Translations under genes and position numbers: made by a program
Origin: a phage
Sequence record: PZ386969.1
Strand: one strand, 5' to 3'
Length of the DNA stretch: 64,000 bases
In this document: positions 1 to 64,000 of the stretch, piece after piece
Numbering within the stretch: position 1 is the first letter of the stretch
Layout: the number at the start of each line of letters is the position of its first letter
Notes under the pieces: generated by a model
Seen by the model: only the letters and a program-made list of their open reading frames with translations
The model's database searches: none
Told to the model about the DNA's origin: nothing

Positions 1-32
1 ATGGAAGATCTGATGGGTCTGGAGGTTGTGGG

Positions 33-335
33 ATGATTGTATTCACTGTCATCGGTGTGATCGTAACAGCTGGGGTATTCACAGCCATATTGGGCTACCT
101 GTACTTCATGTTCCTTCATCCGTTATTTCAGGCGTTCAGTCTCACGAATTGGTACTTGGCCTGCCTAAAGGCCGACGGCGGCGTGAACACGGCCTCTCTT
201 CCTTACTGGCGGCTGGTGGCGCATTACTACTCGGTCGGTGGCTGGCCTGGGGAAAGGACATGGAACTCTATCGGTGAGTGGTATGGAATAGGTCGATGGC
301 GTATATTCCCTGATGAAGACGATCAAGCCCCGTGA
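33..335 (+). CDS. small membrane protein (hypothetical)
   Basis: ATG with GGAGG about 8 nt upstream; N-terminal hydrophobic stretch IVFTVIGVIVTAGVFTAILGYLYF; no recognisable domain. Confidence 0.35.
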   Translation: MIVFTVIGVIVTAGVFTAILGYLYFMFLHPLFQAFSLTNWYLACLKADGGVNTASLPYWRLVAHYYSVGGWPGERTWNSIGEWYGIGRWRIFPDEDDQAP

Positions 336-399
336 GGGGCTTTTCTATATCCGGGATAGAGTATCATTGGTTCACCAACGAATCCTCGGGAGAGGCGAT

Positions 400-741
400 A
401 TGAAACGTTCGGTTGTTGTAAATGACATCACGAGATTGATAAACCTTGTCAAAGATGTGTTTCCACAACAGGTGGATGTCGAGTACGTGGGGAAGAACGG
501 GAAGTGTTACCAGGTCGCTCTGTTGTTGAAGCACGTGTACCCTCAAGCAGAGATCCATTACAGTCAGACCGAAGGTCATGTGTATACTCTGATTGATGGG
601 CATTACTACGACATCGAAGGCATCCACTTCAGTGTCCCACCGGATACGTGTTTGCTCGAACACAACAGAGGCCATAAACCCCATCGCTGGCATAAAGGGT
701 TTGTGAACGTACCGATTTTAGAATGGTTGAGGAGACCATAA
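400..741 (+). CDS. hypothetical protein
   Basis: ORF 313..741; start placed at internal ATG preceded by GGGAGAGG; stop overlaps next start (TAATG). Confidence 0.4.
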
Positions 742-1301
742 TGGCAGGAATTGTAAAGTATCTGGGCGACACTCACCTCGGACACAAGAAGATCTTCAAG
801 CCCCGTGGGTTCGACACGCAGGAAGCCCACGACGCTGTGGTCATCGACAGTATCTTTCAGGGGCTGAAGTCTCGAGACGTCCTTGAACTTGCAGGCGACA
901 TCTGCTTCATCGGGGCTGAGGGGTTCATTCGCCTGATGCGCGAGGGTGCCAAGCGGAATATTGATGAGTTCAAGCGCCGCCCCGTCCCTGATGACTGGCG
1001 TCCGAACTTTATCATCAGGGTGGCGCAAGGCAACCATGACAGATTCAAGATGTTGATTCAGCTGTATCAAGAGGGATGGATTAGCTCCTTTGGTGCGATG
1101 TATGAGCGTGATACTCCGGTTGGTCGTGTACTGACCACTCACGTTCCTTATCAATTAGACCGCTGGGCGTATAATATCCATGGCCATCTTCACGAAAATA
1201 TTCGCGAAGAGCGCGAATACCTGAACTGCAGCTGGGAACAATTCAAGCGTCCTGTAACCCTGTCTGAGTTGTTATACACCAATCTGGGGATTGAAATATG
1301 A
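741..1301 (+). CDS. calcineurin-like metallophosphoesterase
   Basis: Motifs GDTHLGH, QGNHD and HGHLH typical of the metallophosphatase fold; GAGGAG RBS before the second ATG of the ORF. Confidence 0.6.
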
Positions 1302-1615
1302 AAATTTATTTTCCTGGCCAAAAAGTGCCTTCTGAAGTGCAGAAGGTCACAATCACAGGCTACCGGAAAGGGGATCCGTATCTGCGCTTCTCCTCTCCAT
1401 GTATCGTGAAGCGAACTAAAACGGGTTATTATATCAGGCCGATTGTGTTGATGGGCTGTGTAACGACGTTCAGAGCTTCCTGTGAACACGTTCTTATACA
1501 AGGAAGTCCGAACATCGAAGGTGGAGAAACCCACATGAACTGCAAGCCGATTATCCCGACATGGTTGATTATTGGTGTGCTTTCCGTTTTAGCTCTGAAA
1601 GGAGTATTTTCATGA
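1298..1615 (+). CDS. hypothetical protein with C-terminal transmembrane segment
   Basis: ATGA overlap with upstream gene; C-terminal hydrophobic stretch [14 protein letters not shown]. Confidence 0.4.
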
Positions 1616-1941
1616 AAAAGCCGCGCATCACAGGACATCAACTCTGCGTCCTTTTAGGAATGTTGAACTTTGAGAAAGGTCATTGCCGTTATGGTGAATG
1701 GTACTTTCATCCCAAATCCTGGACCAATGACAAGGGCAACACCGTCTGGACGTTCCAGGTATGCCCGAACGCTGGTGGTTTCACCTCCGTCAAAGGCAAC
1801 CCCCGCACTGGGGCTTCCCTGCTCGCCAAGGGGTTGATCGAACCAGCTGGCTCAATGGTTCATGACGGTTCTTACGTGAACTGGCCGAACGCTGAGGTGA
1901 CGTTCTATCGCCTGACCGAACTCGGTAAATCTTACCTCTGA
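1612..1941 (+). CDS. hypothetical protein
   Basis: ORF 1561..1941; start moved to internal ATG (MKKPRITG) preceded by GGAG and overlapping the upstream stop. Confidence 0.4.
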   Translation: MKKPRITGHQLCVLLGMLNFEKGHCRYGEWYFHPKSWTNDKGNTVWTFQVCPNAGGFTSVKGNPRTGASLLAKGLIEPAGSMVHDGSYVNWPNAEVTFYRLTELGKSYL

Positions 1942-2010
1942 ATAAAGATTCAGCGGTTATTGAAGAAGGGGGAGTATATACTTCCCTTCGTTTATTAAGA
2001 GGAACCGGAA

Positions 2011-2325
2011 ATGACCCCATTAAAAGAAATGTATGAGCGCCTGGCTGAACTGCAGGCGAAGGAAAAGCGCTTCTCAGAAGAAGAGTCTGAAATCTCCGAG
2101 CTGAACAACCTGATTGCCACTCGCGAGAAGTACCTGCAGCGCTACATTAATCACCCGCCGCGCATGGTAGACCGCGTCAGCACTATCATGGACCTGGATG
2201 AAGTTACTCCTGGTAAAGAAATCATTGTCAGGGAAGTCCACCAGATGGTCGCCATGGGTCAGATCTTTGGTCGTGCAGACCAAGACGACATGATCTTCCT
2301 CCTTGAAAAGAAACTGGTGATGTGA
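2011..2325 (+). CDS. hypothetical protein
   Basis: ORF with AAGAGGAA RBS; acidic, coiled-coil-like N-terminus; no recognisable domain. Confidence 0.45.
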   Translation: MTPLKEMYERLAELQAKEKRFSEEESEISELNNLIATREKYLQRYINHPPRMVDRVSTIMDLDEVTPGKEIIVREVHQMVAMGQIFGRADQDDMIFLLEKKLVM

Positions 2326-2831
2326 TGGCTATCAAACCCCGTATGTTATTTGCGCATATGCGCTCGGCTCATGCATACGCCCTGTCCAGCTATGCCCAGC
2401 GCCTGAAGGTCGGCTGTGTTATCGTTGACCCGCGTGTTGACCAGCCCCTGTCTATCGGTTGGAACGGGACTGCTCCTGGCGCTCCTAATGTCTGTGAGAA
2501 GGAAGTAGACGGTCAACTGGTATCGGTGGGTGTTATCCACGCCGAGGAGAATGCTCTGAGCAAACTCCCCCAGCACACCGAAGACTGTTGTGGCCTGGTG
2601 ATGTTTGTCACTCATAGCCCATGCCCAGAGTGCACCCGTCGTATTATCGACAGTGGCAAGATCGCTAAAGTGTTCTATGACCGACCATATCGTATCATAG
2701 ACGGCATTATTGAAATGCTGAATGCTGGGATTGAAGTATATCGCATGGTCGATCAGTTTGTTGTAGTCCAGCATTCTGTGAAGAACGGCGAACTGGTATC
2801 CACCCCTGTTTTAGTGAACCCTGACAAATAA
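2325..2831 (+). CDS. dCMP deaminase (cytidine/deoxycytidylate deaminase family)
   Basis: Zinc-binding deaminase motifs HAEENAL and SPCPEC; size about 168 aa typical of dCMP deaminase. Confidence 0.85.
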   Translation: MAIKPRMLFAHMRSAHAYALSSYAQRLKVGCVIVDPRVDQPLSIGWNGTAPGAPNVCEKEVDGQLVSVGVIHAEENALSKLPQHTEDCCGLVMFVTHSPCPECTRRIIDSGKIAKVFYDRPYRIIDGIIEMLNAGIEVYRMVDQFVVVQHSVKNGELVSTPVLVNPDK

Positions 2832-2841
2832 GGAATTTATC

Positions 2842-3249
2842 ATGCGTTATGTAGATCGTATGCTCGGCAAAGACGAGCACGTTATTGCCTTCACCCGCCC
2901 GACTTGGTGGAGCGGTTTTTGGATTTATGTTCTGGTTATTTTAACGTTTATCCCAACATTTGGATTCAGCTTGTTATTTCTGATACCAACAATTTTAAAT
3001 GTATTGACAACTGAATTCGCTGTGACTAATAAGCGTGTCATCGTCAAACGTGGTTTCATCCGTCGTGATGCTGATGAGTTGCGCATCGGTAAGGTGGAGA
3101 CAGTGAAGGTTGATCAGTCCATCACAGGCCGTATCTTGGGCTTCTCAACAATCAGCGTGATCGGTACGGGCGGCACCCACCTGCTGGCCAAGGGTTGTGC
3201 TGGTGGTAATGCGTTCCGTCAGAAGATCTACGATCACCTAGAAGACTGA
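2842..3249 (+). CDS. membrane protein (hypothetical)
   Basis: AAGGAA RBS; two predicted TM helices near N-terminus (WWSGFWIYVLVILTFIPTFGFSLLFLIPTIL). Confidence 0.45.
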   Translation: MRYVDRMLGKDEHVIAFTRPTWWSGFWIYVLVILTFIPTFGFSLLFLIPTILNVLTTEFAVTNKRVIVKRGFIRRDADELRIGKVETVKVDQSITGRILGFSTISVIGTGGTHLLAKGCAGGNAFRQKIYDHLED

Positions 3250-3251
3250 TT

Positions 3252-3464
3252 ATGATCATTTCAGGTTACACCATCGATCTTTATTGTGAATGCTCAGATT
3301 GCAAGGCATGCAGTTGGGCTTGGGAAGAGCATCACCCCAAGTGCGGGTTCAAACAATACACTGGTGAGACTTGGGGTGATTGTGTCAAACAGGCGCGAGC
3401 AGACGGCTGGCAAATCGGGCGCGACAGGCATACCTGCTACGCCCCTGGCCACAAAAGAAGTTAA
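3252..3464 (+). CDS. small Cys-rich protein (hypothetical)
   Basis: 70-aa ORF with CxC..C..C and HxxC pattern; weak RBS. Confidence 0.3.
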   Translation: MIISGYTIDLYCECSDCKACSWAWEEHHPKCGFKQYTGETWGDCVKQARADGWQIGRDRHTCYAPGHKRS

Positions 3465-3469
3465 GGTAG

Positions 3470-4084
3470 TTAAGGTAATAGAAGTCCATCATCCCGCTCC
3501 GTTGGGGCGGGTTTAATCTCCTTCCGCATCTGTTCCTTCAGCACCCTGACACGTTCGGCATGTCGGCGATCTTGCATCTCCATATCCCGTTTCTTTTTCG
3601 ACTTCAGCTCAAACTGTTTACGAACATCCGGATCTTCACCTGGAACAAGATGCTCTTCGGTCCAGATAATGAACTTCCAGTTCTTCTTGGCACACAGTTC
3701 GCGGGTGGCCTCCCACTTGGCAGAATTGACCAACCAGGTTCGCATCGCATTGTTGAATGTCGACTCCTTCATGTTCGGAGTCTTCTTCGGCTGCTTGATC
3801 TGGTCTTTGGGCTTGATCTCAATGAGGGTGACCTGTAGTTCCTCTTGCCCTTCACGGCGCGTCCAGACCTTGAGGTCCATGAAGTAACGATGGGTGCGCC
3901 CGTCGACTGGGGAAATGTAAGGGATTACGGTCTCCTCACTAGACCACTTCACTATCGCGGAGTTCATATCACAGAACTTGAAAGCCACCAACTCCAGCGA
4001 AGAGCGGAAGATGATGTTATTCACATTCCCCTGATACTTCTTGGGATTAACCGGGGTGTACTTCCCCTGAAGATAGTTGCTCAT
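3470..4084 (-). CDS. hypothetical protein, possible PD-(D/E)XK-like nuclease fold
   Basis: ATG with AGGA RBS; segment PVDGRTHRYFMDLKV...LIEIKPK resembles a D...E-x-K nuclease core; basic coiled-coil C-terminus; lone minus-strand gene between plus-strand genes. Confidence 0.35.
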   Translation of the reverse strand: MSNYLQGKYTPVNPKKYQGNVNNIIFRSSLELVAFKFCDMNSAIVKWSSEETVIPYISPVDGRTHRYFMDLKVWTRREGQEELQVTLIEIKPKDQIKQPKKTPNMKESTFNNAMRTWLVNSAKWEATRELCAKKNWKFIIWTEEHLVPGEDPDVRKQFELKSKKKRDMEMQDRRHAERVRVLKEQMRKEIKPAPTERDDGLLLP

Positions 4085-4134
4085 AATCTAGTCCTAAATA
4101 GCCATAACACTCTATCTATTTAAGGGCTGAGACC

Positions 4135-5103
4135 ATGGCCGACTTCAAGAAGACAATCGATAAGATCAAGGTTCTGAACACGAAGGGATTGTCCCAGGCT
4201 CAGAAGCAATTGTCTTATCCCCTAGACGTTACTGGGGGTAAGACCTTGGGACACTATGTCCTATTCAACATCAACCGCATCTCCGGTTCATCTTATGGCA
4301 ACACGGCTGCTCAGACTATCGAGAACCCAATACAGAACCCTCTGGGGAATACTCCTGTGGTCTATGGGTCCAAGTCTGGTTCCATCACCAAATATGCATG
4401 GGCGCGTCACGTTCGTTCGAACGAATCTATTGTTCTGTGTATGCCGGAGTCCATTACAACCAACTATGGTGTTGGCTGGAACGGTAGCGAGCTGGGGCTG
4501 GCTGGTATGGGGGCACAGTTCCTTTCCCGCGCCGCCCAAGACATGACTCAGTTTAAACTGGGTGATGCGCTCAACGTCGGGAAGGAGATGGGGCGATTCG
4601 CTGCCACCAAGGCTATCCAATCTGCGTCGGAGGCTATTCCATTCCTGCCGAGCATTAACGCTCATGACACCCTTGAGTTGTTCACAGGCACCATGACCAA
4701 CCCATATGTGGAGATGATCTTCCAGGGTGTTCGCAACCGTGAGATTCCATTTACATTCAAATTCACGCCGCGATCTCAGAAGGAAGCCAAGATGGTCCGT
4801 GAGATCATCCGCATGTTCAAGATGCATATGTACCCAGAGTACAAGTACAACAAGAATTCCAGCGCGTTTTACTTGCATCCTTCAACATTCGACATTACGT
4901 TCATGGTCAATGGGGAGCGTAACCAGTGGCTGCACCGCATATCCACTTGTGTACTTTCCAACATGTTCGTCAACGAGACGCCGGACAGTTCATATGCGGT
5001 TCACAAAGATGATGGTATCGTGTCCACGCAGGTTGACATGACCTTCATTGAACTGGAGCCTCTACATAAAGGGCGCTTTGAAACCGAAGGCGATAGCTTC
5101 TAA
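4135..5103 (+). CDS. virion structural protein (baseplate/tail-tube associated, tentative)
   Basis: First gene of a four-gene plus-strand module ending in a tape-measure-like protein; size near T4 gp48/gp54; no enzymatic motifs. Confidence 0.45.
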   Translation: MADFKKTIDKIKVLNTKGLSQAQKQLSYPLDVTGGKTLGHYVLFNINRISGSSYGNTAAQTIENPIQNPLGNTPVVYGSKSGSITKYAWARHVRSNESIVLCMPESITTNYGVGWNGSELGLAGMGAQFLSRAAQDMTQFKLGDALNVGKEMGRFAATKAIQSASEAIPFLPSINAHDTLELFTGTMTNPYVEMIFQGVRNREIPFTFKFTPRSQKEAKMVREIIRMFKMHMYPEYKYNKNSSAFYLHPSTFDITFMVNGERNQWLHRISTCVLSNMFVNETPDSSYAVHKDDGIVSTQVDMTFIELEPLHKGRFETEGDSF

Positions 5104-5114
5104 GAGAGGATGCC

Positions 5115-5669
5115 ATGAAATATTTTGAGAAGTTTCCTCTTGTTTGGCATCAATTACAAGATGTCCAAGAGAACGATCAGGTGCTGTTACAGAACTTAAC
5201 GCGCCGTGTAATGATCTTACAGAAAATTAAGGACATCGAAGGGCTTCTCCTGCCGTATACGATCCAAGATGGGGAAACCCCAAGGTCTTTCGCAGAACGC
5301 GTTTACGGATCCTTCGAGTTGTTTTGGATACCTTGTCTGATAAACGGCATCATGGACATCAATAAGGACTGGCCGAAACCGGAACGCCGTATTGTTGAAG
5401 AACTGACTGCAGATTACGGCATCGATGGTATGTGGGATACAGCCTATTATGTCGACCAGTTCAACAATGTGACCGACGCCCGTGCTATCAAATTTGCATA
5501 TAACCTAGACCTAGATGAGCCGTCCATAATTGCTAACTATGGTCTGACGGCAGTTTCATACCATGATGATGCAATCAGTAAGAATGAAGCCAAACGGAAC
5601 ATCCAAGTACTCGACCCAGATTATGTGTCTTCGTTTGTCAATCAGCTGGAGCAGGAGTTGGCGAAATGA
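5115..5669 (+). CDS. virion structural protein (tentative)
   Basis: Translationally coupled within the structural module; 184 aa. Confidence 0.4.
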   Translation: MKYFEKFPLVWHQLQDVQENDQVLLQNLTRRVMILQKIKDIEGLLLPYTIQDGETPRSFAERVYGSFELFWIPCLINGIMDINKDWPKPERRIVEELTADYGIDGMWDTAYYVDQFNNVTDARAIKFAYNLDLDEPSIIANYGLTAVSYHDDAISKNEAKRNIQVLDPDYVSSFVNQLEQELAK

Positions 5670-7054
5670 TCGAAAACAGAGAGACCCAAGACGGTATTGT
5701 AACACCGTCAACAACATTTGACCTGAAGTATATGGCGATACTCCCTCATACACCCCAGGGCGGATCACCAACGCCATATGACCTGACGGCGTTGTTTGAG
5801 GAGTTCAACGTCTTCCAGGATCTGGGTCTTGAAGGGAAGTCATCTCCATCACTTACAGCCAATGTCTTGATAAAAGAAGGGTGGGACATTCTTGACACAA
5901 TGCCTATCTTGGGTGGTGAAGAAGTTGTGGTGTCATTCAAGAGTCCGGCGGCCTCGGAATACACCACTCTATCCCTGCGCGTAGCGCGTGTTGGGCGCGT
6001 AGCTGATGAGTCCAACAGCTCGTCCAAGAAAGCATTCTGGTTACACATGGTGACCACCGATGCCTACAAGGACAGCATGATCCGCTGCTCCCTCGGTCTT
6101 GAAGGTTCGTATTCTGACATGGCGAAGGCAATCTTCAATCAGTTGGAGTCGCGCACCAAGTTCGAAGACATCGACCCGTCATATGGTATTCAAGAGCGGT
6201 TCGCCACCCCGCTCTGGCCTGTGCTGCGATCTATTGATTATATGGCAAGCCGTTCTTATGACGAATTGTTCATGCCATTCGTTTTCTATGAAGACTTCAA
6301 TGGCTATCACTTCAAGAGCCTGACGACGTTGTTCAACCAGGGCAGCCAGTCATTGACGGCAGAAGAGAAGCAGGAACTGGCTCAGCAGAACAAGTTATTC
6401 CGTGATCCTCAGGACGCACCGCTCATGCAGGATAACAACTTCAACTCTGAGCGCTTTATGCGCACGATCATCAAGGCAGAGAAGAAGCTGGCGCGTGACC
6501 AGTTCATGGCAAACTACCGCGATGTCCTGGCGGTGAACGAGCGCGTCTACGACTTTGAGACCAAGACAGTCACCCCAACACAGCGCATCTATACTGAGTG
6601 GTTTGCAGAGACGGCTCACCTTGATCCGTTCCCGATGTTCTCAGATGAATTCAATCGTCAGAACGTCCGTTACATTGAAGCCCAGCCGGATGGAGCGGAG
6701 CAGATTGATTATGCTCGTCGTGTTATCAACTTCAGTCTTGCCAGCACTGTGATGCGCGTGTTGCTCGTTGGTGATAACCGCCTGAACGTCGGTCAGGTGT
6801 TCTACGTCGAAGACCAGTCCAACCGTCCTAAGAAGAACGAAAACCTGGCAGAGTTAAGTAAGCTATCGACAGGCCACTATATCGTGACCAAAGTGCGTCA
6901 CAAGATTTCCCGCCTAACCAAAGATTATCAGTGTATCGCTGAGATTGCCAAGGACAGTTTGCTGGAGCAGGTGCTTCCACCTCAGACCAATCAGACAACT
7001 GCTTCCACCACTACTCCTCAGGCGATTGAGAAAGGCCAAGCACAGAAGGTTTAA
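5666..7054 (+). CDS. virion structural protein (baseplate hub-like, tentative)
   Basis: ATGA overlap with upstream gene; 462 aa; sits immediately upstream of the tape-measure-like gene. Confidence 0.45.
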   Translation: MIENRETQDGIVTPSTTFDLKYMAILPHTPQGGSPTPYDLTALFEEFNVFQDLGLEGKSSPSLTANVLIKEGWDILDTMPILGGEEVVVSFKSPAASEYTTLSLRVARVGRVADESNSSSKKAFWLHMVTTDAYKDSMIRCSLGLEGSYSDMAKAIFNQLESRTKFEDIDPSYGIQERFATPLWPVLRSIDYMASRSYDELFMPFVFYEDFNGYHFKSLTTLFNQGSQSLTAEEKQELAQQNKLFRDPQDAPLMQDNNFNSERFMRTIIKAEKKLARDQFMANYRDVLAVNERVYDFETKTVTPTQRIYTEWFAETAHLDPFPMFSDEFNRQNVRYIEAQPDGAEQIDYARRVINFSLASTVMRVLLVGDNRLNVGQVFYVEDQSNRPKKNENLAELSKLSTGHYIVTKVRHKISRLTKDYQCIAEIAKDSLLEQVLPPQTNQTTASTTTPQAIEKGQAQKV

Positions 7055-7065
7055 CGAGGTGACCC

Positions 7066-9012
7066 ATGGCACAGGAAGCAACGAACAACGATGTTGTCAA
7101 AGTTCTAGACAAGATCAAGGCGGAGATGATGCAGCGCAAACAACTCCGCGCTCAGAATGAAACCAACAAACAGCTTGACCGGATGAACAAGAATCTGGCC
7201 AAGCTGGAATCTGCCACCAAACAGGGCACCAAGGCCGAGTCCAAGCCATTTGAAATCCGTATCCCGACGGTCAATGAGATCGTCATGGGATTCGCTCGCA
7301 TGTCTCCGATCTTCACCCGCGACTTCAGCGTATGGATGAAAGATACTGTCGATGTGGGTAACGAAGGCAATCGGGAACTGGAGAATATCGCAGGCAAGAT
7401 TGACCGCCTCGGTGAGATCACCCGTATGCCAACAGATGACACGTCCCTGGAGTATCTTAACCTGATCTCAGACCAGCTGAAGTCTGCCAATGATGACACC
7501 CTCAAGCGCATGGACGAGCAGAGTGTGTCTCTGGTCCGCGTGGGATCATTCTTGAACATGATCGACGGAGTGATGATCGAAGTTCGTGACGATGTTGCTG
7601 AACTGAAAAAGAACTCCGATGACACCCTTACTCGCCTGTCTAGTATTGAAAACAAGATTGGGCGCACGGGTGGTCATATCGTTGGAGTGTTGACACGCAT
7701 CTTTGATGAAGACCAGAAGTGGCGTGAGAAGGACGAGATGCGCCGTGGGGAAACCGACAAAGAAACAGGTGGTCATCCTCAGGCGGGTTCTGTTATACCC
7801 AAAGACGATGACCAGAAAGACGATTCCTCCGGTATCGGGGCTGCTGTGGCTGCTATGCTCGGTCTGAATGCACTGAAGGGATTCTTGCTCAAGCCGTTCA
7901 AGATCATCGGTGGCGTTGTCGGGGCTTTCCTCGGTATGTTCTCCAAGCTGGGAGAAGGTATCACCAAACTTCTGGGTCCATTTGGGAAGGTGTTCAAGTT
8001 CCTGAAAGTCGGCCCACTGGCTCTCCTGTCTATGATCTGGGACTTCGGTAAAGGCTTCATTGATGCGAAGGAGATCCTAGGTAAAGGTGCTGTCACGATA
8101 GTTGACCGAGTACGGGCGGGGATATCAGAACTGGTTGGTGGATTTGGTGATCTATTTGACTGGGTGTCCAAGATCTTTGGCTTTGATACCGAGGCGGGTG
8201 AAACCCTGCGCAAATACACCCTCATGATCACTGAGGCTCCCGCTCGTTGGCTGAATGGTATTATCGACTGGATTAGCAACGACTTGTTTGCAGGGATCGG
8301 GAGAGACACGTCTCTTACGGATATCCCTGGCAAGTTAGCAGACAACCTACAGTCCGAGTTGATAAAGCTGGTAGGCTGGATCACAGGGGGTATCAGTAGT
8401 GTGATCGACGAGGGCATGGGTGTGGCCAACAAGGTCATTGACGATATCAAGAAGGGATTTGCCGAAAATGTGAAGAAACCTTTCTTCAACATGCTGAACA
8501 CAATCACCAATGCGATGTTCGATATCGTTGACAAGTTCGTCAGCATCATCCCTGACGCTCTGGGTGGACAGGCTGCGAAGCAGAAGATGGATGAGGCTCG
8601 CCAGTCTATGCTGATTGACACTGATGAGAATCCGTCTCCTAATGTGACAGAGACCCAGCAGCCACAGACGCCAGCACAACCGAACATCGATCCACAAACG
8701 CTGACTCCAATACCTTCTGGTGCGTCTTCGGATGACAAGAATATGACTAATGACCGCACCTCTCAGCTGAAAGCTGCGTATGGTTCTATCGGGGGTGGTA
8801 CTCTGGGCGGGGCCATGCCATCACAAGGGAGGGCGCTGTCTAATATTGAGCAAGTACAAGGCGGCTATTCACCGCCTCCAGCCAGCGTCGTGATACCAGT
8901 ACAGCAGAATGTGGATGCTTCTAAGAGGATCAACACGACCAATAACTTCAACAGCTCATATCTTGAGCCTGAGAACAAAACAGATAATTCCCGCATCCTG
9001 TGGGAATGGTAA
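7066..9012 (+). CDS. tail tape-measure / length-determinator-like protein
   Basis: 648 aa; N-terminal coiled coil, central Gly-rich hydrophobic segments (GIGAAVAAMLGLNALKGFLL..GGVVGAFLGMFSKLGEG) typical of tape-measure proteins; size close to T4 gp29. Confidence 0.45.
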   Translation: MAQEATNNDVVKVLDKIKAEMMQRKQLRAQNETNKQLDRMNKNLAKLESATKQGTKAESKPFEIRIPTVNEIVMGFARMSPIFTRDFSVWMKDTVDVGNEGNRELENIAGKIDRLGEITRMPTDDTSLEYLNLISDQLKSANDDTLKRMDEQSVSLVRVGSFLNMIDGVMIEVRDDVAELKKNSDDTLTRLSSIENKIGRTGGHIVGVLTRIFDEDQKWREKDEMRRGETDKETGGHPQAGSVIPKDDDQKDDSSGIGAAVAAMLGLNALKGFLLKPFKIIGGVVGAFLGMFSKLGEGITKLLGPFGKVFKFLKVGPLALLSMIWDFGKGFIDAKEILGKGAVTIVDRVRAGISELVGGFGDLFDWVSKIFGFDTEAGETLRKYTLMITEAPARWLNGIIDWISNDLFAGIGRDTSLTDIPGKLADNLQSELIKLVGWITGGISSVIDEGMGVANKVIDDIKKGFAENVKKPFFNMLNTITNAMFDIVDKFVSIIPDALGGQAAKQKMDEARQSMLIDTDENPSPNVTETQQPQTPAQPNIDPQTLTPIPSGASSDDKNMTNDRTSQLKAAYGSIGGGTLGGAMPSQGRALSNIEQVQGGYSPPPASVVIPVQQNVDASKRINTTNNFNSSYLEPENKTDNSRILWEW

Positions 9013-9672
9013 TCAGATTCCGTGGGCTTGTATTAGCTCACGGAGTCTCTGTTTTGAATATGTGGTATCCTCATCCGGAACCACAGCATTCGTCTTCCTG
9101 AGCAAGAACGCCTCTGAGTTCCAGTAGATGTCATCACGCAGAATCGTATCGTATAGATGAATGAAACCAACGATCTTGTTCAGACCGACAAGGAACCAAA
9201 TCGGGAACTTCTTGATGATGATGTCTGTCAGCAACGGTGGATGACCTGTACCCGTCCCCTTGATGTACTCAATGAAGGTGCAGTTGCGCTCCCTTATGGC
9301 AGGGATCATCTCCCGCTCGAACTCCTCAAGGAAGTTATATGTGAAGTTCTCGTACAGCTTACGGTATTCATCATAATTGGCCTGAGCCTGGCGTGTAAGC
9401 AATGTCGTCACCCAGGTCTTGGGTGATTTGATGAAGTTGGCAATGATGTAGTTCTCTACCACTTCACCCTGTGTTGACTCGAACCGACGGGCAAGGCGAG
9501 CAAACTGTTTGCACACGGCCTCCTTCGCCAAGAACGTCTCGAACTTGTAATTCATCGGTCCATACAAGCTGTAATCGAAGTCCTTAGTGGTGAAGTGCAG
9601 CTTGATCGCCATGAAGACACAGTAAACGTTGAACGCCCGTTCATACTCCATCTTTTGCCACTCTGTCAGCAT
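9013..9672 (-). CDS. hypothetical protein (possible gp59-like helicase loader)
   Basis: 219 aa; size and aromatic-rich N-terminus loosely resemble T4 gp59; assignment tentative. Confidence 0.3.
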   Translation of the reverse strand: MLTEWQKMEYERAFNVYCVFMAIKLHFTTKDFDYSLYGPMNYKFETFLAKEAVCKQFARLARRFESTQGEVVENYIIANFIKSPKTWVTTLLTRQAQANYDEYRKLYENFTYNFLEEFEREMIPAIRERNCTFIEYIKGTGTGHPPLLTDIIIKKFPIWFLVGLNKIVGFIHLYDTILRDDIYWNSEAFLLRKTNAVVPDEDTTYSKQRLRELIQAHGI

Positions 9673-9920
9673 TTGCGTTCCTCTTCTTTAATAAATTGCA
9701 ATAACTCTTCCATCAGCCCTTTCTTCTTGATGAACTGTAACACTAGGATGAAGCGACGGAAGGAACGGGGGACAACACGATAACCCTTCGCCCAGTAGTT
9801 CACAACATTGGAACAATCCAATAAACGAGCCAGCCCAGATTGTGACACCCCGAGGCTCAGCAGAACCTTGTACATGTACTTCTTGTCATTTACCGGAAGC
9901 TCTTTCATTCTTAAACTCAT
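9666..9920 (-). CDS. helix-turn-helix DNA-binding protein
   Basis: Segment LSLGVSQSGLARLLDCSNVVNYW looks like an HTH motif; 84 aa. Confidence 0.4.
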   Translation of the reverse strand: MSLRMKELPVNDKKYMYKVLLSLGVSQSGLARLLDCSNVVNYWAKGYRVVPRSFRRFILVLQFIKKKGLMEELLQFIKEEERKC

Positions 9921-10143
9921 GATACTTGTCCGCTAATGTCTTGTAATATTTGTTAGGATTATACTCCTGTTTGGAATAGTGAAGAGTAAGGGAAGCACTC
10001 AGACCGAGGATAATCACGACAACGAGCGCCTTGTGGTTATTGATCTCGGGAATAGCTATCCACACCAGCAGCATCACAAGCGAGCTGATAATCAAGGACA
10101 ATAAGAACGTTAATGCAATCACCAATGCGAATAGCTCGTCCAT
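9886..10143 (-). CDS. small membrane protein
   Basis: Two hydrophobic helices (LFALVIALTFLLSLIISSLVMLLVWIAI and ALVVVIILGLSASL). Confidence 0.35.
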   Translation of the reverse strand: MDELFALVIALTFLLSLIISSLVMLLVWIAIPEINNHKALVVVIILGLSASLTLHYSKQEYNPNKYYKTLADKYHEFKNERASGK

Positions 10144-10147
10144 CAGA

Positions 10148-10381
10148 TCACACCTCTTTGTGTTTCTTCATCTTGCGAACAGTGCCCACAAACCCAAGAT
10201 CCTTCCCGCAATGGGTGCAGATAGCATGGCAAGCGTGGTTCTCACGATAGGTGCTGTGTTTGCAGCGCCATTGCTTGAACGCCGAACGGGCAACTAGGAT
10301 CACGGCGATCAAGAAGACGATGCCGGATATCTGAAGTTCAACCAAGAACTTCGCCCACCAGAAACTCATGTACTCACCCAT
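10148..10381 (-). CDS. small membrane protein with C-terminal Cys/His cluster
   Basis: Start placed at ATG (MGEYMSF) after GGAGAAGGGAA, overlapping the ligase stop; TM helix plus HACHAICTHC motif. Confidence 0.3.
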   Translation of the reverse strand: MGEYMSFWWAKFLVELQISGIVFLIAVILVARSAFKQWRCKHSTYRENHACHAICTHCGKDLGFVGTVRKMKKHKEV

Positions 10382-11804
10382 TTCCCTTCTCCAACAGGAA
10401 TGCAATGTTTTCGATGTATGCTTTCTGTATCGCATAGACTTCATCCAGTGTGTTGGCCACTTTCTTGTCAATGCGGACTTCTACAAGGCGAGGTAGGAAC
10501 AAAGACTTCATCGCATCATCTGTCTTATCCTGTACGCCATTGGAGAGCACTGCGGCGATCTTGCCAATGTAGTCGCCCTGGTTCTCCCACATATGGCGTC
10601 TCAGCTCATCTGAGATCCCTGATACGCCAACAACAAGCAGGCTGTCGGAAGTTTTACAAATCAGTGAGCCAAAAGTCTTGGCGTGTTTACCCTTCTTGTC
10701 AGCCTCGTTGAAGCCCACAATTTCAAGGTCACACTCAACCTCCATCTTCAGCTTCAGACCTTCAGAAGAAGTCCCATCTTCCCAAGGCATGTCGGCGGCC
10801 TTACATATCGTGCCTTCTTCTTTGCGAGCCAGCGCGTCTTTGAAGTGGTCGACGGCTTCGGCAAATGAGTGAACAACATGAGTTTCCTGAACCTGAACCA
10901 GACCGTCGTCTTCATCAAACAGTTGCTGGATAATATCGAAGCGGCGCTCATACGGGGTGTCCACGCGCTGGGCGTTGAACCAGTTGTCGTACGGGATAAC
11001 ATCCCACACCCGGTAGATCACCCGATAACGATCTTCTAGGGGTTCTCCTGTCTGAATCACGCTGTTGAGTTTACCGTTACCGACAGCACGAGGCAGGATG
11101 GTATTCGACTTGAGGTCAACAACGAGAAGTTCACCATGGAACACACTCTCACCAATCCCCGCATCGTAGATCAGGTCTTTGAACACCAGTGAAAGGTTAT
11201 CAACCGAACCACCTGCGATAAGGGAACCGGAGCGAGAGCGAATCTCAGGCTCTTTATTGTACCGACATATGATGTTGGCGAACATACCGTCTGACTTCAG
11301 CTGGCTGTAGACGCCGCGCTTGAAGTCCATCTTCTTCAGCAGGTCAATCGTCATGTTGTCATAACGATGATATGGAAGGATGTTGATCAGGCGTCCAGTG
11401 CCTCCGGCGGCGTTGAATGCAGCGTTGATGCCCTTCTCAGCGATACCCGCCTTGATATCACGGTCTAGGATCATCTGAATGAGTTCGTGGTATTGGGGAT
11501 CCATCTTCAGGGCGACAGAGGCCAACAGGGCATCAGCCTTTTGGCCACCGACAAGGCGCTGCGCCATCTGGTCGAGGACGTCATAGACTTCGCTGATGTC
11601 ATCAGTCTTCTCACGGACGAGCATGCGAGGATACGCGCTGAGCTTCAACTCAGTCCGATAGAACGACATCATTGGGTCATAGACATACTGCAGGAAGTCT
11701 GCCAAGTCTGGGTTGTTCTTGAATGCTTCGGTCAGCACGGCTTTCTTCGCATTGCTGCCTTTGGTTTCGCGAAGTCGGTGGACTGTTTCAAGGATAGGGA
11801 TCAT
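10374..11804 (-). CDS. ATP-dependent DNA ligase
   Basis: Adenylation motif I KxDG (LKSDGMF); 476 aa close to T4 gp30; GGAG RBS. Confidence 0.8.
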   Translation of the reverse strand: MIPILETVHRLRETKGSNAKKAVLTEAFKNNPDLADFLQYVYDPMMSFYRTELKLSAYPRMLVREKTDDISEVYDVLDQMAQRLVGGQKADALLASVALKMDPQYHELIQMILDRDIKAGIAEKGINAAFNAAGGTGRLINILPYHRYDNMTIDLLKKMDFKRGVYSQLKSDGMFANIICRYNKEPEIRSRSGSLIAGGSVDNLSLVFKDLIYDAGIGESVFHGELLVVDLKSNTILPRAVGNGKLNSVIQTGEPLEDRYRVIYRVWDVIPYDNWFNAQRVDTPYERRFDIIQQLFDEDDGLVQVQETHVVHSFAEAVDHFKDALARKEEGTICKAADMPWEDGTSSEGLKLKMEVECDLEIVGFNEADKKGKHAKTFGSLICKTSDSLLVVGVSGISDELRRHMWENQGDYIGKIAAVLSNGVQDKTDDAMKSLFLPRLVEVRIDKKVANTLDEVYAIQKAYIENIAFLLEKGNG

Positions 11805-11918
11805 GTGGTGTCTCCAGGGTTATATGTGCTGCTATTATAACCCTGGGGACTTCAATAGATTATTGGCGGGTACGGGATCTTGCTTGGCTGATAATGACCG
11901 CAAATGTTTCTGTATCCA

Positions 11919-12452
11919 TCATGAACCCTCCGCCCAGACAAAGCCGTATTTGTTCAGTAGATCCACGGTTTCACCACGAGCGCGAGCCACGATAGATTCT
12001 ACTGATTCTTCCACCTCGAGTGGTGGGCAACCAGCCTTTTCGTACGTGTTAAGCAAGAGAGCAAGTTCTTTTACAAACTCTTCTTGTTCCTCTCCTCCAA
12101 AGAACCACATCCGCAGATCGTCGCGTTCCCCGTGCTTGTTCAGGGAAGCCATATTCACGTACACGTAATCAGTTTTCTGAACAACGCCGTTTATCTCCGG
12201 CCATCGCAACCCAGCCATCGCATAATTGAAGAATTCCGAAGGGGTGACTTCATCCGACAAATAATACAAACGGAAGTCACCGCTGGGGCCATGTTTGCAA
12301 GTTCTATCCAGCATTATTTTGTGGATGTCAATACGGTCTCGCTTCAAGACTTCCCGTTTCTTCAGTCGACCTCTCAGCCAGGCACTGCCAATACACAAAA
12401 GAACGAAAGCAGTAGCACCAGTGAGTATGTTGAAAGAATCAATAATGTTCAT
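11919..12452 (-). CDS. membrane-anchored protein (hypothetical)
   Basis: ORF 11919..12479; upstream ATG lies inside a perfect hairpin, so start moved to ATG (MNIIDSF) with GGGGA RBS; N-terminal TM helix ILTGATAFVLLCIGSAWL. Confidence 0.4.
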   Translation of the reverse strand: MNIIDSFNILTGATAFVLLCIGSAWLRGRLKKREVLKRDRIDIHKIMLDRTCKHGPSGDFRLYYLSDEVTPSEFFNYAMAGLRWPEINGVVQKTDYVYVNMASLNKHGERDDLRMWFFGGEEQEEFVKELALLLNTYEKAGCPPLEVEESVESIVARARGETVDLLNKYGFVWAEGS

Positions 12453-12493
12453 AAGATCCCCGAAGTGATAGAGGGGCATAAGCCCCTCTGATG

Positions 12494-13102
12494 TTATTTG
12501 CTCAGGCTGGCGAGGTAGTTGTCGGCTTCGATAGACGACGGGCTGTTGGCGGAGTAGCTCGAATCAGCGATTTCGGTTTCGCGCAGGATGGCATCGATAT
12601 CGATGGTGGTCATACCAGCGGCATAATCGATATCTTCAGGGAGCACCAGACCCAGGTCGTTCGTCTCTTTCTGAACACGAACCAGCTCGAGATTGGACTT
12701 GACTTCGTCCAGTTTGTCACCCAGCTGGATGATCGCACCGTTCAGTTTGTCGCTGCTTGCTTCGATGTCCTTCACCTGAGCCAACAGGGCTTCACCGATA
12801 CGGCGGCGATGCAGAATAATCAGGGCGTCGGCGCGGGTTGGTGTGACACCACGAGCGATGGCGTCCTTCAGAACTTCTTCGCGCTTGGCGGCTTCACTTA
12901 GGTTCTGTTCTGCGGTCTTCTTCAGCTTGACGCCGTTGCGGACGTTGGTGACACGGGCTTCCTCCAGGCGACGGATTTCGTCAGACAGCTTGCGAGCAGC
13001 CAGGTTCAGGCGCTTTTCGGTGTCGGTCAGTTTATCCAGACCTGCGGTGACGTTAGCTTCAACAGTGGTGAAGATGCGTTTCAGTAAGTTTTTCAGTGAC
13101 AT
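12494..13102 (-). CDS. PspA/IM30 (phage-shock protein A)-like protein
   Basis: 202 aa all-helical; N-terminal pattern MSLKNLLKRIFTTVEANVTAGLDKLTDTEKRLNLAARKL parallels E. coli PspA N-terminus; GAGGA RBS. Confidence 0.45.
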   Translation of the reverse strand: MSLKNLLKRIFTTVEANVTAGLDKLTDTEKRLNLAARKLSDEIRRLEEARVTNVRNGVKLKKTAEQNLSEAAKREEVLKDAIARGVTPTRADALIILHRRRIGEALLAQVKDIEASSDKLNGAIIQLGDKLDEVKSNLELVRVQKETNDLGLVLPEDIDYAAGMTTIDIDAILRETEIADSSYSANSPSSIEADNYLASLSK

Positions 13103-13119
13103 CAGTGTGTAGTCCTCAG

Positions 13120-13461
13120 TTATTTCTTCGGGGGTTCAATTGAGGTGAAAGAATCCTTCCAACTCTTGAATTTTTCAACCAGGGCTTCTTTACCCAGCTT
13201 GTCATTTGACACGCTGTGAATATAGGCGAATGCTCCATAGCCGGATCCTGGCATAGCCTTGCAGATGCGCAGACTGACCAAAGAATCTCCTACGGAAACA
13301 AGATAGTGGTCACGACGATTGTTCAGGGCATAGTGGTTGTCGTGAAACTTGTCAACAATAACACAGTTCTGAGGTTCGACGTCAATCGGTAGCCCGTTGG
13401 CTTCGGATCCACCGCGCCCAAGCACGCAGCCTGGGAATAATGTTTCTACGAGTGTAGTCAT
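13120..13461 (-). CDS. hypothetical protein
   Basis: 113-aa ORF with AGGAA RBS; a TATAAT -10-like box lies upstream. Confidence 0.4.
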   Translation of the reverse strand: MTTLVETLFPGCVLGRGGSEANGLPIDVEPQNCVIVDKFHDNHYALNNRRDHYLVSVGDSLVSLRICKAMPGSGYGAFAYIHSVSNDKLGKEALVEKFKSWKDSFTSIEPPKK

Positions 13462-13691
13462 GGTCTGTTCCTTCTGTAAGTTCCCATGTATTATATGGGT
13501 GAATAGTTTATTGAATTATTTGTTATGAAACCCAGAGCCTTGTGGACTTCTTCACGATTTTAATTTCGGCCTGAGCCTTTGTGCGATTAATCCGGCGCTC
13601 GCCATTCCATTTCAACATCGATCGCATCTATCAGACAACGGATTTCGGTGCTCAGGGGCTTGCCAACAGCCAGTTGAAATACTTGCGCATG

Positions 13692-13904
13692 TCACTTCCT
13701 CATCAATGAGAGTAGGTTGACCGTAGCCGGACGCGCATCAGGAGCGTAGAAGACGTCCTGAGAGTGCCTCTTACAGCACGGGCAATCCTTCGTGGCGATT
13801 ACACAGGGAGCCTTGTCCACGGCAAATCCAGCGGCTTCGGCTTCCTTCACAGTGGTGAATGGCAGGTAAGCACTTGTGCCCTGCCCTCCGCATGAACATT
13901 CCAT
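13692..13904 (-). CDS. small Cys-rich protein (putative zinc-binding)
   Basis: ORF track start is TTG; ATG one codon in; CSCGG...CPCCKRH cysteine cluster. Confidence 0.35.
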   Translation of the reverse strand: MECSCGGQGTSAYLPFTTVKEAEAAGFAVDKAPCVIATKDCPCCKRHSQDVFYAPDARPATVNLLSLMRK

Positions 13905-14020
13905 CAACGTTTCCTCTTAAAGGGGATGACCAGGGCTATGATGAGAAGCATAGCTGTAATCATCCCACATGCTATCAGACCGAAGGCGAACGACTTCAGA
14001 ACAAACTCAATCAAATTCAT
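13904..14020 (-). CDS. 38-aa hydrophobic peptide (not in ORF track)
   Basis: ATG overlapping the stop of the upstream gene (ATGA), GAGGAAG RBS; translation MNLIEFVLKSFAFGLIACGMITAMLLIIALVIPFKRKR; stop overlaps next start. Confidence 0.3.
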   Translation of the reverse strand: MNLIEFVLKSFAFGLIACGMITAMLLIIALVIPFKRKR

Positions 14021-15222
14021 AACTTCCTCAATTTAGCTCTGGTGACCTGAGTTTGTTTAACGCCGTTGTACTCAGTCAGTTCTTTAACACGACCACGGAT
14101 GATCATATCACCCTGCAAGAACTCTGTATCCATATAAGAGGTCTTCCAGGTAATTGTATTGCCTTCTGCTGTTTTGAAAGTAAACAGGTAGCTATCACCA
14201 TATTCATTGGAGAAGAGGAAGGTGCGCTTGTCGAACCTGACTTGCACTTCCAGCATTTCACCGACTTCACCCACCCATTTGTTCTCCGCCTTGCGGTCAG
14301 TACGAGGACGATGGATGTAATCGTAATACTTCTTGGCACCCCAGCGGACTGTGTTGTTATCCTTGATGAGGTGATAGCCGGGTTCACACATGCGTTTCAG
14401 GCGAACATTGAACTCATTAGATTCGGACAGCGCACTGATGAAAAGCTTCATATGGTACATTTCCGACTCGGCATCTTCACGGTATTCGTGTGCCTTGTTT
14501 ACGAAATACTCTTCATCGGAACCTGCTTTTGGTTTCTGATGAGACCGGACATAGCCCAGTACTTTGTCAAACAGTTCAGACTTGATATCCACGCCTGCTA
14601 GCATCACCTGGAAGCATGCGCGCAGGAAACTGTGGGTGTCGACGAAGCGCTCATTTTGGACGCGATATATACCCTCTGGGTCGTCCTCGTCTGGCATGAA
14701 GAACTCTTGGATTTCCAGATAGTAAGACATAATCGCGTCAAGGGACTTCTGATGAGGCACATAATGATGCATACAGGTGCTACCAATCAGCATCTGGGTA
14801 TGCGTTTCCTCATTTTCAATCACATACGTGTTCTTGCGACGGATGACTAGATTGCAATGCTGACACCAAGAGACGTTCTCTGTCTCGAAGTGACGGATGA
14901 AGTCAGGATTGATGTTGTCGGACAGGCGGTTAAGAATAACCTTTGGATATTCGTGATTGAACTGACCGATGATCTTCCAGCCACCATAAGAGACGGGGCG
15001 GTCAATGCCTTCGCCTTCGAGAGTAACAGGTTTCCACCAGTGAGTAAGGATCTCACCAGTGAAGTCGCGGGTGTGGGTTTTGAAGGGTTCACCATAAGTC
15101 ACAGTCGGAAACGGAACACCCAACCTTTCGGCAGTGCGCTCGAGCTTCTTCAGTCGCTCAACTACCAACCCTTCATTGTCGATCGGAATATTGAATGTTT
15201 TGACGTTCATTTCCAGCCTCAT
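14017..15222 (-). CDS. hypothetical protein with Cys/His cluster
   Basis: ORF track start is TTG; start moved to ATG (MRLEMNV); WCQHCN...CMHH motif; about 402 aa. Confidence 0.45.
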   Translation of the reverse strand: MRLEMNVKTFNIPIDNEGLVVERLKKLERTAERLGVPFPTVTYGEPFKTHTRDFTGEILTHWWKPVTLEGEGIDRPVSYGGWKIIGQFNHEYPKVILNRLSDNINPDFIRHFETENVSWCQHCNLVIRRKNTYVIENEETHTQMLIGSTCMHHYVPHQKSLDAIMSYYLEIQEFFMPDEDDPEGIYRVQNERFVDTHSFLRACFQVMLAGVDIKSELFDKVLGYVRSHQKPKAGSDEEYFVNKAHEYREDAESEMYHMKLFISALSESNEFNVRLKRMCEPGYHLIKDNNTVRWGAKKYYDYIHRPRTDRKAENKWVGEVGEMLEVQVRFDKRTFLFSNEYGDSYLFTFKTAEGNTITWKTSYMDTEFLQGDMIIRGRVKELTEYNGVKQTQVTRAKLRKL

Positions 15223-15253
15223 GATGTAGTTGTAACTCTTCAATACAGATTAA

Positions 15254-15282
15254 ATATTAGGCGATTATTTCTTGAAAGTAAA
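15254..15282 (-). promoter_or_regulatory. early promoter C (-35 TTTACT, 17-nt spacer, -10 TAATAT)
   Basis: Minus strand ACTTTACTTTCAAGAAATAATCGCCTAATATTT upstream of the gene starting at 15222. Confidence 0.45.
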
Positions 15283-15292
15283 GTTATTGAAG

Positions 15293-15320
15293 TTAAAAAG
15301 CCCAGTACTTGACTGGGCTT
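15293..15320 (-). terminator. intrinsic terminator
   Basis: Minus strand AAGCCCAGTCAAGTACTGGGCTTTTTAA. Confidence 0.6.
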
Positions 15321-15337
15321 CTTGGTGTTCTATTGAC

Positions 15338-15652
15338 TTATTCGCCACTGGCATTCGGATCTCGATCGGGCTTGGCGTTCGGGAATAGAGACTCGTACAA
15401 GTCTTGATATTTCTCGCTCGTTTCGATCGTCTTATGGTAAGTTCCATTGGCGCGGTCGGATACAACCTTGCGCAGGTCGCTGGCCTTGATGCCCGTCTCT
15501 TTCGCCAGCTCGGCCAGAGTCTCAGTAATGAAAGTCTGTTCCGACTTGATGCGGACCTGGGCGGCACGACAGTTTTCAATCGCACCTATCAGCTTGCGAC
15601 GGGATTCAGGATCAGAAGGTAGTACATAAAAACCGATTTGTTCTACAGACAT
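15338..15652 (-). CDS. hypothetical protein
   Basis: 104-aa ORF with GAGGAA RBS, followed by an intrinsic terminator. Confidence 0.45.
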   Translation of the reverse strand: MSVEQIGFYVLPSDPESRRKLIGAIENCRAAQVRIKSEQTFITETLAELAKETGIKASDLRKVVSDRANGTYHKTIETSEKYQDLYESLFPNAKPDRDPNASGE

Positions 15653-15667
15653 TTGGTGTTCCTCTTG

Positions 15668-16003
15668 TTAGGATCTCATACCTTGTGGGATCAGATTAGT
15701 CCCGCAACGGCGTAAAAAGAAGTTTACGATGGAGTGATACTGGAACTTCGGGATGATCTCTACACCATCTTCCGTCGTATACCATTCCACTGTGTTAGTG
15801 CGCACTGGAAGGGGGAATGACGGCAGATCCAGCTGTACGAGTTCACCCTCTTGGCATATCATACCAATTCCATATTCCTCCCAGATTTTACGATTGTTGA
15901 AGAACTCCAGAGTCTGCTCCGGACTCAGCTCAATCGCTTGTTTGGTGTGGCACACCTGTTTGGCGGCCTGCACCAGGCCAGCCATAAAATCATTGTGTGA
16001 CAT
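15668..16003 (-). CDS. hypothetical protein
   Basis: 111-aa ORF with AGGAG RBS. Confidence 0.45.
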   Translation of the reverse strand: MSHNDFMAGLVQAAKQVCHTKQAIELSPEQTLEFFNNRKIWEEYGIGMICQEGELVQLDLPSFPLPVRTNTVEWYTTEDGVEIIPKFQYHSIVNFFLRRCGTNLIPQGMRS

Positions 16004-16067
16004 GATGTGCTCCTGGTTTACATTCAGATCATAGAATTATACCCTATGACCCGCTTTATTGAATTGC

Positions 16068-17492
16068 CTAGAATTTCCAATTATTGACTGTTTGGGCTTT
16101 CTGCTCATCGCTGGCAGCAGCCCCGGACTTGTTGAGGTCATGTTTGATGTGTACGTTTTCGACATATTTGGCCTCAGCCTCAGTCAGATCCTTCTTAACT
16201 TCGTTCCAGTCCAGGTCAAACAGGATCTGTTTGTCTTGGTCCATACCAAACAGGAATGACTTCAGCTTCTGCTTGTTGGCATAACGGTTCTTGAGTATTG
16301 AGGCTCGGGCTTTCTTGACCGCCGCCAGTTCGTCAGGAGCATAGAATGCCATGATGAAGTCGGCCACCTTCGGAATACCGATAGCATCTGCCAGATCACT
16401 GATTCCACCATCAGTGCTATTCTGATTCTCACGATTGAACTGCATACCAGTCCATACAGGGACATCAAACTCAAATCCCAGCGCACGAAACTCACGAGCC
16501 ACAGACGTGTAATAGACGTTCGTGTTCTGCATCAGGTGGGAAGGCAGGCGCGAGGAAGCAGCTTCGCCAAGATAGTCAATAACGATAACATCAGGAGCAC
16601 GACCTGTTGCCTGGATGTACTCAAGGATATCGCGGCGGAATAAACCCGTGTGTCCAGTACCAGAAGGATATTCCTTGATGACGATATCACCCTTGGGCGC
16701 ACCATCTTGGCGACTGCGGAGCTTCTCTATCGTTGCAATATACTCGTGCCTTGTGAGTTTCTCTAAAGACTCAAAGTCGCGACGCATGATACGGGCATCA
16801 AGACGGTGTCGCCAGACGTTCTCGGCCACTTCAAGGGTGAAGACAAAGACGTTCAGCCCCTGCTCCGAGTACCCTGCGGTCAGGTCAATCAGCGTTGTGG
16901 TCTTACCTGCGTTGATCGCACCTGTTACGATGTTCAGTGTCTTCTTACCAACGCCACCACGTGTCGCCTTATTGAAGATCTCAACTGCGAACGGGATCTT
17001 GGCCTCGTTGGAGTTCATGTGGTCATACTGCTCTGCCGCCATCTCCCAATAGATGTGGCCGAGGTATGAATCAAACCGGATAGCCAGGGCTTCCTGCAAC
17101 ATGGTCGGGATGTTGTTCATCTCGTCCTTGCGCTTCTCGTCACCGTAGATGTTGACGGCGGTCTTGATTGCGTTGTGTACGGCTTTTTGCCGCGCCCAAG
17201 CCTCGGTTTCCTTCGCCAGCCACTCTTCATTGAAGGTGTTGTCGTTGATGTTCTCCAGGGCAGTCACTGCCTGGTCAAACACATATTCGTTCAACTTTGT
17301 CCGTTCAAGAATGATAGATAGTGCTTCGACAGACGGGCGGGCATTGTACTCTGAGGTATAACTGTCAATCAGGCCAAAGATGACCTTTTCGCCTTCGTTG
17401 TCAAAATAATCGGCTTTCAGGTACGGCAGGATCTTTCTTTGGTAATCTTCATTGTAAATCAACTGTGAAAGCACGACAGATTCGAGTAACAT
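16068..17492 (-). CDS. DnaB-family replicative DNA helicase (T4 gp41-like)
   Basis: 474 aa; Walker A GAINAGKTT; DnaB-like C-terminal RecA fold; size matches T4 gp41 (475 aa). Confidence 0.85.
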   Translation of the reverse strand: MLLESVVLSQLIYNEDYQRKILPYLKADYFDNEGEKVIFGLIDSYTSEYNARPSVEALSIILERTKLNEYVFDQAVTALENINDNTFNEEWLAKETEAWARQKAVHNAIKTAVNIYGDEKRKDEMNNIPTMLQEALAIRFDSYLGHIYWEMAAEQYDHMNSNEAKIPFAVEIFNKATRGGVGKKTLNIVTGAINAGKTTTLIDLTAGYSEQGLNVFVFTLEVAENVWRHRLDARIMRRDFESLEKLTRHEYIATIEKLRSRQDGAPKGDIVIKEYPSGTGHTGLFRRDILEYIQATGRAPDVIVIDYLGEAASSRLPSHLMQNTNVYYTSVAREFRALGFEFDVPVWTGMQFNRENQNSTDGGISDLADAIGIPKVADFIMAFYAPDELAAVKKARASILKNRYANKQKLKSFLFGMDQDKQILFDLDWNEVKKDLTEAEAKYVENVHIKHDLNKSGAAASDEQKAQTVNNWKF

Positions 17493-17498
17493 TGGCCA

Positions 17499-17828
17499 CT
17501 ACCCCACCAAAAATTTATTATATTCCTGAGCATTACGCTGCATGAGGTCTACAAGGATATCCCCTGATACCTCAGTGAACAAGTCATTTTCTTTCAAATT
17601 CACAAACATCAGACGCAATGGTTTCTTCAATATATCAGTCACGAAAGACAGGCGGGGTTCGCCGTCCACTTCGTTAATAGCCACCTTGCCGAACCGGAAT
17701 TGAACACCACGGAATTTGCCAGAAGTGATCTTGATGATCGCCAGCTGATCAGCACCAGGGTCGATGATTGTGTAGTTATTGGGGGAGTCTCCTCCCCCTC
17801 CACTATTATTCGCTTGTGTTAATAACAT
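17499..17828 (-). CDS. hypothetical protein
   Basis: ORF 17499..17879; start tentatively moved to internal ATG (MLLTQANN); overlaps 3' end of the recombinase gene; Gly-rich N-terminus. Confidence 0.3.
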   Translation of the reverse strand: MLLTQANNSGGGGDSPNNYTIIDPGADQLAIIKITSGKFRGVQFRFGKVAINEVDGEPRLSFVTDILKKPLRLMFVNLKENDLFTEVSGDILVDLMQRNAQEYNKFLVG

Positions 17829-18891
17829 GGTCCATTTGCTCCAGCATGTTAGCAGGCATAACAGTACCGTTAGAAACACCGAACATTTTCTTCACGTCAT
17901 CGGCGAAGTTGACATTCTCCAGCAGCGGATACCAGAAATCATCACCCATCTGACGCTTCTGATATTTCTTTTCCTTCTCAGGATCGAAACCGCCCTTGGC
18001 TGTACGCACATACCAGCCGGAAGACGGCATATCAACATAACCCAGAGCACGAGCGATCTCAAGCAGGCCGCTCCAGCGATCAATACCACCGTTGTACAGT
18101 ACCGTGACAGGGAGCTTGGCTTTTTCTTTGACATGGCGGCCTTTCATGATGCTTATGTTGAAGTTCCAGCCCAGCAGATCTTTGTCTTCCTTCACCTGAG
18201 AACGGGTGATAAACCAGATCAAGTTGGAGGATAAGAAGCCCTGTTTGCCGCCTTTGATGTTAGGCTCGGCATATTGGTTGCCGATCTCATCGTAATAGGA
18301 GTTGATCCAAACACACACGAGATTTTTGCTGTTGATTTCGGGAGTCATGACACGCCAGAAGCTGTTGAGGGCACGGGCGCGGGTCATGTCTTGAGTGTCG
18401 TTCCCTTTGATCGCATCTTCAACTTCCTTGGTGGAGGGAAGTTGGCTGATAGAGTCGATGAAGATTATAACATGGTCGCCTTTCTTGACTTCCTGTAGGA
18501 TCTGTAGCAATCGGATCTTGGTCTGTTCAACGTTGTCGATCGGTACGTACAGGACGCGATCCATGTCAATGCCCATAGAGGTCCAGTAATCAGCGTTGGC
18601 ACCCTTTTCTGAGTCCGCAAAGACGCAGATAGCATCAGGGAACTTGTCCATGTACGCCTTGACGTCCACCAGACCGAACATCGTTTTGAAGGTACGGGAA
18701 TCACCCACCATCATCTTGATACCGGAGATCAGGCCGCCGTCAATACGCCCAGACCATGCGATGTCGATCAGGGGAATACCAGTAGAACAGATGATAGACG
18801 GTTCCAGAGCGTCTGATTGGGACAGCACTGAAGCCTGGTCATCGTGTTTCTTAGCAACCTTCAGCATGCGGTCCATTAATGAACTGGCCAT
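17806..18891 (-). CDS. uvsX: RecA-like recombinase (UvsX-like)
   Basis: 361 aa; RecA core with Walker A-like GDSRTFKT; AAGAGGAAG RBS. Confidence 0.8.
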   Translation of the reverse strand: MASSLMDRMLKVAKKHDDQASVLSQSDALEPSIICSTGIPLIDIAWSGRIDGGLISGIKMMVGDSRTFKTMFGLVDVKAYMDKFPDAICVFADSEKGANADYWTSMGIDMDRVLYVPIDNVEQTKIRLLQILQEVKKGDHVIIFIDSISQLPSTKEVEDAIKGNDTQDMTRARALNSFWRVMTPEINSKNLVCVWINSYYDEIGNQYAEPNIKGGKQGFLSSNLIWFITRSQVKEDKDLLGWNFNISIMKGRHVKEKAKLPVTVLYNGGIDRWSGLLEIARALGYVDMPSSGWYVRTAKGGFDPEKEKKYQKRQMGDDFWYPLLENVNFADDVKKMFGVSNGTVMPANMLEQMDHVINTSE

Positions 18892-19418
18892 TTCACTTCC
18901 TCTTTGTTGTTAATCGTCGTTAGTAAGTCTACACCCATAACCTTCTGGGACAAAATGTTAACCGCCTCTTGGATGCTCTTCAGGGACATTATCTCAACAA
19001 GTGACGATGCGTCATTATGCCGGTCGGTTAGGTACATATTGCGCAGATTGTTGTAGTTCGTGCGGTTGATGCACGCAGTGTTCAGTGCTATATTCAGGAT
19101 ATACATCATCTGTTCAATGGTTATATCCTTTGGCATAGCGTGGATGTAATAGATCGATCCTTCAAAATAGACGTCTACCAGTTCATCTGGTATCTTGATA
19201 CCACCACTGGCATACTCTTCGATCATTCTGAACAGAGACTCTGGTTGCTCGCTGGCGATCTTATGCGTAACAGTCGCCGAAAGACCGTCGCCCGGTTTAA
19301 CAGGCCTGTTGTATTCAGTAAGGAATACATTATGGCCGCCGCCGATGATGTGCTCGGCGAATTTGGAGGATGCCTGAGCAGCGTTCTCCGCATGGTATGA
19401 AACGACGACTGTAAACAT
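18876..19418 (-). CDS. hypothetical protein
   Basis: 180-aa ORF, last gene of the nucleotide operon, overlapping the recombinase start. Confidence 0.4.
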   Translation of the reverse strand: MFTVVVSYHAENAAQASSKFAEHIIGGGHNVFLTEYNRPVKPGDGLSATVTHKIASEQPESLFRMIEEYASGGIKIPDELVDVYFEGSIYYIHAMPKDITIEQMMYILNIALNTACINRTNYNNLRNMYLTDRHNDASSLVEIMSLKSIQEAVNILSQKVMGVDLLTTINNKEEVKWPVH

Positions 19419-19972
19419 TAGAACTCCAGGGTCAGAGGGGTTTCTGCGGACTTGTCGTAATCCGCGCCACCAGAAGCACGCAGACGATTGCGATCGTTCT
19501 TGCGTTTGTGCGCCAGCATGTAAGTCTCAATGTCGATCTCCATATAAGAACACGCAGACGACAGGAAGAACATGAGAGTCTCAACGCAAGGATCGTTCAT
19601 GAATTGCCCAAGGCGGTACGTAACATTGCGATGCCCTACAACACCCAAAGCAGATGGGGTGAATTCGCGATTACTGAGGACTTCAAATTCTTCTTCGATC
19701 TCACCTTTGGTTCGGTCCACAAGGATGAAGCACAACATGAAGTGTACCACGTCCACCAGTTCATAAACTGCGTTCGTATGGTCAAACCCGATGTCGTTGC
19801 CATAGACCTTCCAGTCACGGGTGGTTTCATCAAGGAACTCTGCCCACTCACGATAGATGGAGTTGATGACTGCGTTCTGACTCCATACATTCTTCCACTC
19901 TTCCCCAAAATAGGCCACGTTGGTGACCTTTTGGAGTTCGAGCAGGCTTTTGATATGTCCTGCTGTGATCAT
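19418..19972 (-). CDS. all-alpha NTP pyrophosphatase (dimeric dUTPase/MazG-like)
   Basis: Acidic helical motifs (EEWKNVW, EFLDETTRDW, ELVDVVHF) resembling dimeric dUTPase-like pyrophosphatases; ATGA coupling to the upstream kinase. Confidence 0.45.
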   Translation of the reverse strand: MITAGHIKSLLELQKVTNVAYFGEEWKNVWSQNAVINSIYREWAEFLDETTRDWKVYGNDIGFDHTNAVYELVDVVHFMLCFILVDRTKGEIEEEFEVLSNREFTPSALGVVGHRNVTYRLGQFMNDPCVETLMFFLSSACSYMEIDIETYMLAHKRKNDRNRLRASGGADYDKSAETPLTLEF

Positions 19973-20538
19973 TTACGTTCTCCGTAGAATTTAACGAACG
20001 GTTCCCAACCATCAAATGGATTGAGGAATTCGTAGTCCACTTTCATTTGGTCAATGAAAGCCTCTATATCGTCCTCTATGATACCAGCACGGTCGGCCTT
20101 TGAAATACGGGTGATAGGACATTTCGTACTCAGCGCCCATTCATATTCCTGAGGGGTACGCAGATCGCTCACGATATAATGGACGTGGGGGTTCTGCTCT
20201 ACCAGAGGAAGCTGGAAGCGCTTGAAGAATGCCAGGAACAGATCGGGTTGTACGTAACGCAAGCCCGTATCGCTGCCTAGATGAAGCCAGATCTGCCGTG
20301 GAGTTAAGCCCTTGGGGTTATCAGGGTGCACGTAAGGAACGTCCTTCACGGCATCCTCTACCTCCGCTGGGAGCCATGGGTAGATGTAGTTGGCCACACG
20401 GCGCAGTTCATCTGAGAACGAAAGGCGCTGGATGTCCATATCACCCTGTAGTTGGTGATAGCTGATGAGGGACTCCAAACAGAAGTCCTTACCGGAGCGT
20501 TTGCGCCCCGTAAAGAATTCAAGATTTGGGTACATCAT
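19969..20538 (-). CDS. deoxynucleoside monophosphate kinase (T4 gp1-like)
   Basis: N-terminal P-loop FTGRKRSGKD closely matches T4 gp1 (GVKRSGKD); 189 aa; GGAAGG RBS. Confidence 0.7.
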   Translation of the reverse strand: MMYPNLEFFTGRKRSGKDFCLESLISYHQLQGDMDIQRLSFSDELRRVANYIYPWLPAEVEDAVKDVPYVHPDNPKGLTPRQIWLHLGSDTGLRYVQPDLFLAFFKRFQLPLVEQNPHVHYIVSDLRTPQEYEWALSTKCPITRISKADRAGIIEDDIEAFIDQMKVDYEFLNPFDGWEPFVKFYGERK

Positions 20539-21581
20539 ACTACACCTTCCAGGAACTTAGGATCAACGATCTTGCGGTCAACCGGAGAATGGGTGAGCGC
20601 GGTGTTCAAGCCATGATCCTGAATCAGGTCCAGGTTAATGAGCTTTTCGTTCAGTTTGCAGTGCAGACAGTACGCCATCTGTACAATCAGGCCGCGATCC
20701 GCATCGTATTCCTTCAGGTGAGCAACCACAGTTTCCCACGGGCTACCGATATCACAGTGATGAAGCACACCAGTGAACAGATTGCGGATATGGTTCTGGT
20801 TGGTCACGTTCGTGAAGTGGATCATGGAGTTGATGAACCCAGCTTCTACTTTGGTGTCCTTCGTGATCTTGCCCAGCTGCTTCTGGCTGACTTCATTGTT
20901 GTAGTAATGAAGATTGTTAGAGAATAGCTTGTACTGACCGACATCAACATCTAACACCCGAGCAATCACTTCCTGAAGAATAGAGAACTCAATGAAGTTG
21001 ATTGAACTCATCCCCCACAGAACATCCTGTGAGCGATTGATGACCGTCAGGTTCAGACGACCTTCAACGATGGCGAACAACAGAGCCAGGTTACACACCA
21101 TGTCCTTAGTCTTTGCTTCGCCGCTCTCGCTGAACTTCGCCAGACCAGCATCCGAATCTAGAGCCGGGTCATAGATGGTGAGGTACGCCTGACGAGTGTT
21201 TGGGTTCTTGCGCAGGCGGTTGATAACGCTATCCAGCTGGCCATGGGCGTACAGACGCGGACCATAAGCAGCTCGCCATGTTACCCCATCATCCGAAAAG
21301 TTAGCAGCGCGAGGCAATACGCGTGACAGGAACTTTATGTCGTTGCGGCCTGACAACACCCAGAAGGTCTCGCCGATGGCAGCGATAGCCGATGAGTTGC
21401 GACCTTCAACGGAGAGCCAGCGGTCACGAATATCGGAAACAGTGATAGTCACACCATCAAGGAAGCGGGTGCTATCAGTATTGATTTCAGCATTACCAGG
21501 ATCAGATTCGATCCCGAATTCACGGATAGCCAAGACAGCCTGCTTCAGCATGTCATTGTTGTTAATTGCTTTGATTTCCAT
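20535..21581 (-). CDS. thymidylate synthase-family enzyme (ThyA-like or dUMP hydroxymethylase)
   Basis: TS-fold motifs: NPNTRQAYLTIYDP, catalytic-Cys region MVCNLALLF (PCH-like), INRSQDV, and pyrimidine-specificity Asn in GMSSINF. Confidence 0.75.
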   Translation of the reverse strand: MEIKAINNNDMLKQAVLAIREFGIESDPGNAEINTDSTRFLDGVTITVSDIRDRWLSVEGRNSSAIAAIGETFWVLSGRNDIKFLSRVLPRAANFSDDGVTWRAAYGPRLYAHGQLDSVINRLRKNPNTRQAYLTIYDPALDSDAGLAKFSESGEAKTKDMVCNLALLFAIVEGRLNLTVINRSQDVLWGMSSINFIEFSILQEVIARVLDVDVGQYKLFSNNLHYYNNEVSQKQLGKITKDTKVEAGFINSMIHFTNVTNQNHIRNLFTGVLHHCDIGSPWETVVAHLKEYDADRGLIVQMAYCLHCKLNEKLINLDLIQDHGLNTALTHSPVDRKIVDPKFLEGVV

Positions 21582-22240
21582 CAGATACTCCCAAAATCAC
21601 GACAGAGGAATGCCATCACAGCCTGGTCTACCGTTAGGCCGTGAGACTTCATCATACCCGCAGCCACCGTAGGGAACAAGTCTTTATGTCGTTGACGATG
21701 GTCATGAACTCTCTCCCACTTCTCGACCACCAGACTTTCATTGAAGTCCACACCGCCGTTACGTGATTTAACGCGGGTGATACACGTTTCAAGAGGAGTG
21801 TCCATAAAGAGCACAACCAATTCACGTGGTGGGCGTGTCAGACGGGGGATCCAAGAACTCAATAATGTGGATGGAATGATACCTTCGAAAATCACATCAT
21901 ATTTCAAGTATTCTGGTTGGTCAGCAATAGACAACGCGAACAACATCTGCTCAGTGTCCTTCAGGGAATCAACCCCCTTGGACTTCGACTTGTCATATTT
22001 ACCGATACAGACCACGTTGAACGAAGGACAGACAGTCAGCATGACCTTGCCATTATGGGTCACGACATACGCCTGAGGATCCCTCTCCGCCAGCTGAGAC
22101 GGCACAGTGGATTTACCGCTACCATTGGAGCCTTTGACGTAGTAGATTTGCCCTCGTGCTGGGTAGATCCCCTTTACGACGGGTGGTTTAAAGAATGTGT
22201 GGACGGGGCGCTTCATCAACCCCTTCAGGGAGTAGGACAT
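21581..22240 (-). CDS. P-loop kinase (candidate nucleotide or DNA-base kinase)
   Basis: Walker A YYVKGSNGSGKST; start moved to ATG (MSYSLKG) with GGAG RBS; stop overlaps the TS-family gene start. Confidence 0.55.
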   Translation of the reverse strand: MSYSLKGLMKRPVHTFFKPPVVKGIYPARGQIYYVKGSNGSGKSTVPSQLAERDPQAYVVTHNGKVMLTVCPSFNVVCIGKYDKSKSKGVDSLKDTEQMLFALSIADQPEYLKYDVIFEGIIPSTLLSSWIPRLTRPPRELVVLFMDTPLETCITRVKSRNGGVDFNESLVVEKWERVHDHRQRHKDLFPTVAAGMMKSHGLTVDQAVMAFLCRDFGSI

Positions 22241-22249
22241 AAACTGCTC

Positions 22250-22285
22250 CAATAAACAAAAGGAGCTGCTATTATAGCAGCCCCT
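22250..22285 (-). terminator. intrinsic terminator
   Basis: Minus strand GGGGCTGCTATAATAGCAGCTCC followed by TTTTGTTTATT. Confidence 0.55.
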
Positions 22286-22314
22286 TCATCTTTTGAACAG
22301 TTTCTGAACTTAAA

Positions 22315-23154
22315 TTACGCAGCAGCTTTCGCTTCAGCCAGAGCCTGTGGAAGCCATTCATTGATCGCCTTAACCAGAGACTCAGCATCAGACTCTTTGA
22401 TCTTCTGACGTTTGGTGAAGGACTTGCCGTTCACGTACAGACTGAAGCCCCAGCCACCGGAAACGATAGGCGCAACGTCGACATACGTATTGGTGCGGGC
22501 GTGAAGGTTTTCAGGGTTAGCCAGTTCGGTGACCGGGAACTGGAACCAACGCATGTCTGGGTTCACGTAGCTCAGGAACACGCCGGGGACAACACCAGCT
22601 TCAATCGCCGCCAAGACCGGACCGTGATTAGAAGCGCGAGCCAAGTCAACCATTTCCTCACGTTTGGTGTGACGGCGTTTACGCTCTACCAGCGCTGCCT
22701 GCGGGGTCAGGGTCTTACCCTTCGATGCTTCTTTCAGCATAGAAGACGCTAAGGAACCGATTTTCGCGTCGGACGGCTGATTGCCTTCTTCCAGCGCCGC
22801 GTTGACTGCATCTTTAACCGCGTCTACCGGGGCGTCGGACACTGGGGCTTCACATGCATCGGCAGAGATCGGTGCTTCAGCATCAACGGTTTCAGCGACT
22901 TTCAGGGATACTTCAGCTTGGGCTTGCTCTTGGGCTTGCGCCAGAGCCTGCTGAGTTTCTTCCTTCTCTTCGGCGCTCAGACCTTCAATCAGTTCGAAGC
23001 CGTTGGCAGCCTGAAGAACACCTTCAACCATACGGCGCAGGGTAACGTTTCCGATGACCAGACCTGCTTCTTTGATTTCAGCCTGAATAGCAGCAACGTC
23101 TTTGCCTTCAATTTCAATTTTGGTTCCAGAATCCACATGAAGAATATATGACAT
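22315..23154 (-). CDS. hypothetical protein
   Basis: 279 aa with acidic, Ala-rich central linker; driven by an early promoter and followed by an intrinsic terminator. Confidence 0.45.
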   Translation of the reverse strand: MSYILHVDSGTKIEIEGKDVAAIQAEIKEAGLVIGNVTLRRMVEGVLQAANGFELIEGLSAEEKEETQQALAQAQEQAQAEVSLKVAETVDAEAPISADACEAPVSDAPVDAVKDAVNAALEEGNQPSDAKIGSLASSMLKEASKGKTLTPQAALVERKRRHTKREEMVDLARASNHGPVLAAIEAGVVPGVFLSYVNPDMRWFQFPVTELANPENLHARTNTYVDVAPIVSGGWGFSLYVNGKSFTKRQKIKESDAESLVKAINEWLPQALAEAKAAA

Positions 23155-23224
23155 AATAAAAACCCTTTCGTTATTAAGACCGTATCCGCGGCATATTGTT
23201 GTTCTGACTGTGTAGTGAGAACAT

Positions 23225-23252
23225 AATATACTGCATTTTCATAGATGTAAAC
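23225..23252 (-). promoter_or_regulatory. early promoter E (-35 GTTTAC, 16-nt spacer, -10 TATATT)
   Basis: Minus strand AAAGTAGTTTACATCTATGAAAATGCAGTATATT upstream of the gene starting at 23154. Confidence 0.45.
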
Positions 23253-23343
23253 TACTTTTTATTGAAAAGAAAGTTAACACCTTAGTGTTATAAGGTGCGC
23301 GACCAAGCGGAGCGCGAACTTGCGTGAATATTAACTTTCTACG

Positions 23344-23619
23344 TCAATATAGAAAAACCATTTCCGGCGGCCAACAATTTGTTAGCTCGACTTTTGCGAA
23401 CCGTGGTTGGCAGTACGCATCAACCGACTCATCAAACAGACAGTGTTCTACATTTGCAATCATCAGATCATCATCCACCACTTCAACAGAATGGACAATG
23501 ATCTTGTGGTCATACGTCAGGCAACCGTCTAAATGCATGTTGTCGGCGCGGAGGTGTTGCATGATGAAATACTCTATGATCGACTCAAGGACAGTCGTCA
23601 GCTTCAGATAACGTTTCAT
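23344..23619 (-). CDS. hypothetical protein
   Basis: Start moved to ATG (MKRYLKL) with GAGAGG RBS. Confidence 0.4.
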   Translation of the reverse strand: MKRYLKLTTVLESIIEYFIMQHLRADNMHLDGCLTYDHKIIVHSVEVVDDDLMIANVEHCLFDESVDAYCQPRFAKVELTNCWPPEMVFLY

Positions 23620-23639
23620 ACACACCTCTCACAGTGGAG

Positions 23640-24389
23640 TTATTTGGACAGGTAGAAGTTTGGAACTTCAGGGAAATGCTCTGGTAGATATCCCACCAGA
23701 ACATCCTGTTTCACCTTCCCTTCGATATCTTCGCGGATACGACGAATCACTTCTTCCTGTTGTTCTGCTGCCATCACTTCTTCCATGGCTGAGTACAAGT
23801 TTTCTAGAATGGCACCTACGTAGTTGTGGATGGCACGACAGGAGTTCTGATCATACTCCATATCCGGATGAATCGCCAGGTCGACCTGATCACGCCCTAC
23901 CAGCAGATGCCCAGACACCAGATTTATCGGGTGTTTGAATACTTCACTAGATTTGACAGCAACTCCGTCAGCTTGCTTCAGCAGGAATTCGGTTTCAGAG
24001 AAGCGTTCAAGCAGTTCCGATGGGAATACCATATCGAGATTCTGACGCTTGCGACCAAAGAAGTATAGACAATGCGCCAGCTTCAGGCAAGCCTCTGTCG
24101 CCATCTTCATATGCGCTTTGGCATGTTCATATCCAGCGATCACATCACGGACATAATCGTACAGGTCGGCATGACCAAAACGAATGTCTTCGCTGAACTG
24201 AATTGCGGTTTCGCTGTCTTCTTTCAGACCCAGCGCGTCGAAGATATTGTGTTCACGGACAGATCTGCCATTGCGATCGAACCCCAGGACGCAACCGACT
24301 TCGAACCCGCTCTTTTCAAAGTTTGGGAGTTTCATTTCAAGACGGGCTGGCGTAAACTCCAGACCGAACAAACGATACATTTGTGACAT
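23640..24389 (-). CDS. hypothetical protein
   Basis: 249-aa ORF with GAGG RBS; contains an HxD (FGHADL) segment and downstream His residues but no confident fold assignment. Confidence 0.45.
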   Translation of the reverse strand: MSQMYRLFGLEFTPARLEMKLPNFEKSGFEVGCVLGFDRNGRSVREHNIFDALGLKEDSETAIQFSEDIRFGHADLYDYVRDVIAGYEHAKAHMKMATEACLKLAHCLYFFGRKRQNLDMVFPSELLERFSETEFLLKQADGVAVKSSEVFKHPINLVSGHLLVGRDQVDLAIHPDMEYDQNSCRAIHNYVGAILENLYSAMEEVMAAEQQEEVIRRIREDIEGKVKQDVLVGYLPEHFPEVPNFYLSK

Positions 24390-24452
24390 GTTATAGCCTC
24401 ATTGTTGAAGGATTACCCGTTCACGAATTATCCCTCGGAACAGGTTATAGAA

Positions 24453-25157
24453 CTATTTCTTCTTATGCATACGACGTGCATCTTTCCACACAGACATCTG
24501 GCTCTGTTTCTGGAAGCGAGCCGTGCGCATGAAGAGAACGATCTCCCAGTACTGTGGTTCAATCTCGTAAAGCTGTGAACGGAACTGATCGGCGCGGTAC
24601 AGCTTCACACAGTGATTGTACAGCGGATGGTTGGCGAAGCGCTTCAGGGCTTCCCAGGTGAGCTTCAGACGCGTCTTTGAGCGGTATGCCCGTTCGTTAC
24701 GCAACTTAATCAGATCCTCAAACACCAACAGCCTGAGCTTCGGTGGCAGGTAGTGCATGTTGAGTCCCCAGAGGTATGTCACACCCTTCTCTCCAAAGGT
24801 GATACCATCACCCTTGACAAAGTTGAAGAAGAACACCAGAGGGTACATATCCCAGTAGGGTAGTTCATTCTTCGTCAGAGCATCATATTTGAAATAGAAC
24901 ATACGCCCGACTATATACCGCACACCTTGTACCGGACGTTTGTGATCAGCAAACGCCTGTTTCATATGGTTGGGATTCAGGTTGGCGTCCTTAGACACAC
25001 GCTCCATGAACCACACATGCGAACGGCGGATGTTACGCTTCGCCTCTGGACCGAAGTGTTGACGGTACTTGCGGATGTAACGCTTGACCAGCTCGGGGGC
25101 GTCCATCTCGGCCGGAAACAGCAACGGATCTTCTTCGCCAGCTGCATTCTTTGCCAT
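24453..25157 (-). CDS. hypothetical protein
   Basis: 234-aa ORF with AGGAG RBS; aromatic-rich core, basic C-terminus. Confidence 0.45.
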   Translation of the reverse strand: MAKNAAGEEDPLLFPAEMDAPELVKRYIRKYRQHFGPEAKRNIRRSHVWFMERVSKDANLNPNHMKQAFADHKRPVQGVRYIVGRMFYFKYDALTKNELPYWDMYPLVFFFNFVKGDGITFGEKGVTYLWGLNMHYLPPKLRLLVFEDLIKLRNERAYRSKTRLKLTWEALKRFANHPLYNHCVKLYRADQFRSQLYEIEPQYWEIVLFMRTARFQKQSQMSVWKDARRMHKKK

Positions 25158-25168
25158 TTGTCAACTCC

Positions 25169-25176
25169 TATAAATA
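25169..25176 (+). promoter_or_regulatory. T4-type late promoter box TATAAATA
   Basis: Exact TATAAATA about 35 nt upstream of the GTG start at 25211. Confidence 0.5.
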
Positions 25177-25210
25177 ATAACAGTTATTTTATTTAAGTGG
25201 AGTCCTCACC

Positions 25211-26155
25211 GTGGAAGACTATCGCAATTTTATCACACAGATATTACAGCGGGGCTTGTCGCGCAAGAACCGCTTCAGAGTGACCATCCCTCTACCACCA
25301 GGGATCTTTGACTCCAATGCCACTCTGGCTAATGACGGAAAGGCGTACAGAACCAATTCATCTTTCGGTGACTTGTTTAAGCAGTCAGCCCGTATTGTAA
25401 ACGCTTTCTTTGGAGGGACAAACCAGACGTCCCGTTCCCTTCAGATGATGTGTATGGTTGCCTCATTGCCAGGGGTTGGTATCGACACCACTCCAATGAC
25501 AAGCAACGGTAATCACATCAAGATGCCGAACAACAAGTCCAACGTCGACCTCGACTTGTCATTCTTATTAGCCAATGACTATTATGAGAAGTCTGTGATG
25601 GACAAGTGGAAGAGTCTGATCTTTGATCCACACACCACCAAAATGGGATATTACGAAGACTTCGTGACTGACATATGCATTGAACAGCTTGACACCGAAG
25701 ATCAAGTGGTCCACCGCGTCTACATCGTCGAGGCTCACCCAATAAATTTCAGTTCTATTGAGCTGGATAAAGGTGCCACAGACCAGTTCAACCAGTACAA
25801 CATTTCTTTCTCTTACAACAAAGTGCTTTCGGAGACAGAATATGAAACACGCAGCCTTTCCAGCGATTTTCTTCCTCTCGGTATTGCTGACGCTCTTACC
25901 AGTGGTGACTGGGAAACTGCGGCCTCAAAAGCCGGACAGCTTTATCGCAAGGTGAAAGAAGGGAACTTCACAGGAGAGGCTCTCCTGGCTTACAAACAGC
26001 TTGACCAACTTGTAAACAACCTGGCTGGGATAAGCATACAGGACTTCGAGCGCATCTCGGTAGGTATCTCTCGTGACATCATGGGCAACGATAACCTGAC
26101 GGCGGCGGAGAAGACAAGCCTGTTGGGGATATTGAAAGACGTGATGGGAAAATAA
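25211..26155 (+). CDS. late protein, probably virion structural
   Basis: GTG start preceded by GGAG; exact TATAAATA box about 35 nt upstream; 314 aa. Confidence 0.45.
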   Translation: MEDYRNFITQILQRGLSRKNRFRVTIPLPPGIFDSNATLANDGKAYRTNSSFGDLFKQSARIVNAFFGGTNQTSRSLQMMCMVASLPGVGIDTTPMTSNGNHIKMPNNKSNVDLDLSFLLANDYYEKSVMDKWKSLIFDPHTTKMGYYEDFVTDICIEQLDTEDQVVHRVYIVEAHPINFSSIELDKGATDQFNQYNISFSYNKVLSETEYETRSLSSDFLPLGIADALTSGDWETAASKAGQLYRKVKEGNFTGEALLAYKQLDQLVNNLAGISIQDFERISVGISRDIMGNDNLTAAEKTSLLGILKDVMGK

Positions 26156-26180
26156 AAAGCCATCCGAAGATGGCTTGTTT
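26156..26180. terminator. bidirectional intrinsic terminator between convergent genes
   Basis: Hairpin AAAGCCATC-TTCG-GATGGCTT flanked by A-run on one side and T-run on the other. Confidence 0.6.
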
Positions 26181-26182
26181 GA

Positions 26183-27193
26183 TCAGTTAGACTTGAGATA
26201 CTGCTCGAATTCATCAATGGTAGCCGTGTTTCTGGCATCCGGTTGAGTCTGAGCCTGCGACGGCGCGGCCTGTTGCTGTTTCAGGCTGTCTTGAGCAGTT
26301 GGCTGATGTGTAGTCTGGGTGCTAGGAGCATGAGCCATCGTGGCTGCACCACCTTCAACCAGAGGCTGGTCATCAGGAATTGCCAGAACTTTGCGCAGGC
26401 GCTTTTCCAGGGTGTCGTAGTCTTTGAAGTTAGCCGGATTGAAGAATTCAAACAGGCTATGCTCACGAGACCAGACGTCTTCCATATACGCTTCGTCATC
26501 ACTCAGCGGGGCAGGGTTCTCCCACACCACCTTACTGAAGTTTGCCACCAGACCTTCCCAGTTCCCAAACTTCTTCTGCTCGCCAAAGAGCTTCAGGTTC
26601 AGGTTGGCACCTTCCCACAGATCGAACGGATCGAATTTAGGGTCGGTTGGGAACTTAGGATTCTGCGCCTGATCCAGGATTTTCTTGATGGCGTTACCAA
26701 ATTTCAACAGGAAGACCTTGCCGTTGTTTTCCGGTACGTTGACATCTTTGATCACCAGAATGTTAGCGTAGTAATCGGTGTTGGGTAGACGTTTCTTCAG
26801 GATGTCCTTCAGCTTTTCGTCGTTCGTTTCTTTCTGCTGCGCCCACAGCGGACGGTCATGGTCGCGCACCGGATCGTCGTTGCCGAACGTCTGAGGTGAG
26901 TTCTCAATGTACCAACCACCAGGTCCTTGGAACTGATGCTTCATGATCATGGCACAAGGGGTGAGGATCTGATCTTTATCGATCGTCCCTTCTTCCTGTG
27001 CCTTGAGGTCTACCAGCGGGACTGGCAGGAAGCGGATGATATTCTCGGAGATACCATCTTTGTTCCAAGTCCATTTCCAGATGCGAGGATCCTTCTGGAA
27101 ACCGGACTTCTGGCCTTGCTGTGCAAGACGCGCCTGCATTGCTTCAGTTTGCTGGCCACGAGATGCTTTCAGACGATCGAATAAATTACCCAT
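26183..27193 (-). CDS. single-stranded DNA-binding protein (T4 gp32-like)
   Basis: Segment RIWKWTWNKDGISENIIRFLPVP parallels the T4 gp32 N-terminal core; acidic Q/A-rich C-terminal tail; 336 aa. Confidence 0.8.
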   Translation of the reverse strand: MGNLFDRLKASRGQQTEAMQARLAQQGQKSGFQKDPRIWKWTWNKDGISENIIRFLPVPLVDLKAQEEGTIDKDQILTPCAMIMKHQFQGPGGWYIENSPQTFGNDDPVRDHDRPLWAQQKETNDEKLKDILKKRLPNTDYYANILVIKDVNVPENNGKVFLLKFGNAIKKILDQAQNPKFPTDPKFDPFDLWEGANLNLKLFGEQKKFGNWEGLVANFSKVVWENPAPLSDDEAYMEDVWSREHSLFEFFNPANFKDYDTLEKRLRKVLAIPDDQPLVEGGAATMAHAPSTQTTHQPTAQDSLKQQQAAPSQAQTQPDARNTATIDEFEQYLKSN

Positions 27194-27291
27194 TTCTTAA
27201 TTTCCTCTGTTTCCGCCCCTCAGGGCTATTCTGTTACATGTATTTCAGTTTGCTACAAAGCGGGGTAATTATACCCCGATCTTACATTGAA

Positions 27292-27531
27292 TTAACCTTT
27301 AAGCACTTGATTTGCTGGGTCAATTTCAATAATGTCGAACACGTCCGAAAACGTCTTCTTGCCTTCGTCGTGCGTGTGATACTCAACGACATATGAGCGA
27401 CCATCAGGGGTAACGTAACGAATACGATCCGTCTGGTCGGCATGCTCGTTCAGGCTACCCACACGCCAGCGCATAGAGCCAGGAAGGAATTCGGAGGCTT
27501 TCATTGCGCTGTAAATTGATTCTTTGCTCAT
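27292..27531 (-). CDS. hypothetical protein
   Basis: 79-aa ORF. Confidence 0.4.
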   Translation of the reverse strand: MSKESIYSAMKASEFLPGSMRWRVGSLNEHADQTDRIRYVTPDGRSYVVEYHTHDEGKKTFSDVFDIIEIDPANQVLKG

Positions 27532-27538
27532 AATAGAC

Positions 27539-27784
27539 CTACACTAATTTCTTAGACTTTAGCGCGTCTTTGATCAGGCGCGCATCGGAGCACTCAGCTG
27601 TCAGTCGTGACAACAATGGTGCTGTAATCATCTTTTTGACTTTGGTCTCGTCTATGTCGTTCTCTTCACAGACAGCTGCCAGAGTCTCAAGGATACTATC
27701 CTTGGTTTGGGCGGCGCGTAGTAGGACGATTTCAGAAAATAATTCTGGTGTCATCACAAGCGCTGGCTGTTTTTCGTCAGACAT
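27539..27784 (-). CDS. hypothetical protein
   Basis: 81-aa ORF overlapping the upstream gene stop. Confidence 0.4.
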   Translation of the reverse strand: MSDEKQPALVMTPELFSEIVLLRAAQTKDSILETLAAVCEENDIDETKVKKMITAPLLSRLTAECSDARLIKDALKSKKLV

Positions 27785-28022
27785 CGATTGTGTTCCCCTT
27801 ACCCGAACCCTTCTTTATCGTACGCAAGACGTCCTTGAAGCCGTCTGGAGCTGATTGTGGTCCCTTCACCCCAGAGACAATCTTGGGAGCACCCACGATC
27901 ATTTTAATCTCCCCTCCGCACTCAGTGCAAGGGTTGGATTCAGGCTCATGGCGATCTGCAATAGATTTACGCAGTGTCATCGCGTTACCACAGCCCTTGC
28001 ATTGATAATCATACAGCGGCAT
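27777..28022 (-). CDS. zinc-ribbon protein (FmdB-like)
   Basis: MPLYDYQCKGCG...CTECGG: paired CxxC motifs with an N-terminal YxYxC signature. Confidence 0.5.
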   Translation of the reverse strand: MPLYDYQCKGCGNAMTLRKSIADRHEPESNPCTECGGEIKMIVGAPKIVSGVKGPQSAPDGFKDVLRTIKKGSGKGNTIDV

Positions 28023-28323
28023 GGAACACCCCCACGGTTGTCAGTACGAAACGCACCATAATGATAACCAGCAACATCACTGTAGAAAACACTACACGCT
28101 TGATCATTTTATCGCGCATGTGGATGAACTGATATGAGAGGATAGCCTCGGCCTGTTGATCGGCACGAACGTTCGTGTCACGATGTGGGGACAGCGTGTA
28201 GAAGTTGATCTGGTACACATACGCATGAACCAGAGTGAAGAACGACTTCACCCAGACCAAGACAACCACTAACAACAAAGCGAACGTCAGGAAGTTCGCC
28301 AACAACCAATAATCGACCATCAT
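28009..28323 (-). CDS. membrane protein (hypothetical)
   Basis: Hydrophobic helices (YWLLANFLTFALLLVVVLVWV; VVFSTVMLLVIIMVRFVL). Confidence 0.4.
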   Translation of the reverse strand: MMVDYWLLANFLTFALLLVVVLVWVKSFFTLVHAYVYQINFYTLSPHRDTNVRADQQAEAILSYQFIHMRDKMIKRVVFSTVMLLVIIMVRFVLTTVGVFHAAV

Positions 28324-28910
28324 ATACCTCTGTTGAAGTCTGGATTATTCTCAATGAAGTAAGAGCCACAAGCCATTATCGCAAACGAATCCACGAGGTC
28401 ATCGATTGGCTTAGGATCCTTAACTTCCAACATATCCATTATACCGCGCATATTAACATTGAACAGCGACTCGAAGTGAGCGATCATGGCGTGTTTATCC
28501 GCGTTGCCCTTGTCGGTGAACATCTTCTTCACATGGGATGGCGTCACGATCTGGAAGTCGAAATTGTTACGGCGCAGGGCTTGCTTCAACAGTGAGGTAT
28601 TCTCTGCGGTCTGGCATATGTTGTTGGAGTTCTTAGAGTTGCCCATAGCATACCCTTCAAGAGTGATCACATCCGGCTTCTCAGTCAACAGGACAGCCTC
28701 AGCCCATTTACAGATGTTATAGAAGCGTTCTTCTGGGGTCTCCCACTTCGGTTGCTTCATGATAAGGATATTCTGACGAATCTGAGTGCAGTACTTCTCC
28801 ACAGTATAATATGCGTAGAAGCGCAGATGATCAAAATCAAGAGGGTCTTTGTCATCCCAGAAGCACAGGGATGGACAGCCATAGGAGTAGTCGATTCCGC
28901 AATATTTCAT
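28320..28910 (-). CDS. RuvC-like Holliday junction resolvase (RNase H fold)
   Basis: N-terminal GIDYSYG (RuvC GIDxG-like), ITLEGYAM, and C-terminal DDLVDSFAIMACG acidic motifs in RuvC-like spacing. Confidence 0.5.
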   Translation of the reverse strand: MKYCGIDYSYGCPSLCFWDDKDPLDFDHLRFYAYYTVEKYCTQIRQNILIMKQPKWETPEERFYNICKWAEAVLLTEKPDVITLEGYAMGNSKNSNNICQTAENTSLLKQALRRNNFDFQIVTPSHVKKMFTDKGNADKHAMIAHFESLFNVNMRGIMDMLEVKDPKPIDDLVDSFAIMACGSYFIENNPDFNRGI

Positions 28911-28961
28911 GTAAATAGCCCATAACGAAGTTTCATTGGTGTATGGGCTATTTACGCCGGG

Positions 28962-29453
28962 TTAACGGGTGATGATTTTGCTATCAGGTAGGATCAGACC
29001 AGGGTGGTCCAGGTTCTTCTGCATCTGTTGGATACTCTGCAGGATCACGGTAGTGTCGATGTGGCGTTTCACTTTGCGCGCTTCATCACCGTAGGAGATC
29101 TGTCCCTGAGGATCGATGTAGTGGGCTGTCACAACCTGCAGATCATAACCACACTTGATCAGGTACTTAGCAATGTTGCTAACTTCGAGAGACAGGGACT
29201 CACCGTCCACACCGATGTTGGCTGAGTAGACGATTACGCCATTTTCTACTGCTTTTGGTTCAAACAAAACCATACCAGCGATCGTCTGGATCAAAGGAAC
29301 TCCCTCTGTATCGAAAGCCACCTGATCGAACGCACCGATGAACTCATCCGGCACTTTACCTTCGGCATCAGAAACTGTGTGTTTCATAAGGTCCAGGACG
29401 TGTTGTTGTACTTCCTCAATCGGAGCACGTTCAACGGGTTTTTCGTTTTGCAT
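28962..29453 (-). CDS. hypothetical protein
   Basis: ORF 28962..29564; start moved to internal ATG (MQNEKPV) preceded by GGAGAAAAG. Confidence 0.4.
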   Translation of the reverse strand: MQNEKPVERAPIEEVQQHVLDLMKHTVSDAEGKVPDEFIGAFDQVAFDTEGVPLIQTIAGMVLFEPKAVENGVIVYSANIGVDGESLSLEVSNIAKYLIKCGYDLQVVTAHYIDPQGQISYGDEARKVKRHIDTTVILQSIQQMQKNLDHPGLILPDSKIITR

Positions 29454-29955
29454 TACTTTTCTCCAGTTCATAATCGCGCTCCACAACGTATTGGTAGACA
29501 CGCATCTTAATATAGTCAGCACTGCCTGCTGAAGACAGCACCATCCATCCACTACTAAGGGCATTCATCTTATATTGACCAACACCCTCTTGAAAATAAC
29601 TTTTAATCTGTTCCAGCTTTCGCACACGATGATAATACGAGATGAGTTCGCCGATGACAATACAATCTGGATAATGCTTTTCCAATGTATTGATGTTGCG
29701 GTGAACATATACGGGTAGAACTTCTTCATCGTCGATAGGGCTGTAGTATGGGTCTACAATGACCACTTGTAGACCATAACGCAGCAGGTCTTTGACACCC
29801 AGCCGACAGAACTTATAATCTTCGTGTTTCATTGCCACATGGAGGATATTCTCTTTCTTGGCATAATCAGTCAGGAAGATAAAGAAGTCTGTGTTGGGAT
29901 CGGGATATTGTATAGACAGTTCTTTGCCTATTTCACTAAAACAAAATCCGCGCAT
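29431..29955 (-). CDS. hypothetical protein
   Basis: Start at second ATG (MRGFCFSE) with GAGGAA RBS. Confidence 0.4.
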   Translation of the reverse strand: MRGFCFSEIGKELSIQYPDPNTDFFIFLTDYAKKENILHVAMKHEDYKFCRLGVKDLLRYGLQVVIVDPYYSPIDDEEVLPVYVHRNINTLEKHYPDCIVIGELISYYHRVRKLEQIKSYFQEGVGQYKMNALSSGWMVLSSAGSADYIKMRVYQYVVERDYELEKSNAKRKTR

Positions 29956-30004
29956 TTTCATTCCTCGTTATAATTACTCTTACAATATACCGTGGAGATA
30001 CATT

Positions 30005-30811
30005 ATGAATTTACCATCATTGCCCAGAACAGAAAAGACATATAAAAGCGACTTTTGGCCTACTGTGATCAAATATCGCGCCTTTACTGCGGGGCAACAA
30101 ACTTTATTACTTCAGGTGTCAGATCCGCAAACGCCGATTGAAGAACGCGCGGCCATGATGGAGAGTCTCTTTAGCGAGTGTGTAAATGCAGGCGCACCTT
30201 TCAGTAAACTGCCAATCGGCGTTGTTGAGGAAGTGTTCATCCGCATGCGCATGATCTCCATCGGTGAATTGATGAAGATTCGTTATAAGTGCAATAATCA
30301 GATTGAAGAAACGATCGATCTGGGAGATGGTCAAGAAAAGCACCAGATGGTTCCCTGTGAGCAGGAACTGACTCTACCTATCCCGTTGAACAACGTCAAA
30401 TGCATTGCTCAGGACGGCTTCCGGGAGACGTTTGACCTGCCAGGTGGATATCACCTCAAGATGCGCCAACCTTCCTTCTCGGACGCTACGGCACTGTCTG
30501 ATGCTGCAAGCGTTGAGATGATGCTGGCCACCTTTATCGACTGTCTGTACGATGATGACGGTCAGGTGTGGAAGGTTGAGAATCCTGAAGAAATCGGAAT
30601 CACTCCGGAAGAGGCTACTGAGCGCCGCCGTGTGAAAGAAGCGTTTGTTGAGTGGGTGAAGGATAACATCGAATCAGATGTTATTGACAGCATTACGAAG
30701 AACTTCTTCCATAAAATACCGCGCATCCACTACAAGAGTTCGATCAAGTGTCCGAAATGTGGTAAGGAGCACAAAATCGAATTCAATAGTATTAATGAAA
30801 TTTTCATTTAA
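30005..30811 (+). CDS. hypothetical protein with C-terminal zinc ribbon (possible baseplate assembly protein)
   Basis: ORF 29891..30811; start moved to ATG (MNLPSLP) with GGAGATA RBS; C-terminal CPKCGKEH; upstream of gp5/gp25-like genes. Confidence 0.4.
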   Translation: MNLPSLPRTEKTYKSDFWPTVIKYRAFTAGQQTLLLQVSDPQTPIEERAAMMESLFSECVNAGAPFSKLPIGVVEEVFIRMRMISIGELMKIRYKCNNQIEETIDLGDGQEKHQMVPCEQELTLPIPLNNVKCIAQDGFRETFDLPGGYHLKMRQPSFSDATALSDAASVEMMLATFIDCLYDDDGQVWKVENPEEIGITPEEATERRRVKEAFVEWVKDNIESDVIDSITKNFFHKIPRIHYKSSIKCPKCGKEHKIEFNSINEIFI

Positions 30812-30960
30812 TGTTTGAAACTGATTTATTATCCTACTTCGTGATGTGTGATGAATTGAAGTTACACGGCTATAGCATATTTGAAATCAACGAGTCGATG
30901 CCATGGCATCTTGACTTGTTAACCGAAGCCCTCAAGGTCAGGTTGTCTAAGAAACAGTAA

Positions 30961-30986
30961 TCCCGCTTCGGCGGGATTTTTATTGG
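30961..30986 (+). terminator. intrinsic terminator
   Basis: TCCCGC-TTCG-GCGGGA followed by TTTTTATT. Confidence 0.65.
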
Positions 30987-31028
30987 CTTAACTGTAAAAT
31001 CGGTTAACACGCGCTCTTTTTACCTGAA

Positions 31029-31041
31029 ATTGCTATAATGG
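31029..31041 (+). promoter_or_regulatory. possible extended -10 promoter (TGcTATAAT)
   Basis: ATTGCTATAATGG with TG two nt upstream of TATAAT, about 280 nt upstream of the gp5-like ATG. Confidence 0.3.
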
Positions 31042-31323
31042 GCTTGTTCCCGAGTCATTTGTTGGTGTTTGTCTGTTTTGAATCAGATTGTCAGTAAAAT
31101 ACCATTTTTCAAGGAGTGTTCTGGGGTGTACAGTTATTGCCTCGCCCTTATGCCTCCATGGCATTGGAATGGTGCTGCCCGCATAGGGCGGTTTGATGAG
31201 CGAAGCGAATAGGATCGAATAAAACAAATAAAATGAACGGAAGCAGAGCTTCCTATAGTATATAAGGCAAAATCAGCTGCGCATAAATACCTTCAAATCC
31301 TTGTTTGACAACCGGAACTCAAT

Positions 31324-32934
31324 ATGTTAGACAATATGAGATGGTTTTACGGCACCGTTGAAGATGTCAACGATCCAGACCAAAACGGGCGCGTCGCCGT
31401 CCGCATCTATGGCGTACACACCGACGATCCCGTCCTCCTGCCTACAGACAAACTCCCGTGGGCGAAGGTACTGATGCCTGCTTCTAACGCCTCCTCTGCT
31501 GGTTTAGGTTGGTCTCCAACGGGTATCATTCCTGGTACTGAGGTTATGGGGTTCGCCCTTGACGAAGCATACCAGAATTTACGCATCACCTGGACTTGGA
31601 CTGGTTCAAGTCCTACTGATGGCGCCGACACAAACCCACTGGCTCTCGGGCAGGTCGTTCAATCTGTAGAACGTCAGGCGTACAACGCTGTCACTGACGT
31701 TCCTGTGAAACAAGAAGACGAACCACAACCAGATCCACAACCACCTGTTGGTGGGTATGATCCAGAGAAGTGGATGACAATCGCTCGTGGCGAATTAGGT
31801 ATCAAGGAGTATGCCGGAAAGTTCAACAACAACCCGCGCATTATAGAATATCACAAGACAACCTCCCTTGGTGCTTCTGAAGATGAAGTGTCGTGGTGTG
31901 CGGCGTTCGTGGGTTGGGTTATGATACAGGCTGGATACACGTCTACACGCTCCGCTCTTGCCCGATCTTACCTTACATGGGGTACTGCACTGTCAGCACC
32001 ACAATATGGCGCTATCGTAGTCTTCCGGCGTGGTAACAACCCCACATTTGGACACGTAGCGTTTGTGCAGAAGTTCGATGCAAACTATGTCTGGTGTATT
32101 GGTGGCAACCAATCCGATTCAGTGAAGGTCAGTCGTTTCAGACGTTCTTCGGTCTTGGGATATCGTTGGCCTGGTCCTGCTAACACAGCCACAGCCGCGC
32201 CTGCGCAGCAGAATGGTAAATGGTCAGAACCTATCCCAGATCGTACCCCAAAGGAACAACCGACTCCGGCTCCTACTGGGCGAGTACAGGATATTGACAA
32301 CACTGGAGAAACCATGGTTCCGGCTGCGGGTGGATCTAAATACCCGTACAATAACGTCATGGTGTCCCGAGCTGGGCATATTATGGAAGTGGACGACACC
32401 CCTGGTGGTGAACGTCTTCACTGGATGCATAAGTCTGGGTCTTACAAGCAAATGTTGCCGGATGGTGATGTGGTCAACAAGTCCGTCAAAGACCACTATG
32501 ACCTGACGATGTTCAACAAGCGTTATTATGTCGGCGGGGACCACAACCTGACGGTCAAAGGAACTGAAGTTCAGCGCAAGACAGGTGAGGTCTATCATTT
32601 GCATTCCAACAATTACTCCAACGTGGTTGCGGGCACAGCGCTGATGAAATTCAGTGACCTAGCGGAAATGCAAGCGCAGAATATTCTGCGCATTATCTGC
32701 GAGACTCTGGAGGTCGGTGGGACATTGAAGGTTCCTAAGATTCTAACGACTGAGATAATCGCTGACAAACTGACTGTCGCTCAGACGATCAATGGTAACA
32801 TCATATATGCCGAAGGTGCTGGTCGCGCTTCTTCTCTGTCAGGTGCAACCCCTGCATCCCCTACGGGTCCGGGTGAGATTGACATCAAGGCAGAATTAAA
32901 AGACAATGGTGGTAATTTCGGCACCAAAGAGTAA
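31324..32934 (+). CDS. baseplate central spike protein (gp5-like) with CHAP/NlpC-P60-type peptidase domain
   Basis: N-terminal gp5-type OB motif FYGTVEDVNDPDQNGRVAVRIYGVHTDD; central Cys/His peptidase motifs (EVSWCAAFVGWV; GHVAFV); 536 aa. Confidence 0.7.
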   Translation: MLDNMRWFYGTVEDVNDPDQNGRVAVRIYGVHTDDPVLLPTDKLPWAKVLMPASNASSAGLGWSPTGIIPGTEVMGFALDEAYQNLRITWTWTGSSPTDGADTNPLALGQVVQSVERQAYNAVTDVPVKQEDEPQPDPQPPVGGYDPEKWMTIARGELGIKEYAGKFNNNPRIIEYHKTTSLGASEDEVSWCAAFVGWVMIQAGYTSTRSALARSYLTWGTALSAPQYGAIVVFRRGNNPTFGHVAFVQKFDANYVWCIGGNQSDSVKVSRFRRSSVLGYRWPGPANTATAAPAQQNGKWSEPIPDRTPKEQPTPAPTGRVQDIDNTGETMVPAAGGSKYPYNNVMVSRAGHIMEVDDTPGGERLHWMHKSGSYKQMLPDGDVVNKSVKDHYDLTMFNKRYYVGGDHNLTVKGTEVQRKTGEVYHLHSNNYSNVVAGTALMKFSDLAEMQAQNILRIICETLEVGGTLKVPKILTTEIIADKLTVAQTINGNIIYAEGAGRASSLSGATPASPTGPGEIDIKAELKDNGGNFGTKE

Positions 32935-33007
32935 GTTGGTATAAGTTTAGTGGCAGAGGGACAGCACGTCTCTCTGCTCCTTATAGGCATCCTGAGAGGA
33001 TCGCGAA

Positions 33008-33388
33008 ATGAAAGAGTATAAAGATGTCGATCTGAAGTTCGGCATGCATCCGGTGACCAAAGATGTCACCATGAAATCAGGTGTGTATGCTGTCTTACAA
33101 TCCGTGCGGAATATCGTCATGTCTTCAGTCGGGGACTGGCCCACTTATCCTGGGATCGGCGCGGGACTTTATGGGCTGCTGGGTGAAAACACGACACCGA
33201 CTATCCAGGTAGATGTGAAGAACAAAGTAGAGGACGCCATCGCCCTGTATGAACCCAGAGCAGAGGTAGAAGAAGTCACGGTGAGTCTGTCAGAGGATTA
33301 CCACTCTCTGGGCGTGACCATCACATTCTATGTGGTCAACAATCCAGATCCAATAACAGACACCGTGTGGTTGAAAAGGACGAATTAG
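33008..33388 (+). CDS. baseplate wedge protein (gp25/GpW-like)
   Basis: C-terminal LYEPRAEVEEVTV...VTITFYVVNNPDPITDTVWL aligns with T4 gp25 (NYEPRIDKLAVNV...IRFSVIDNPDDIEQIKL); 126 aa. Confidence 0.85.
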   Translation: MKEYKDVDLKFGMHPVTKDVTMKSGVYAVLQSVRNIVMSSVGDWPTYPGIGAGLYGLLGENTTPTIQVDVKNKVEDAIALYEPRAEVEEVTVSLSEDYHSLGVTITFYVVNNPDPITDTVWLKRTN

Positions 33389-33735
33389 AATTTCGTCCTG
33401 AATGCCGGAGCCACGACTAACATGAAGTGGCTCAATAACCTGAACATTTCTTTGCCGTTGAATTGGTAGAGGATAATCATCGGCCTGACGTCAACCACTG
33501 ATCCCTCCAGCTTCTTGTTCAACACAAATCTGGAACCCACACTGACCTTTCCGCGCTCTTCGTCTCCTGGTTTGTCGTAGACCACGCAACTGGTGGCATA
33601 ACCGATCTGAGATCCATCCTCAGACCGCAAGGGCAGCATATGCCCTTCAGACATCAGATGATGCAGGTTCTGGTATAAACCTTTGTCTGGTATGGGGACT
33701 GCCAGCTGCATTCTCAACTCTTTGTAATCTTGCAT
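33385..33735 (-). CDS. hypothetical protein
   Basis: 116-aa ORF convergent with the gp25-like gene. Confidence 0.4.
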   Translation of the reverse strand: MQDYKELRMQLAVPIPDKGLYQNLHHLMSEGHMLPLRSEDGSQIGYATSCVVYDKPGDEERGKVSVGSRFVLNKKLEGSVVDVRPMIILYQFNGKEMFRLLSHFMLVVAPAFRTKF

Positions 33736-33740
33736 GAGGA

Positions 33741-34202
33741 CTACTCCGCCAGGGTGATCACAACCATATTTAAGACTGTGTCGATAGCTCGGCCTGTTTC
33801 CTCTTCATGGAGGGTTTCGGCGCGGAGGTGCACGTCGGTGATGAAATTGTCGATGTGCATTGACGTCAGATACGGGCGGTGTTGACTGACCGGGCGGTTG
33901 ACCAGAACATAATTGCGCAATGTGTTGAAGTCCTGATGAGAGCACCCCGTTGTATCGATACGAAGGAAGCGTTCGTTGTGGCTTGTCTTCAACTCAGTCA
34001 CCTTGCCGAGGTAGACCAGAGGTCCATTGCGACCGATACGGAACATGACATCAACAACAGACTTGAAGATTTCGCGTTCAATCAGTGCGGTGGGTGACCA
34101 GCAGATCTCTTCTTTGTCGTCGGCGTACAGGGTGTCGATCACCAGAGGGAGTTGAATGTAACCGAAGTTGTGCAGTGGGTTGGTGAGTACTTTGTTTGTC
34201 AT
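33741..34202 (-). CDS. hypothetical protein
   Basis: ATG preceded by AAGGAACTATATC (conserved start context); 153 aa. Confidence 0.45.
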   Translation of the reverse strand: MTNKVLTNPLHNFGYIQLPLVIDTLYADDKEEICWSPTALIEREIFKSVVDVMFRIGRNGPLVYLGKVTELKTSHNERFLRIDTTGCSHQDFNTLRNYVLVNRPVSQHRPYLTSMHIDNFITDVHLRAETLHEEETGRAIDTVLNMVVITLAE

Positions 34203-34213
34203 GATATAGTTCC

Positions 34214-34453
34214 TTATTTCACATATTCAAGGGCTTTGGTCAGACCAAAGCGAAGACGTTCACGAGCAACCTTCAATTCTTCTCGGTCTTTACCTTGACC
34301 GTTGTTGTCGTGATTCATAATGATTTCGTGGTTGACCACGGCGCGGAGGGTTCTGAGTTCACCTATCCAATATGCCTTGTTAGCAGCACAGCCGCGTTTG
34401 GCTGTCATGGCGTGGTATTTCATTGAGGTGTCGTAGACTTCAGAGTCGGTCAT
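34214..34453 (-). CDS. hypothetical protein
   Basis: ORF track start is TTG; start at ATG (MTDSEVY) preceded by AGCAGGAACTATATC; early promoter upstream. Confidence 0.45.
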   Translation of the reverse strand: MTDSEVYDTSMKYHAMTAKRGCAANKAYWIGELRTLRAVVNHEIIMNHDNNGQGKDREELKVARERLRFGLTKALEYVK

Positions 34454-34504
34454 GATATAGTTCCTGCTGTTCAATTTGTGGCGAATGCCAATGAATTACT
34501 GGGA

Positions 34505-34533
34505 AGTATAAGCGCAGGGATTATAGAAGTAAA
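34505..34533 (-). promoter_or_regulatory. early promoter A (-35 TTTACT, 17-nt spacer, -10 TATACT)
   Basis: Minus strand reads GCTTTACTTCTATAATCCCTGCGCTTATACTTC about 45 nt upstream of the ATG at 34453; -35 overlaps the upstream terminator tail. Confidence 0.5.
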
Positions 34534-34557
34534 GCCCCTCAATGAGGGGCTTTGGCT
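34533..34557 (-). terminator. intrinsic terminator (after glutaredoxin gene)
   Basis: Minus strand AAGCCCCTCATTGAGGGGCTTTACTT. Confidence 0.6.
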
Positions 34558-34559
34558 TG

Positions 34560-34784
34560 TCAGCGTTTAAGGCTGGCGGCGAGTCCATTAACGTCGGTCA
34601 CGGTCTGGTCAGCGAGGACGATTACAGGCATCGACACGCGCGGCTTACCCGTCAACTGCTGAAGTTCTTCCAGCCGGTAATCTTTGTCCAGCTTGAGGAT
34701 CTTGTGTTCCAGCCCTTTCATTTTGCACAGATTTTCGGCTGTTACACACTGAGCGCAACCTTGTTTGGAATAGATCGTAATCAT
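34560..34784 (-). CDS. glutaredoxin-like protein (NrdH/glutaredoxin family)
   Basis: MITIYSKQGCAQC: CxxC redox motif in thioredoxin-fold context; 74 aa; directly downstream of nrdB. Confidence 0.7.
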   Translation of the reverse strand: MITIYSKQGCAQCVTAENLCKMKGLEHKILKLDKDYRLEELQQLTGKPRVSMPVIVLADQTVTDVNGLAASLKR

Positions 34785-34793
34785 TTCTCACCT

Positions 34794-35897
34794 TTAAGCG
34801 AATTTGAGGCCATCGGATACCGAACCAGTCAGTACACCCATCAGATAATCAGGAGCTTCCGCTTCCTGCAACGCGTACTGCATTGCCTTATTATCTAGCC
34901 AGTCATTAATCCATGGGACTGGGTTCTCCTTGCGAGGTTCACCGGGATATGGGTGCCCGATAGCGCCCATCCGGTGGGTTGCCAGCCAGTCTACCATCTG
35001 ATGAAGGATCTTGGCGTTCAGCCCCAGGATGGAACCGTCTTTGAATAGGTAGTTCGCCCACTCCTTCTCCTGATGGACCACGTCCAGGAACATCTGGGTC
35101 ATCTCACCACGCAGTTCCTCACGGATGATTGCAAAGTCAGGGTCCATACCAGGCAGGCGGTTTAGCAGCGTCTGGGTCAGGATCAGGTGATCCTGCTCAT
35201 CACGGGCGATCTGTCGAATGATTTTGGCATTGCCTTCCATCTTCTTCTGGAACTGTGTGAATGCCCAAGAGCATGCAAAGGACACGTAGAAGCGGATGCC
35301 TTCCAGTGTGTTGGCAGCAAACAGAGCACGCCAGAATGCGCGTTTGGCATTCATCAGATCTTCTCGGGTGAAGATGCGTCCGGCCATACGCATGCCACTG
35401 TACTGTACCATGTCATCGTAGTACACACTGATCTGGTGAGCACAGTCCACGATCTCCACAACATCCAGTACGTGGTCAAACACAATACCTGGATCGTTCA
35501 CAGTATTGCGCAAAATGTGGGTGTAAGATAAAGAGTGAATGGCTTCCTGGCGCGTCCATTCAAGGACAGCAAACTGCATTTCAGGGGTAGACGCCCATGG
35601 ACCAAACGCCTCGAACGGAGCCGCACCCTGGATAGAGTCCAGCATGGTCTGGCGCTTCAGGTTGCTGAAGTAGACATGTTTCTCTGCTTCGTTCAGAGTA
35701 GCGAAGTCTGCCTTGTCCTTGGTGATGTCCACCTCTTCAGGACGCCAGAATTGACTGAGACCTTTCTCATACCACTTCTGTACGAATGGCCAGGCCACGA
35801 CATCGTAACGCTGAATGCTCACTGGGTCACCGAAGAACGGCAGACCAGTGTTATCGGAGCTTGGGTCGAATACGGAGAATTGTTTCTGTTCGCTCAT
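34794..35897 (-). CDS. nrdB: ribonucleotide reductase small subunit (class Ia, NrdB)
   Basis: Start moved to ATG (MSEQKQF); ferritin-like di-iron fold with conserved acidic/His residues; adjacent to nrdA. Confidence 0.9.
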   Translation of the reverse strand: MSEQKQFSVFDPSSDNTGLPFFGDPVSIQRYDVVAWPFVQKWYEKGLSQFWRPEEVDITKDKADFATLNEAEKHVYFSNLKRQTMLDSIQGAAPFEAFGPWASTPEMQFAVLEWTRQEAIHSLSYTHILRNTVNDPGIVFDHVLDVVEIVDCAHQISVYYDDMVQYSGMRMAGRIFTREDLMNAKRAFWRALFAANTLEGIRFYVSFACSWAFTQFQKKMEGNAKIIRQIARDEQDHLILTQTLLNRLPGMDPDFAIIREELRGEMTQMFLDVVHQEKEWANYLFKDGSILGLNAKILHQMVDWLATHRMGAIGHPYPGEPRKENPVPWINDWLDNKAMQYALQEAEAPDYLMGVLTGSVSDGLKFA

Positions 35898-35898
35898 G

Positions 35899-36192
35899 TT
35901 ATGCCTTGCCTTCGTGGAGTTTGATCTGTTCGGTGGTAATGTAATTCTTGATGTTAACAACAAAATCCCGGCGTTTGTCTGCAGGTAATTTGCTGAGGTC
36001 TAGAAGGATGTGAGTACGGTTCACAGTATCCATTGGATCCGTGTAGTTCAACGGGATAGCCGTGACTTCGCCGCCGTTGTGCCAAGCAGTGGCCACCTTC
36101 ACGTTGCGCAGAACATTCTCCGCTTCCATTTTGCTGTTGTGTTCGAGCAAGATACCTGGTTGGCCAGGGACTAACAATAACGTTTGGAACAT
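35899..36192 (-). CDS. hypothetical protein
   Basis: 97-aa ORF with CAGGAG RBS inserted between nrdA and nrdB; Cys-free. Confidence 0.4.
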   Translation of the reverse strand: MFQTLLLVPGQPGILLEHNSKMEAENVLRNVKVATAWHNGGEVTAIPLNYTDPMDTVNRTHILLDLSKLPADKRRDFVVNIKNYITTEQIKLHEGKA

Positions 36193-36261
36193 ATAGAACT
36201 CCTGATGAATAGGGGTGATCTCTCACCCCTGATGATATAACGGTAGTAGGTTTAGACCAAT

Positions 36262-38544
36262 TTATACAACACAGCTATCGCACTGAGTTTCCTCAGCCTG
36301 CTTCAGCTCTTCGTCTTCCTTGGCGTCCTTGTTTGTGTTGTAATACAGAGTCTTGCCACCCCACATATAGAACGACAGGATATCCTGCATCATCTTGGCG
36401 CGAGGGATCTTGCTGTCAGGGTACTTCTCTGGGTCATACCACGTGTTGGTACTGATGGACTGGTCAACCCAGCGCTGGATGACAGCAGCGGTCTTCAGGT
36501 ACTCAATACAGTCCAGGTCCCACTTGAGGTCATACATCGGTCCAAGGGTCTCAACGTCCGGGACGACCTGCTTATAAGTGCCGTCCTTGCTACCCTTGAT
36601 GCTCACCAAGCCCTTCGGTGGCTCAATGCCGTTCGTTGCGTTGAGGACCTGTGAGGAGCTTTCGGTAGGGGCTACTGCCAGCAGAGTGGCGTTGCGGATA
36701 CCATAGGTCTTCAGATTATCCTTCAACTCATCCCAATCCAGCCCGTATGCCATCCCTTCTGGCTTCTTGCCATTTGGTAGGATATCAAGTGGAAGCGGCT
36801 GAAGGTCGGCGGTGACCTGCCCATTATTGTGGATGGTTCTGCGTTTACACGCCCCGAACTTCATGGCCAGACGGTTGGACGCCTTGACCAGATAGAAGTG
36901 CAGGTGTGCCATCCACGCATCCAGCATTTCAAGACCAGCTGGTGAGCCATAGCCCGTGAAGTTCTTGGCCAGGAAGTGAGCCACATTCACGATACCAACA
37001 CCCAGAGGACGATAGTCTTCAACAGCCTTGCGAGCCTGAATCGCTGGATAGTCCTGATATTCCAACAGCATGTCCAGCGCAGACACCAACACGAACGCCA
37101 CGTCTTCCATTTCCGTAGGATCTTCGAACGCTGTCAGGTTGAAGGAAGCCAGGGTGCACAGAGCCACGCGCCCGTTTTCATCGTTGTACTGCTCAAACTC
37201 ACGGGTCGGCAGGGCGATTTCTAAACAAAGATTTGAAGAATAAATCGTGTCTAGGTTGAATGGACTGTATTCATTCATGTGATCGACAAATGCGATGTAG
37301 ATGCGGCCTGTGTCTGAACGCTGGTCTAACAGCATCTGGAACACCTCTTCTGCCTGCAACTTTTTAGCACGAACCAAACCAGCATCAGCGGCCTTGATCA
37401 TGTTCTCATACAGAGTACGGAACTTGTCAACGTCAGCGAAGTATGCTTCATACATTTCGCGGTTGTCTTTCGGGTCGAACAGATACAGAGGCTGCTTGGC
37501 AACAAGGCGCTCAAACATCACGCGGTTGATCTGAATGCCATAGTCGATACGACGTTCGCGGTTTTCTTCAGTACCACGGTTGTTCTTCAGAACAACGACG
37601 TCATCGAACTGGTAATGCCACAGAGGGATGTACGCTGTTGCTGCACCACCACGAATGCCGCCCTGAGAGCACGATTTGAGTGCCCCAGTGAGATACTTGA
37701 TGAACGGGATCAGGCCTGTGTGAACCATCTCTCCGCCGCGAATAGGACTACCAATCCCACGGATTGCCCCGACATCGAAGCCGATACCCGCACGTTTGGA
37801 CACATAGTCAACGATGGTCTTGGCTGTTGCGTTGATAGAGTTCAGGGTGTCATCAGTCTTGATTAACACACAGGAACTGAACTGACGGGTAGGAGTACGA
37901 ACACCTGCCATAATCGGGGTGGGAAGACTGAACTTGCCTGTGCTGGCATATTCATAGAACTTTTTCACCATCTCCAGGCGGCTGGCTTTGTCCCAGTTAG
38001 AGAACAACGCCATGGCGATGCCCATGTACATGACCTGAGGGGTTTCGTAGAAGATCTTGCTGTCTTTCTTGGAACGGTCGCGCAACAGGTACTTCTCAGT
38101 CAGCTGACCCATGGCCGCCCACGTGAAGTTCTTATCGCGTTTGTGATTGATGACGTCGTTCAGCTCGTTGAACTCTTCGGTCGTGTAGAGATCAAGGAAC
38201 TCACGATCATACACGCGCTGTTTGATGTTCTTGACGAAGATGTCCAGCAGGTGAGGCGGCTTGTACTGACCATAGACAGCCTTGCGCAGATCATACGACT
38301 TCAGACGAGCAGCCACATACTGGTAATTGGGTTTGTCTACAGAGATCAGTGAAGCCGCAGCCTGGATGAGGATATCCTGAATGCGATCTGTTCTCATGTT
38401 GTCGGTGAACTGAATCTTAGATGCAGCGATCACCTCTGACATTGACACACCAGACAGGCCATCACATGCGCGGTCTACGACTGCGTGTAGTTTCTCAATA
38501 TCAAATGGGACAGAAGATCCGTCACGTTTTATAACGTTAATCAT
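36262..38544 (-). CDS. nrdA: ribonucleotide reductase large subunit (class Ia, NrdA)
   Basis: 760 aa; N-terminal ATP-cone (MINVIKRDGSSVPFDIEKL), catalytic core, C-terminal Cys pair (CDSCVV). Confidence 0.95.
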   Translation of the reverse strand: MINVIKRDGSSVPFDIEKLHAVVDRACDGLSGVSMSEVIAASKIQFTDNMRTDRIQDILIQAAASLISVDKPNYQYVAARLKSYDLRKAVYGQYKPPHLLDIFVKNIKQRVYDREFLDLYTTEEFNELNDVINHKRDKNFTWAAMGQLTEKYLLRDRSKKDSKIFYETPQVMYMGIAMALFSNWDKASRLEMVKKFYEYASTGKFSLPTPIMAGVRTPTRQFSSCVLIKTDDTLNSINATAKTIVDYVSKRAGIGFDVGAIRGIGSPIRGGEMVHTGLIPFIKYLTGALKSCSQGGIRGGAATAYIPLWHYQFDDVVVLKNNRGTEENRERRIDYGIQINRVMFERLVAKQPLYLFDPKDNREMYEAYFADVDKFRTLYENMIKAADAGLVRAKKLQAEEVFQMLLDQRSDTGRIYIAFVDHMNEYSPFNLDTIYSSNLCLEIALPTREFEQYNDENGRVALCTLASFNLTAFEDPTEMEDVAFVLVSALDMLLEYQDYPAIQARKAVEDYRPLGVGIVNVAHFLAKNFTGYGSPAGLEMLDAWMAHLHFYLVKASNRLAMKFGACKRRTIHNNGQVTADLQPLPLDILPNGKKPEGMAYGLDWDELKDNLKTYGIRNATLLAVAPTESSSQVLNATNGIEPPKGLVSIKGSKDGTYKQVVPDVETLGPMYDLKWDLDCIEYLKTAAVIQRWVDQSISTNTWYDPEKYPDSKIPRAKMMQDILSFYMWGGKTLYYNTNKDAKEDEELKQAEETQCDSCVV

Positions 38545-38626
38545 GGTGTTCCTCGGGTTTGTTTACGCAGGTTTATTATACGCCGCCCTCGTAGATTGAA
38601 GGCGGCGGGGAGGGTTGGTGAGTTAC

Positions 38627-39469
38627 TTAAATGTCGTACAGATCGTTGACTTCCAGCATCAGGCGGGTGAAGTCGCCGCGCCCGTTGCGGTCAGACTTGT
38701 CGAACTCGATGATACTGAACGGCTGAACCCATTCAGGGTACTCATCACCGACGCCAACACCATCGATCTTCAGGGTTCCGGCCTCCAGCTTGGCGTTGAA
38801 GTCGCGGAAGGAACTGACGTACTTTTCAAGGGCGCTGTCGCGCAGGCGCTTGTTGGACTGTTTGATGTCACCGTTGACGAAGATGTAAGTCGAGTCGGAT
38901 GCGCGGGTCAGTAGGTTCTTCAACTGCTCCATATCACATTCCTGCGCTTCTTCAATGATCAGGAAGGTGTCGTCGAAGGTCATCCCCTTGATGGTCTCCA
39001 GATCCTGGATCTCAATGATCCGCTTCTCCCACAGATAGTTGAAGAAACCGTCGCTACCTGTGTCAGTCTTCAGCACCTTCTTCAGCGTCTGAATCAGGGG
39101 CATCAGATATGGCATCAGTTTTTCGTATGTGTCGCCAGGGCGGAAGCCTGCAGTCTGGCCTGTTGGCAGCGGAGAGCGCGTGATGACGATCTTGCTGACC
39201 ACTTTATCGATCAGGAGCTTGGCGGCGGCTGAGGCACCACAATACGATTTACCTGTGCCTGCCGGACCGATTGCGATGGTGAGGTTTTCTTCAAGAGCAG
39301 ATTGATACGCGAGGTTCTGATTTTCTGAGAGGCCATTGAACGGAGCGATTCTGAAGTCACCTTTAGAGAACTTCATCCAGTCATCTTCTTTCTGGATTGT
39401 CTCTTTCTTACGTGCTGACTTGGTCTTGCCCGCTGGCTTCTTACTTACAACTTTGGTGGCAGATTGCAT
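38627..39469 (-). CDS. phoH: PhoH-like ATPase
   Basis: Walker A GPAGTGKS and PhoH-family core; 280 aa. Confidence 0.8.
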   Translation of the reverse strand: MQSATKVVSKKPAGKTKSARKKETIQKEDDWMKFSKGDFRIAPFNGLSENQNLAYQSALEENLTIAIGPAGTGKSYCGASAAAKLLIDKVVSKIVITRSPLPTGQTAGFRPGDTYEKLMPYLMPLIQTLKKVLKTDTGSDGFFNYLWEKRIIEIQDLETIKGMTFDDTFLIIEEAQECDMEQLKNLLTRASDSTYIFVNGDIKQSNKRLRDSALEKYVSSFRDFNAKLEAGTLKIDGVGVGDEYPEWVQPFSIIEFDKSDRNGRGDFTRLMLEVNDLYDI

Positions 39470-39571
39470 GGGAACCTTCCTATATCTCAGGGTGTCATCA
39501 CCTCTAATTAAGGTGACAACCCCAGCATACCTGAGGATTGGATAAAGAAAAGGCCGTTTCCGGCCTTTGAG

Positions 39572-40366
39572 TTAACTGAAACTCTTGTATGCTGCTGCGA
39601 GCTTCTTGTCGTACTGGTTCTTGGCATACGCCGGACCATTATAGCGCCGTGCAAATTCAGACCAGTTCTTGTCCTTCAGAGCCTGCCAGAGCTTGGCGTC
39701 AGCCTTGATGAACTTCACGAATGCCATCAAATGAGCACGTTCTCCTGTCAGGAAGTCGTTGAACATCTCCTTGGCGTTGGCATATCCACAGACCTGGCAG
39801 TTGAATCCCATGATCTGGAAGAGACCGTAAGAGGCACTCTCGTACGCACAATCCTCGTCGATGTTGATCGCTGCATGAAGTCGATCCAACTCCGCGTCAC
39901 CACCCGTGTACCCGCCTGCGGAAGGACTGACCAACGTCGGGTACATATGTCCCATGGCATTCGCCCGAGCCTGTCCGAACTTCGCCGTCAGCTTCTTATA
40001 CATGATGTGGCGCTCAAATAATGTCTTGATCTTACCTGACTTGGTGAAGCCCGTACCGCGTGACTCAACCTGATTCACCGCCTTGGCAGAGGCGAGGTCA
40101 ACACCCAGATCGTTAGCAGCATCAATCAGGTCTGATTCAGTTAGATGATCCTGATGGGCGTCTCCGGCGTTGCGAATAGCATAGGAGGTCTTTGGACCTA
40201 CGATACCATCAATGACAAGCCCCGCACCCGCCTGAACAGTCTTGACAGCGTTCTCTGTTGCCTTGCCAAAGATACCATCAGCGACGAGGGTGAAGCCGAT
40301 TTTGTTGAGGCTATTCTGAAGTGCCTTCACTTCAGTGCCACGGTTGCCAAGTTTTAGAATGGCCAT
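39572..40366 (-). CDS. endolysin (N-terminal peptidoglycan-binding domain, C-terminal muramidase-like domain)
   Basis: Start moved to ATG (MAILKLGN) with GGAGG RBS; PG-binding repeat (GFTLVADGIFGKATENAV...DGIVGPKT); C-terminal ESASYGLFQIMGFN motif. Confidence 0.7.
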   Translation of the reverse strand: MAILKLGNRGTEVKALQNSLNKIGFTLVADGIFGKATENAVKTVQAGAGLVIDGIVGPKTSYAIRNAGDAHQDHLTESDLIDAANDLGVDLASAKAVNQVESRGTGFTKSGKIKTLFERHIMYKKLTAKFGQARANAMGHMYPTLVSPSAGGYTGGDAELDRLHAAINIDEDCAYESASYGLFQIMGFNCQVCGYANAKEMFNDFLTGERAHLMAFVKFIKADAKLWQALKDKNWSEFARRYNGPAYAKNQYDKKLAAAYKSFS

Positions 40367-40395
40367 AAGAAATACCTCCACAATGAGTGCAGAGG

Positions 40396-40403
40396 TATTT
40401 AAA
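40396..40403 (-). promoter_or_regulatory. possible late promoter variant (TTTAAATA) upstream of endolysin
   Basis: One-mismatch variant of TATAAATA about 30 nt upstream of the endolysin ATG. Confidence 0.25.
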
Positions 40404-40537
40404 GTGAAAGTGAACTACTCGAGGAGCTGGGGGAGACTTTGTTCTGAACCCAGAGAGCGCCTAAAGAGGATTGAATGACTGTGATCTCCTCCCAAGACCT
40501 GATAGGGGGAGTTGCCTCCCCTGTGTACACGTCTGGA

Positions 40538-41026
40538 TTAGGCTAGTTTGCTCACCAGATCTTCAACTGCGTCGGCGCTCAGTTTACCCATTTTGACGTA
40601 CTGAGCTTTTGCTTCGCCGCCAGCAGCTTTCACGATGTCGGTGTTGTCGTATCCCTTCTTAGGGAAGACCATCACAGAGAAGGAACCGTTGTTCAGTGGG
40701 TTCAGCTGGATGCGACCTTTACCGACTACGATGGTGCCGTAAGTTTCGGTCTTTGCTTCGACAATGTGAATGTCGTGGCCCAGGCTTTTCAGCATACCAA
40801 CTTTGTCGGCAGTCTTAGCAACCACAGCTTTATCAACCACAACCTGCTCTACCAGGGTGAAGCCGTTAGTCGCTTTCACTTTACCGTTCAGCAGGTTCAT
40901 GAAGGAAGTTTTGCCACCAGTGAAGCCAGCTGCCTGAGCGATGCGGAACATTTCAACTTTAGCAACTTCGGTGTTCAGTTCGAAAGAGATGGTGCCGTTG
41001 GTGATCAGAGTTTTGGTAGTAGCCAT
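40538..41026 (-). CDS. hypothetical protein (strong early promoter)
   Basis: ORF 40538..41137; start moved to ATG (MATTKTL) with GAGGAA RBS; strong early promoter with A/T-rich upstream element. Confidence 0.45.
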   Translation of the reverse strand: MATTKTLITNGTISFELNTEVAKVEMFRIAQAAGFTGGKTSFMNLLNGKVKATNGFTLVEQVVVDKAVVAKTADKVGMLKSLGHDIHIVEAKTETYGTIVVGKGRIQLNPLNNGSFSVMVFPKKGYDNTDIVKAAGGEAKAQYVKMGKLSADAVEDLVSKLA

Positions 41027-41098
41027 GATGTAATTCCTCATAATGTAGTTGGTACGTTTCACTTTCATTCGGCGGTGTGTTGCCGCCCTATGTGAATT

Positions 41099-41165
41099 AT
41101 AATAGTGCGCTATTATTGAATAGTAAAGTCTTTTCAATAAATTTTTAAAATATTTTTGAAATATT
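41099..41165 (-). promoter_or_regulatory. early promoter D with A/T-rich upstream element
   Basis: Minus strand GACTTTACT-17 nt-TATTAT, preceded by an A/T-rich run (TTAAAATATTTCAAAAATATTTTAAAAATTTATTG); drives the gene starting at 41026. Confidence 0.45.
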
Positions 41166-41220
41166 TTAAAAAGACCTCATTCGACGAGGCCTGGAGGGAA
41201 GTAATGTGAAGTAAAAAGTT

Positions 41221-41427
41221 TTAGTTCGGGCGAAATCTTACAAACTCGCGAGCCAATTCGGCCTGCTCAGCACTGATGGGAACCCCATGGAAGTCCGCCT
41301 GACCATTCTTCCAGCCGTGGATGAAACTCGGAGACTCTTCCCCAGATAGGACATATCCCTCACGAGATTTCAAGTACCCCCGCACGATCTCTCCGTCGTC
41401 CAGTTTGTTCAGTTCTTCTAACGTCAT
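41221..41427 (-). CDS. hypothetical protein
   Basis: 68-aa ORF overlapping the primase stop. Confidence 0.4.
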   Translation of the reverse strand: MTLEELNKLDDGEIVRGYLKSREGYVLSGEESPSFIHGWKNGQADFHGVPISAEQAELAREFVRFRPN

Positions 41428-42485
41428 CTCACTTTCCTCAGTTCAGCAAATTGCAGTGATGCGGCCATCCCCTGGTAGACGTTCTGGGCGATCAGCTTCA
41501 GGAGGTCTCGTATGGCCATGTTACCCTTCGAAGGCATGACCATATCATTGATGTCCTTCCACGGAATATTCGGTGGGAAGAGGACGACCTTGACACCTTT
41601 ATCTATCATCTTCTGAATACCATCACATACCTGTGGGTTCCGGTACTGGTTGTCGGGGATATAGATGTCGCCCTTCACACTCAGTAGATCGGCGTCGGCT
41701 GATGCAAGACAGTTGGGTAGGAACAGGCTGTCAATCGGACCTTCCACAACCAGCTTGGTCTTGTGAAAGTTCACCCGGTCTTCACCATAGACCTTAGTGT
41801 CTTCATCGCGCGGCTTGACAGTAGAGTAACGCAGTACCCCATCACGCACTTCAAATGCACGTCCCTGGACGATCTTCATACGCCCGTCTTGCGTCCAGAA
41901 TGGAATCACCAGCCGTTCGTCATCGGGGATTTTCAGCTGCTTCTCGGGGTTCGTTTCGAACTGGAGTAGATCCTGGCGGAAGTGTTGGGTGTAATACAGG
42001 AGGGGCAACGTGCTCTCCGGCATTCCCCTGCCCTGTACGTACTGCCGAGCCTTATGGTCAGGCGGTAGCAGATCAAGCCGGAGCATATTGCCGAGGAGGC
42101 TCTCGTCGCGTTTAGCCTCCATTGAACCGATACGGGCTGACTGTGTCAGCTTTGGCAAAGGCTTCAGCGCCGGGAGCGGTTTGGAAGATGAATCACCCAG
42201 CAGACGGAACTTCTCCATGTTGTACTCAGTGGACAAGCGTTCATCAAACTTCTTCAACCAGAACTCAAACGCCCAGCCACTCATGTTATGGCAATTATGA
42301 CATTTAAACCGAAAGCAATCATTATCTCGATCGAAGAAGAAATAACCGCGTCGCTTGTTAGCACTTTTGAGAGAATCTCCACAAATTGGGCATCTAAAAT
42401 TTGCGACAGACCCAACACGTTCCCACTTGAATTTATCGAGTCTAGGAGCAACGTAATTTATGAATTGTTCATCAAGAAATTTCAT
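41424..42485 (-). CDS. DNA primase (T4 gp61-like, zinc finger + TOPRIM)
   Basis: N-terminal zinc finger CPICGDS...CHNCH; TOPRIM-like acidic motifs (LVVEGPIDSLFL); 353 aa. Confidence 0.75.
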   Translation of the reverse strand: MKFLDEQFINYVAPRLDKFKWERVGSVANFRCPICGDSLKSANKRRGYFFFDRDNDCFRFKCHNCHNMSGWAFEFWLKKFDERLSTEYNMEKFRLLGDSSSKPLPALKPLPKLTQSARIGSMEAKRDESLLGNMLRLDLLPPDHKARQYVQGRGMPESTLPLLYYTQHFRQDLLQFETNPEKQLKIPDDERLVIPFWTQDGRMKIVQGRAFEVRDGVLRYSTVKPRDEDTKVYGEDRVNFHKTKLVVEGPIDSLFLPNCLASADADLLSVKGDIYIPDNQYRNPQVCDGIQKMIDKGVKVVLFPPNIPWKDINDMVMPSKGNMAIRDLLKLIAQNVYQGMAASLQFAELRKVR

Positions 42486-42728
42486 TAGATCTTCTGCCTC
42501 TGGAACACTTCGGTCACAGTATAGTCTACATCACGACTTTGAGCTATACACAGTTGTCGTCAAGCCCCATACAATATATTCTGTTTATCAGCCGTGTTGC
42601 GCTCGAAGTGGGCGAAGCCGTCCAAGAGATTCATGTAGCTGCGCATGTGTCGGGGTAAAGATTTTGCTCATTGTCCTTTCCTTTTGGCGAATAATGAGCA
42701 AAATTATATGCCTTTATTTCGTATTGAC

Positions 42729-43082
42729 TTACGACAGCTGCTTCAGTTTGTAGATCGTCTGGTAGCACAGTGTCTTGATATCGTCAAGAGTGCTCTGAAG
42801 GTGGGAGTCACACTGCTTGTAGATGCCATCGACGTCTATCACCACACTGTTAATATAGGAGATAGGGTCTGGGTTGTACAATTTGATATTCTCGAATGAT
42901 GGAACATACTGACCACCCGCACCGATGTATGCTTCGGTAAACGTGTCCAGCAAGCCCTCCAATTCCCCGTAGAACTCCCCGAGTGCCTTGTGCTTGGCAT
43001 AGGATGTTGTAACGAAGTGCAAGGCATGAGAGTGGGCTATAGCAAGCAGTCCACGGTTGATGAAAATACTCGCATTGACCAT
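42729..43082 (-). CDS. hypothetical protein
   Basis: ORF 42729..43136; start tentatively moved to internal ATG (MVNASIF). Confidence 0.35.
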   Translation of the reverse strand: MVNASIFINRGLLAIAHSHALHFVTTSYAKHKALGEFYGELEGLLDTFTEAYIGAGGQYVPSFENIKLYNPDPISYINSVVIDVDGIYKQCDSHLQSTLDDIKTLCYQTIYKLKQLS

Positions 43083-43093
43083 GATGTTGTCCT

Positions 43094-43128
43094 CAGAAAA
43101 AGAAATCCCCCTGTATTTAAGGGGGATT
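43094..43128 (-). terminator. intrinsic terminator
   Basis: Minus strand AATCCCCCTTAAATACAGGGGGATTTCTTTTTCTG. Confidence 0.6.
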
Positions 43129-43155
43129 ATGATCATGGCTTGACAAGAGTTTCAC

Positions 43156-43461
43156 TTAGTCTTTGTCGGCAGGCTTGCCAAAGAAGAATTCGAAGCCGTC
43201 ATGGACAGCAACAACTTCCTGGCCTTGGGTAATGCCATGGGTCTGATCCGGAGTCAGCTTCACCTTGATAGTGTTGCCGTTGGTTAACTCCAGGTTGTAG
43301 ACATCCGCCTGATTGTCAGGGGTGATCTGGGTCACGGTAGCGCCGGAACACCACTGGGTGCCGTCAGCTTGCTTGGTGATGGATACGGTCTTACCCTGGA
43401 CACCAGCATGGGTCTGAGGTTTAGCGGCTTGTTCTTTAAAATATTCGATAAACGGTTTCAT
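43156..43461 (-). CDS. small late protein (hypothetical)
   Basis: GAGGAG RBS; exact TATAAATA box about 25-30 nt upstream; 101 aa. Confidence 0.45.
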   Translation of the reverse strand: MKPFIEYFKEQAAKPQTHAGVQGKTVSITKQADGTQWCSGATVTQITPDNQADVYNLELTNGNTIKVKLTPDQTHGITQGQEVVAVHDGFEFFFGKPADKD

Positions 43462-43485
43462 CTTAATCTCCTCGGGGATTTCAGT

Positions 43486-43493
43486 TATTTATA
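43486..43493 (-). promoter_or_regulatory. T4-type late promoter box TATAAATA
   Basis: Minus strand CTTATAAATAAC directly after the terminator hairpin and about 25-30 nt upstream of the ATG at 43461. Confidence 0.5.
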
Positions 43494-43517
43494 AGCCCCC
43501 GAAGGGGCTTTCAATGA

Positions 43518-46502
43518 TCAGATCTTAATCTGCATGTTGCCACCCAGGGACTGCTCGTACTCGCTGTATGCGCTTTCCCCGTTGTCTTGTGACCACTGGT
43601 CAGACTGCTGGGCGCGAGCCAGAGTCATCAGGTTTGGTTCAGTCGGGTTGTAACCCTTGGACTTCGCATCCCGGTACAGTGTCTGCAGGTACTGGTTGGC
43701 GCGGTCAATCTGAGCTTTGAACTCGCGATATGCCCCTTCAGTTGTGTTGCGGCGGAAGGTGATATCCCAGTCCACGTTCAGAGTCTGACCATCACGGCTT
43801 GCATAGATCTGCCAATCCAGGTCGCGACCTTTTGGTGCGTTGTCGCGAATGGAGTCGGCGTATGCCGCAAGGTCGTCCTTCGGATTGTGCGACGTGCTTT
43901 TCAGAAATAGTGCATGACCCATACCACCGTTTGGCTGAAGAGACCATTTTCCTGTTTCTCTTCCCAGGCGTTCTATGTTGTTGAGTTGGTTTATCGACAA
44001 TTCAGAAGAGTCAAATAATACCACATCACGTTTTTTGGGGGTTCTCACATAAGGGGTGAGATCGATGTCGATCATCCGGTTTATAAATTCTACCACTTCA
44101 GCTTGTTTCTTGGGCAATGTGATATTGATATCCGGCGTGTTTGCTACTTTCTCCAGGCGTTTATTTTCTGCGCTTATCATGGACAGCATAATTTGTGTAA
44201 CTTTGCCGTCAGACAAGTTGTAATCATTCCAAATCACTTCACCTTTATCCGTGATGGTTATATCGTTCAAGAACACCTGGTTTGGGTTGTATGACTGACT
44301 TTTCAACTGTTGGAGGTTTCTGGAAAGATATACCATTTTTGATGAAATCTCATCAATCACACTCTGGACCATATCTTTGTTTAAAGGAAGTTCATATGTC
44401 TTCGGATTGTTCAGGGTACGCCCTTTCTGAGAGACAATTGGGGTGAATGCAACTTTACCTTTGTCGTAGTAATAGGTCACGTTGGTTATCATAGAAGTAC
44501 CGGCGTATTTTCCCGTTTCGGGGAAATTGACATCCCACCGAATGGACATACCGTTGACAGTCTCACCAAACACCATGGCGTTGCTTGGTATCTTCAGGGT
44601 TCCAGAGTTGACCAGATCAGCGCCTTGGGCATTCAGGTCGATAGAACCATAGATGGCCCCGGTGATACGATCTTTCAGCATCAGGGTCTTGTCGCCCTTC
44701 TCTGGGATGATTTCCAGCGGGTGCTTGCCACGCGGAGGTTCTTTGATGAGTTCCAGTAGAGCAGTGTTCCCTGGCTTCACACGATTCAGGACAGCGTCGG
44801 ACACTGTCAGAGTCCAGTTTGCGGTTTCCACATAACCCCAGCCCCGAGAACGGCGAATGGCTTTGATAGGATATGGAGCGCTTGTTGGCACTGCGCTAAT
44901 TTCCCATTTGCCAGTGTACTGGGTCTTAGCAACCTCAAAGATGGACGCAATTACCGCCTTGGCGACGTCACGGGCGCTACCTTTGGCCACGTTCTCCTCT
45001 TCAGCAATTTCGCTGAAAACTGAGTATTGAACGAAACCAGCGAGGACGTTTGTGAAGTTGACAACGATAACCAACCCGCCTGCCGTCGTGTAACGACCAG
45101 CGCCCACGCGACGGATGTTTTCACCAGGAAGAATAGAAGTGTCCAGCCCAACGTTGGTATCAATGATACCCAGAACACGAGCGATGAAACCGCTGTCACG
45201 TAATTGATCAACACTGGTTGCACCCTCGGTCGAATCTGATGTGGATTTAGACACTTTGTTCAACTTGATAGAGACAAGGGTTTCCCCGTTGACACCGATG
45301 ATATCCCATTCAGTACCCTGCTCGTTCGAGGTGCGGGCAATCTTGCGCTTTGAATTGATGGCACCTTCGTAACGCCCGTTCTTGACCACAACAGAGGCTG
45401 TGGCAGCATCAGCCGCACTTGCTGCATTTGAAAAGTCTGGGTCAGAAATACTGATGTCGACGTCACCGTTTTGAGAACGCATGCGAACGCCGTTTTTGAA
45501 TCGTTCCACGTTTACTTCCCGAGCACCAAGTCGTTTGGCATCAATAACAGCAGTTCCAGAACCGATAATGTTGGCTGGGTTATTTCTGTCCGAACCTGCC
45601 GGCACAACAGGCGCAGATTTCTGTTGAGAACCTTTCCAAAATTTTGTGGACGCCGTGGTGAAATCATTCAGGATACTGATAGGGACTTGTGGTAATTTCA
45701 ACTGACGAGCAATGAAATCAGCACTTTGCCCACGCACAGGTTTCTCATTCATGTATGCGCCAACATACACGCCCGGCTCATTGTAGTGGGGAGCGATATT
45801 TGCCGTATTCGTGCGGCCTCTCTCCTTACCAGCCCATATCAACATGGGCTGATCCCCGTTTGAAGTTAATTTCCATCCGTTGGAATTATCAACAGAAGAT
45901 GACACACCCACATCCGGAGTATTGTTCTGAACCGGAACGTCACCGACCTTGTCTGGATCATCCCAGGTGATACCCTGCATCTTCGGACCGTCGAATACCT
46001 GAGCCGGATCTTTGCCCTTACGAACTAGCCACACATAACCACGGTCAGGGACAGGCGCGTAGGTCAGGTCCATGACATTCAGTTTCTGCTTCAGACCGGA
46101 CTGGCGGATGATCTTAGGAATCAGGGTCATACCGCGATCCAGCGCTTTCTTCGAGAAGTTGACAGCATAGCCATCGATAGTTTTGCCCAGAGGAGTCGCC
46201 ATGAATTGTTTGGTCGCTTCGATCATGGAAGCAATAACGCGCATTGGGTTCTTGAAGCGAGCGATGGCGTCAGGATAGACGGAGCCGCGCTTCTGGCCGA
46301 TGAAAACCTGACGAACGCTCTTGCCCAGTCCCTGAGGAGTATAGAACTGAATGCGGTATTCCTTATCATCTTCGTCGACGAAGGTGAAGAACACATCGCC
46401 TGCGTTCTTCTTGCCCATGGTCAGCTCATACGGAGCGGAGTTGAACGCTTCGTCCAACTGATCTCTTTCCTGCATGAACTGGAGGAAACTTAGCTTTGAC
46501 AT
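43518..46502 (-). CDS. large hypothetical protein (994 aa), possibly virion-associated
   Basis: Long uninterrupted ORF with AGGAG RBS; Gly/Asn/Ser-rich; no polymerase, P-loop or nuclease motifs recognised. Confidence 0.5.
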   Translation of the reverse strand: MSKLSFLQFMQERDQLDEAFNSAPYELTMGKKNAGDVFFTFVDEDDKEYRIQFYTPQGLGKSVRQVFIGQKRGSVYPDAIARFKNPMRVIASMIEATKQFMATPLGKTIDGYAVNFSKKALDRGMTLIPKIIRQSGLKQKLNVMDLTYAPVPDRGYVWLVRKGKDPAQVFDGPKMQGITWDDPDKVGDVPVQNNTPDVGVSSSVDNSNGWKLTSNGDQPMLIWAGKERGRTNTANIAPHYNEPGVYVGAYMNEKPVRGQSADFIARQLKLPQVPISILNDFTTASTKFWKGSQQKSAPVVPAGSDRNNPANIIGSGTAVIDAKRLGAREVNVERFKNGVRMRSQNGDVDISISDPDFSNAASAADAATASVVVKNGRYEGAINSKRKIARTSNEQGTEWDIIGVNGETLVSIKLNKVSKSTSDSTEGATSVDQLRDSGFIARVLGIIDTNVGLDTSILPGENIRRVGAGRYTTAGGLVIVVNFTNVLAGFVQYSVFSEIAEEENVAKGSARDVAKAVIASIFEVAKTQYTGKWEISAVPTSAPYPIKAIRRSRGWGYVETANWTLTVSDAVLNRVKPGNTALLELIKEPPRGKHPLEIIPEKGDKTLMLKDRITGAIYGSIDLNAQGADLVNSGTLKIPSNAMVFGETVNGMSIRWDVNFPETGKYAGTSMITNVTYYYDKGKVAFTPIVSQKGRTLNNPKTYELPLNKDMVQSVIDEISSKMVYLSRNLQQLKSQSYNPNQVFLNDITITDKGEVIWNDYNLSDGKVTQIMLSMISAENKRLEKVANTPDINITLPKKQAEVVEFINRMIDIDLTPYVRTPKKRDVVLFDSSELSINQLNNIERLGRETGKWSLQPNGGMGHALFLKSTSHNPKDDLAAYADSIRDNAPKGRDLDWQIYASRDGQTLNVDWDITFRRNTTEGAYREFKAQIDRANQYLQTLYRDAKSKGYNPTEPNLMTLARAQQSDQWSQDNGESAYSEYEQSLGGNMQIKI

Positions 46503-46577
46503 TTTATATCTCCTGACTGAATTAACGGCGGTTTCTTCTAATTAGCGAAACCAAAAGGGAGCGTCAGCCCCCTTATC

Positions 46578-46913
46578 TTATTTTTGAACTTGGGCTACAG
46601 ACATCGCCCAGAGCGGGAGGGTGTGGGGGTCCAGGGCTTCCAGTAGATATTCGACGCGCTCTGACATGATACCTTCAGGGAAGTTTACTTCTTCTGGTTC
46701 GTTGTTGGCCGTCCAACCCAAGGTCAGTCCTTCAGCGTGATGGATGATATAAACGAAGTCGCTCGATTCGTAGTCCTTTTCCATCAGGTCGAAGAACGCT
46801 TCCATCTCTTCGTCGGAGAAGTAGTAGATGCGAGGTACAGAGCCGTCAGCAAAGTGCTCAGCACCCTGGAAGGCAAACATGTCATCGGCGGTGAAGTTCT
46901 TGAGTTGTGTCAT
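46578..46913 (-). CDS. hypothetical protein
   Basis: ORF track start is TTG; start at ATG (MTQLKNF) preceded by AGCAGGAACTATATC; early promoter upstream. Confidence 0.45.
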   Translation of the reverse strand: MTQLKNFTADDMFAFQGAEHFADGSVPRIYYFSDEEMEAFFDLMEKDYESSDFVYIIHHAEGLTLGWTANNEPEEVNFPEGIMSERVEYLLEALDPHTLPLWAMSVAQVQK

Positions 46914-46961
46914 GATATAGTTCCTGCTATTCAAGTTGGTGTCGTACTGCTTATGGAATGA

Positions 46962-46990
46962 AGTATAGGGAAGGATATTGAAGAAGTAAA
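46962..46990 (-). promoter_or_regulatory. early promoter B (-35 TTTACT, 17-nt spacer, -10 TATACT)
   Basis: Minus strand CCTTTACTTCTTCAATATCCTTCCCTATACTTC; same architecture and near-identical downstream leader as promoter A. Confidence 0.5.
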
Positions 46991-47010
46991 GGGGCGAAAG
47001 CCCCTTTTAT
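46988..47010 (-). terminator. intrinsic terminator
   Basis: Minus strand AAAAGGGGCTTTCGCCCCTTTACTT. Confidence 0.6.
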
Positions 47011-47020
47011 TGAATTATTT

Positions 47021-47659
47021 TTACGGCGTCAGATTCACAACCGGAATGTGGGATCGAATACCTGCGATGATGTCCTTCAGCTGAGGCTTCCATCCATCCA
47101 CCAAACGGGGGAGAGCGATAGCGCCAGGCTGGACCAAAATGATGTCGCTGCCTGTGATATTGTGCTGAGGGAACTGGGCAAGGTACTGCTCCATGGTGAC
47201 ACCCTCATCAATCAGAACTGCACCGACGTCAGACGATGCGTAGGTTGCACCCAGGCCGTCAACACCCCATGCCAAGATACCCCAGTCAGGGATGTTGGCT
47301 TCAGATGTGATGGTGAATCCAAACACGGTGTTCAGCGAAGTAAAGGAATAGACATCGTGGGTGATGTCATACACTAGATACCCCTTGGCCAGCATATCGG
47401 CAAAGATCGCGTCCGTATCGCCAGCAGCCGGAGTCGGCACAGTAAACAACAGCTCGCCATCAGGAGGAGCAGGATACGTGCCGAGGGCATAGAGGCACCA
47501 TGCGTCAATACACTTCTTGATAAATGCCTCTGGTGCGACATAATCGGCAAGGCGAACCGTGCCTGAGTACTCGGATACGATGATGCCTTCCTTCGCACCC
47601 TGTAGAGCAATGAAGACCAAGATATGTTCATATCCGGCCTGAGATGGAGTGATGTTCAT
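47021..47659 (-). CDS. hypothetical protein
   Basis: ORF 47021..47755; start moved to ATG (MNITPSQ) overlapping the upstream stop (TAATG). Confidence 0.45.
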   Translation of the reverse strand: MNITPSQAGYEHILVFIALQGAKEGIIVSEYSGTVRLADYVAPEAFIKKCIDAWCLYALGTYPAPPDGELLFTVPTPAAGDTDAIFADMLAKGYLVYDITHDVYSFTSLNTVFGFTITSEANIPDWGILAWGVDGLGATYASSDVGAVLIDEGVTMEQYLAQFPQHNITGSDIILVQPGAIALPRLVDGWKPQLKDIIAGIRSHIPVVNLTP

Positions 47660-48273
47660 TATCTTGTCCTCTTCAGTTTCTCTATTGTGTGCTTGTTCAT
47701 GGCGATCACCTGAGGATCTACCTCGGAGATGGTCCGGCCTTCGAAAGACACACATTTCTGAAGATATTTAGCTTTCTTCACGACGTCAGCAGCATAAGCG
47801 TTCGATGCGGGATTACGGGCGAAGCCAGCATTGTAAGAGGAGAGGGATTTGCGGATATTCTGATTGTGATAGGTCAGCCAGAACTGCATCTCATCGAGGG
47901 CGGCTTGCGCGGCATATTCTTGGTCGGTCAGCAACTTTATGGCGACATTGGCATAGCACTTGCGATTCTTACAACCTTCGCGATCACCAACTGTCTTCAC
48001 CTTGTTCTGAAAGGCTCCCATGTTGGCCGCCTTGAGGCCGTATCGCATTGACACTACATCTTCACCAGCGCGGCTCTCTCGCCAAGATATGGCGGCCAGA
48101 GTGTAGCCAAGATCTTGTGTCTTGCCTACATGATAGGCGGTTGCCATCGTATTAAGTTGTTGCTCGGAGAAATTATAAACACATTGACTTGTATTTTGGG
48201 AAGCGTGCACATTCCCGCTGGCAATGGTAAAGGTCACGGACAAGGCCATGGCCTTCAACGTTGTCATCGTCAT
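47659..48273 (-). CDS. secreted lytic transglycosylase-like protein (SLT domain)
   Basis: N-terminal signal peptide (MTMTTLKAMALSVTFTIASGNVHA); SLT-like motifs ESRAG, GAFQ, SYNAGF. Confidence 0.5.
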   Translation of the reverse strand: MTMTTLKAMALSVTFTIASGNVHASQNTSQCVYNFSEQQLNTMATAYHVGKTQDLGYTLAAISWRESRAGEDVVSMRYGLKAANMGAFQNKVKTVGDREGCKNRKCYANVAIKLLTDQEYAAQAALDEMQFWLTYHNQNIRKSLSSYNAGFARNPASNAYAADVVKKAKYLQKCVSFEGRTISEVDPQVIAMNKHTIEKLKRTR

Positions 48274-48330
48274 GATGGCGTTCCTTATGTTTGTCGACTT
48301 GCAGCTCGATTGAGCCTCCTGACAGGGGTT

Positions 48331-48363
48331 AAAAGATAAAGGGCACGTGATATTTAGTGCCCT
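48331..48363 (-). terminator. intrinsic terminator
   Basis: Minus strand GGGCACTAAATATCACGTGCCC followed by TTTATCTTTT. Confidence 0.55.
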
Positions 48364-48369
48364 TCAGCC

Positions 48370-48654
48370 TCATTCGTAGATGAGGTGGTAGGATTCCTCG
48401 ATACACTCCAGCCAGCCATAGACGAACTGTAGAGGGTCATCCCATGCCGTCTTGGTCGCGACGGTAAAGTTGCCGTCCAGGATCTGCATATCTTGGTACT
48501 TGTTGAAAGCGAGTACAGCATCAACCACAATCAGGCCGCCCTGCTCAAGATAACGATTCGGAGTGACGGTCACTTGGTAATGAGGATTCCTGCGATTCCA
48601 TATCTCCACAGCAATGTCACAGGATTCCTGAATTTCATCTTTGTTTTCTGACAT
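48370..48654 (-). CDS. hypothetical protein
   Basis: 94-aa ORF with AAGGAA RBS, followed by an intrinsic terminator. Confidence 0.4.
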   Translation of the reverse strand: MSENKDEIQESCDIAVEIWNRRNPHYQVTVTPNRYLEQGGLIVVDAVLAFNKYQDMQILDGNFTVATKTAWDDPLQFVYGWLECIEESYHLIYE

Positions 48655-48964
48655 ACGTTTGTCTCAGATGTTCAGTAAAGGATTTACCCAGCTTGCGGAA
48701 TAGTTTAATACGCCCGACGACTTTGACGTAAACATCTCCTTGGCAGGGGCGCGGCTTACACCAGCACCCCAATACCTTCCCGTCAAGATCAAGGAGTTCA
48801 TCCTCGGTGATATCCCCTTCAATCAGGCGCACATACAGGTCGTCCTCAAACAGTTCGATACAGACACCTCGTCCATGGTCTTTGACCTCAAACGGGTTCC
48901 CCCATTTACCAGGCCGACCAATGTAGACATCATATGGCTCCTTCTTGAAGTGGACGACTTTCAT
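48635..48964 (-). CDS. DUF4326-like protein
   Basis: Pattern VYIGRPGKWGNPF...GCWCKPRPCQGDV resembles the DUF4326 family signature. Confidence 0.45.
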   Translation of the reverse strand: MKVVHFKKEPYDVYIGRPGKWGNPFEVKDHGRGVCIELFEDDLYVRLIEGDITEDELLDLDGKVLGCWCKPRPCQGDVYVKVVGRIKLFRKLGKSFTEHLRQTYVRKQR

Positions 48965-49125
48965 TTCAGGATTTGACCTGCAAGTAGGTAACAGAACCAG
49001 ACAGAGAACCCGAGATACCCCAGTGCTTTCAGGTAGTTTTTCCTTTCGACTTCACGAGAAAACGCAACGATATCAATGATGCATGCAAAGACCAGGATTG
49101 CGAGTTTAATTTGTTCGTAGTTCAT
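48961..49125 (-). CDS. 54-aa two-helix membrane peptide (not in ORF track)
   Basis: ATG with AAGGA RBS just after the SbcC-like stop; translation MNYEQIKLAILVFACIIDIVAFSREVERKNYLKALGYLGFSVWFCYLLAGQILK; stop overlaps next start (ATGA). Confidence 0.3.
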   Translation of the reverse strand: MNYEQIKLAILVFACIIDIVAFSREVERKNYLKALGYLGFSVWFCYLLAGQILK

Positions 49126-49127
49126 GA

Positions 49128-51473
49128 TTAATCCTTCTTGATAACTTCAGTCAGGCCGTTTCGCAGGCCGTAGCGAATGTTGTGTTGGAAGTATTCCTGG
49201 AACTCCTGTTCGCGCTGGCTAATAACAAACAGGTTGTTCCCGCCGAACTTATGCTTCAACATCTCAACCGATTCCTGCACCCCGCGCTCGCTCATGTTCT
49301 CAAGGATCTCGTCCAGAACGAACAGGTTACATTGTACAGACGCCTTGAGGTTAGCCACGTCACGCAGAGCTAATGTCACCGCCAGGTTCAGACGACTGCG
49401 CTGGCCAGTAGATAGGGAGAATATACTCTGTCCTTTGCGACCTGCTGCGCTCATGGTGATCTCAAAGGTATCGTCAACAACGATATCCAAGAACATGTTG
49501 AGGGCTTCAAGATACTCGTTGATCTTGCTATTGAGGAATGGCAGGTACAGAGCGATGATGCGCGCCTTGGTCTGGTCATCCTTCAGGAAGAACAGGAGGT
49601 GCTGTAAGTCCTGGAGTTCCTGATCGGCATCCTCGCGGCGCTGGTATAGATCCTCCAGTTCACCTTCCAACACAGCGATAGAGTTCTCTAGTTCGGCGGT
49701 AGGCGTTGGTTGTACAGCCAGTTTACGCTCCAGATCGGCAATAGACGCCACGAGAGGAGCACGACGGGCTTTCAGCTCGGCGATCTTATCATCGACGGCT
49801 TTAATCCCGCTGACGGCATTCTCTCGAGTTTGTTGTAGTGACGCAGTGATGTCTTCAAAACGAACGTTCAGTGCCTTACGGATGTCAAGGATCTTCTGTT
49901 GACATTCACGGTTCAGTGAATTACACTCAATCGTGGCAGCATCATGAAAACCTTGAATATCACGGCGCAGCTGCTTGATGTTGTCAACGATTTCGTCGGC
50001 CTGCTTGCGCATTGCATCCAGTTCAGTGTCCAACACAGCAATGTCAGCAACCAACTTATCGTCCTGAGCCTTGTGATCATCGATCAGGACATTGATATCG
50101 GCGGTAACTTTGTCTAGTTGATCTAACTTCGACTGCAGTTCCTGGATCTGAGGATTGTACTCACTCTCAATCCGCGCCTTGGTGTCATCAGACACCAGTT
50201 GGGTACAGGTAGGGCAAGTCCCCATGTCGTGGAAGCGCTTGATGGCCGACTGATGTCCGTCCATTTCGGTCTGGAACTTGATGCGGAAGTTCTCACCCTG
50301 CTGGCGGCGCTGAATAGCAGCGTTCAGGGCGTCCAGGTTTGTGTTGCGCTCGGTGAGCAGGGTGTTCTTGCTTTCGGCCACTGTAAAGGCACGGTCACGC
50401 AAGACCTGAAGTTCATGCTCCGCAGTAGACACTTCGATGCGCTCATAATCATCGGCCTTTTCCTGAGCGGCATCCTTCACCGCCTGGATCTTGGCATCAA
50501 AGTCTTTCTTGATAGCCTCGATCTCCACCATGGATTCATCATTCAGGCGGTTTTCTACCGTCTTCATTTCCTGGGTGGCTTCGAACTCAACCGCAGTGAG
50601 GCGGCTGCGCTCCTCATTCTGCGCGGCAATGTCAGCATCCAGGGAATTCAGGGCTTCCTGTTGCTGTACAAGGATATCGGCCGACTGCTGTTGGATCAGG
50701 GCGTTGGATTGCTCGATCTGCTGAAGCTGCGTCTTCTTGTTGGTGTGGTCAACAACCTTCAGTGCGCATTCGTTAGATATGGAGTCCAGAGTTGTATTTG
50801 CCTTTTTGATGGCGGCCTTGACATCTTCGTTCATCAGGCTGAAGAAGCCCAAGTCCCAAATTGTCTCCACCATGGCGCGACGGTCGGCAGTGTACATCTC
50901 CGTAAACGGAATGAACTTCTCTTTACCCAGCACCAGAGAGTTCTCAAACATCTTCTGGTCTACACCGATGAGGTTCACGATGTACTTGTTCATGTCGGCC
51001 TTGGCTGCTTCGTTATCGATCTGCAACCACTTACCGTCCACCATCTGGTAGACTTCAACAAAGTCGGGCTTGATACCCCGGCGAACTTTCCATTCACTAC
51101 CACGACAGGCAAACTCTACCTCACCCACACATTCCTTGCGGCTTTGTGAGTTAACCAGGCCTGCCTTCTTCTCCTTCTTACTGTACGTGGTGTTGTACAG
51201 TACGAAGAACAGCAGCCATACCAACATCGTGGATTTACCCGCGCCGTTGTCATCAGACGTGACAAGGGTGGCTGGGTTGCGCTGATAATCAATCTCCATG
51301 AACTGATTGCCGATGGAGCGGAAGTTCTTGGCGCGACCTTTGCGGAAAGTCAGTTTGTGCGTAACGTTATCACGCACTTCAAATGGGACTTCCACCTCTA
51401 CCGGGGTGTCAGCTTCCTTCAAAAGATTGCCAAATTTGGCCAGGATATCTGTACTTTGAGTCATGTTATGCAT
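49128..51473 (-). CDS. SbcC/Rad50-like recombination nuclease ATPase subunit (T4 gp46-like)
   Basis: Walker A DNGAGKST near N-terminus, very long central coiled coil, C-terminal ABC-type domain; 781 aa. Confidence 0.75.
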   Translation of the reverse strand: MHNMTQSTDILAKFGNLLKEADTPVEVEVPFEVRDNVTHKLTFRKGRAKNFRSIGNQFMEIDYQRNPATLVTSDDNGAGKSTMLVWLLFFVLYNTTYSKKEKKAGLVNSQSRKECVGEVEFACRGSEWKVRRGIKPDFVEVYQMVDGKWLQIDNEAAKADMNKYIVNLIGVDQKMFENSLVLGKEKFIPFTEMYTADRRAMVETIWDLGFFSLMNEDVKAAIKKANTTLDSISNECALKVVDHTNKKTQLQQIEQSNALIQQQSADILVQQQEALNSLDADIAAQNEERSRLTAVEFEATQEMKTVENRLNDESMVEIEAIKKDFDAKIQAVKDAAQEKADDYERIEVSTAEHELQVLRDRAFTVAESKNTLLTERNTNLDALNAAIQRRQQGENFRIKFQTEMDGHQSAIKRFHDMGTCPTCTQLVSDDTKARIESEYNPQIQELQSKLDQLDKVTADINVLIDDHKAQDDKLVADIAVLDTELDAMRKQADEIVDNIKQLRRDIQGFHDAATIECNSLNRECQQKILDIRKALNVRFEDITASLQQTRENAVSGIKAVDDKIAELKARRAPLVASIADLERKLAVQPTPTAELENSIAVLEGELEDLYQRREDADQELQDLQHLLFFLKDDQTKARIIALYLPFLNSKINEYLEALNMFLDIVVDDTFEITMSAAGRKGQSIFSLSTGQRSRLNLAVTLALRDVANLKASVQCNLFVLDEILENMSERGVQESVEMLKHKFGGNNLFVISQREQEFQEYFQHNIRYGLRNGLTEVIKKD

Positions 51474-52581
51474 CCAGTGTATTCAGGCGTTGTTGGGCAG
51501 CGTTGTAGAAGTGCTCTGCCAGCTTGCAGACGTTTTCAGGGCGCTGGATGTTGTTCCCGGCGCGGATATCCTTCTTTAGGACTTCCACTGCGTCGGTTGC
51601 CACCATCTCTTCGGTGACCTCAACCTTCTCAGCCGCTACGGTAATAGTCCGGTCGATGAAGTTGTAGTCAATACACTTACAGCGCTTCATGGCATCACAG
51701 AACTTTTCATAATGCTTAGCATTGTCGCGATTCTGTACAATAACCTTAACGATTTGCCCTTCAATACCCAAGCATGTGTTCAGCCATTCCGGGTCGATCC
51801 AATTGCCTTCTTCATCGGAGGACAACTTGGTGTAGTCATATTCCACATAGCGGAACAGCGTCTGGTGCTCGGCGTTCGGGATAAAGACCTCACCACCGCG
51901 CATGTCGTCCACATAGAAGCCACGGTTGGTGCCGTCTTTGTAGTCTTCCCAATTCAGGTGATACGGAGTCCCAAGATACTGAATGTTACCTTCCATCGAA
52001 CGGGTATGGAAATGCCCCGTGTCGACCCTGGTAAACTTGGAAAGCAACGCAACGTCGATCTGACCGTGATCACAAGTAGAGGACTGGTACATTTTGAACC
52101 CTGCCAACTCCAGATGCGCAAAACAGTACTCGGCGTCTGTATCTTGTAACGCCTTAATAGACGCATCATAGTTCTCCTTGTTGATCCACGGTAGGAGCAG
52201 AGTCTTGACACCCTCGATCATCACTTCGGTCGGTTCGCTATAATAGCAGTATACATCTGGGTCGAGTTCGTTCAGGTAGGATGGCCAGTTGATGCGGTTA
52301 GACTCTTCCAGGGTGATGTCGTGGTTGCCAACAATACCATTCCACTTGATCCCAGCAGCTTTCAGCGCCGGAGTCAGCTCATCTTTCAACCAGTCCTTGT
52401 CACGCCCGTACATGAATTTGCGGACGTCAAATGTGTCACCAAACTGCCAGACCTCATGGATGTCGGAGGCGACAAGTTCAGGGATGAAATAATTGATGAG
52501 GTAGTTCTTGATGAAGTCGCGAACGTAACGGGAACCATTACGGCTCCCGATATGCAGATCGCCGATTTTAGCAATCGCCAT
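51466..52581 (-). CDS. SbcD/Mre11-like recombination nuclease subunit (T4 gp47-like)
   Basis: Metallophosphatase motifs IGDLHIG, GNHD and HxH-type segments; overlaps the SbcC-like start. Confidence 0.85.
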   Translation of the reverse strand: MAIAKIGDLHIGSRNGSRYVRDFIKNYLINYFIPELVASDIHEVWQFGDTFDVRKFMYGRDKDWLKDELTPALKAAGIKWNGIVGNHDITLEESNRINWPSYLNELDPDVYCYYSEPTEVMIEGVKTLLLPWINKENYDASIKALQDTDAEYCFAHLELAGFKMYQSSTCDHGQIDVALLSKFTRVDTGHFHTRSMEGNIQYLGTPYHLNWEDYKDGTNRGFYVDDMRGGEVFIPNAEHQTLFRYVEYDYTKLSSDEEGNWIDPEWLNTCLGIEGQIVKVIVQNRDNAKHYEKFCDAMKRCKCIDYNFIDRTITVAAEKVEVTEEMVATDAVEVLKKDIRAGNNIQRPENVCKLAEHFYNAAQQRLNTLDA

Positions 52582-53359
52582 TATTCTTTTTCTCCCGTTC
52601 TTCTAATCTTTGTTTGAGGGCTTCCCAATCTGGTTCCATCGCACAGATATCATCTTCCAGATTGAATTGGGTTTTGCCGAAGTCCTGATCTGAATTGTCT
52701 TCGGCCTGCGCTGTTACCGTATTCTTAGCCTGCGCCATGTATTGAAGTATACCTTTCGCAATCTTTTTATTCGATTCTGCTAGACGAGCTGCCTCCACCT
52801 TCTCTCGCTCCTTCTGCCTTTGAGCGTCCTTTTTGTTCTCAAAGTTACCGATACGTTCACGGAAGTCCATGCCAATCCCTGTCGCGTCAACAAAGATCTC
52901 TTGTTTGAAGTCGGGATCGTCTGCCAGGCCTGCGAACCCACCCGCCTCTTCAAATGAGCGCAATTTAATGTACGTGTGCTCTTCTTCGATGTTCAGTTTA
53001 CGGGCAAATGAGCGATCAGCACACATGGTCACCCAAGAAAAGAAGTTGATCTTCCCTTTCTTTCCAATGTGTTCGACGTCAAATGTGTGGAGGTAGCGCA
53101 GGATGTTGACTATTGCTTCAGAGACCATGTCTTCACGGAAGGGATAGTCACGATAGTTGTAGCGGGTGCTCATCTTGGTGATGATGCGCTGGACCTGTAG
53201 AGCAACATAGTTGGGGATCTTTGGAAGCCTGGTGCCTTCAGCCAGAGCCTTCTTACGAGCAGGGATCCAATCACGAAGGATACTGATGACACGCTCGTTA
53301 TCTTCGTCTGTGAAATATTTGACGACATTCTCCCCTCTGTCCACGAAGCTCATTCCCAT
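52568..53359 (-). CDS. late-transcription sigma factor (T4 gp55-like)
   Basis: N-terminal region (ILRDW...YNYRDY...INFFSWVTMCADRSF) parallels T4 gp55 (IIDW...FNFSGY...AYITQACFNAF); adjacent to gp47-like gene as in T4. Confidence 0.65.
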   Translation of the reverse strand: MGMSFVDRGENVVKYFTDEDNERVISILRDWIPARKKALAEGTRLPKIPNYVALQVQRIITKMSTRYNYRDYPFREDMVSEAIVNILRYLHTFDVEHIGKKGKINFFSWVTMCADRSFARKLNIEEEHTYIKLRSFEEAGGFAGLADDPDFKQEIFVDATGIGMDFRERIGNFENKKDAQRQKEREKVEAARLAESNKKIAKGILQYMAQAKNTVTAQAEDNSDQDFGKTQFNLEDDICAMEPDWEALKQRLEEREKKNNGDC

Positions 53360-53370
53360 TATGATAGTCC

Positions 53371-53898
53371 TCAGATACCGATAAATTCATCAAAAGATCC
53401 AACAACCTTCTTCACCGAGATCTTGTCATTCTCAATCAGGAAGTTGCTGTCGTTTTTGGCTGCTGTGGCCCAGTCATCGGCAAGTTCGTTGCCTTCGTGT
53501 CCCGCATGACCCTTAACCCATTTTAGTTCAACATCACAAATTGAACAAACGAGATCATAGATTCTGAACAGATCTTTGATGAGTTCAACGTTCTTTTCTG
53601 GGAAACCCTGATACTCCCACTTCGTTCGCCATTCGGTGACACTCTTGATGGCATATTGGCTGTCAGACCAAATTGTTGCCTTTGGTATTCTGCGCTCACC
53701 CTTTCCTGAGAATGCCCACAGTAGCTTCAATGCGTTGGTCACACCCAACAACTCGGCGATATTGTTGGTGGACGGGGGAGGTAGATGGCCGAAGAACACC
53801 TTCCATTGCATACCCGTTATTGGCCTGATGACAAATGCCCAGCCTGCGGCCTGGTTGGTCTTCGGGTTAGAACCCCCGTCAGAATAAATTTCTATCAT
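53371..53898 (-). CDS. ribonuclease HI
   Basis: Start moved to ATG (MIEIYSDGG); RNase HI motifs SDGG, NNIAELLG, WSDSQY, KGHAGHEGNELADDWA. Confidence 0.85.
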   Translation of the reverse strand: MIEIYSDGGSNPKTNQAAGWAFVIRPITGMQWKVFFGHLPPPSTNNIAELLGVTNALKLLWAFSGKGERRIPKATIWSDSQYAIKSVTEWRTKWEYQGFPEKNVELIKDLFRIYDLVCSICDVELKWVKGHAGHEGNELADDWATAAKNDSNFLIENDKISVKKVVGSFDEFIGI

Positions 53899-53900
53899 GA

Positions 53901-53908
53901 TATAAATA
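53901..53908 (+). promoter_or_regulatory. T4-type late promoter box TATAAATA
   Basis: Exact TATAAATA about 36 nt upstream of the ATG at 53944; overlaps the RNase H start region on the opposite strand. Confidence 0.5.
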
Positions 53909-53943
53909 TCCCAAACTGGTTTTATAGAAAGAGGAATGAAACT

Positions 53944-54711
53944 ATGGCACCCCGCGCATATCGTTTCAGTCTCACCGCCCCGCAGATTGAGCAATTGCTC
54001 CTCTCTATCTATGATGCTATCAAGTCAGAAGATATCATCTATGATTATGCTGCAGGTGGGACTGCTGGACAAGTCGCAGCAGCGTCTGCTGTCAAGAACA
54101 TGTGGTTGAAGCTCAACGAGATGGTGACAGGCCAAGGTCTCAAAGATGCCATCAACGATGCAGAAGACAGCAACGTGTTCACCGACTATTATAAGTCTTT
54201 ACTGGATCGCGAAGGTTGGAAATTTATTGGATCTCCAGCAGATGAACTCCAGCGAGGCGACATCGATACCTCGAACTTCAAAGGTGGTGAGGTCATTCTA
54301 CTTCAGAAGAACGCTTCGGGCAACCCAGAATTCCAATACTGGAAGCGAACCCCTGTTGCTGGGGGTGATCCTACCTTTGCATGGGCTTCGGTCTATGAAG
54401 GGAACTCTAATGATTCCAGCATAGAGATTCCCGTGGTTGGCACCAGCGTACTCAAGGACATCCCCAAGGCACTCTTCCATATGATCGAGTTCAGAGTGCA
54501 TGTCTACGATGAGACACTGGGTCATTGGCAAGACACAGACGGGAAGGTAGGGTATCGTGGCGAGGATCTGATCTACAGTGTCTACAACCATATTCAGACC
54601 AAACCTCTCGCCACCATTGACTTCAGCCAAGATACGGACAATATGACGGTTTCTGTGACGTCGTTGGAACCGAATGTCAAGTGCCATCTGTCCTTCGTTG
54701 CGGGTTACTAA
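53944..54711 (+). CDS. late protein (hypothetical, possibly structural)
   Basis: ORF 53785..54711; start moved to ATG (MAPRAYR) with GAGGAA RBS; exact TATAAATA box about 36 nt upstream; lone plus-strand gene among minus-strand early genes. Confidence 0.45.
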   Translation: MAPRAYRFSLTAPQIEQLLLSIYDAIKSEDIIYDYAAGGTAGQVAAASAVKNMWLKLNEMVTGQGLKDAINDAEDSNVFTDYYKSLLDREGWKFIGSPADELQRGDIDTSNFKGGEVILLQKNASGNPEFQYWKRTPVAGGDPTFAWASVYEGNSNDSSIEIPVVGTSVLKDIPKALFHMIEFRVHVYDETLGHWQDTDGKVGYRGEDLIYSVYNHIQTKPLATIDFSQDTDNMTVSVTSLEPNVKCHLSFVAGY

Positions 54712-56426
54712 ACCTCAAACACGGCATCAGTGAACCAAGCGGGGAAGAACTCTGGGTTGCGCATCATCAGTGATTCGAAAGAAGAATCAAGGATGTACGT
54801 CGCAGCCCAGTCATTCACGCCCCTGACCGAACGCCCACACATCTGAACGATACGCAGTACCGCCATCCTGAAGTACGCCGATGGGTCCACACTGTTGACG
54901 TGGGCCACCAGAGGATCACCAAGGTAATCGTATGGCACCTTGATCAAGATCTGAAATCGACTATAATCGCCTTTGAAGTCATACCCCTCTTCCATGGCCG
55001 GACTGGCGATGACACAAGGCGTCTTCGTCCTGAACGCGTGTTCCATGATGTCCATCAGAGCCTTACGAGTACGAGGAACGTGAATCATATTCCGGTACTT
55101 ACTGAACTTTTGTAGAGCCAGGGCGCGGTCATAACTGACTGTGTGAATGATGCCAGACTGTCCAGGGTGGAACGCGATAATTTCATCCACGTATTCAGCC
55201 AGCTTCTTCATCTCGTAGTCACCCATGTTCGCTGTCATCTTCATGATGGGCATGTAGTTGACTTTCCGGTTCTCAATCGGGATAGGGTTGCCGATCTGTA
55301 TCTTGTGGTACTCACCCTCGCGGATACCCAGTGACCGGGCGTACGAGTCAATCCCGCAAATGGTAGCCGACATGTGGACGTGGTAGTCACCCTTGCGGAA
55401 CAGGCCGAACTGGGATACATCAGAGGCGATGACAGGCTTGAACTGAATCATACCCTTGTCCTTCTCCTGTACGATGAAAGTGCTGGCGTTGGTCTGTCCC
55501 ATGATACCACAGTAGTCGCTGAGGTTGTGAAGATTATCAATAATATCAGACAGCTTCATCACCTGGGCTTCAGTCAGGCGCTCGTCCTCTACCAGTTCCT
55601 CAAGAGTTTCCAACAGGGCTTCAACCTTGCCGTGTAGTTCATCAAATATCGCATGCATCTCACCAGACAGGGAATACAGCTTGCCCAATTCATAGTTCTC
55701 TGTGCGGATGATGATATCCTTGATGGTCTCCACGATAGGCACTCCCTCGGGGATCGTAAGCAACCCTTCCACAGCCTTTATGTTGTATTCCATGATAGTA
55801 TGCTCTAGGAGCGTAGAGGGCATTTTATGACACTCGTCAAGGATCAGCATATCGGCACGGTTTTCCGGCTTCATACAAATCGTCGTACACATCTCCACCA
55901 TCATGGCGGCGTTGGTGCAGCGCAGGGAGGAGACGTCGGTCCACTGTCGACGCGCCTGAACATATGGGCAACGATTCTTACTACAGTGGCCATCACGGCA
56001 TGCCATACGGCACTGAATGGCGTTGTAGTACAGGTCGGGGCTGATATGACAACGATAATTCTTCTTGCCCTTCAGAATGTCTATCGCCACGGCTTTCTCT
56101 GCTGCATACTGATCCTGTAAACCTTTGGTCGGCGTCGTGATAGACGTGCGGAACTGACCATACGGGTTGTGCTCAAGAACCAAATGGCGAAGCACATTAT
56201 GGATGGTAGTGCCGATGAGGGATTTACCTACACCAGTCGGAGCCTCGATGATCACGTGTTTGAATTTCTTATTCACAAGGGCATCAATGGCTTCAACGAT
56301 GCATTCCATCTGGCCGGGGTTGGCGGTGTCATACGGGAAGAACTCAGTGGCAAGAGACTTGATGCGGTCTATGCTGACTGGTCCGACGCCGTCAAGCGCC
56401 TTGGTATATTGGTTGAATGCTGTCAC
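54708..56426 (-). CDS. DinG/XPD (Rad3)-family Fe-S DNA helicase
   Basis: GTG start with TAGGAGGAAGAAA RBS; Walker A APTGVGKS, DECH box (LDECHKM), four-Cys cluster (CHISPD...CRMACRDGHC...CPY) typical of the Fe-S domain. Confidence 0.7.
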   Translation of the reverse strand: MTAFNQYTKALDGVGPVSIDRIKSLATEFFPYDTANPGQMECIVEAIDALVNKKFKHVIIEAPTGVGKSLIGTTIHNVLRHLVLEHNPYGQFRTSITTPTKGLQDQYAAEKAVAIDILKGKKNYRCHISPDLYYNAIQCRMACRDGHCSKNRCPYVQARRQWTDVSSLRCTNAAMMVEMCTTICMKPENRADMLILDECHKMPSTLLEHTIMEYNIKAVEGLLTIPEGVPIVETIKDIIIRTENYELGKLYSLSGEMHAIFDELHGKVEALLETLEELVEDERLTEAQVMKLSDIIDNLHNLSDYCGIMGQTNASTFIVQEKDKGMIQFKPVIASDVSQFGLFRKGDYHVHMSATICGIDSYARSLGIREGEYHKIQIGNPIPIENRKVNYMPIMKMTANMGDYEMKKLAEYVDEIIAFHPGQSGIIHTVSYDRALALQKFSKYRNMIHVPRTRKALMDIMEHAFRTKTPCVIASPAMEEGYDFKGDYSRFQILIKVPYDYLGDPLVAHVNSVDPSAYFRMAVLRIVQMCGRSVRGVNDWAATYILDSSFESLMMRNPEFFPAWFTDAVFEV

Positions 56427-56474
56427 TTTCTTCCTCCTATGGGATTCGCCTATAGTTTACCCGATCCCCAAGAA

Positions 56475-56505
56475 CGAAAAAGCCGGAGTACAATGCTCCG
56501 GCTTT
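56475..56505 (-). terminator. intrinsic terminator (after HU-like gene)
   Basis: Minus strand AAAGCCGGAGCATTGTACTCCGGCTTTTTCG. Confidence 0.65.
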
Positions 56506-56554
56506 CTCTTTGCCATGCCCTGTATTGCAGAGCCTGGCCGCGCGTCAGATAGAA

Positions 56555-56833
56555 TTACTTGCCGTTGGCAGCGTTCTTCAGACCTTCGCCCACTTTGAAT
56601 TTCACAACGTTTTTCGCCGCGATCTGAATGGTCTGGCCGTCCAGAGGGTTGCGGCCTTCACGCGCTTCTTGGTGTTTCACTTCGAACGCACCGAAGCCGA
56701 CCAGCTGTACAGATGCGCCTGCAGCAACTGCAGTCTTAACACCGTTGATAAAGGATGCCACTACTTTCTCCGCTTCGCCTTTGGTGATGTTCTGGGTCGA
56801 AGCAATGTGGGCAACAAATTCAGTACGATTCAT
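56555..56833 (-). CDS. HU/IHF-family histone-like DNA-binding protein
   Basis: 92 aa; near-canonical HU signature (VQLVGFGAFEVKHQEAREGRNPLDGQTIQIAAKNV). Confidence 0.9.
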   Translation of the reverse strand: MNRTEFVAHIASTQNITKGEAEKVVASFINGVKTAVAAGASVQLVGFGAFEVKHQEAREGRNPLDGQTIQIAAKNVVKFKVGEGLKNAANGK

Positions 56834-56923
56834 CTGGATTTCTCCGTTGGGTTAATGTTTACTTTCATGTTCACTACAAGAGGACTACAGTTTAACTAAC
56901 AAATTTTATTGAATAAAGCGGAA

Positions 56924-57175
56924 TTAATAGCCTTTCGCCACGTCTTCAGTCGTCATCGTGCCATAACATCCACAGCGTTCACAAATCACTCTGACGCAAG
57001 GCTTAAAAGTCTGAATATTAGTCACAGGAACGTTCACCACCTTTGAAGAAACCTGCATTTCGCGGACTTCAACCCGTTGTTCGGCCAGGCGCTCATCGTC
57101 CAAGAAGGTGATCGTCTTGTGAGGACAACGCATTGACGATTCACCAACCCAGATTATTGCCATGTTGGGACTCAT
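56924..57175 (-). CDS. small Cys-containing protein (possible zinc finger)
   Basis: 83 aa with RCPHK...CVRVICERCGC. Confidence 0.4.
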   Translation of the reverse strand: MSPNMAIIWVGESSMRCPHKTITFLDDERLAEQRVEVREMQVSSKVVNVPVTNIQTFKPCVRVICERCGCYGTMTTEDVAKGY

Positions 57176-57468
57176 GATTTGACCTCCGATTTGGAGATTA
57201 ACGATTCCATCTCCTGACGACCAATGACAGTCTCAACTTTGTCTTCTTCAACCATCATTTCATTCAGAAGATCGTACCCCAGGACTTGTACACCAAAAGA
57301 CTTTTTGTTCAGTTCTGCCTCAATATTGAGAACTCGCTGAACCGTCAGGCCACCGGAAGAGAACGGTACTGGATAGAAGGCGGAACGCACTTGGACACAC
57401 CCATTTACGCTGTAACGAACCAGCAAGACATCACACCATACACCAGCCATATTATACCTCCACCGCAT
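57172..57468 (-). CDS. hypothetical protein
   Basis: 98-aa ORF overlapping neighbours at both ends. Confidence 0.4.
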   Translation of the reverse strand: MRWRYNMAGVWCDVLLVRYSVNGCVQVRSAFYPVPFSSGGLTVQRVLNIEAELNKKSFGVQVLGYDLLNEMMVEEDKVETVIGRQEMESLISKSEVKS

Positions 57469-58114
57469 GAGACTTCAGGAGTTCATCAATCTCTTTCTGT
57501 CCCATGTATGAGAACGGGGTGCGCTGGTAGAACGCCCAGAGTACTAACTGGACAACAGCACGGGAACGGGTTTCGGCCGTCATCACCAGGCCACTGAAAT
57601 GAGGAGACTCAGCTGTCCATTGTATCTCTTCGCCCAGGTCTTGATTACAGGTCACCGAGATGCGGAACTTGTTGCACAGATTGTCGACTTCTTTGTACGC
57701 ATCGGTAGACACACGAAGTTGTTCCGCATGTGCCCACGGAGTTGTGACGATTCTTTCACCCATCACTTTATCAGAGATAAACCAATCAATACATTCGGTA
57801 AACTCACTAAAATGGTCGATACGATAAATGCAGTCTCCCCCTTCCATAGAACGCATGGCATGATAGCGAGCGTCGATTTCGTTGTTGTGCATAGCGTTGA
57901 AGTCGATGAACACGCGACGCGCCAGCACAACATCTTCTGGTTGAAGTGCCAGGAAATCGTTCAGGCGGCTATAATGGAGGATATTGGAACCGTCGTGGTC
58001 ACGTGTGCAATATGCGTAATGGCTACCGATACGGGCGTGGGCAATATAAGACAACGGGGCGAAGAATAATCCGTCAGGATCAGGACCGACGATAATAGAA
58101 TAAAGTTTTTCCAT
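57452..58114 (-). CDS. hypothetical protein
   Basis: ORF track start is TTG; start at ATG (MEKLYSI) preceded by GAGAGACTATATC. Confidence 0.45.
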   Translation of the reverse strand: MEKLYSIIVGPDPDGLFFAPLSYIAHARIGSHYAYCTRDHDGSNILHYSRLNDFLALQPEDVVLARRVFIDFNAMHNNEIDARYHAMRSMEGGDCIYRIDHFSEFTECIDWFISDKVMGERIVTTPWAHAEQLRVSTDAYKEVDNLCNKFRISVTCNQDLGEEIQWTAESPHFSGLVMTAETRSRAVVQLVLWAFYQRTPFSYMGQKEIDELLKSHAVEV

Positions 58115-58170
58115 GATATAGTCTCTCAAATGAAAGGGCAGCTTTATGATAAGCCGCCCGAGGTTATTGA

Positions 58171-59040
58171 TTATTGGAAATCGCCAACATACATGTTCAG
58201 CTTGTCATCCCAATTCAGAACGACACGGATCGTTCCAGTATCTTCTGGGAAGGTCAGTTTGTCACACATGGCGCGATTAACATAAGTCCCACTCTGGTTC
58301 ACGTTGTAGTCCTTGCCTTGCATGATACCAAAACGCTTGAAGTCGCGAGTGACCATCATGTTCAGAGTTGTCCAAGGGATTGCATCGCGCAGGGCTTTGC
58401 ACAGGACGATCTTGCCATCCGACCTGAACGACACAAACAGCTCGTTGGCGACACGACGGCGAGTAGGCGGTTCAAGTTCACGCAGGGAAATGAATTGTGA
58501 ATTCTTTACCTTTTCTGCCAGCGTCTGTACTTCTGCTGGATCCGGCTTGAACGGCTCCACTGAAGAGTCAGACTTCATCACAACGTCACCCTTGCGCTTC
58601 TCGACCAATTGCTCCACAGCCTTTTGACTCACGGGTGGGAGGTATTTGGACTCAGGAACAACCGCTGGCTTGATGACAGGGCTTGCATCTGGTTTCGCCT
58701 TTGGGGTACTCCGAGCCGCACGCAGCTTTTCCTGGGCTTCCAGAATGCGCTCTTGACGAGAAAGCGGAGCCTTTGGGGTGATCTTCGTACTGAAGTCAGA
58801 AACTCCGACCCAGTCACCCTGGTCATTACGCTTGGCGACCAGAGTCAGTTTGTGGATGATACCCTGAAGTTTGCTCTCACGCAAGTTGTCGGCATACCAG
58901 AACTTCGCGCCCATCTCGAACTTCTCGGCGAAGATCACGCGAGCGTCTTCGTGTACCAACATAACTTTGGCTGCGTTGGGGGCAAAAGCCTTATTCTTTT
59001 CGATAATCGCCGCAGCGATTGTTTTGGTCAGGAGCATCAC
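58171..59040 (-). CDS. hypothetical protein
   Basis: 289 aa; two globular parts joined by a Pro/Lys-rich linker. Confidence 0.45.
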   Translation of the reverse strand: MMLLTKTIAAAIIEKNKAFAPNAAKVMLVHEDARVIFAEKFEMGAKFWYADNLRESKLQGIIHKLTLVAKRNDQGDWVGVSDFSTKITPKAPLSRQERILEAQEKLRAARSTPKAKPDASPVIKPAVVPESKYLPPVSQKAVEQLVEKRKGDVVMKSDSSVEPFKPDPAEVQTLAEKVKNSQFISLRELEPPTRRRVANELFVSFRSDGKIVLCKALRDAIPWTTLNMMVTRDFKRFGIMQGKDYNVNQSGTYVNRAMCDKLTFPEDTGTIRVVLNWDDKLNMYVGDFQ

Positions 59041-59076
59041 AGTGTATTCCTTCAGTTCACAATGTAGGGCTAAATT

Positions 59077-59403
59077 TTAACCCGAAACTTTATTTTGAAA
59101 TCCGACAAAGTCCTGGGCAATCCCCCGGCAATACATCAGGTCTTTCTTCGTTTGTGGACTGTTATCAGCCGCAGTCAGCATCATGGGAAGATCCAGCGCA
59201 TTCTCTATCTGATCAACACTGAACAGATCAAGGCGCTTCAGCTCTCCCTCGAAGTCAGACAGTAGGATAGATGTGTCTTTGTCATCTGGGTGGAACTGCT
59301 GATACGTCTCCATCCACGCCACACATGTGTTCAGTTTGGACGGTGGCGCGGCGTTTACACACCCGGCTATCAGTACCAACAAGAGCAGGATTTTACATTT
59401 CAT
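59077..59403 (-). CDS. lipoprotein (outer-membrane-type signal, lipobox LIAGC)
   Basis: ORF track start is GTG; ATG start; MKCKILLLLVLIAGCVNA signal with lipobox Cys; one-base overlap with the upstream stop. Confidence 0.5.
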   Translation of the reverse strand: MKCKILLLLVLIAGCVNAAPPSKLNTCVAWMETYQQFHPDDKDTSILLSDFEGELKRLDLFSVDQIENALDLPMMLTAADNSPQTKKDLMYCRGIAQDFVGFQNKVSG

Positions 59404-60089
59404 CACTCGTTCTCCTTCATCATATTGTCGCAGTCAACACGAGTCTGCTGGAGTTCGCGCGACATGCGAGGATCATCAAGGTTCACGCTCAGATTCGTGG
59501 CCAGGTCTTTCAGACCGTTCTGAACCCTGTCTTCAAAGTAATAATCGTTCTCCACCAACCATGCCCTGAGGCCGAGGGCGCGGGTGCGCCATTCCTTCTT
59601 CAGGACGCGATCAGAGGTCTGCGTGGCGCTGTATTCGAATACTTTGACGCACTGGTTGCCATCGTTGATGAGGTTCAGGTGACGGCGGCCTATCTGCACA
59701 CCCTTCTGTAATGCCGGAGAAGGGAGCGAACGGCACTGTCTTACGGTCATTCGGCCTTGGGTGCCCATACGCCCAGTCATGATCAAATCGCCAGCCTCCA
59801 TGCCTCCACGGTTAAATTCGTCGTCATTGAGGTAGCCCTTGAGGTTATAGGCTCCCTGTTTGTAACGGTTGAACTCAATTCCGGCATTGACGACAGCAGT
59901 GGAGACGTTGCCTGTGTTCCAGAGTTCAGCGAAGTTCTCTATGGAACCAGACTTGTCGATGGCAACCGCCTGGGAGAACCCAGCACAATAGGAAAGGTCG
60001 GACCACAGTTTATCACCTGTGGAGTTCAGCTTGGCAGCGGCGGGTAATGCCAGACCAGCCAGCACAACCCCGAGGATTAAACGTTTCAT
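59403..60089 (-). CDS. secreted/periplasmic protein (signal peptide)
   Basis: ORF 59403..60254; start moved to ATG (MKRLILGVVLAGLALPAAA) with GGAGAA RBS; Sec-type signal peptide. Confidence 0.45.
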   Translation of the reverse strand: MKRLILGVVLAGLALPAAAKLNSTGDKLWSDLSYCAGFSQAVAIDKSGSIENFAELWNTGNVSTAVVNAGIEFNRYKQGAYNLKGYLNDDEFNRGGMEAGDLIMTGRMGTQGRMTVRQCRSLPSPALQKGVQIGRRHLNLINDGNQCVKVFEYSATQTSDRVLKKEWRTRALGLRAWLVENDYYFEDRVQNGLKDLATNLSVNLDDPRMSRELQQTRVDCDNMMKENE

Positions 60090-60168
60090 GGTGATTCTCC
60101 TTATTTCATTGGATGAAATGATAGGCGGCTCACCATGATGAGTAAAGGGTTTCAATAAACTATCGTAT

Positions 60169-60618
60169 TCAGAAACGGGTATCGCTGACCGTTCTGTATC
60201 GCACACCCTGAAACTGTTTAGCGAGTTTAACAAATTCCATCGCTGGCAAATCAACTTTGTAGACCTTCATGCGCTGTTTGCCGTCCATGTTCAACGCAGC
60301 GACAAATCGGTGAGAACCGTCAACAACGTAATTGTCAGAAGACACCCAAACTCGACCCATAGGTTTCTTATTTCTGATCTGCTTCATAATCTTCCAGACC
60401 TTCATTTTATTGATTTCGTTCTGGGTAAGACGAAGCATTTTGATGGGCACTTGCACAGCATCTATGGACACGCCGTTGTCTTCAAGATATTTGTGAAAAT
60501 CTTCTTGTTTGTCGGCATCGATTTGCGGCATAGAAGAACGCGAAAGCCCGAGGTTCCCAACAGGGATCCTCAGGCCGTTAATGATGTTCAACCAGTCAAT
60601 AAAGGATGTAAGGAACAT
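60169..60618 (-). CDS. ParB/sulfiredoxin-fold nuclease-like domain protein
   Basis: Segment YVVDGSHRFVAA resembles the ParB-like nuclease DGxHR core; 149 aa. Confidence 0.4.
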   Translation of the reverse strand: MFLTSFIDWLNIINGLRIPVGNLGLSRSSMPQIDADKQEDFHKYLEDNGVSIDAVQVPIKMLRLTQNEINKMKVWKIMKQIRNKKPMGRVWVSSDNYVVDGSHRFVAALNMDGKQRMKVYKVDLPAMEFVKLAKQFQGVRYRTVSDTRF

Positions 60619-60650
60619 GACACACCTCGGGATATAGGGTTATCCCTTAG

Positions 60651-60842
60651 TTAGCGCATCCATCGATCCTTTCTCTCTTTCTCCTTGCGTTCGCGACGTT
60701 TCTGGTCGGATCGGAATAACCAATAGAAGAAGTTCCCACCCAAGATGAAAACCACCGCGATTATTACTAGGACACCCTTCACAATTTCCCAAACCAATTC
60801 TTTATCCAAATTATACCTCGTCTTCTTCAGGTCTACCGTCAA
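60651..60842 (-). CDS. small membrane protein
   Basis: TM helix VLVIIAVVFILGGNFFYWLF followed by a highly basic tail. Confidence 0.35.
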   Translation of the reverse strand: MTVDLKKTRYNLDKELVWEIVKGVLVIIAVVFILGGNFFYWLFRSDQKRRERKEKERKDRWMR

Positions 60843-61098
60843 TCAGGATACGAGCAGTGTCGAAACCTTCCCCGCCCGTGTTCAACAGCTTGGTCAGATC
60901 ATCAAGAGTATAGACAGGACCAAGATCAGCCTGGCGAAGAACGAACTCGAGAAGCCCGTAGAGCGCCGATTGGAATCGGGAGTTGTCGATGTCGTTCTTG
61001 ACTTCCATCAGGCGGACAACATTGGCAGACTGGACATAACTCAGCTGAGTCTTACCTTTCACCATGACTTTCACGGAACGGCGTTGTTCAGGCGTCAT
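60811..61098 (-). CDS. hypothetical protein
   Basis: 95-aa ORF overlapping neighbours at both ends. Confidence 0.35.
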   Translation of the reverse strand: MTPEQRRSVKVMVKGKTQLSYVQSANVVRLMEVKNDIDNSRFQSALYGLLEFVLRQADLGPVYTLDDLTKLLNTGGEGFDTARILIDGRPEEDEV

Positions 61099-61473
61099 AA
61101 TGTTCCACCCCCGACAGAGATCAAGAACTCTTCTTGCATGGTCTTGACCGGGTGGTGGTTGCGGGTTTCGAACATGAAGCCCCAGCCACCGTCGGCGACG
61201 TTGCCAAAGGTCTTGACACCAAAGGACTTCGTCCCGTTGGAGCAGGAATAGATGTCCAGGACGTATGGGCTACCCTGATTGTCGATCCCACGATTCACGT
61301 CGTCTGATACGCAGCGCTCAATCATCTTCCCGTTCTTATACAGAACGAGGTCTTGACCATACGCCTTGAAAGCATAAACACCGTTGGTAGACACCCCAGT
61401 GATGACAGGAGGGGCGGAAACAGCAGCAAAGGAAGCTCCCAGCAGGGCAACAGCGAGGATTAACTTTTTCATG
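61095..61473 (-). CDS. secreted protein (signal peptide)
   Basis: ORF 61095..61517; start moved to ATG (MKKLILAVALLGASFAAVSA) preceded by AGAGACTATATC. Confidence 0.45.
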
Positions 61474-61531
61474 ATATAGTCTCTTGGTTTCAAATGGGCG
61501 GGGTAATCATACCCCACCCAAAGTTATAGAA

Positions 61532-61771
61532 TTAACTGATGTGCTTCAGAAGAGCGAAGAGGATCGCGGCCTTGGCCTTTACCTTTCCCACGATGCCTGT
61601 CTCGACATCAACTTCTTCAGCAACCCACTCCTTTCCCTTCTTGCTGATGATCACGTCACGGCGCTGGGCATATACCTCTTTGGTCGCATACACGCGGCGG
61701 AATCCTTTGGCGCGGAGCAAGCCCCAATTACGATCAATTTCTACTGAGGTTTCTACCATTTTGTTCTTCAT
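61532..61771 (-). CDS. hypothetical protein
   Basis: 79-aa basic protein; ATG preceded by AGATTATATC; early promoter upstream. Confidence 0.4.
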   Translation of the reverse strand: MKNKMVETSVEIDRNWGLLRAKGFRRVYATKEVYAQRRDVIISKKGKEWVAEEVDVETGIVGKVKAKAAILFALLKHIS

Positions 61772-61822
61772 GATATAATCTTACCTTTCAACCCGGTGAA
61801 CCCATCGTTCGCCAGTTATTGA

Positions 61823-61852
61823 ATAATACGCATTTACCTTATAGAAGTAAAC
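61823..61852 (-). promoter_or_regulatory. early promoter F (-35 GTTTAC, about 18-nt spacer, -10 TATTAT)
   Basis: Minus strand GGGGTTTACTTCTATAAGGTAAATGCGTATTAT directly after the terminator of the ACP-like gene. Confidence 0.4.
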
Positions 61853-61860
61853 CCCTAAAG

Positions 61861-61885
61861 TAAAAATTCCCAACGTTTGTTGGGG
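61861..61885 (-). terminator. intrinsic terminator (after ACP-like gene)
   Basis: Minus strand CCCCAACAAACGTTGGG followed by AATTTTTA. Confidence 0.6.
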
Positions 61886-61892
61886 ACTTCTG

Positions 61893-62216
61893 TTATTTGC
61901 GCAGGGCAACCACGAGTTCAGCGAGTTCACCCATGGTCGGGTCATCGCCTTTACTACCCAGCCAACCGTCGTCGATTTCGACCTGAAACTCTTCTTCTAG
62001 TTCCATTACGATTTCGATGGCATCCAGTTCATCACCGCCGAGGTCTTTCTTGGTACGGAGGCCAGCCAGCTTGTCCAGGGCGTCCTCGTTTTGAGATGCC
62101 ACGTCGTCCAGCAATTTGCGCTTGTCATCGTCACGCCACAGATCCATATTCAGATTGTCAGTGGCGTACTGAGCCAGATGACGCATGACTTCAACATATG
62201 TTGGTTTACTGCTCAT
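61893..62216 (-). CDS. acyl-carrier-protein-like protein with Glu in place of the phosphopantetheine-attachment Ser
   Basis: C-terminal region DLGGDELDAIEIVMELEEEFQVEI matches the ACP core [20 protein letters not shown] except DSL is DEL (GAT GAA CTG GAT in the DNA); 45-aa N-terminal extension. Confidence 0.55.
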   Translation of the reverse strand: MSSKPTYVEVMRHLAQYATDNLNMDLWRDDDKRKLLDDVASQNEDALDKLAGLRTKKDLGGDELDAIEIVMELEEEFQVEIDDGWLGSKGDDPTMGELAELVVALRK

Positions 62217-62226
62217 GTTATTACTC

Positions 62227-62252
62227 CAAAGAAAGGCGGGTTGCCCCGCCCG
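62227..62252 (-). terminator. intrinsic terminator (after 565-aa gene)
   Basis: GC-rich hairpin (GGCGGG/CCCGCC) followed by TTTCTTTGG on the minus strand. Confidence 0.5.
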
Positions 62253-62257
62253 TTGGA

Positions 62258-63955
62258 TTAGATTTTGATTTCTTTCTCTGTCAGTTCGGCAGTGACCTTG
62301 TACTTCACGCCATCCACTTCAACTTCCATGGTGGACTCTTCCAGGTCGAGGTCGGTGAACCAGCCATGGCCAGCAACGATACCATAAACCACTTTAGACA
62401 GCGTCTTGTTAAGGGCACGGACTTCGGTGATGGCCGCCTTGGCAGCAGCGTCGATCCAGTTTTCGATCAGCTGTTTCTGTAAGGCTTCAGGCACGGCAGT
62501 GATCATAGGAGACTTCACGAATGCTTCGTACTCCTTCAGCGCATTGGCGATGAACAAGTCACCAGCATTGAGTTTCTTGTTCTCGGCAATCTTCTTCTGT
62601 ACCGCTGCGATAGACGGTAGAGAAGAAGCGCCAGCGATCTTAACGTTCAGCTCACGGCTCATGTAGAAGTCGGTAGACTCTTTGGTCTCAGTCTTCGGTG
62701 AGAAGCCGTAATCGCGGATGCCGTAGGAGGACAGGAACTCGGCCGCCTCAGCGCCGTACTGTACTGCCAGGCCTTTGGCGTTACCTTTACCAACCAGGGC
62801 GTCTCGATAGAACTTCAGCACCTTCTGCTTGCCTTTCAGGGCTTCCAAACGGACATTATCCGCAAAGAACTGAGCAGCACTGATGTTCTTGACCATGGCA
62901 CGGTTGACCAGCGGTACGCTTTCCAGGTTCAGGATGAACACTTCCGGACCACCGAACACATGAACACCCATCTCGATCAGCTTCTGTACAACTTCGATAT
63001 CAGCCTTGAACGGCAGAGTCTTCACGTTAATGATACCGTCTTTGACGATGGTATAGTTGCGCCACTGGAAAGTATCCAGTTCTTCAGGCAGGCCAAACTT
63101 CTTCTGTGCGAATTCAGGCACAGCCACAGTACCGTGTTGAATTGTACGCACACTGATGTTCGGGCGCTCGGAGTTATAGACCAAATCACTGATTGGCACA
63201 ACACCCAGATCGTTGGTAGGTTCGAACGTCGGGTTCCACTCTTCGTGTTCTGCCAGCTTGAGAGCCAGGGCTTTACGCTCTTCTTTGGACTGAGCATTCG
63301 CGATCTGTTCTGCCAGCTTGTCTTCGGTGTCGTCGGTTTTCTGCACAGTACCGCGCCCGATACTCTTATAGGAGAACATCGGATGCTTGGTAGCAACAGG
63401 CACACCAGCTTCAGCCAGGTACGTCAGCACATCAACGACGGTGGTCGCGTCTTCGGCCGGAACCAGGTCATAGTCAATACCGTCAACACCACGCAGCTGG
63501 TCGTCAACAATCGCCTGTACCAGATCGTTCTTGATGTTGGAGTAGTCCTGCTTGGTGAAGCAGTTGCTGTACTGTTTGATGAAGCGAACGTCACCCGTTT
63601 TCTTCAGCGCAGCCCAAACCAGATCTGCGTCCATAGTGTGTACACCGTAGAACGCCAGCACGTATGCCGCCTGGATATCCGCCAGCGCATCAAGCTGGTC
63701 GATCATGTTAGGATCGACGACCCACAGCTTCGTGACGCTCTCAGGGATGCTCACGTGGCCGATAGGATGATCTTCATCCGGCTGTACCGCCAGCACGGTC
63801 GCCGCGCCGTTTTCAACATAGATGGCGTGGGTGTATAGCAGGGGTACATCAACAACTACTTTCGGTACAGAAGACTTCAGTACGTTTTCCAGCTCGGTCT
63901 GATATTCGGTCTGGCCTTCGGCGAAAACGTGGGTTGCACCAGATCGTTCGGCCAT
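62258..63955 (-). CDS. hypothetical protein (565 aa; 5' end may extend past the ORF-track start)
   Basis: Long ORF ending with an intrinsic terminator; no P-loop or catalytic motif recognised; start lies 45 nt from the window edge. Confidence 0.45.
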   Translation of the reverse strand: MAERSGATHVFAEGQTEYQTELENVLKSSVPKVVVDVPLLYTHAIYVENGAATVLAVQPDEDHPIGHVSIPESVTKLWVVDPNMIDQLDALADIQAAYVLAFYGVHTMDADLVWAALKKTGDVRFIKQYSNCFTKQDYSNIKNDLVQAIVDDQLRGVDGIDYDLVPAEDATTVVDVLTYLAEAGVPVATKHPMFSYKSIGRGTVQKTDDTEDKLAEQIANAQSKEERKALALKLAEHEEWNPTFEPTNDLGVVPISDLVYNSERPNISVRTIQHGTVAVPEFAQKKFGLPEELDTFQWRNYTIVKDGIINVKTLPFKADIEVVQKLIEMGVHVFGGPEVFILNLESVPLVNRAMVKNISAAQFFADNVRLEALKGKQKVLKFYRDALVGKGNAKGLAVQYGAEAAEFLSSYGIRDYGFSPKTETKESTDFYMSRELNVKIAGASSLPSIAAVQKKIAENKKLNAGDLFIANALKEYEAFVKSPMITAVPEALQKQLIENWIDAAAKAAITEVRALNKTLSKVVYGIVAGHGWFTDLDLEESTMEVEVDGVKYKVTAELTEKEIKI

Positions 63956-64000
63956 CTGCGCCAGCAGTTCGCGGTTACAGTGCCAGCCGTATTCGATGAA

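Follow-up and report, generated by a model that had tools for sequence, protein, structure and literature searches.

In phage T4, the central spike of the baseplate is the trimeric protein gp5 (structures 1K28, 5IV5), whose OB domain docks on the gp27 hub and whose enzyme, a GH24 lysozyme, is placed between this domain and the C-terminal needle. For phage CBA120, Kutter et al. (2011, Virol J 8:430, PMC3184105; section 'Baseplate Lysozyme') described a gp5 homologue of 537 aa in which the usual lysozyme is absent, with a putative CHAP domain at aa 150-282 and T4 gp5-like flanks at aa 3-109 and 334-437. At the bioinformatic level, the exchange of the lysozyme for a peptidase is thus already known since 2011. 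In phages with Gram-negative hosts, the wall enzymes of the virion are overwhelmingly glycosidases, and P5 of phi6 was the only demonstrated endopeptidase among their virion lysins according to a 2017 review (PMC5380687). The current study extends the 2011 description by the NlpC/P60-like fold, the distribution of the peptidase module, other arrangements of OB fusions, a tree that suggests independent captures, and the link to type VI secretion (T6SS).

The analysed window is the whole stretch of 64,000 nt of phage DNA from record PZ386969.1, and its features are compiled in Table 1. The gene of interest is a single long ORF with an ATG start, whose product matches phrog_430 ('baseplate hub subunit and tail lysozyme') over aa 1-500 with an E-value of 1.8e-154 (PHROGs). 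Its DNA is 98.1-98.9% identical to its counterparts in ten deposited phages of Escherichia, Salmonella and Enterobacter, including vB_CECAV_050, PC3, A221, AV101 and RPN242, and about 90% identical to those of Ag3-like phages. The surrounding 24 kb exhibit 97% identity to genomes of the vB_CECAV_050/PC3/A221/AV101/RPN242 type, and these near-identical genomes belong to the subfamily Aglimvirinae of the Ackermannviridae. The amino acid identity of the spike ranges from 99.8% (RPN242) over about 94% (Dickeya phages) to 84% (Kuttervirus Vi01). The Vi1-like orthologues of CBA120, Vi01, LIMEstone1, AV101 and RPN242 represent the same protein with the same three-part architecture, and the domain boundaries recovered here agree with those published for CBA120, whereas the Serratia and Erwinia orthologues carry a C-terminal extension of 70-80 aa that is absent from the present spike. 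We conclude with a probability of roughly 0.85 that the gene product is the central spike with which a Vi1-like myovirus of the Ackermannviridae punctures the cell, i.e., a T4 gp5 homologue with a peptidase in the place of the lysozyme.

Table 1. Features of the spike locus and its surroundings (positions refer to the window; aa, residues of the spike protein)
Feature	Position	Strand	Basis
gp26-like baseplate hub gene, neighbour	30005..30811	+	Pfam T4_baseplate PF12322, E 1.5e-46; AV101 label 'T4-like gp26'
Intrinsic terminator AATCCCGC-TTCG-GCGGGATT plus T run, closing the upstream gp26-like unit	30959..30978	+	compensatory changes across genera
Extended -10-like promoter box TGcTATAAT	31031-31039		TGyTATAAy kept in 7/8 phages
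Multi-stem RNA element (predicted), ~95 nt	31116-31210		RNAalifold
Hairpin	31239-31253		covaries through three fully paired states
CATAAATA, box resembling T4 late promoters, 42 nt before the ATG	31282..31289	+	kept in 8/8 phages
Complete gene, gp5-type baseplate central spike / tail-associated peptidoglycan peptidase (predicted), 536 aa	31324..32934	+	ORF, phrog_430, nucleotide identity
N-terminal gp5-type OB-fold domain, aa 1-96	31324..31611	+	Pfam Gp5_OB; 42% identity to T4-type gp5 aa 6-102
Linker 1, aa 97-149: conserved DTNPLALGQ...VPVK segment, then Pro/Glu-rich stretch	31612..31770	+	alignment A2
Central TIGR02594 / CHAP-NlpC/P60 cysteine-peptidase domain (predicted), aa 150-282, at the position of the T4 gp5 lysozyme	31771..32169	+	
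Cys192 codon (in SWCAAF), predicted catalytic nucleophile	31897..31899	+	invariant, model, hhalign
His244 codon (in GHVAFV), predicted catalytic base	32053..32055	+	invariant, model, hhalign
Asn262 codon (in GGNQSD), likely third triad member	32107..32109	+	invariant, hairpin register
Linker 2, aa 283-336, Pro/Thr/Ala-rich, with conserved NGKWSEPIPDRTP (nt 32212-32250)	32170..32331	+	alignment A2
Needle onset (C-terminal part of gp5), aa 337-435, homologue of T4 gp5C	32332..32628	+	36% identity, phmmer
Diverged C-terminal part, aa 436-536	32629..32931	+	alignment A2, octad layout
gp25-like baseplate wedge gene, neighbour	33008..33388	+	Pfam GPW_gp25, E 3.1e-08, phrog_261; AV101 label 'T4-like gp25'
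Endolysin candidate, PG_binding_1 + PF11860 N-acetylmuramidase	39572-40366	-	domain matches

The genomic context is that of a baseplate gene. The spike is located in a short plus-strand island of late genes in the order gp26-like gene, 49-aa ORF, spike and gp25-like gene, which is flanked by minus-strand genes for replication and nucleotide metabolism. The small ORFs adjoining the spike have no match in Pfam, and no tRNA genes were found within the window. Such a baseplate context is shared with T4 gp5, but equivalents of the T4 genes gp5.1 and gp5.4 (PAAR) are absent after the spike, where the gp25-like gene comes next. According to second-hand evidence, orthologues are virion components: the 2011 account cites Vi1 proteomics for the presence of the spike orthologue in the virion (PMC3184105), and the LIMEstone1 record marks its orthologue as 'confirmed structural protein'.

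The flanks of the protein document its relationship with T4 gp5. An earlier sequence-only reading had proposed a gp5-type OB-fold at the N-terminus, and this assignment was borne out by the Pfam Gp5_OB match at aa 39-96 (E 1.9e-12, 48.1 bits, cut-off 25). In the BLASTP comparison with Tequatrovirus gp5, aa 3-94 aligned with 42% and aa 339-435 with 36% identity, and no alignment was obtained between these two segments. The T4-type gp5 chains in the PDB (1k28, 1pdl, 1wth, 9f4a) match the spike with E-values of 1e-30 to 1e-34, and the solved T4 gp5 chains cover only aa 1-93 and 337-432, with the centre never aligned. The C-terminal match corresponds to the onset of the beta-helical needle: aa 337-435 align with about aa 385-480 of T4 gp5 and with 385-464 of 9f4a, and the phmmer domain E-values against 1k28 and 9f4a range from 3e-13 to 7e-14. 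The protein is similar in length to T4 gp5 (575 aa; structures 1K28, 1WTH and 5IV5), and both place their enzyme between OB domain and needle. By its flanks it is a gp5 homologue, but not a 'tail lysozyme'.

The remaining segments show no recognisable similarity to T4 gp5. Linker 1, with a mean pairwise identity of 65% among the 24 Ackermannviridae orthologues of alignment A2, showed no similarity in the BLASTP-type comparison with T4-type gp5. Linker 2 would correspond by position only to the T4 gp5 linker with the S351/A352 maturation site, which could not be recognised in the spike. The final ~100 aa are unlike the VxGxxxxx helix of T4, and neither a Pfam family nor a BLASTP similarity to the T4 beta-helix was recognisable for aa 436-536. 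This part starts with an alternating hydrophobic, strand-like pattern up to about aa 500, continues with a Ser/Pro/Thr-rich stretch and contains near the C-terminus a DNGGNF motif (nt 32902-32919) that is invariant in alignment A2; it presumably represents the rest of the needle plus the tip. The full-length AF2 model, a monomer computed with the 24-sequence alignment, has a pLDDT of 48 with a disordered C-terminal half below 50, too poor to inform on the needle or the trimer. There is no solved Ackermannviridae spike among the PDB sequences searched, and our literature search found no cryo-EM structure of an Ackermannviridae baseplate.

The central domain belongs to a different enzyme class than its T4 counterpart, i.e., it is predicted to be a cysteine peptidase. 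The NCBIfam model TIGR02594 matches aa 150-282 (E 1.1e-37, 129.3 bits, cut-off 70.55) and is covered from position 2 to 132 of 132, and Pfam CHAP matches aa 187-262 (E 6e-11, 43.1 bits, cut-off 26). The domain search thus returned Gp5_OB, CHAP and TIGR02594 all above their curated cut-offs, and judged from these profile scores the three matches are far beyond chance. Both Cys/His peptidase motifs that had been pointed out in the centre of the protein are present, namely, SWCAAFVGWV at aa 190-199 (nt 31891-31920) and GHVAFV at aa 243-248 (nt 32050-32067). The structure of aa 140-300 was modelled with a 69-sequence alignment and reached a mean pLDDT of 86.8 and a pTM of 0.84. The modelled fold is papain-like (alpha+beta), and its best Foldseek matches in the PDB are the NlpC/P60 enzymes Acd24020, Acd33800 and MepS. 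Among viral predicted structures, the model matches proteins labelled 'tail associated lysozyme' and lysins of the CHAP, NlpC/P60 or TIGR02594 type. The proposed replacement of the lysozyme domain accordingly withstood both analyses: the centre does not align to the T4 gp5 lysozyme region, and the model shows neither a GH24 (T4-lysozyme-like) nor any other lysozyme or glycosidase fold. Many database records designate the protein as 'tail lysozyme', a label inherited from T4 gp5, and a lysozyme or glycosidase that is too diverged for sequence methods could be imagined, but this explanation is refuted at the level of the predicted fold and has a practically negligible probability.

Judged by the model, the peptidase module is structurally nearer to the NlpC/P60 endopeptidases (MEROPS C40) than to classical CHAP domains (C51). 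Its identity to the NlpC/P60 enzymes Acd24020 of C. difficile, LytE and CwlO of B. subtilis, SagA of E. faecium and MepS of E. coli amounts to only 17-23%, and it differs from them in belonging to the TIGR02594/CHAP sequence family instead of Pfam NLPC_P60, in an Asn with CHAP-like spacing as the presumed third residue, and in its localization, since these enzymes are secreted or lipid-anchored whereas the spike domain is embedded in the virion. A search of the PDB sequences with the profile of alignment A1 yielded mainly matches to the GH108 and PG_binding_3 domains that occur in some members, and no peptidase alignment. Our literature search returned no biochemical assay, neither of the central domain nor of a close relative within TIGR02594.

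Seven residues, namely Cys192, His244, Asn262, Gln263, Glu162, Trp191 and Arg214, are invariant in 69/69 homologues and likewise in the 24 Ackermannviridae orthologues, whose identity goes down to 59%. In the model, Cys192 occupies the N-terminal end of a helix and a beta-strand starts at His244, i.e., sequence and model agree on a conserved catalytic pair. Asn262 is the last position of the Pfam CHAP match and, from the register of the 243-251/255-261 hairpin, would lie opposite His244 on the neighbouring antiparallel strand, so that a triad Cys192-His244-Asn262 is predicted. A weak hhalign match to E. coli MepS (E 0.0018, probability 14.6%) places Cys192 on Cys94, His244 on His145, which we take to be the catalytic residues of MepS in precursor numbering, and Asn262 within two residues of His157. 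No other segment of the spike is as well conserved among the 24 orthologues as the peptidase, which has a mean pairwise identity of 82.6%, compared to 56-72% for all other segments, and 61 invariant columns out of 133. This conservation speaks for purifying selection on an active enzyme. A catalytically dead domain, or a purely structural wall-binding module for assembly in a spike that penetrates mechanically, would fit the general knowledge that T4 can do without its gp5 lysozyme in many laboratory settings, as well as the existence of proteins consisting of OB domain and helix without an enzymatic module (P0028-P0031, P0033, P0037). Yet Cys192, His244 and Asn262 are invariant throughout the 69 sequences, free-standing lysin-type proteins included, and the peptidase is the best-conserved part of the spike; this alternative was therefore rejected as very improbable.

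By homology with T4 gp5, the spike is expected to be trimeric, with the OB domains on the hub and the enzymes around the needle base. In the mechanism that we propose, the OB domain would seat the presumed trimer on the baseplate hub, and contraction of the sheath would push the C-terminal needle across the outer membrane. The three enzyme domains surrounding the needle base could then reach the peptidoglycan layer and cut stem peptides, most likely at the gamma-D-Glu-mDAP bond, thereby opening a local hole for the tail tube. An enzyme of the cysteine peptidase type implies a breach in the peptide stems and not in the glycan strands, and the suggestion that the tail-associated wall enzyme cuts the peptide part is thus supported by sequence and model. 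Cleavage of glycan strands would be left to the separate muramidase endolysin at the end of the infection (see candidate in Table 1). The chemistries of entry and exit would accordingly differ, whereas the entry and exit lysozymes of T4 are related.

A function mainly outside entry, e.g., in late baseplate or periplasmic steps, lysis from without or superinfection exclusion, is unlikely. The same module does occur as an endolysin-type protein elsewhere (ICP1 ORF207; Pseudomonas or Proteus siphophages), but the present domain is fused inside a structural spike without signal peptide or holin context, its orthologues are virion proteins, and a separate candidate for the muramidase endolysin is encoded by the phage. 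With respect to the bond, the best-matching folds are mostly gamma-D-Glu-mDAP DL-endopeptidases, which is the reason for preferring this specificity at about even odds. The same spike and fold might instead act as an N-acetylmuramoyl-L-alanine amidase, an activity known for some CHAP domains, or as a DD-endopeptidase/LD-carboxypeptidase on the mDAP-D-Ala cross-link, which is cut by MepS, Tae2 and Tae3. Bond specificity is unreadable from the fold, given that the structural neighbours span DL-endopeptidases, the DD-endopeptidase/LD-carboxypeptidase MepS and CHAP amidases, and we regard this second set of bonds as a real possibility, albeit with a chance clearly below one half.

The TIGR02594 module is present in 526 phage records, about 283 of which are Ackermannviridae spikes; the remaining ones include endolysin-type proteins and other 'hub' proteins. 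The combination of Gp5_OB and the same peptidase family recurs outside the Ackermannviridae. Gp241 of Rhizobium phage RL2RES (288 aa) and the metagenomic proteins P0024 and P0025 harbor both domains without a needle (288-333 aa), and the metagenomic protein P0026 exhibits the order OB domain, needle onset (helix) and peptidase. Other Gp5_OB proteins from the homologue search contain a GH46 domain or no enzyme. In a neighbour-joining tree of 116 TIGR02594 modules, a simple method applied to a query-biased sample, the Ackermannviridae modules group into a single clade in 99/100 bootstraps, which is joined by the other OB fusions in 0/100. The nearest relatives of the clade are free-standing proteins with 50-58% identity, many of them with the architecture PG_binding_1 + TIGR02594. 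The position of the other OB fusions outside the Ackermannviridae clade suggests that gp5-type spikes have captured the TIGR02594 peptidase repeatedly and independently.

Related enzymes are also delivered by the T6SS. The effectors Tse1/Tae1 and Tae2-4 belong to the same superfamily as the spike peptidase, and Stenotrophomonas effectors encoded next to VgrG4 are reported to contain TIGR02594, i.e., the same family. They reach the periplasm of Gram-negative bacteria via a homologous contractile spike (VgrG = gp27 + gp5). However, T6SS effectors are separate cargo with immunity proteins and serve the killing of rivals, whereas the spike peptidase is fused in cis and presumably opens the wall locally. 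The diffocin hub-hydrolase CD1368 (8v3w_H), the phi812 hub (9euf_E, 9eum) and the tail-tip lysin gp10 of phage Andhra (8ej5) likewise bear enzymes in contractile systems, but they are hub or tail-tip carriers without the arrangement of gp5 OB domain and needle, and they attack thick Gram-positive walls, in contrast to the spike of the present phage that infects Enterobacteriaceae.

The Ackermannviridae spike represents a widespread predicted case of a tailed phage entering Gram-negative hosts with a peptidase instead of a lysozyme, in a family whose members serve as biocontrol and therapeutic agents against Salmonella, E. coli O157, Klebsiella and Dickeya. If the predicted function is correct, the 'tail lysozyme' labels of hundreds of records are functionally wrong. 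The label has also been carried over to genuine endolysins, e.g., ICP1 ORF207. The remaining value of the locus lies in the enzymology of the spike peptidase and in an unannotated conserved RNA-like element adjoining the gene.

Upstream of the spike ATG, a gap of about 345 nt follows the terminator (interval of 360 nt, 30961-31323) and carries no annotated gene in most records. We compared it in alignments of five and eight phages. It is conserved across genera, with 72-74% identity to Kuttervirus and about 67% to Taipeivirus, and contains a near-invariant block of about 75 nt, whose 1-nt indels indicate that it is non-coding. The terminator is annotated in the LIMEstone1 and May records. In all eight aligned phages the box CATAAATA is located 30-45 nt 5' of the spike ATG, and the LIMEstone1 record places a 'putative late promoter' at the equivalent site. 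The pattern (T/C)ATAAATA has four occurrences on both strands of the 64 kb, which is about the estimated chance number, and precedes only two of four late genes checked. The case for a late promoter upstream of the spike thus rests on cross-phage conservation and not on counts.

Single-sequence folding of the gap was unremarkable (z-score -1.83), and Rfam returned only sub-threshold, terminator-driven matches for it. The multi-stem RNA element was evaluated on seven sequences of three lineages with a structure derived from the same alignment that was used to score it: 96% of the cells are paired versus 33-50% with slid partners (pair-count control), eight pairs show double-sided changes versus 0-2 in the controls, and the covariation score of 0.271 was reached by 0/500 shuffles (0.175 +/- 0.02). 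A U-G pair that never varies and several further G-U pairs point to the plus strand, and the element may represent a small RNA or a leader. A joint reading, according to which the spike is part of a larger unit with a promoter-driven small RNA or regulatory leader in at least three Ackermannviridae genera and its TIGR02594 enzyme is a swappable, independently captured cassette, is tentative and falls slightly short of an even chance. Within the window, the RNA element is present in a single copy.

Directly upstream of the spike gene, Ackermannviridae genera share a conserved gap, in most records without annotated genes, as documented by the cross-genus alignment. The gap contains a near-invariant block of about 75 nt, and the presence of 1-nt indels within it indicates that this block is not coding. 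A multi-stem RNA structure with compensatory changes is predicted for the region. The proportion of paired cells amounts to 96% compared with 33-50% in slid controls, double-sided changes are seen at 8 pairs, and the covariation exceeds that of all 500 shuffles. The G-U pairs of the model point to the plus strand as the strand of the RNA element. Rfam holds no entry for it, and none of the phage records examined carries an RNA annotation at this position. In Klebsiella phage May the element is overlain by CPT_May_153, annotated as a hypothetical protein, but a conserved coding function of this region appears doubtful from the sequence comparison, since the conserved block differs by 1-nt indels from genus to genus.

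Two types of promoter-like boxes are associated with this region (see table). The extended -10-type box, which is retained as TGyTATAAy in seven of the eight aligned phages, is located about 75 nt 5' of the conserved structured block and may thus drive the structured element as a separate early transcript. The second type is a late-promoter-like box, placed ahead of two late genes of the window (spike and gp54-like), and each of the eight phages compared has the sequence CATAAATA ahead of its spike gene. The late promoter of the CBA120-type phage family was stated to be unidentified in 2011 (PMC3184105), and the LIMEstone1 record has a "putative late promoter" annotated at the position of the spike-gene box. 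The motif occurs four times within the window, which is about the number estimated for chance, and it is absent upstream of the gp26-like and gp25-like baseplate genes that flank the spike gene.

Coordinates of the features discussed (positions in the window, or in loci L004, L005 and L008 from other phage records)
Feature	Position	Strand	Description
Late-promoter-like box, gp54-like gene	25169-25176	+	TATAAATA; exactly 42 nt before start 25211
Conserved "empty" gap	30961-31323	+	core 31116-31210; hairpin 31239-31253
Extended -10-type sigma-70 promoter box	31031-31039	+	TGCTATAAT
Late-promoter-like box, spike gene	31282-31289	+	CATAAATA; exactly 42 nt before start 31324
Linker 2 motif	32212-32250	+	NGKWSEPIPDRTP
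DNGGNF motif near C-terminus	32902-32919	+	
Endolysin candidate, 264 aa	39572-40366	-	PG_binding_1 + PF11860 N-acetylmuramidase, E 2.7e-58
Rhizobium phage RL2RES gp241	L004:2471-3337		Gp5_OB + TIGR02594 without beta-helix
Vibrio phage ICP1 ORF207	L005:2252-2968 (NC_015157.1 113578-114294)		labelled "baseplate hub subunit and tail lysozyme"
CPT_May_153, Klebsiella phage May	L008:282-476		64 aa, overlies conserved upstream element

Two short motifs of the spike are strongly conserved in otherwise variable regions. The one in linker 2, between peptidase and needle, faintly echoes the "PPIPND" of T4 gp5, which lies C-terminal to the T4 S351/A352 cleavage site; the other, DNGGNF, is preceded by a Ser/Pro/Thr-rich stretch. 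Unlike the Serratia- and Erwinia-type orthologues (P0014-P0020, P0022, P0023), the spike of the window lacks a C-terminal extension of 70-80 aa (columns ~546-628 of the alignment of 24 orthologues), which is composed of a spacer rich in Ser, Thr and Ala and of a small terminal domain that is conserved (..VIILRQxGSKPQMMLSNGxTWE..), possibly representing a tip domain.

Fusions of Gp5_OB with TIGR02594 are also present in RL2RES gp241 and the homologues P0024 and P0025 (288-333 aa, no beta-helix), and in P0026 (492 aa), where the peptidase follows the helix onset. The peptidase modules of all four fall outside the Ackermannviridae clade, suggesting that the fusions were independent events.

No lysis enzyme was identified in the 2011 CBA120 paper (PMC3184105). 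The 264-aa protein with the muramidase domain is, judged by its domains, probably the endolysin of the phage, and exit would then depend on a glycosidase and entry on the spike peptidase, i.e., on different enzymes. ICP1 ORF207 (238 aa) comprises PG_binding_1 and CHAP domains, lacks Gp5_OB and is located among nrd and phoH genes; its architecture is endolysin-type. Its label seems to have spread through similarity to the peptidase domain of Vi01 gp5, and the same label is found on 42-kb Pseudomonas and Stenotrophomonas siphophages.

Follow-up and report, generated by a model that had tools for sequence, protein, structure and literature searches.

The octanucleotide ACTATATC, which recurs directly upstream of ATG start codons in a 64,000-nt stretch of phage DNA (PZ386969.1; the window, meaning the whole stretch that was analysed), probably belongs to a family of composite cassettes, each of which would combine a terminator, a promoter, a leader and an open ribosome site and would also serve as a recombination patch, resembling the promoter-early stem-loop (PeSL) cassettes of T4-type phages. 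We assign this reading a probability of about 0.7. The motif is repeated, the cassettes around it are homologous, their sites are conserved across genera, and breakpoints between related genomes fall at the motif. That the promoters and terminators are active, that translation is highly efficient and that the breakpoints arose by recombination is inferred. In the proposed mechanism, a GC-rich hairpin would end the upstream transcript and would overlap a sigma-70-like promoter (TTTACT-N17-TAT(A/T)(C/A)T or, in a second type of cassette, a -10-like hexamer in the hairpin loop). A short leader would then be followed by a ribosome-loading region of the form (T)TTGAA, 3-8 nt, AGGA or GAGA, ACTATATC, and an ATG followed by A, so that the 3′ end of the cassette could act as an open translation-initiation region. 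Because near-identical stretches of 16-30 nt precede many genes, the module may also be a homology patch at which recombination would delete, insert or replace the accessory gene behind the cassette, leaving an incoming gene properly joined to a terminator, a promoter and a ribosome site. The 16-nt repeat at the cassette end is a plausible substrate for a recombination-prone, T4-like replication machinery.

The window comes from a phage of the Ackermannviridae (Agtrevirus-like, ViI-like). Over positions 33500-37500, the closest relative is Escherichia phage vB_EcoM-RPN242 (OL656110; Ackermannviridae, Aglimvirinae; RPN242 below) with 98.8% identity. The Agtrevirus phages Ag3, SKML-39 and MK-13 match the same region at 92% identity, and weaker matches extend family-wide. 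Apart from seven indels, the whole window is collinear with positions 15018-78337 of RPN242. The minus strand from ~9 to 64 kb carries replication and nucleotide-metabolism genes along with numerous small genes without an assigned function. No Rfam family matched the window at the gathering threshold, and no protein encoded behind the motif received a function from Pfam or PHROGs.

A motif scan of the window located five exact copies of ACTATATCATG, all five on the minus strand and all five ending in the ATG of an ORF:

34202, 34453, 46913, 58114 and 61472, minus strand: gene starts with an exact ACTATATCATG

The original prediction had proposed motif enumeration with a shuffled control as its check, and the result was in its favour: with up to one mismatch allowed, eight matches were found, compared with 0.81 ± 0.88 expected from 100 dinucleotide shuffles, none of which reached eight. 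Two of the one-mismatch matches are at gene starts, 15222 (ACTACATC) and 61771 (ATTATATC). The third, at 6876 on the plus strand, lies inside a 462-aa ORF (5666..7054) and was dismissed as a chance match. The 16-mer GGAACTATATCATGAC occurs three times in the window, at 34198..34213, 34449..34464 and 46909..46924. Five of the seven first-type candidate promoters, which are described below, head genes with at most two mismatches to the motif, compared with 12 of ~87 mapped gene starts in the window overall. Six further genes had been said to begin in the same context as 34453 and 46913, and this stood exactly for three of them, 34202, 58114 and 61472, and inexactly for the others. The gene 61532..61771 does have the motif at its start, with the one mismatch noted above; the gene 53371..53898 has only TATATCATG in common with it (TTTATATC, two mismatches); and the variant described for 52568..53359 (GAGGACTATCATA-ATG) is a loose resemblance only. 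The gene beginning at 61095, for which a start at 61473 had been given, actually starts at 61472.

53894..53912, minus strand: RNase H gene start GGGATATTTATATC-ATG, a weak variant with TATATCATG alone in common and without a cassette

The claim that the genes at 34453 and 46913 are preceded by a duplicated promoter-leader cassette was borne out. The cassette ends, TTGAA(C/T)AGCAGGAACTATATCATGAC at 34449..34474 and 46909..46934, are identical at 25 of 26 positions, and each of the two cassettes has a stable hairpin and the candidate promoter TTTACT-17-TATACT. Aligned globally between the -35 box and ATG+5, the two cassettes scored z=9.9, which none of 2000 shuffles equalled, and z was still 4.9 after the last 31 nt were removed. 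The two proteins had been described as unrelated, and BLASTP between them indeed produced no alignment at E≤100. The components of the two cassettes and their surroundings are as follows:

34531..34553, minus strand: terminator-like hairpin AAAGCCCCTC-ATT-GAGGGGCTTT, -16.6 kcal/mol, z=-4.0
34505..34533, minus strand: sigma-70-like candidate promoter by consensus match, TTTACT (34533..34528), 17 nt, TATACT (34510..34505)
34449..34474, minus strand: 26-nt translation-initiation module TTGAACAGCAGGAACTATATCATGAC at the 3′ end of a ~45-nt leader
34214..34453, minus strand: 79-aa accessory ORF, orfX (PHROG 5206), present or absent among close relatives
34198..34213, minus strand: second copy of GGAACTATATCATGAC, at the start of the gene 33741..34202
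46988..47007, minus strand: terminator-like hairpin AAAGGGGC-TTTC-GCCCCTTT after the gene 47021..47755, -13.5 kcal/mol, z=-4.2
46962..46990, minus strand: sigma-70-like candidate promoter TTTACT-17-TATACT, paralogous to 34505..34533
46909..46934, minus strand: 26-nt module TTGAATAGCAGGAACTATATCATGAC, heading the 111-aa gene 46578..46913 (PHROG 9866)

At 34453, the hairpin is located just 3′ of the glutaredoxin stop codon (34560..34562) and its U-tract overlaps the -35 box. The module consists of the SD AGGA (34465..34462), the spacer ACTATATC (34461..34454) and the ATG (34453..34451), and it is 96% conserved in Kuttervirus Det7. The copies of GGAACTATATCATGAC at 34198..34213 and 34449..34464 form a 16-nt direct repeat flanking orfX. 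An AT-rich tract is found 5′ of the -35 box at 46913 (AAAATAATTCAATAAAA) and none is evident at 34453, where the hairpin comes directly after the stop codon.

These two cassettes have further relatives in the window, which contains at least seven cassettes; among the cassette pairs aligned, z ranged from 5.7 to 9.9 (9.9, 5.8 and 8.1 in three of them). By sequence, 34453 and 46913 do form one homologous family, which 61771, 15222 and 41026 join as more distant members. We refer to these five as type A, with 41026 having a weaker spacer. Type A cassettes begin with a hairpin whose U-tract runs into TTTACT, followed by a 17-nt spacer, TAT(A/T)(C/A)T and then TC; a ~40-45-nt leader leads to (C)AC(C)AA(A/C)TTGAA, 3-5 nt, AGGA or AAGA, ACTATATC and ATG-A. 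The cassettes at 58114 and 61472, which align with each other at z=8.1, constitute type B, in which TTCTATAA/TCAATAA is followed by a hairpin whose loop contains a -10-like hexamer, TATGAT or TATCAT, then (A)TTTGA(A) and GAGA-CTATATC-ATG. The ACTATATC-ATG end is common to both types.

61767..61886, minus strand: type A cassette with hairpin 61867..61886, candidate promoter TTTACT-17-TATTAT (61823..61851), leader and TTGAAAGGTAAGATTATATCATG, heading 61532..61771
15218..15317, minus strand: type A cassette with hairpin 15301..15317, candidate promoter TTTACT-17-TAATAT (15254..15282) and TTGAAGAGTTACAACTACATCATG, heading the gene from 15222
41022..41127, minus strand: type A candidate promoter TTTACT-17-TATTAT (41099..41127) and GAGGAATTACATC-ATG at the start 41026, a two-mismatch variant
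58136..58159, minus strand: type B hairpin GGGCGGC-TTATCATAAA-GCTGCCC with the -10-like TATCAT in its loop
58109..58175, minus strand: type B cassette, hairpin then TTTGAGAGACTATATCATG, heading the gene 57452..58114
61496..61519, minus strand: type B hairpin GGGTGGGG-TATGATTA-CCCCGCCC
61468..61533, minus strand: type B cassette, hairpin then TTTGAAACCAAGAGACTATATCATG, heading the gene 61095..61472

The suggestion that these genes share a translation-initiation module stood up. The module is made up of an SD (AGGA or GAGA), an 8-nt A/U-rich spacer and ATG, and RNA folding predicts it to be unpaired at four of the five starts folded. The MFE folds of 34453, 58114 and 61472 leave the whole SD-spacer-AUG region open, as does that of 46913 but for two weak pairs in the spacer; at 61771, weak pairing with downstream codons involves the final four bases of the spacer and the AU of AUG. 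The initiation regions at 34453, 46913 and 61472 are no more structured than their shuffles (z +0.3 to +1.9). As to the candidate promoters, matches to the promoter consensus are as common in shuffled sequence (20 found vs 21 expected). The GenBank record of LIMEstone1 annotates a terminator and a "putative middle promoter" at the orthologue of 46913, and a terminator and a putative early promoter at the orthologue of 61771. The 2011 genome paper of CBA120 (PMC3184105) stated that informatics was unable to identify the early promoters of ViI-like phages, and we found no experimental transcript mapping for the Ackermannviridae in the literature searched. Two other roles considered for the spacer were rejected. 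ACTATATC is not taken as a -10 element or late promoter, as the family has CTAAATAC as its late-promoter-like motif and an mRNA started from a promoter next to the ATG would lack the SD; and an extension of the pairing with the 16S 3′ end by the AUC before AUG does not fit the register, as inspected by eye.

The start context of the phage itself provides a more suitable null than shuffled sequence. To obtain it, we put the whole RPN242 genome together out of four annotated stretches and collected the 40 nt that precede each of its 195 annotated starts. The resulting matrix has the SD at -12..-8, as usual, and, less usually, the spacer carries information as well, with the consensus AATATATC (A-A-T-A-T-A-T-C) at -8..-1. 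ATC directly precedes ATG in 34 of 194 genes compared with ~1.6% expected from composition, and these genes include late structural genes without a cassette, such as those for the major capsid, portal, prohead core and baseplate wedge proteins. Both the consensus and this frequency indicate that ACTATATC is close to the preferred spacer of the family, and it is the strongest form of the genome-wide start-context consensus in the closest relative. Since the spacer preference runs through the genome, capsid and portal genes included, (A/T)A(T/C)ATC before ATG is most likely the preferred initiation context of the phage. The exact 8-mer at -8..-1 is present four times in RPN242 compared with 0.07 expected from a position-independent matrix of 194 genes, an excess indicating that something past a general preference ties these genes together, namely shared descent of the cassette. 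The spacer varies among orthologues (ACTACATC, ACTACACC, ACTACATT and ACTATACC). The most likely account is that ACTATATC-ATG is kept both as a good open initiation region and through recombinational homogenising and spread of cassette ends.

Comparison with related phages revealed that the cassettes are conserved across four genera and that the gene behind them changes. At three loci we counted at least seven alternative downstream genes, with breakpoints at the 3′ end of the cassette. The first locus in the window has the order glutaredoxin, cassette, orfX (79 aa) and gene 33741..34202, with GGAACTATATCATGAC before both of the latter genes. In RPN242, the second gene follows immediately on the cassette, which is exactly what loss of the segment between the repeats would leave; SKML-39 also lacks orfX cleanly and has another leader variant (CAGCAGG, not AGCGGG). 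orfX is present in MK-13 and CAU_YEP3, and MK-13 has an extra ORF at this locus, headed by a cassette of its own whose end reads GGACTATATCATG. Between the -10 box and the ATG, the leader in Det7 keeps 55 of 57 positions, and its orfX protein is only 57% identical. At the second locus, the cassette at 46913 is 98-99% identical in ChubbyThor, 92% in LIMEstone1, 83% in CBA120, where the flanks reach 73%, and 83% in a Taipeivirus, and it heads three unrelated genes, of 111 aa in the window and LIMEstone1, 130 aa in ChubbyThor and 91 aa in CBA120; in the Taipeivirus, the 91-aa and 111-aa types stand in tandem.

At the third locus, the cassette (…GGAACTATA(T/C)C-ATG) heads denV in LIMEstone1 and Se-B, where the gene found in the window lies behind a second GAGACTATAT(C/T)ATG. 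MK-13 and Det7 carry an ADP-ribosylase-like gene between two full cassette copies at this locus, and the window has one copy. The cassette at 61472 can also head a gene designated Y, or others. When positions 61900→60950 of the window were compared by BLAST with all phage records, homology ended at query position 432 (ATG+1) in 38 of 60 evenly sampled records. The alternative genes of this locus were found nowhere in the window or in RPN242, and a locus search seeded with a single protein retrieved close relatives only. A conserved cassette in front of a changing gene could merely be the conserved end of the upstream block. Taken at the level of these genome comparisons, the module appears to be where related phages gain, lose and exchange accessory genes, the main aspect, which the original prediction had missed. 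Of the seven indels that separate the window from RPN242, just one has motif flanks, and the other six, which lack them, concern homing endonucleases, an internal deletion or junctions of other kinds, so cassette exchange is one route of gene turnover among several.

Other explanations for the recurrence have to be weighed against the PeSL-like reading. Chance or base composition deserves practically no credence and is already refuted: no shuffle in 100 matched the observed count, every exact copy lies on one strand and at a gene start, the flanking homology reaches z≈8-10, and the sites are conserved at orthologous positions in relatives. What might have spoken for it, the single occurrences of the 14-mer GGAACTATATCATG scattered over many unrelated viral contigs in an IMG/VR scan, are uninformative, since a word this short should turn up in that way in so large a database. 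We also consider it unlikely that the start contexts are a by-product of recent duplication or gene conversion, with a spacer that has no function beyond keeping the SD at a workable distance. The similarity of paralogous cassettes does reach well past the SD and spacer (25 of 26 positions, z≈10), as expected from common descent, and the spacer tolerates pyrimidine transitions. However, the same positional preferences are found in cassette-less genes with late promoters (34 of 194 with ATC-ATG; the consensus given above), and the module is kept across four genera despite coding sequences that are only ~55-80% identical.

The recurrent context had also been proposed as the binding site of a regulatory protein, for which we found no direct support. 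In its most plausible form, ACUAUAUCAUGA would be the operator of a translational repressor, a RegA homologue, that shuts off ~10 early accessory genes. T4 RegA sites overlap or abut the AUG and are A+U-rich and unstructured (PMC3014915), properties that the motif region has as well, and a RegA homologue is present in the family: RPN242 gp123 belongs to the RegA family (Pfam PF01818, E=2e-34) and adjoins the homologues of genes 62, 44 and 45, as in T4. The operator idea is therefore legitimate, and the exact 8-mer is far commoner than the independent start-context matrix predicts. Nevertheless, genes 44, 45, 62 and regA are the conserved RegA targets in T4 and RB69, and the motif is absent from their orthologues, genes 123-126 of RPN242, which have other start contexts. 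In T4, the operators carry poly(A) on their 5′ side and follow no sharp consensus (PMC3014915), whereas the motif is sharply conserved and GGAACUAUAUCAUGAC has no poly(A) tract and bears little resemblance to the SELEX consensus AAAAUUGUUAUGUAA. The spacer also drifts among orthologues, for example to ACTACATT and ACTACACC, and the regA gene lies outside the window, its presence in this genome being deduced from relatives. On balance, we regard a RegA operator as rather improbable. The 111-aa gene 46578..46913, which precedes a large gene, was for that reason weighed as a candidate for RegA and rejected, as it has no Pfam hit and the RegA homologue is located elsewhere. The "putative RegB" of LIMEstone1, orthologous to 47659..48273 of the window, has no Pfam support and only a sub-threshold SLT match, and the idea of an escape from RegB was dropped for that lack of support. 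A bolder and decidedly improbable combination would make TTGAA…GGAACTATATCATGAC (16-30 nt) a dual adaptor, serving as an RNA operator of RegA or another type for ~10 early accessory genes and also as a DNA exchange site. Were it true, it would be a lytic-phage analogue of an integron-like cassette platform, in which genes are traded in frame with their expression and control signals.

Among strong translation-initiation regions of phages, the T7 gene 10 leader has AAGGAG-ATATACAT-ATG and an upstream A/U-rich enhancer. The module resembles it in having an SD, an 8-nt alternating, A/T-rich and unstructured spacer, an A/U-rich element 5′ of the SD and A-rich early codons, but its sequence is different and the T7 element is not known to be a repeated recombination junction. 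The resemblance to PeSL cassettes, which have been described in T4-type phages (Arbiol et al. 2010, PMC2839356; Comeau et al. 2014, PMC4122927), extends to the whole unit. Both are intergenic units of ~100 bp with a stem-loop terminator and a sigma-70-like early promoter, which are predicted ones in the present case, and an SD and start codon at the 3′ end, and both are repeated at many sites, mostly before small genes without an assigned function. The hairpins at 34531..34553 and 46988..47007, stable at z≈-4, are predicted terminators here. TTTACT-N17-TAT(A/T)(C/A)T with a stem-loop just upstream is similar to the T4/PST sequence TTTACW-N17-TAYWAT, which TATTAT fits and from which TATACT deviates at one -10 position. 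The second type, with its -10 box inside the stem-loop, has a PeSL counterpart, and in both systems a gene can be flanked by two copies in one phage and have a single copy in a relative (here MK-13 and Det7 compared with the window). Because they have the defining properties of PeSLs and a T4/PST-like promoter, we read these units as PeSL-like cassettes in Ackermannviridae.

The cassettes also differ from PeSLs in several respects. Their host family is the Ackermannviridae; the best-conserved part is the 3′ module TTGAA…SD-ACTATATC-ATG-A, which is common to both types; and the breakpoints are at the start codon, whereas the AT-rich 5′ part was proposed for RB49 and phi1. Promoter and terminator activity and excised mini-circles are among the traits of PeSLs, and the promoters and terminators here are candidates identified by sequence. 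We found no paper joining "PeSL" and "Ackermannviridae" in the literature searched, and genome papers on the family give generic promoter and terminator predictions only. The phenomenon itself is known for T4-type phages and the finding is unsurprising to a phage genomicist. The present case is distinguished by the sharply conserved ribosome module that the two cassette types share and by the breakpoints at the start codon.

For the Ackermannviridae, the cassettes provide concrete, conserved candidates for early or middle promoter-terminator units together with a consensus initiation region. They account for part of the gene-content mosaicism in this family, whose members are widely used as biocontrol and therapy phages, and they may be natural "plug-in" sites, tolerant of foreign genes and able to have them expressed. 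The cassettes are useful for annotation and as engineering sites, and aid in correcting mis-called start codons in public records. The PeSL concept is thereby extended past the T4 family proper.

The cassette, which comprises a hairpin, a sigma-70-like promoter, a leader and a ribosome-binding module ending at the ATG, also serves free-standing homing endonucleases as a landing site, because a MobB-type homing-endonuclease gene lies inside it in phages SKML-39 and Det7, with the hairpin on one side and the promoter on the other; the -35 box TTTACTTT is duplicated and flanks this gene. The insertions are located as follows.

SKML-39 (L002), about 3087-3135 and 2203-2287: MobB-type insertion in the cassette, corresponding to window 34505-34535
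Det7 (L005), 570-1500: MobB-type insertion in the cassette, corresponding to the same window interval

An HNH endonuclease gene is present in RPN242 (24683-25380), the closest relative of the window, and absent from the window (9666-9672). The junction between the two sequences falls precisely on a start codon, where the resident SD and ATG have been taken over by the RPN242 endonuclease and the downstream gene receives a new SD and ATG brought in by the insert.

Window 60950-61900, which spans the 61472 and 61771 cassettes, shares 96.5% identity with Salmonella phage Maynard (KF669654), against only about 90% with the phages otherwise closest to the window. This suggests that the stretch around both cassettes is a patch acquired by recent recombination.

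The cassette is ignored by the start-codon calls in several public records. In RPN242, gp042 (window start 15222) and gp110 (window start 61771) are annotated from a codon 12 nt further downstream than the ATG that goes with the motif, the annotated start of denV in Se-B (L139, 2385) is an ATG within the hairpin, and in a Taipeivirus record (L142 CDS0070/0071) two genes behind the cassette are split or fused. In Yersinia phage CAU_YEP3 (L004, about 1185-1203), a 4-nt duplication in the spacer before the accessory gene orfX (GGAACTAACTATATCATG) stretches the SD-ATG distance to 12 nt.

Compared with RPN242, the window also carries a 1.8-kb insertion (11863-13665) between the DNA ligase gene and its upstream neighbour, with three ORFs.

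11919..12479, minus strand: ORF of the insertion
12494..13102, minus strand: ORF of the insertion
13120..13461, minus strand: ORF of the insertion

Its left junction adjoins a hairpin enclosing TATAAT (CAGGGTTATAAT…TATAACCCTG) before the ligase gene. The large gene at 43518..46502 encodes 994 aa in the window versus 906 aa in RPN242, and an internal segment of it differs in length by about 240 bp (window 43875-44260 versus RPN242 58477-58619); in LIMEstone1 this region is divided into several confirmed structural proteins.

Several more intergenic hairpins, such as CTGCTATAATAGCAG and GGGGGATATAATTCCCCC, hold TATAAT or TATTAT in their loop or stem, a third composite promoter/hairpin form that lacks the ACTATATC context. 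A separate conserved motif, CTAACTAAGGGATAACC / GCTAATTAGAAGAAACC / CTAATTAAGGGAAACC, lies upstream of the genes that begin at 60618 and 46502.

Window 22240-22290: hairpin with TATAAT/TATTAT, also at RPN242 starts 52, 139, 140 and 179
Window 60638-60654, minus strand: CTAACTAAGGGATAACC / GCTAATTAGAAGAAACC / CTAATTAAGGGAAACC motif
Window 46520-46540, minus strand: the same motif, also in L140 and in the Taipeivirus record L142

Orthologues of the 60618 and 46502 genes in three genera are likewise preceded by this motif, which may represent another promoter class. Upstream of RPN242 structural genes, CTAAATAC(CC) is found repeatedly and looks like the late-promoter motif of the phage family.

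What the first reader, a model, noticed from the sequence alone, without database searches (positions are those of the whole stretch)
43518..46502. 994-aa protein of unknown function next to a late-promoter gene
This is the longest ORF in the window after nrdA and has no P-loop, polymerase, nuclease or fibre-repeat signature I can recognise. It lies between replication genes, and its downstream neighbour carries an exact late promoter. It may be a large virion-internal or injected protein.
Basis: inference. Interest (0 to 1): 0.5.

Follow-up and report, generated by a model that had tools for sequence, protein, structure and literature searches.

The report
Alt-like packaged virion protein, unknown cargo
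This 994-residue "hypothetical" gene of a Vi1-like (Ackermannviridae) phage encodes an abundant virion protein whose first ~180 residues match the head-packaging end of phage T4's injected Alt enzyme, so it is most likely carried inside the capsid and shot into the host with the DNA, although what its variable cargo does is still unknown.

Summary
The ORF is real (43518..46502, minus strand, ATG with an AGGAG ribosome site, 994 aa) and is the longest in the window. The window is an Agtrevirus-like Ackermannviridae genome (97% nt identity to Escherichia phage vB_EcoM-ZQ1). All databases call the protein hypothetical and Pfam and NCBIfam find nothing.

- Orthologs are among the most abundant virion proteins by mass spectrometry: Sajous1 gp214 with 196 spectra (top five), and LIMEstone1 ORF081/082 with 23 unique peptides.
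- Residues ~13-176 are homologous to the N-terminal domain of T4 Alt, the capsid-packaged, injected ADP-ribosyltransferase (hhalign 93.5%, E 2e-7; Foldseek probability 1.0 to six Alt proteins). Target E18 (LDE|AFNS) aligns with Alt's known prohead-protease site ITE-6.
- Residues 794-868 are homologous to the whole mature Ip9 internal head protein of T-even phages.

The same N-domain heads proteins of 280-1400 aa with unrelated C-terminal parts, a few carrying Alt-type ADP-ribosyltransferase domains. The target has no ADP-ribosyltransferase domain, and its cargo is modular and of unknown function. The downstream late-promoter gene starts with a T4-like capsid-targeting sequence.

Verdict: a new variant of a known kind. 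Head-internal location and injection are inferred, not shown.

The parts
43518..46502 (-). Complete CDS, 994 aa plus stop; Alt-like packaged virion protein (phrog_3867)
46510..46514 (-). Shine-Dalgarno AGGAG, 8 nt before the ATG
   Evidence: read directly from the sequence
46449..46502 (-). aa 1-18: leader and predicted propeptide MSKLSFLQFMQERDQLDE. It contains a capsid-targeting-sequence-like F-x-x-F-M-x-E motif and ends in the predicted prohead-protease site L-D-E|A-F-N.
   Evidence: The motif [LIV]-x-E-[AS]-[FL]-[ND] follows leaders of 4-45 aa in 69 of 76 N-domain proteins. Target E18 aligns with T4 Alt E6, the known ITE-6 cleavage site (PMC5694885). Cleavage in this protein is inferred.
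45969..46448 (-). aa 19-178: Alt-N-like domain with a GNAT-like alpha/beta fold; the conserved, family-defining module
45885..45968 (-). aa 179-206: acidic, low-complexity linker (pI 4.05), predicted disordered
45603..45884 (-). aa 207-300: module A, beta-rich plus helices, function unknown
   Evidence: AF2 pLDDT 70-81; present in 104 of 120 homolog clusters
45216..45602 (-). aa 301-429: module B, an optional beta-rich insert absent from Kuttervirus orthologs
   Evidence: present in 56 of 120 clusters
44127..45215 (-). aa 430-792: modules C and D, beta-sheet plus long-helix units, function unknown. D-like units are repeated in some relatives.
   Evidence: 35% identity to Sajous1 gp214; AF2 pLDDT 70-89; repeats in P0124 and P0133. 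Only weak, unconvincing Foldseek PDB hits to ChuS/HemS and SpeG.
43875..44126 (-). aa 793-876: Ip9-like module, homologous to the whole mature T-even internal head protein Ip9 (the part after its capsid-targeting sequence)
   Evidence: phrog_7673 'internal head protein' E 3e-10. BLASTP to IME08 Ip9 E 9e-13, 37% identity, Ip9 residues 19-92. Present in 38 of 120 clusters.
43521..43874 (-). aa 877-994: acidic C-terminal module with the signature W-D-I-T-F-R-R-N-T. It also occurs free-standing in many small metagenomic proteins.
43493..43510 (-). GC hairpin (AAGCCCC-TTCG-GGGGCTT) just after the stop codon; likely terminator or RNA end, overlapping the late promoter
   Evidence: read
43486..43493 (-). 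Exact T4-type late promoter TATAAATA serving the downstream gene
43156..43461 (-). Downstream 101-aa gene. Its N-terminus MKPFIEYFKE resembles the T4 capsid-targeting sequence MKTYQEFIAE; probably a small internal head protein.
   Evidence: Its longer homologs Sajous1 gp215 and LIMEstone1 ORF080 are virion proteins.
46555..46574 (-). Terminator-like hairpin between the upstream 111-aa gene and the target
46962..46990 (-). Sigma-70/middle-type promoter-like site (TTTACT-17-TATACT) upstream of the 111-aa gene; candidate source of the target's transcript
   Evidence: a consensus match only; the number of such sites does not exceed shuffles. LIMEstone1's authors annotate a 'middle promoter' at the equivalent place.

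Best explanation
The gene encodes an Alt-type capsid-packaged ('internal' or ejection) protein of an Ackermannviridae phage.

Proposed mechanism:
1. The protein is made in time for head assembly.
2. Its N-terminal leader plus the ~160-residue Alt-N-like domain take it into the scaffolding core of the T4-like prohead.
3. The gp21-type prohead protease removes the first 18 residues at L-D-E|A-F-N.
4. The ~108-kDa mature protein stays in the DNA-filled head in tens to hundreds of copies.
5. It leaves the head with the DNA at infection and delivers its C-terminal cargo into the host, where it acts before any phage gene is expressed.

The cargo is a string of exchangeable modules: beta-rich modules A-D, an Ip9-like module and a 'TFRRNT' C-terminal module. 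Its most likely role is host takeover or protection against host defences, as for T4 Alt and IPI.

Shown: the ORF; homology of the N-domain to T4 Alt's N-terminal domain, including the aligned protease site; homology of residues 794-868 to Ip9; the modular, mosaic family architecture; and abundant presence of orthologs in purified virions (published).

Inferred: location inside the head, cleavage, ejection, and any activity of the cargo.
For: Virion presence:
- Sajous1 gp214 is the syntenic ortholog (BLASTP 74%, 35% and 77% identity over three blocks). It gave 196 spectra in CsCl-purified virions and was among the top five proteins (PMC10892097).
- LIMEstone1 ORF082 plus ORF081 together form the ortholog. 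They are 'confirmed structural proteins' with 4 and 23 unique peptides and 55% coverage for ORF081 (PMC3296691).

Link to T4 Alt:
- Profile-profile alignment of the N-domain family with T-even Alt N-termini gives probability 93.5%, E 2.3e-7 over 161 columns (target 13-176 against Alt 2-179). A divergent subgroup gives 94.9%, E 4.4e-8.
- The high-confidence N-domain model (pLDDT 88.7) matches six Alt proteins in BFVD at probability 1.00, TM about 0.55-0.60.
- Three distant family members carry the N-domain plus an Alt-type ADP-ribosyltransferase domain (PF03496, phrog_802).

Internal-protein content:
- Residues 794-868 match the mature Ip9 internal head protein.

Context:
- Sajous1 gp211, gp215, gp216 and gp217 and LIMEstone1 ORF078, ORF080 and ORF085 (the counterparts of gp217, gp215 and gp212) are virion proteins. 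Of these, gp211, gp212, gp215 and gp217 have homologs among the window's neighbouring genes.
- Sajous1 gp215, gp216 and the window's 101-aa gene begin with T4-like capsid-targeting sequences.
Against: - No experiment locates the protein inside the head or shows injection in any Ackermannviridae phage.
- No TATAAATA precedes the target, and a terminator-like hairpin lies upstream, so late expression is not evident from the sequence.
- Some family members have leaders of only 4-7 residues, too short to be a separate targeting peptide.
- The stored part of the Sajous1 peptide table does not contain gp214 peptides, so N-terminal processing could not be checked.
- The target has no ADP-ribosyltransferase or any other recognisable catalytic domain.
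- Sequence similarity to a single Alt sequence is weak: HMM score 6.5 bits and hhalign P 0.007. The link rests on profile and structure comparisons.
- The apparent abundance is higher than T4 Alt's ~40 copies, which could also fit a structural role.
Confidence: 0.68

Rival explanations
1. It is a tail-associated structural protein. The authors of the Sajous1 and FrontPhageNews genomes call the ortholog a 'tail completion protein' and link it to a tail-borne iron ('ferrojan horse') entry device.
For: The label appears in PMC10892097 and in the FrontPhageNews record. High abundance in virions is compatible with a tail or baseplate component.
Against: There is no homology to T4 gp3/gp15 or to any tail family in Pfam, PHROGs or NCBIfam. 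Genuine tail-completion proteins are listed separately in the same proteome. The N-domain is homologous to a head-core protein and a second module to an internal head protein. The paper gives no evidence for the label.
Confidence: 0.07
2. It is a non-ejected head-core or DNA-organising protein. It enters the prohead through the Alt-like domain but serves a structural role (core architecture, DNA condensation or pressure control) and stays in the emptied capsid.
For: The peptide and spectral counts rival those of the tail sheath and portal. The mature protein is basic overall (pI about 9; the N-domain has charge +10). No enzymatic cargo was detected.
Against: The cargo is highly mosaic and its modules are optional even among 97%-identical phages. 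That pattern is typical of conflict proteins rather than architectural ones. The Alt and Ip relatives are ejected proteins. T4 Alt and the internal proteins are dispensable for assembly (PMC9958956).
Confidence: 0.15
3. The conserved N-domain is itself an enzyme, a GNAT-like acyltransferase that modifies a host or phage target, rather than a packaging module.
Confidence: 0.08
4. It is a non-virion early or middle protein involved in replication or recombination, as its gene neighbourhood (gp46/47, primase) would suggest.
For: The gene lies among replication genes, lacks its own late promoter, and has a sigma-70/middle-like promoter upstream.
Against: Orthologs are abundant in purified virions in two independent studies. 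Several adjacent small genes are also virion proteins. No nucleic-acid enzyme signature is present.
Confidence: 0.02

Closest known systems
Bacteriophage T4 Alt (gpAlt), the capsid-packaged, injected NAD+:arginine ADP-ribosyltransferase
   Same: The N-terminal ~170-residue domain is homologous (hhalign 93.5%; Foldseek probability 1.0). It sits at the extreme N-terminus behind a short leader that ends in (I/L)-x-E, at the position of Alt's known ITE-6 prohead-protease site. Both are large proteins found in virions of phages with T4-type head assembly. Some members of the target's family have the full Alt architecture, N-domain plus ADP-ribosyltransferase domain.
   Different: The target has no ADP-ribosyltransferase domain and no other part of Alt. 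Its cargo is ~800 residues of unrelated modules. It appears more abundant than Alt (~40 copies). It lies among replication genes, not next to baseplate genes. Packaging, cleavage and injection have not been tested.
T-even internal head proteins (IPI-IPIII and the variable Ip family, e.g. Ip9 of IME08/JS98/RB15/K3)
   Same: Residues 794-868 are homologous to the complete mature Ip9 (E 9e-13). The leader (FLQFMQE) and the neighbouring gene's N-terminus (MKPFIEYFKE) resemble the T4 capsid-targeting sequence MKTYQEFIAE. The family shows the same hypervariability described for T-even internal proteins (PMC3012670).
   Different: Internal proteins are small (about 80-200 aa), single-module proteins targeted by a 10-residue peptide alone. 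Here the Ip9-like unit is an internal module of a 110-kDa protein headed by a folded domain.
MuF-domain polymorphic toxins and 'polyvalent proteins' (Jamet 2017; Iyer et al. 2017, PMC5512222)
   Same: The logic is the same: a conserved head-incorporation module is fused to variable, exchangeable C-terminal modules that are presumed to be injected with the DNA.
   Different: The delivery module is different (Alt-N/GNAT-like, not MuF). [quoted passage not shown] The target's modules have no recognisable enzymatic activity.
Ackermannviridae 'unknown structural proteins' LIMEstone1 ORF081/ORF082 and Sajous1 gp214 (phrog_3867)
   Same: These are direct orthologs at the same genomic position.
   Different: They have different module content (531 aa and 795 aa against 994 aa); neither has the Ip9-like module, and at least gp214 also lacks module B. 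They are annotated as unknown or as a 'tail completion protein', without the Alt or Ip links.

Membership tests
T4 Alt-type packaged proteins (Alt N-terminal domain) | N-terminal domain homologous to Alt residues ~1-180 | tested here: met
   hhalign 93.5%, E 2.3e-7 over 161 columns. Foldseek BFVD hits to six Alt proteins, probability 1.00. Comparisons against a single Alt sequence are weak.
T4 Alt-type packaged proteins (Alt N-terminal domain) | Short N-terminal leader ending in the (I/L)-x-E prohead-protease motif at the start of the domain | tested here: met
   LDE18|AFN aligns with Alt ITE6|LFD. The motif is conserved in 69 of 76 family members. Actual cleavage is not testable here.
T4 Alt-type packaged proteins (Alt N-terminal domain) | ADP-ribosyltransferase catalytic domain (PF03496, R-S-E type) | tested here: not met
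   No Pfam hit even at E <= 1 and no phmmer match to the Alt ADP-ribosyltransferase domain. The target is therefore not an Alt ortholog or an ADP-ribosyltransferase; only distant family members P0185, P0192 and P0198 carry this domain.
T4 Alt-type packaged proteins (Alt N-terminal domain) | Presence in the mature virion | not testable with these tools
   Shown for orthologs by published LC-MS/MS (PMC10892097, PMC3296691), not for this phage.
T4 Alt-type packaged proteins (Alt N-terminal domain) | Injection into the host with the DNA | not testable with these tools
   No data exist for any Ackermannviridae phage.
T-even internal head proteins (Ip family) | N-terminal capsid-targeting sequence of the MKTYQEFIAE type followed by a gp21 cleavage site | tested here: inconclusive
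   The target leader MSKLSFLQFMQE shares only the F-x-x-F-[IM]-x-E pattern. The neighbouring 101-aa gene (MKPFIEYFKE) fits much better. These are the only two matches among 1337 ATG-started ORF beginnings in the window.
T-even internal head proteins (Ip family) | Homology to a named internal protein | tested here: met
   Residues 794-868 match IME08 Ip9 residues 19-92, E 9e-13, and phrog_7673, E 3e-10. This holds for that module only.
T-even internal head proteins (Ip family) | Small single-domain protein (about 80-200 aa) | tested here: not met
   The target is 994 aa with at least seven modules.
Tail completion proteins (T4 gp3/gp15 type) | Sequence or profile homology to the gp3 or gp15 families | tested here: not met
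   No such hit in Pfam, PHROGs or NCBIfam.
GNAT acyl-CoA N-acyltransferases | GNAT fold | tested here: met
GNAT acyl-CoA N-acyltransferases | Acetyl-CoA pyrophosphate-binding motif Q/R-x-x-G-x-G/A | tested here: not met
   The motif is not present in the family consensus (inspection by eye). No Pfam acetyltransferase family hit.
MuF-type polymorphic phage toxins / polyvalent proteins | MuF (or DarA/DarB, virion RNA polymerase) head-incorporation domain plus enzymatic effector domains | tested here: not met
   No MuF or effector domain in Pfam. The resemblance is in logic only.

The most novel reading that the evidence does not exclude
The Alt N-terminal (GNAT-like) domain is a general capsid-loading and delivery module. 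On this reading it defines a large, so far undescribed polymorphic family of injected proteins in myoviruses with T4-type head assembly: Ackermannviridae, T4-like Straboviridae, Vibrio and Aeromonas phages, and the Agrobacterium jumbo phage Atu_ph07. Interchangeable cargo would include ADP-ribosyltransferase, zeta-toxin-like kinase, deaminase, ParB/Srx, Ip9-like and the 'TFRRNT' module. The 994-aa protein would then be the major injected effector platform of Ackermannviridae, and its mosaic modules would be anti-defence or host-takeover factors that differ between phages infecting different hosts.
Probability: 0.45. Interest if true: 0.65.

Novelty: new variant of a known kind. Interest (0 to 1): 0.5.

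Why it matters
Ackermannviridae (Vi1-like) phages are widely used candidates for therapy and biocontrol against Salmonella, E. coli O157, Klebsiella and Dickeya. One of their most abundant virion proteins is nevertheless annotated 'hypothetical' or, without evidence, 'tail completion protein'.

Tying it to T4 Alt and the Ip proteins has three consequences.
- It gives a testable mechanism: loading through the prohead core, cleavage at LDE18, and ejection.
- It points to a whole block of neighbouring genes as internal or ejected proteins.
- It suggests that Alt's N-terminal domain, whose role in T4 is undefined, is a portable packaging module. Such a module could be used to load foreign proteins into these phages, and it marks a polymorphic set of early-acting effectors relevant to host range and anti-defence.

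Tried and rejected
- Pfam, NCBIfam and PDB-sequence profile searches on the whole protein gave nothing. The only hits were noise-level: Lectin_C_term E 0.21, FliL and chorismate mutase E > 0.1.
- Foldseek of the full-length AF2 model (pLDDT 63.6) against the PDB gave only unconvincing hits. ChuS/HemS/PhuS reached E about 1e-3 to 3e-4 but with TM about 0.1 and rmsd 28 Å. SpeG GNATs had TM about 0.4. I assign no cargo function from these.
- The 'tail completion protein' label is rejected for lack of any homology.
- An attempt to see N-terminal processing in the published Sajous1 peptide table failed, because the stored file is truncated before the gp214 peptides.
- The phiD3 proteome paper gave no usable band-to-gene table.
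- Two of the three large homology searches returned very little: Alt N-terminus 5 hits, N-domain alignment 6 hits. PF26846, the Pfam family precomputed on Alt N-termini, is not in the local Pfam copy, so direct membership could not be scored.
- The HMM against a single T4 Alt sequence was only marginal. The link became significant only after building an Alt N-terminal profile from viral contigs.
- No late promoter was found for the target itself, and the sigma-70-like site count does not exceed shuffles.
- A literature search for Ackermannviridae transcript timing found nothing relevant.
Full report
**Observation.** AGGAG lies eight bases upstream. It is the longest ORF in the window, ahead of the gp46 homolog (781 aa) and NrdA (760 aa), so 'longest after nrdA' is a small error. 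The exact T4-type late promoter TATAAATA lies at 43486-43493 (minus strand), between the target's stop codon and the next gene's ATG at 43461. It overlaps the 3' arm of a GC hairpin. None lies upstream of the target itself. There one finds a terminator-like hairpin (46555-46574) and, further up, a sigma-70/middle-like site before the preceding 111-aa gene.

**Source.** The window belongs to an Ackermannviridae phage of the Aglimvirinae/Agtrevirus kind, with 97% nucleotide identity to Escherichia phage vB_EcoM-ZQ1 over this gene. Gene order is conserved across the family: RNase H, gp55 late sigma factor, gp47, gp46, small genes, a gene annotated 'RegB', two further small genes, the target, small genes, then primase.

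**What the databases say.** Pfam-A and NCBIfam find nothing. PHROGs places the protein in phrog_3867 (function unknown) and matches residues 796-852 to phrog_7673, 'internal head protein'. All 272 homologs found in 5.8 billion proteins are unnamed or 'hypothetical', with no precomputed Pfam domain and lengths of 555-1208 aa.

**Published evidence that it is a virion protein.**
- Sajous1 (Kuttervirus) gp214, 795 aa, is the syntenic ortholog. It shares 74% identity over residues 1-290, 35% over 430-792 and 77% over 877-994. In LC-MS/MS of CsCl-purified Sajous1 virions it gave 196 spectra, among the five best-represented proteins. The flanking gp211, gp215, gp216 and gp217 were also detected (PMC10892097). 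The authors call it a 'tail completion protein' without giving evidence.
- In LIMEstone1 (Limestonevirus) the ortholog is split by a frameshift into ORF082 and ORF081. Both are 'confirmed structural proteins'. ORF081 has 23 unique peptides and 55% coverage, second only to the tail sheath. The authors noted an unexplained cluster of structural proteins at ORF78-85 (PMC3296691).

**Architecture.**
- An exhaustive profile search of 1.84 billion cluster representatives found 142 relatives. It showed that the protein is modular.
- Profile positions ~5-180 head proteins of 280-1400 aa whose remaining parts are unrelated.
- The last ~100 residues (signature W-D-I-T-F-R-R-N-T) also occur free-standing in 110-280-aa proteins.
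- Among the 120 closest homolog clusters, the modules are present as follows:

| Module | Clusters of 120 |
|---|---|
| N-domain | 116 |
| A (207-300) | 104 |
| B (301-429) | 56 |
| C (430-620) | 116 |
| D (621-792) | 117 |
| Ip9-like (793-876) | 38 |
| C-terminal module | 93 |

- Even the 97%-identical ZQ1 gene is about 300 bp longer.

**The N-terminal motif.** Every N-domain protein has a variable leader of 4-45 residues, followed by the near-invariant motif [LIV]-x-E-[AS]-[FL]-[ND]-S-x-P-Y.

**The link to T4 Alt.**
- Three of 50 distant N-domain proteins carry PF03496 ADP-ribosyltransferase domains that match T4 Alt's catalytic domain and the 'Alt-like' PHROGs.
- T4 Alt begins MELITE|LFDED..., and the review literature says gp21 trims small N-terminal peptides from IPI-III and gpAlt (PMC9958956).
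- Mass spectrometry has placed the N-terminal cut at ITE-6, with a second cut at LTE-619 (PMC5694885).
- Against a single Alt sequence the family HMM is only marginal.
- I then built a nine-sequence T-even Alt N-terminal profile from viral contigs. With it hhalign gives probability 93.5%, E 2.3e-7 over 161 columns (target 13-176 against Alt 2-179). The divergent half of the family gives 94.9%, E 4.4e-8. Target L16-D17-E18|A19-F20-N21 lies on Alt I4-T5-E6|L7-F8-D9.
- Independently, an AF2 model of residues 1-205 built on a 36-sequence alignment is confident (pLDDT 88.7, pTM 0.80).
- In BFVD that model matches Alt proteins of phiAS5, HY03, CF1, 50AhydR13PP, SP18 and Henu6 at probability 1.00, TM 0.54-0.60.
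- It also matches proteins annotated with zeta-toxin, deaminase or ParB/Srx domains.

**The link to internal head proteins.** Residues 794-868 align with residues 19-92 of IME08 Ip9. That is the whole mature protein after its capsid-targeting sequence MKTYQEFIAE. Identity is 37%, E 9e-13. T-even internal proteins are described as a hypervariable set of injected anti-defence proteins that share only the targeting sequence (PMC3012670).

**The neighbours.**
- The downstream 101-aa gene, the one with the exact late promoter, starts MKPFIEYFKE.
- Its longer homolog Sajous1 gp215 starts the same way, and gp216 starts MKGFPDFLKE. Both are virion proteins.
- A pattern scan of 1337 ATG-started ORF beginnings in the window finds this kind of N-terminus only in the target and in that neighbour.

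**Interpretation.** The simplest reading is an Alt-type capsid-packaged protein. It would be loaded into the T4-like prohead core through its leader and Alt-N-like domain, trimmed at LDE18, kept in the filled head in many copies, and ejected with the DNA carrying a modular cargo. Homologies, architecture and virion presence in orthologs are shown. Head-internal location, cleavage, ejection and cargo activity are inferred.

**What the cargo does.** This remains open. The full-length model (pLDDT 63.6, with good beta-rich domains at 210-290 and 310-730) gave no convincing PDB match.

**Expression.** Timing is also open. The gene has no late promoter of its own and may be read from the promoter-like site upstream of the 111-aa gene, which LIMEstone1's authors annotated as a middle promoter.

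**Rivals.**
- Tail protein: no homology supports it, and it conflicts with the Alt and Ip links.
- Non-ejected core or DNA-organising protein: compatible with the abundance and basic charge, less so with the mosaic cargo.
- Catalytic GNAT: a fold match only.
- Replication protein: contradicted by the proteomics.

**Novelty.** The concept of injected head proteins is classical, and the orthologs are already listed as 'unknown structural proteins'. I did not find the following described:
- homology of this abundant Ackermannviridae protein to Alt's N-terminal domain, including the protease site;
- the embedded Ip9-like module;
- the use of the Alt-N domain in front of many unrelated cargos.

The survey of injected 'polyvalent proteins' states that Alt-family ADP-ribosyltransferases are not part of such architectures (PMC5512222). 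I rate the finding as a new variant of a known kind, of moderate interest.

Noticed in passing
window 43156-43461 (-), promoter 43486-43493: The 101-aa gene behind the exact late promoter begins MKPFIEYFKE, close to the T4 capsid-targeting sequence MKTYQEFIAE. It corresponds to only the first 100 residues of the 189-aa phrog_4048 family, whose members Sajous1 gp215 and LIMEstone1 ORF080 are virion proteins. There is a weak TOBE-domain hit (E 0.002). It is probably a truncated small internal head protein.
   Followed up: partly
window 47659-48273 (-): The gene annotated 'RegB' in relatives has a signal-peptide-like N-terminus (MTMTTLKAMALSVTFTIASGNVHA) and a weak SLT lytic-transglycosylase match (PF01464, E 4e-4). 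Its Sajous1 homolog gp211 gave 31 spectra in virions. The RegB label looks wrong.
   Followed up: partly
window 42729-43082 (-) and 47021-47659 (-): The 117-aa DUF5856 (Dps/ferritin-like) gene and the 212-aa DUF7270 gene flanking the target are virion proteins in relatives (Sajous1 gp217; LIMEstone1 ORF078 and ORF085). The block from about 42.7 to 48.3 kb looks like a cluster of virion-internal proteins embedded among replication genes.
   Followed up: partly
L005 (LIMEstone1 HE600015) 5416-7012: The LIMEstone1 ortholog is annotated as two overlapping ORFs (ORF082 and ORF081), with the frame lost between residues ~104 and 157 of the target. The near-identical Dickeya phage PP35 has one intact 531-aa gene. 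This is either a sequencing error or a real frameshift, and peptides from both halves were found.
   Followed up: partly
L007 (Vibrio phage 1.255.O) 10942-13403: Besides the syntenic 1139-aa homolog, this phage has a free-standing 182-aa N-domain gene (ORF040) abutting a 637-aa gene (ORF041). This is a split arrangement reminiscent of the 'split RNA polymerase ADP-ribosylase' annotated in Acinetobacter phage Henu6.
   Followed up: no
window 43521-43874 (-); proteins P0174-P0259: The C-terminal module (W-D-I-T-F-R-R-N-T...) occurs alone in many 110-280-aa metagenomic proteins. Several of these have an N-terminal zinc-ribbon-like C-x-K-C-G...H-Y-W-Y-K-G-G-W-x-C. In isolated phages at tblastn sensitivity it is confined almost entirely to Ackermannviridae (253 of 254 records). 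Its function is unknown.
   Followed up: partly
window 43493-43510 (-): A seven-base-pair GC hairpin (AAGCCCC-TTCG-GGGGCTT) directly after the target's stop codon shares its last base with the TATAAATA late promoter. Termination of the upstream transcript and late initiation are therefore packed into about 25 bases.
   Followed up: no
L006 (T4) 5066-5451: T4 alt.-1 and alt.-2, annotated as an old duplication of the first part of alt, are copies of the Alt-N domain, including the MELITE|LFD start. This shows that the module duplicates independently of the ADP-ribosyltransferase domain.
   Followed up: no
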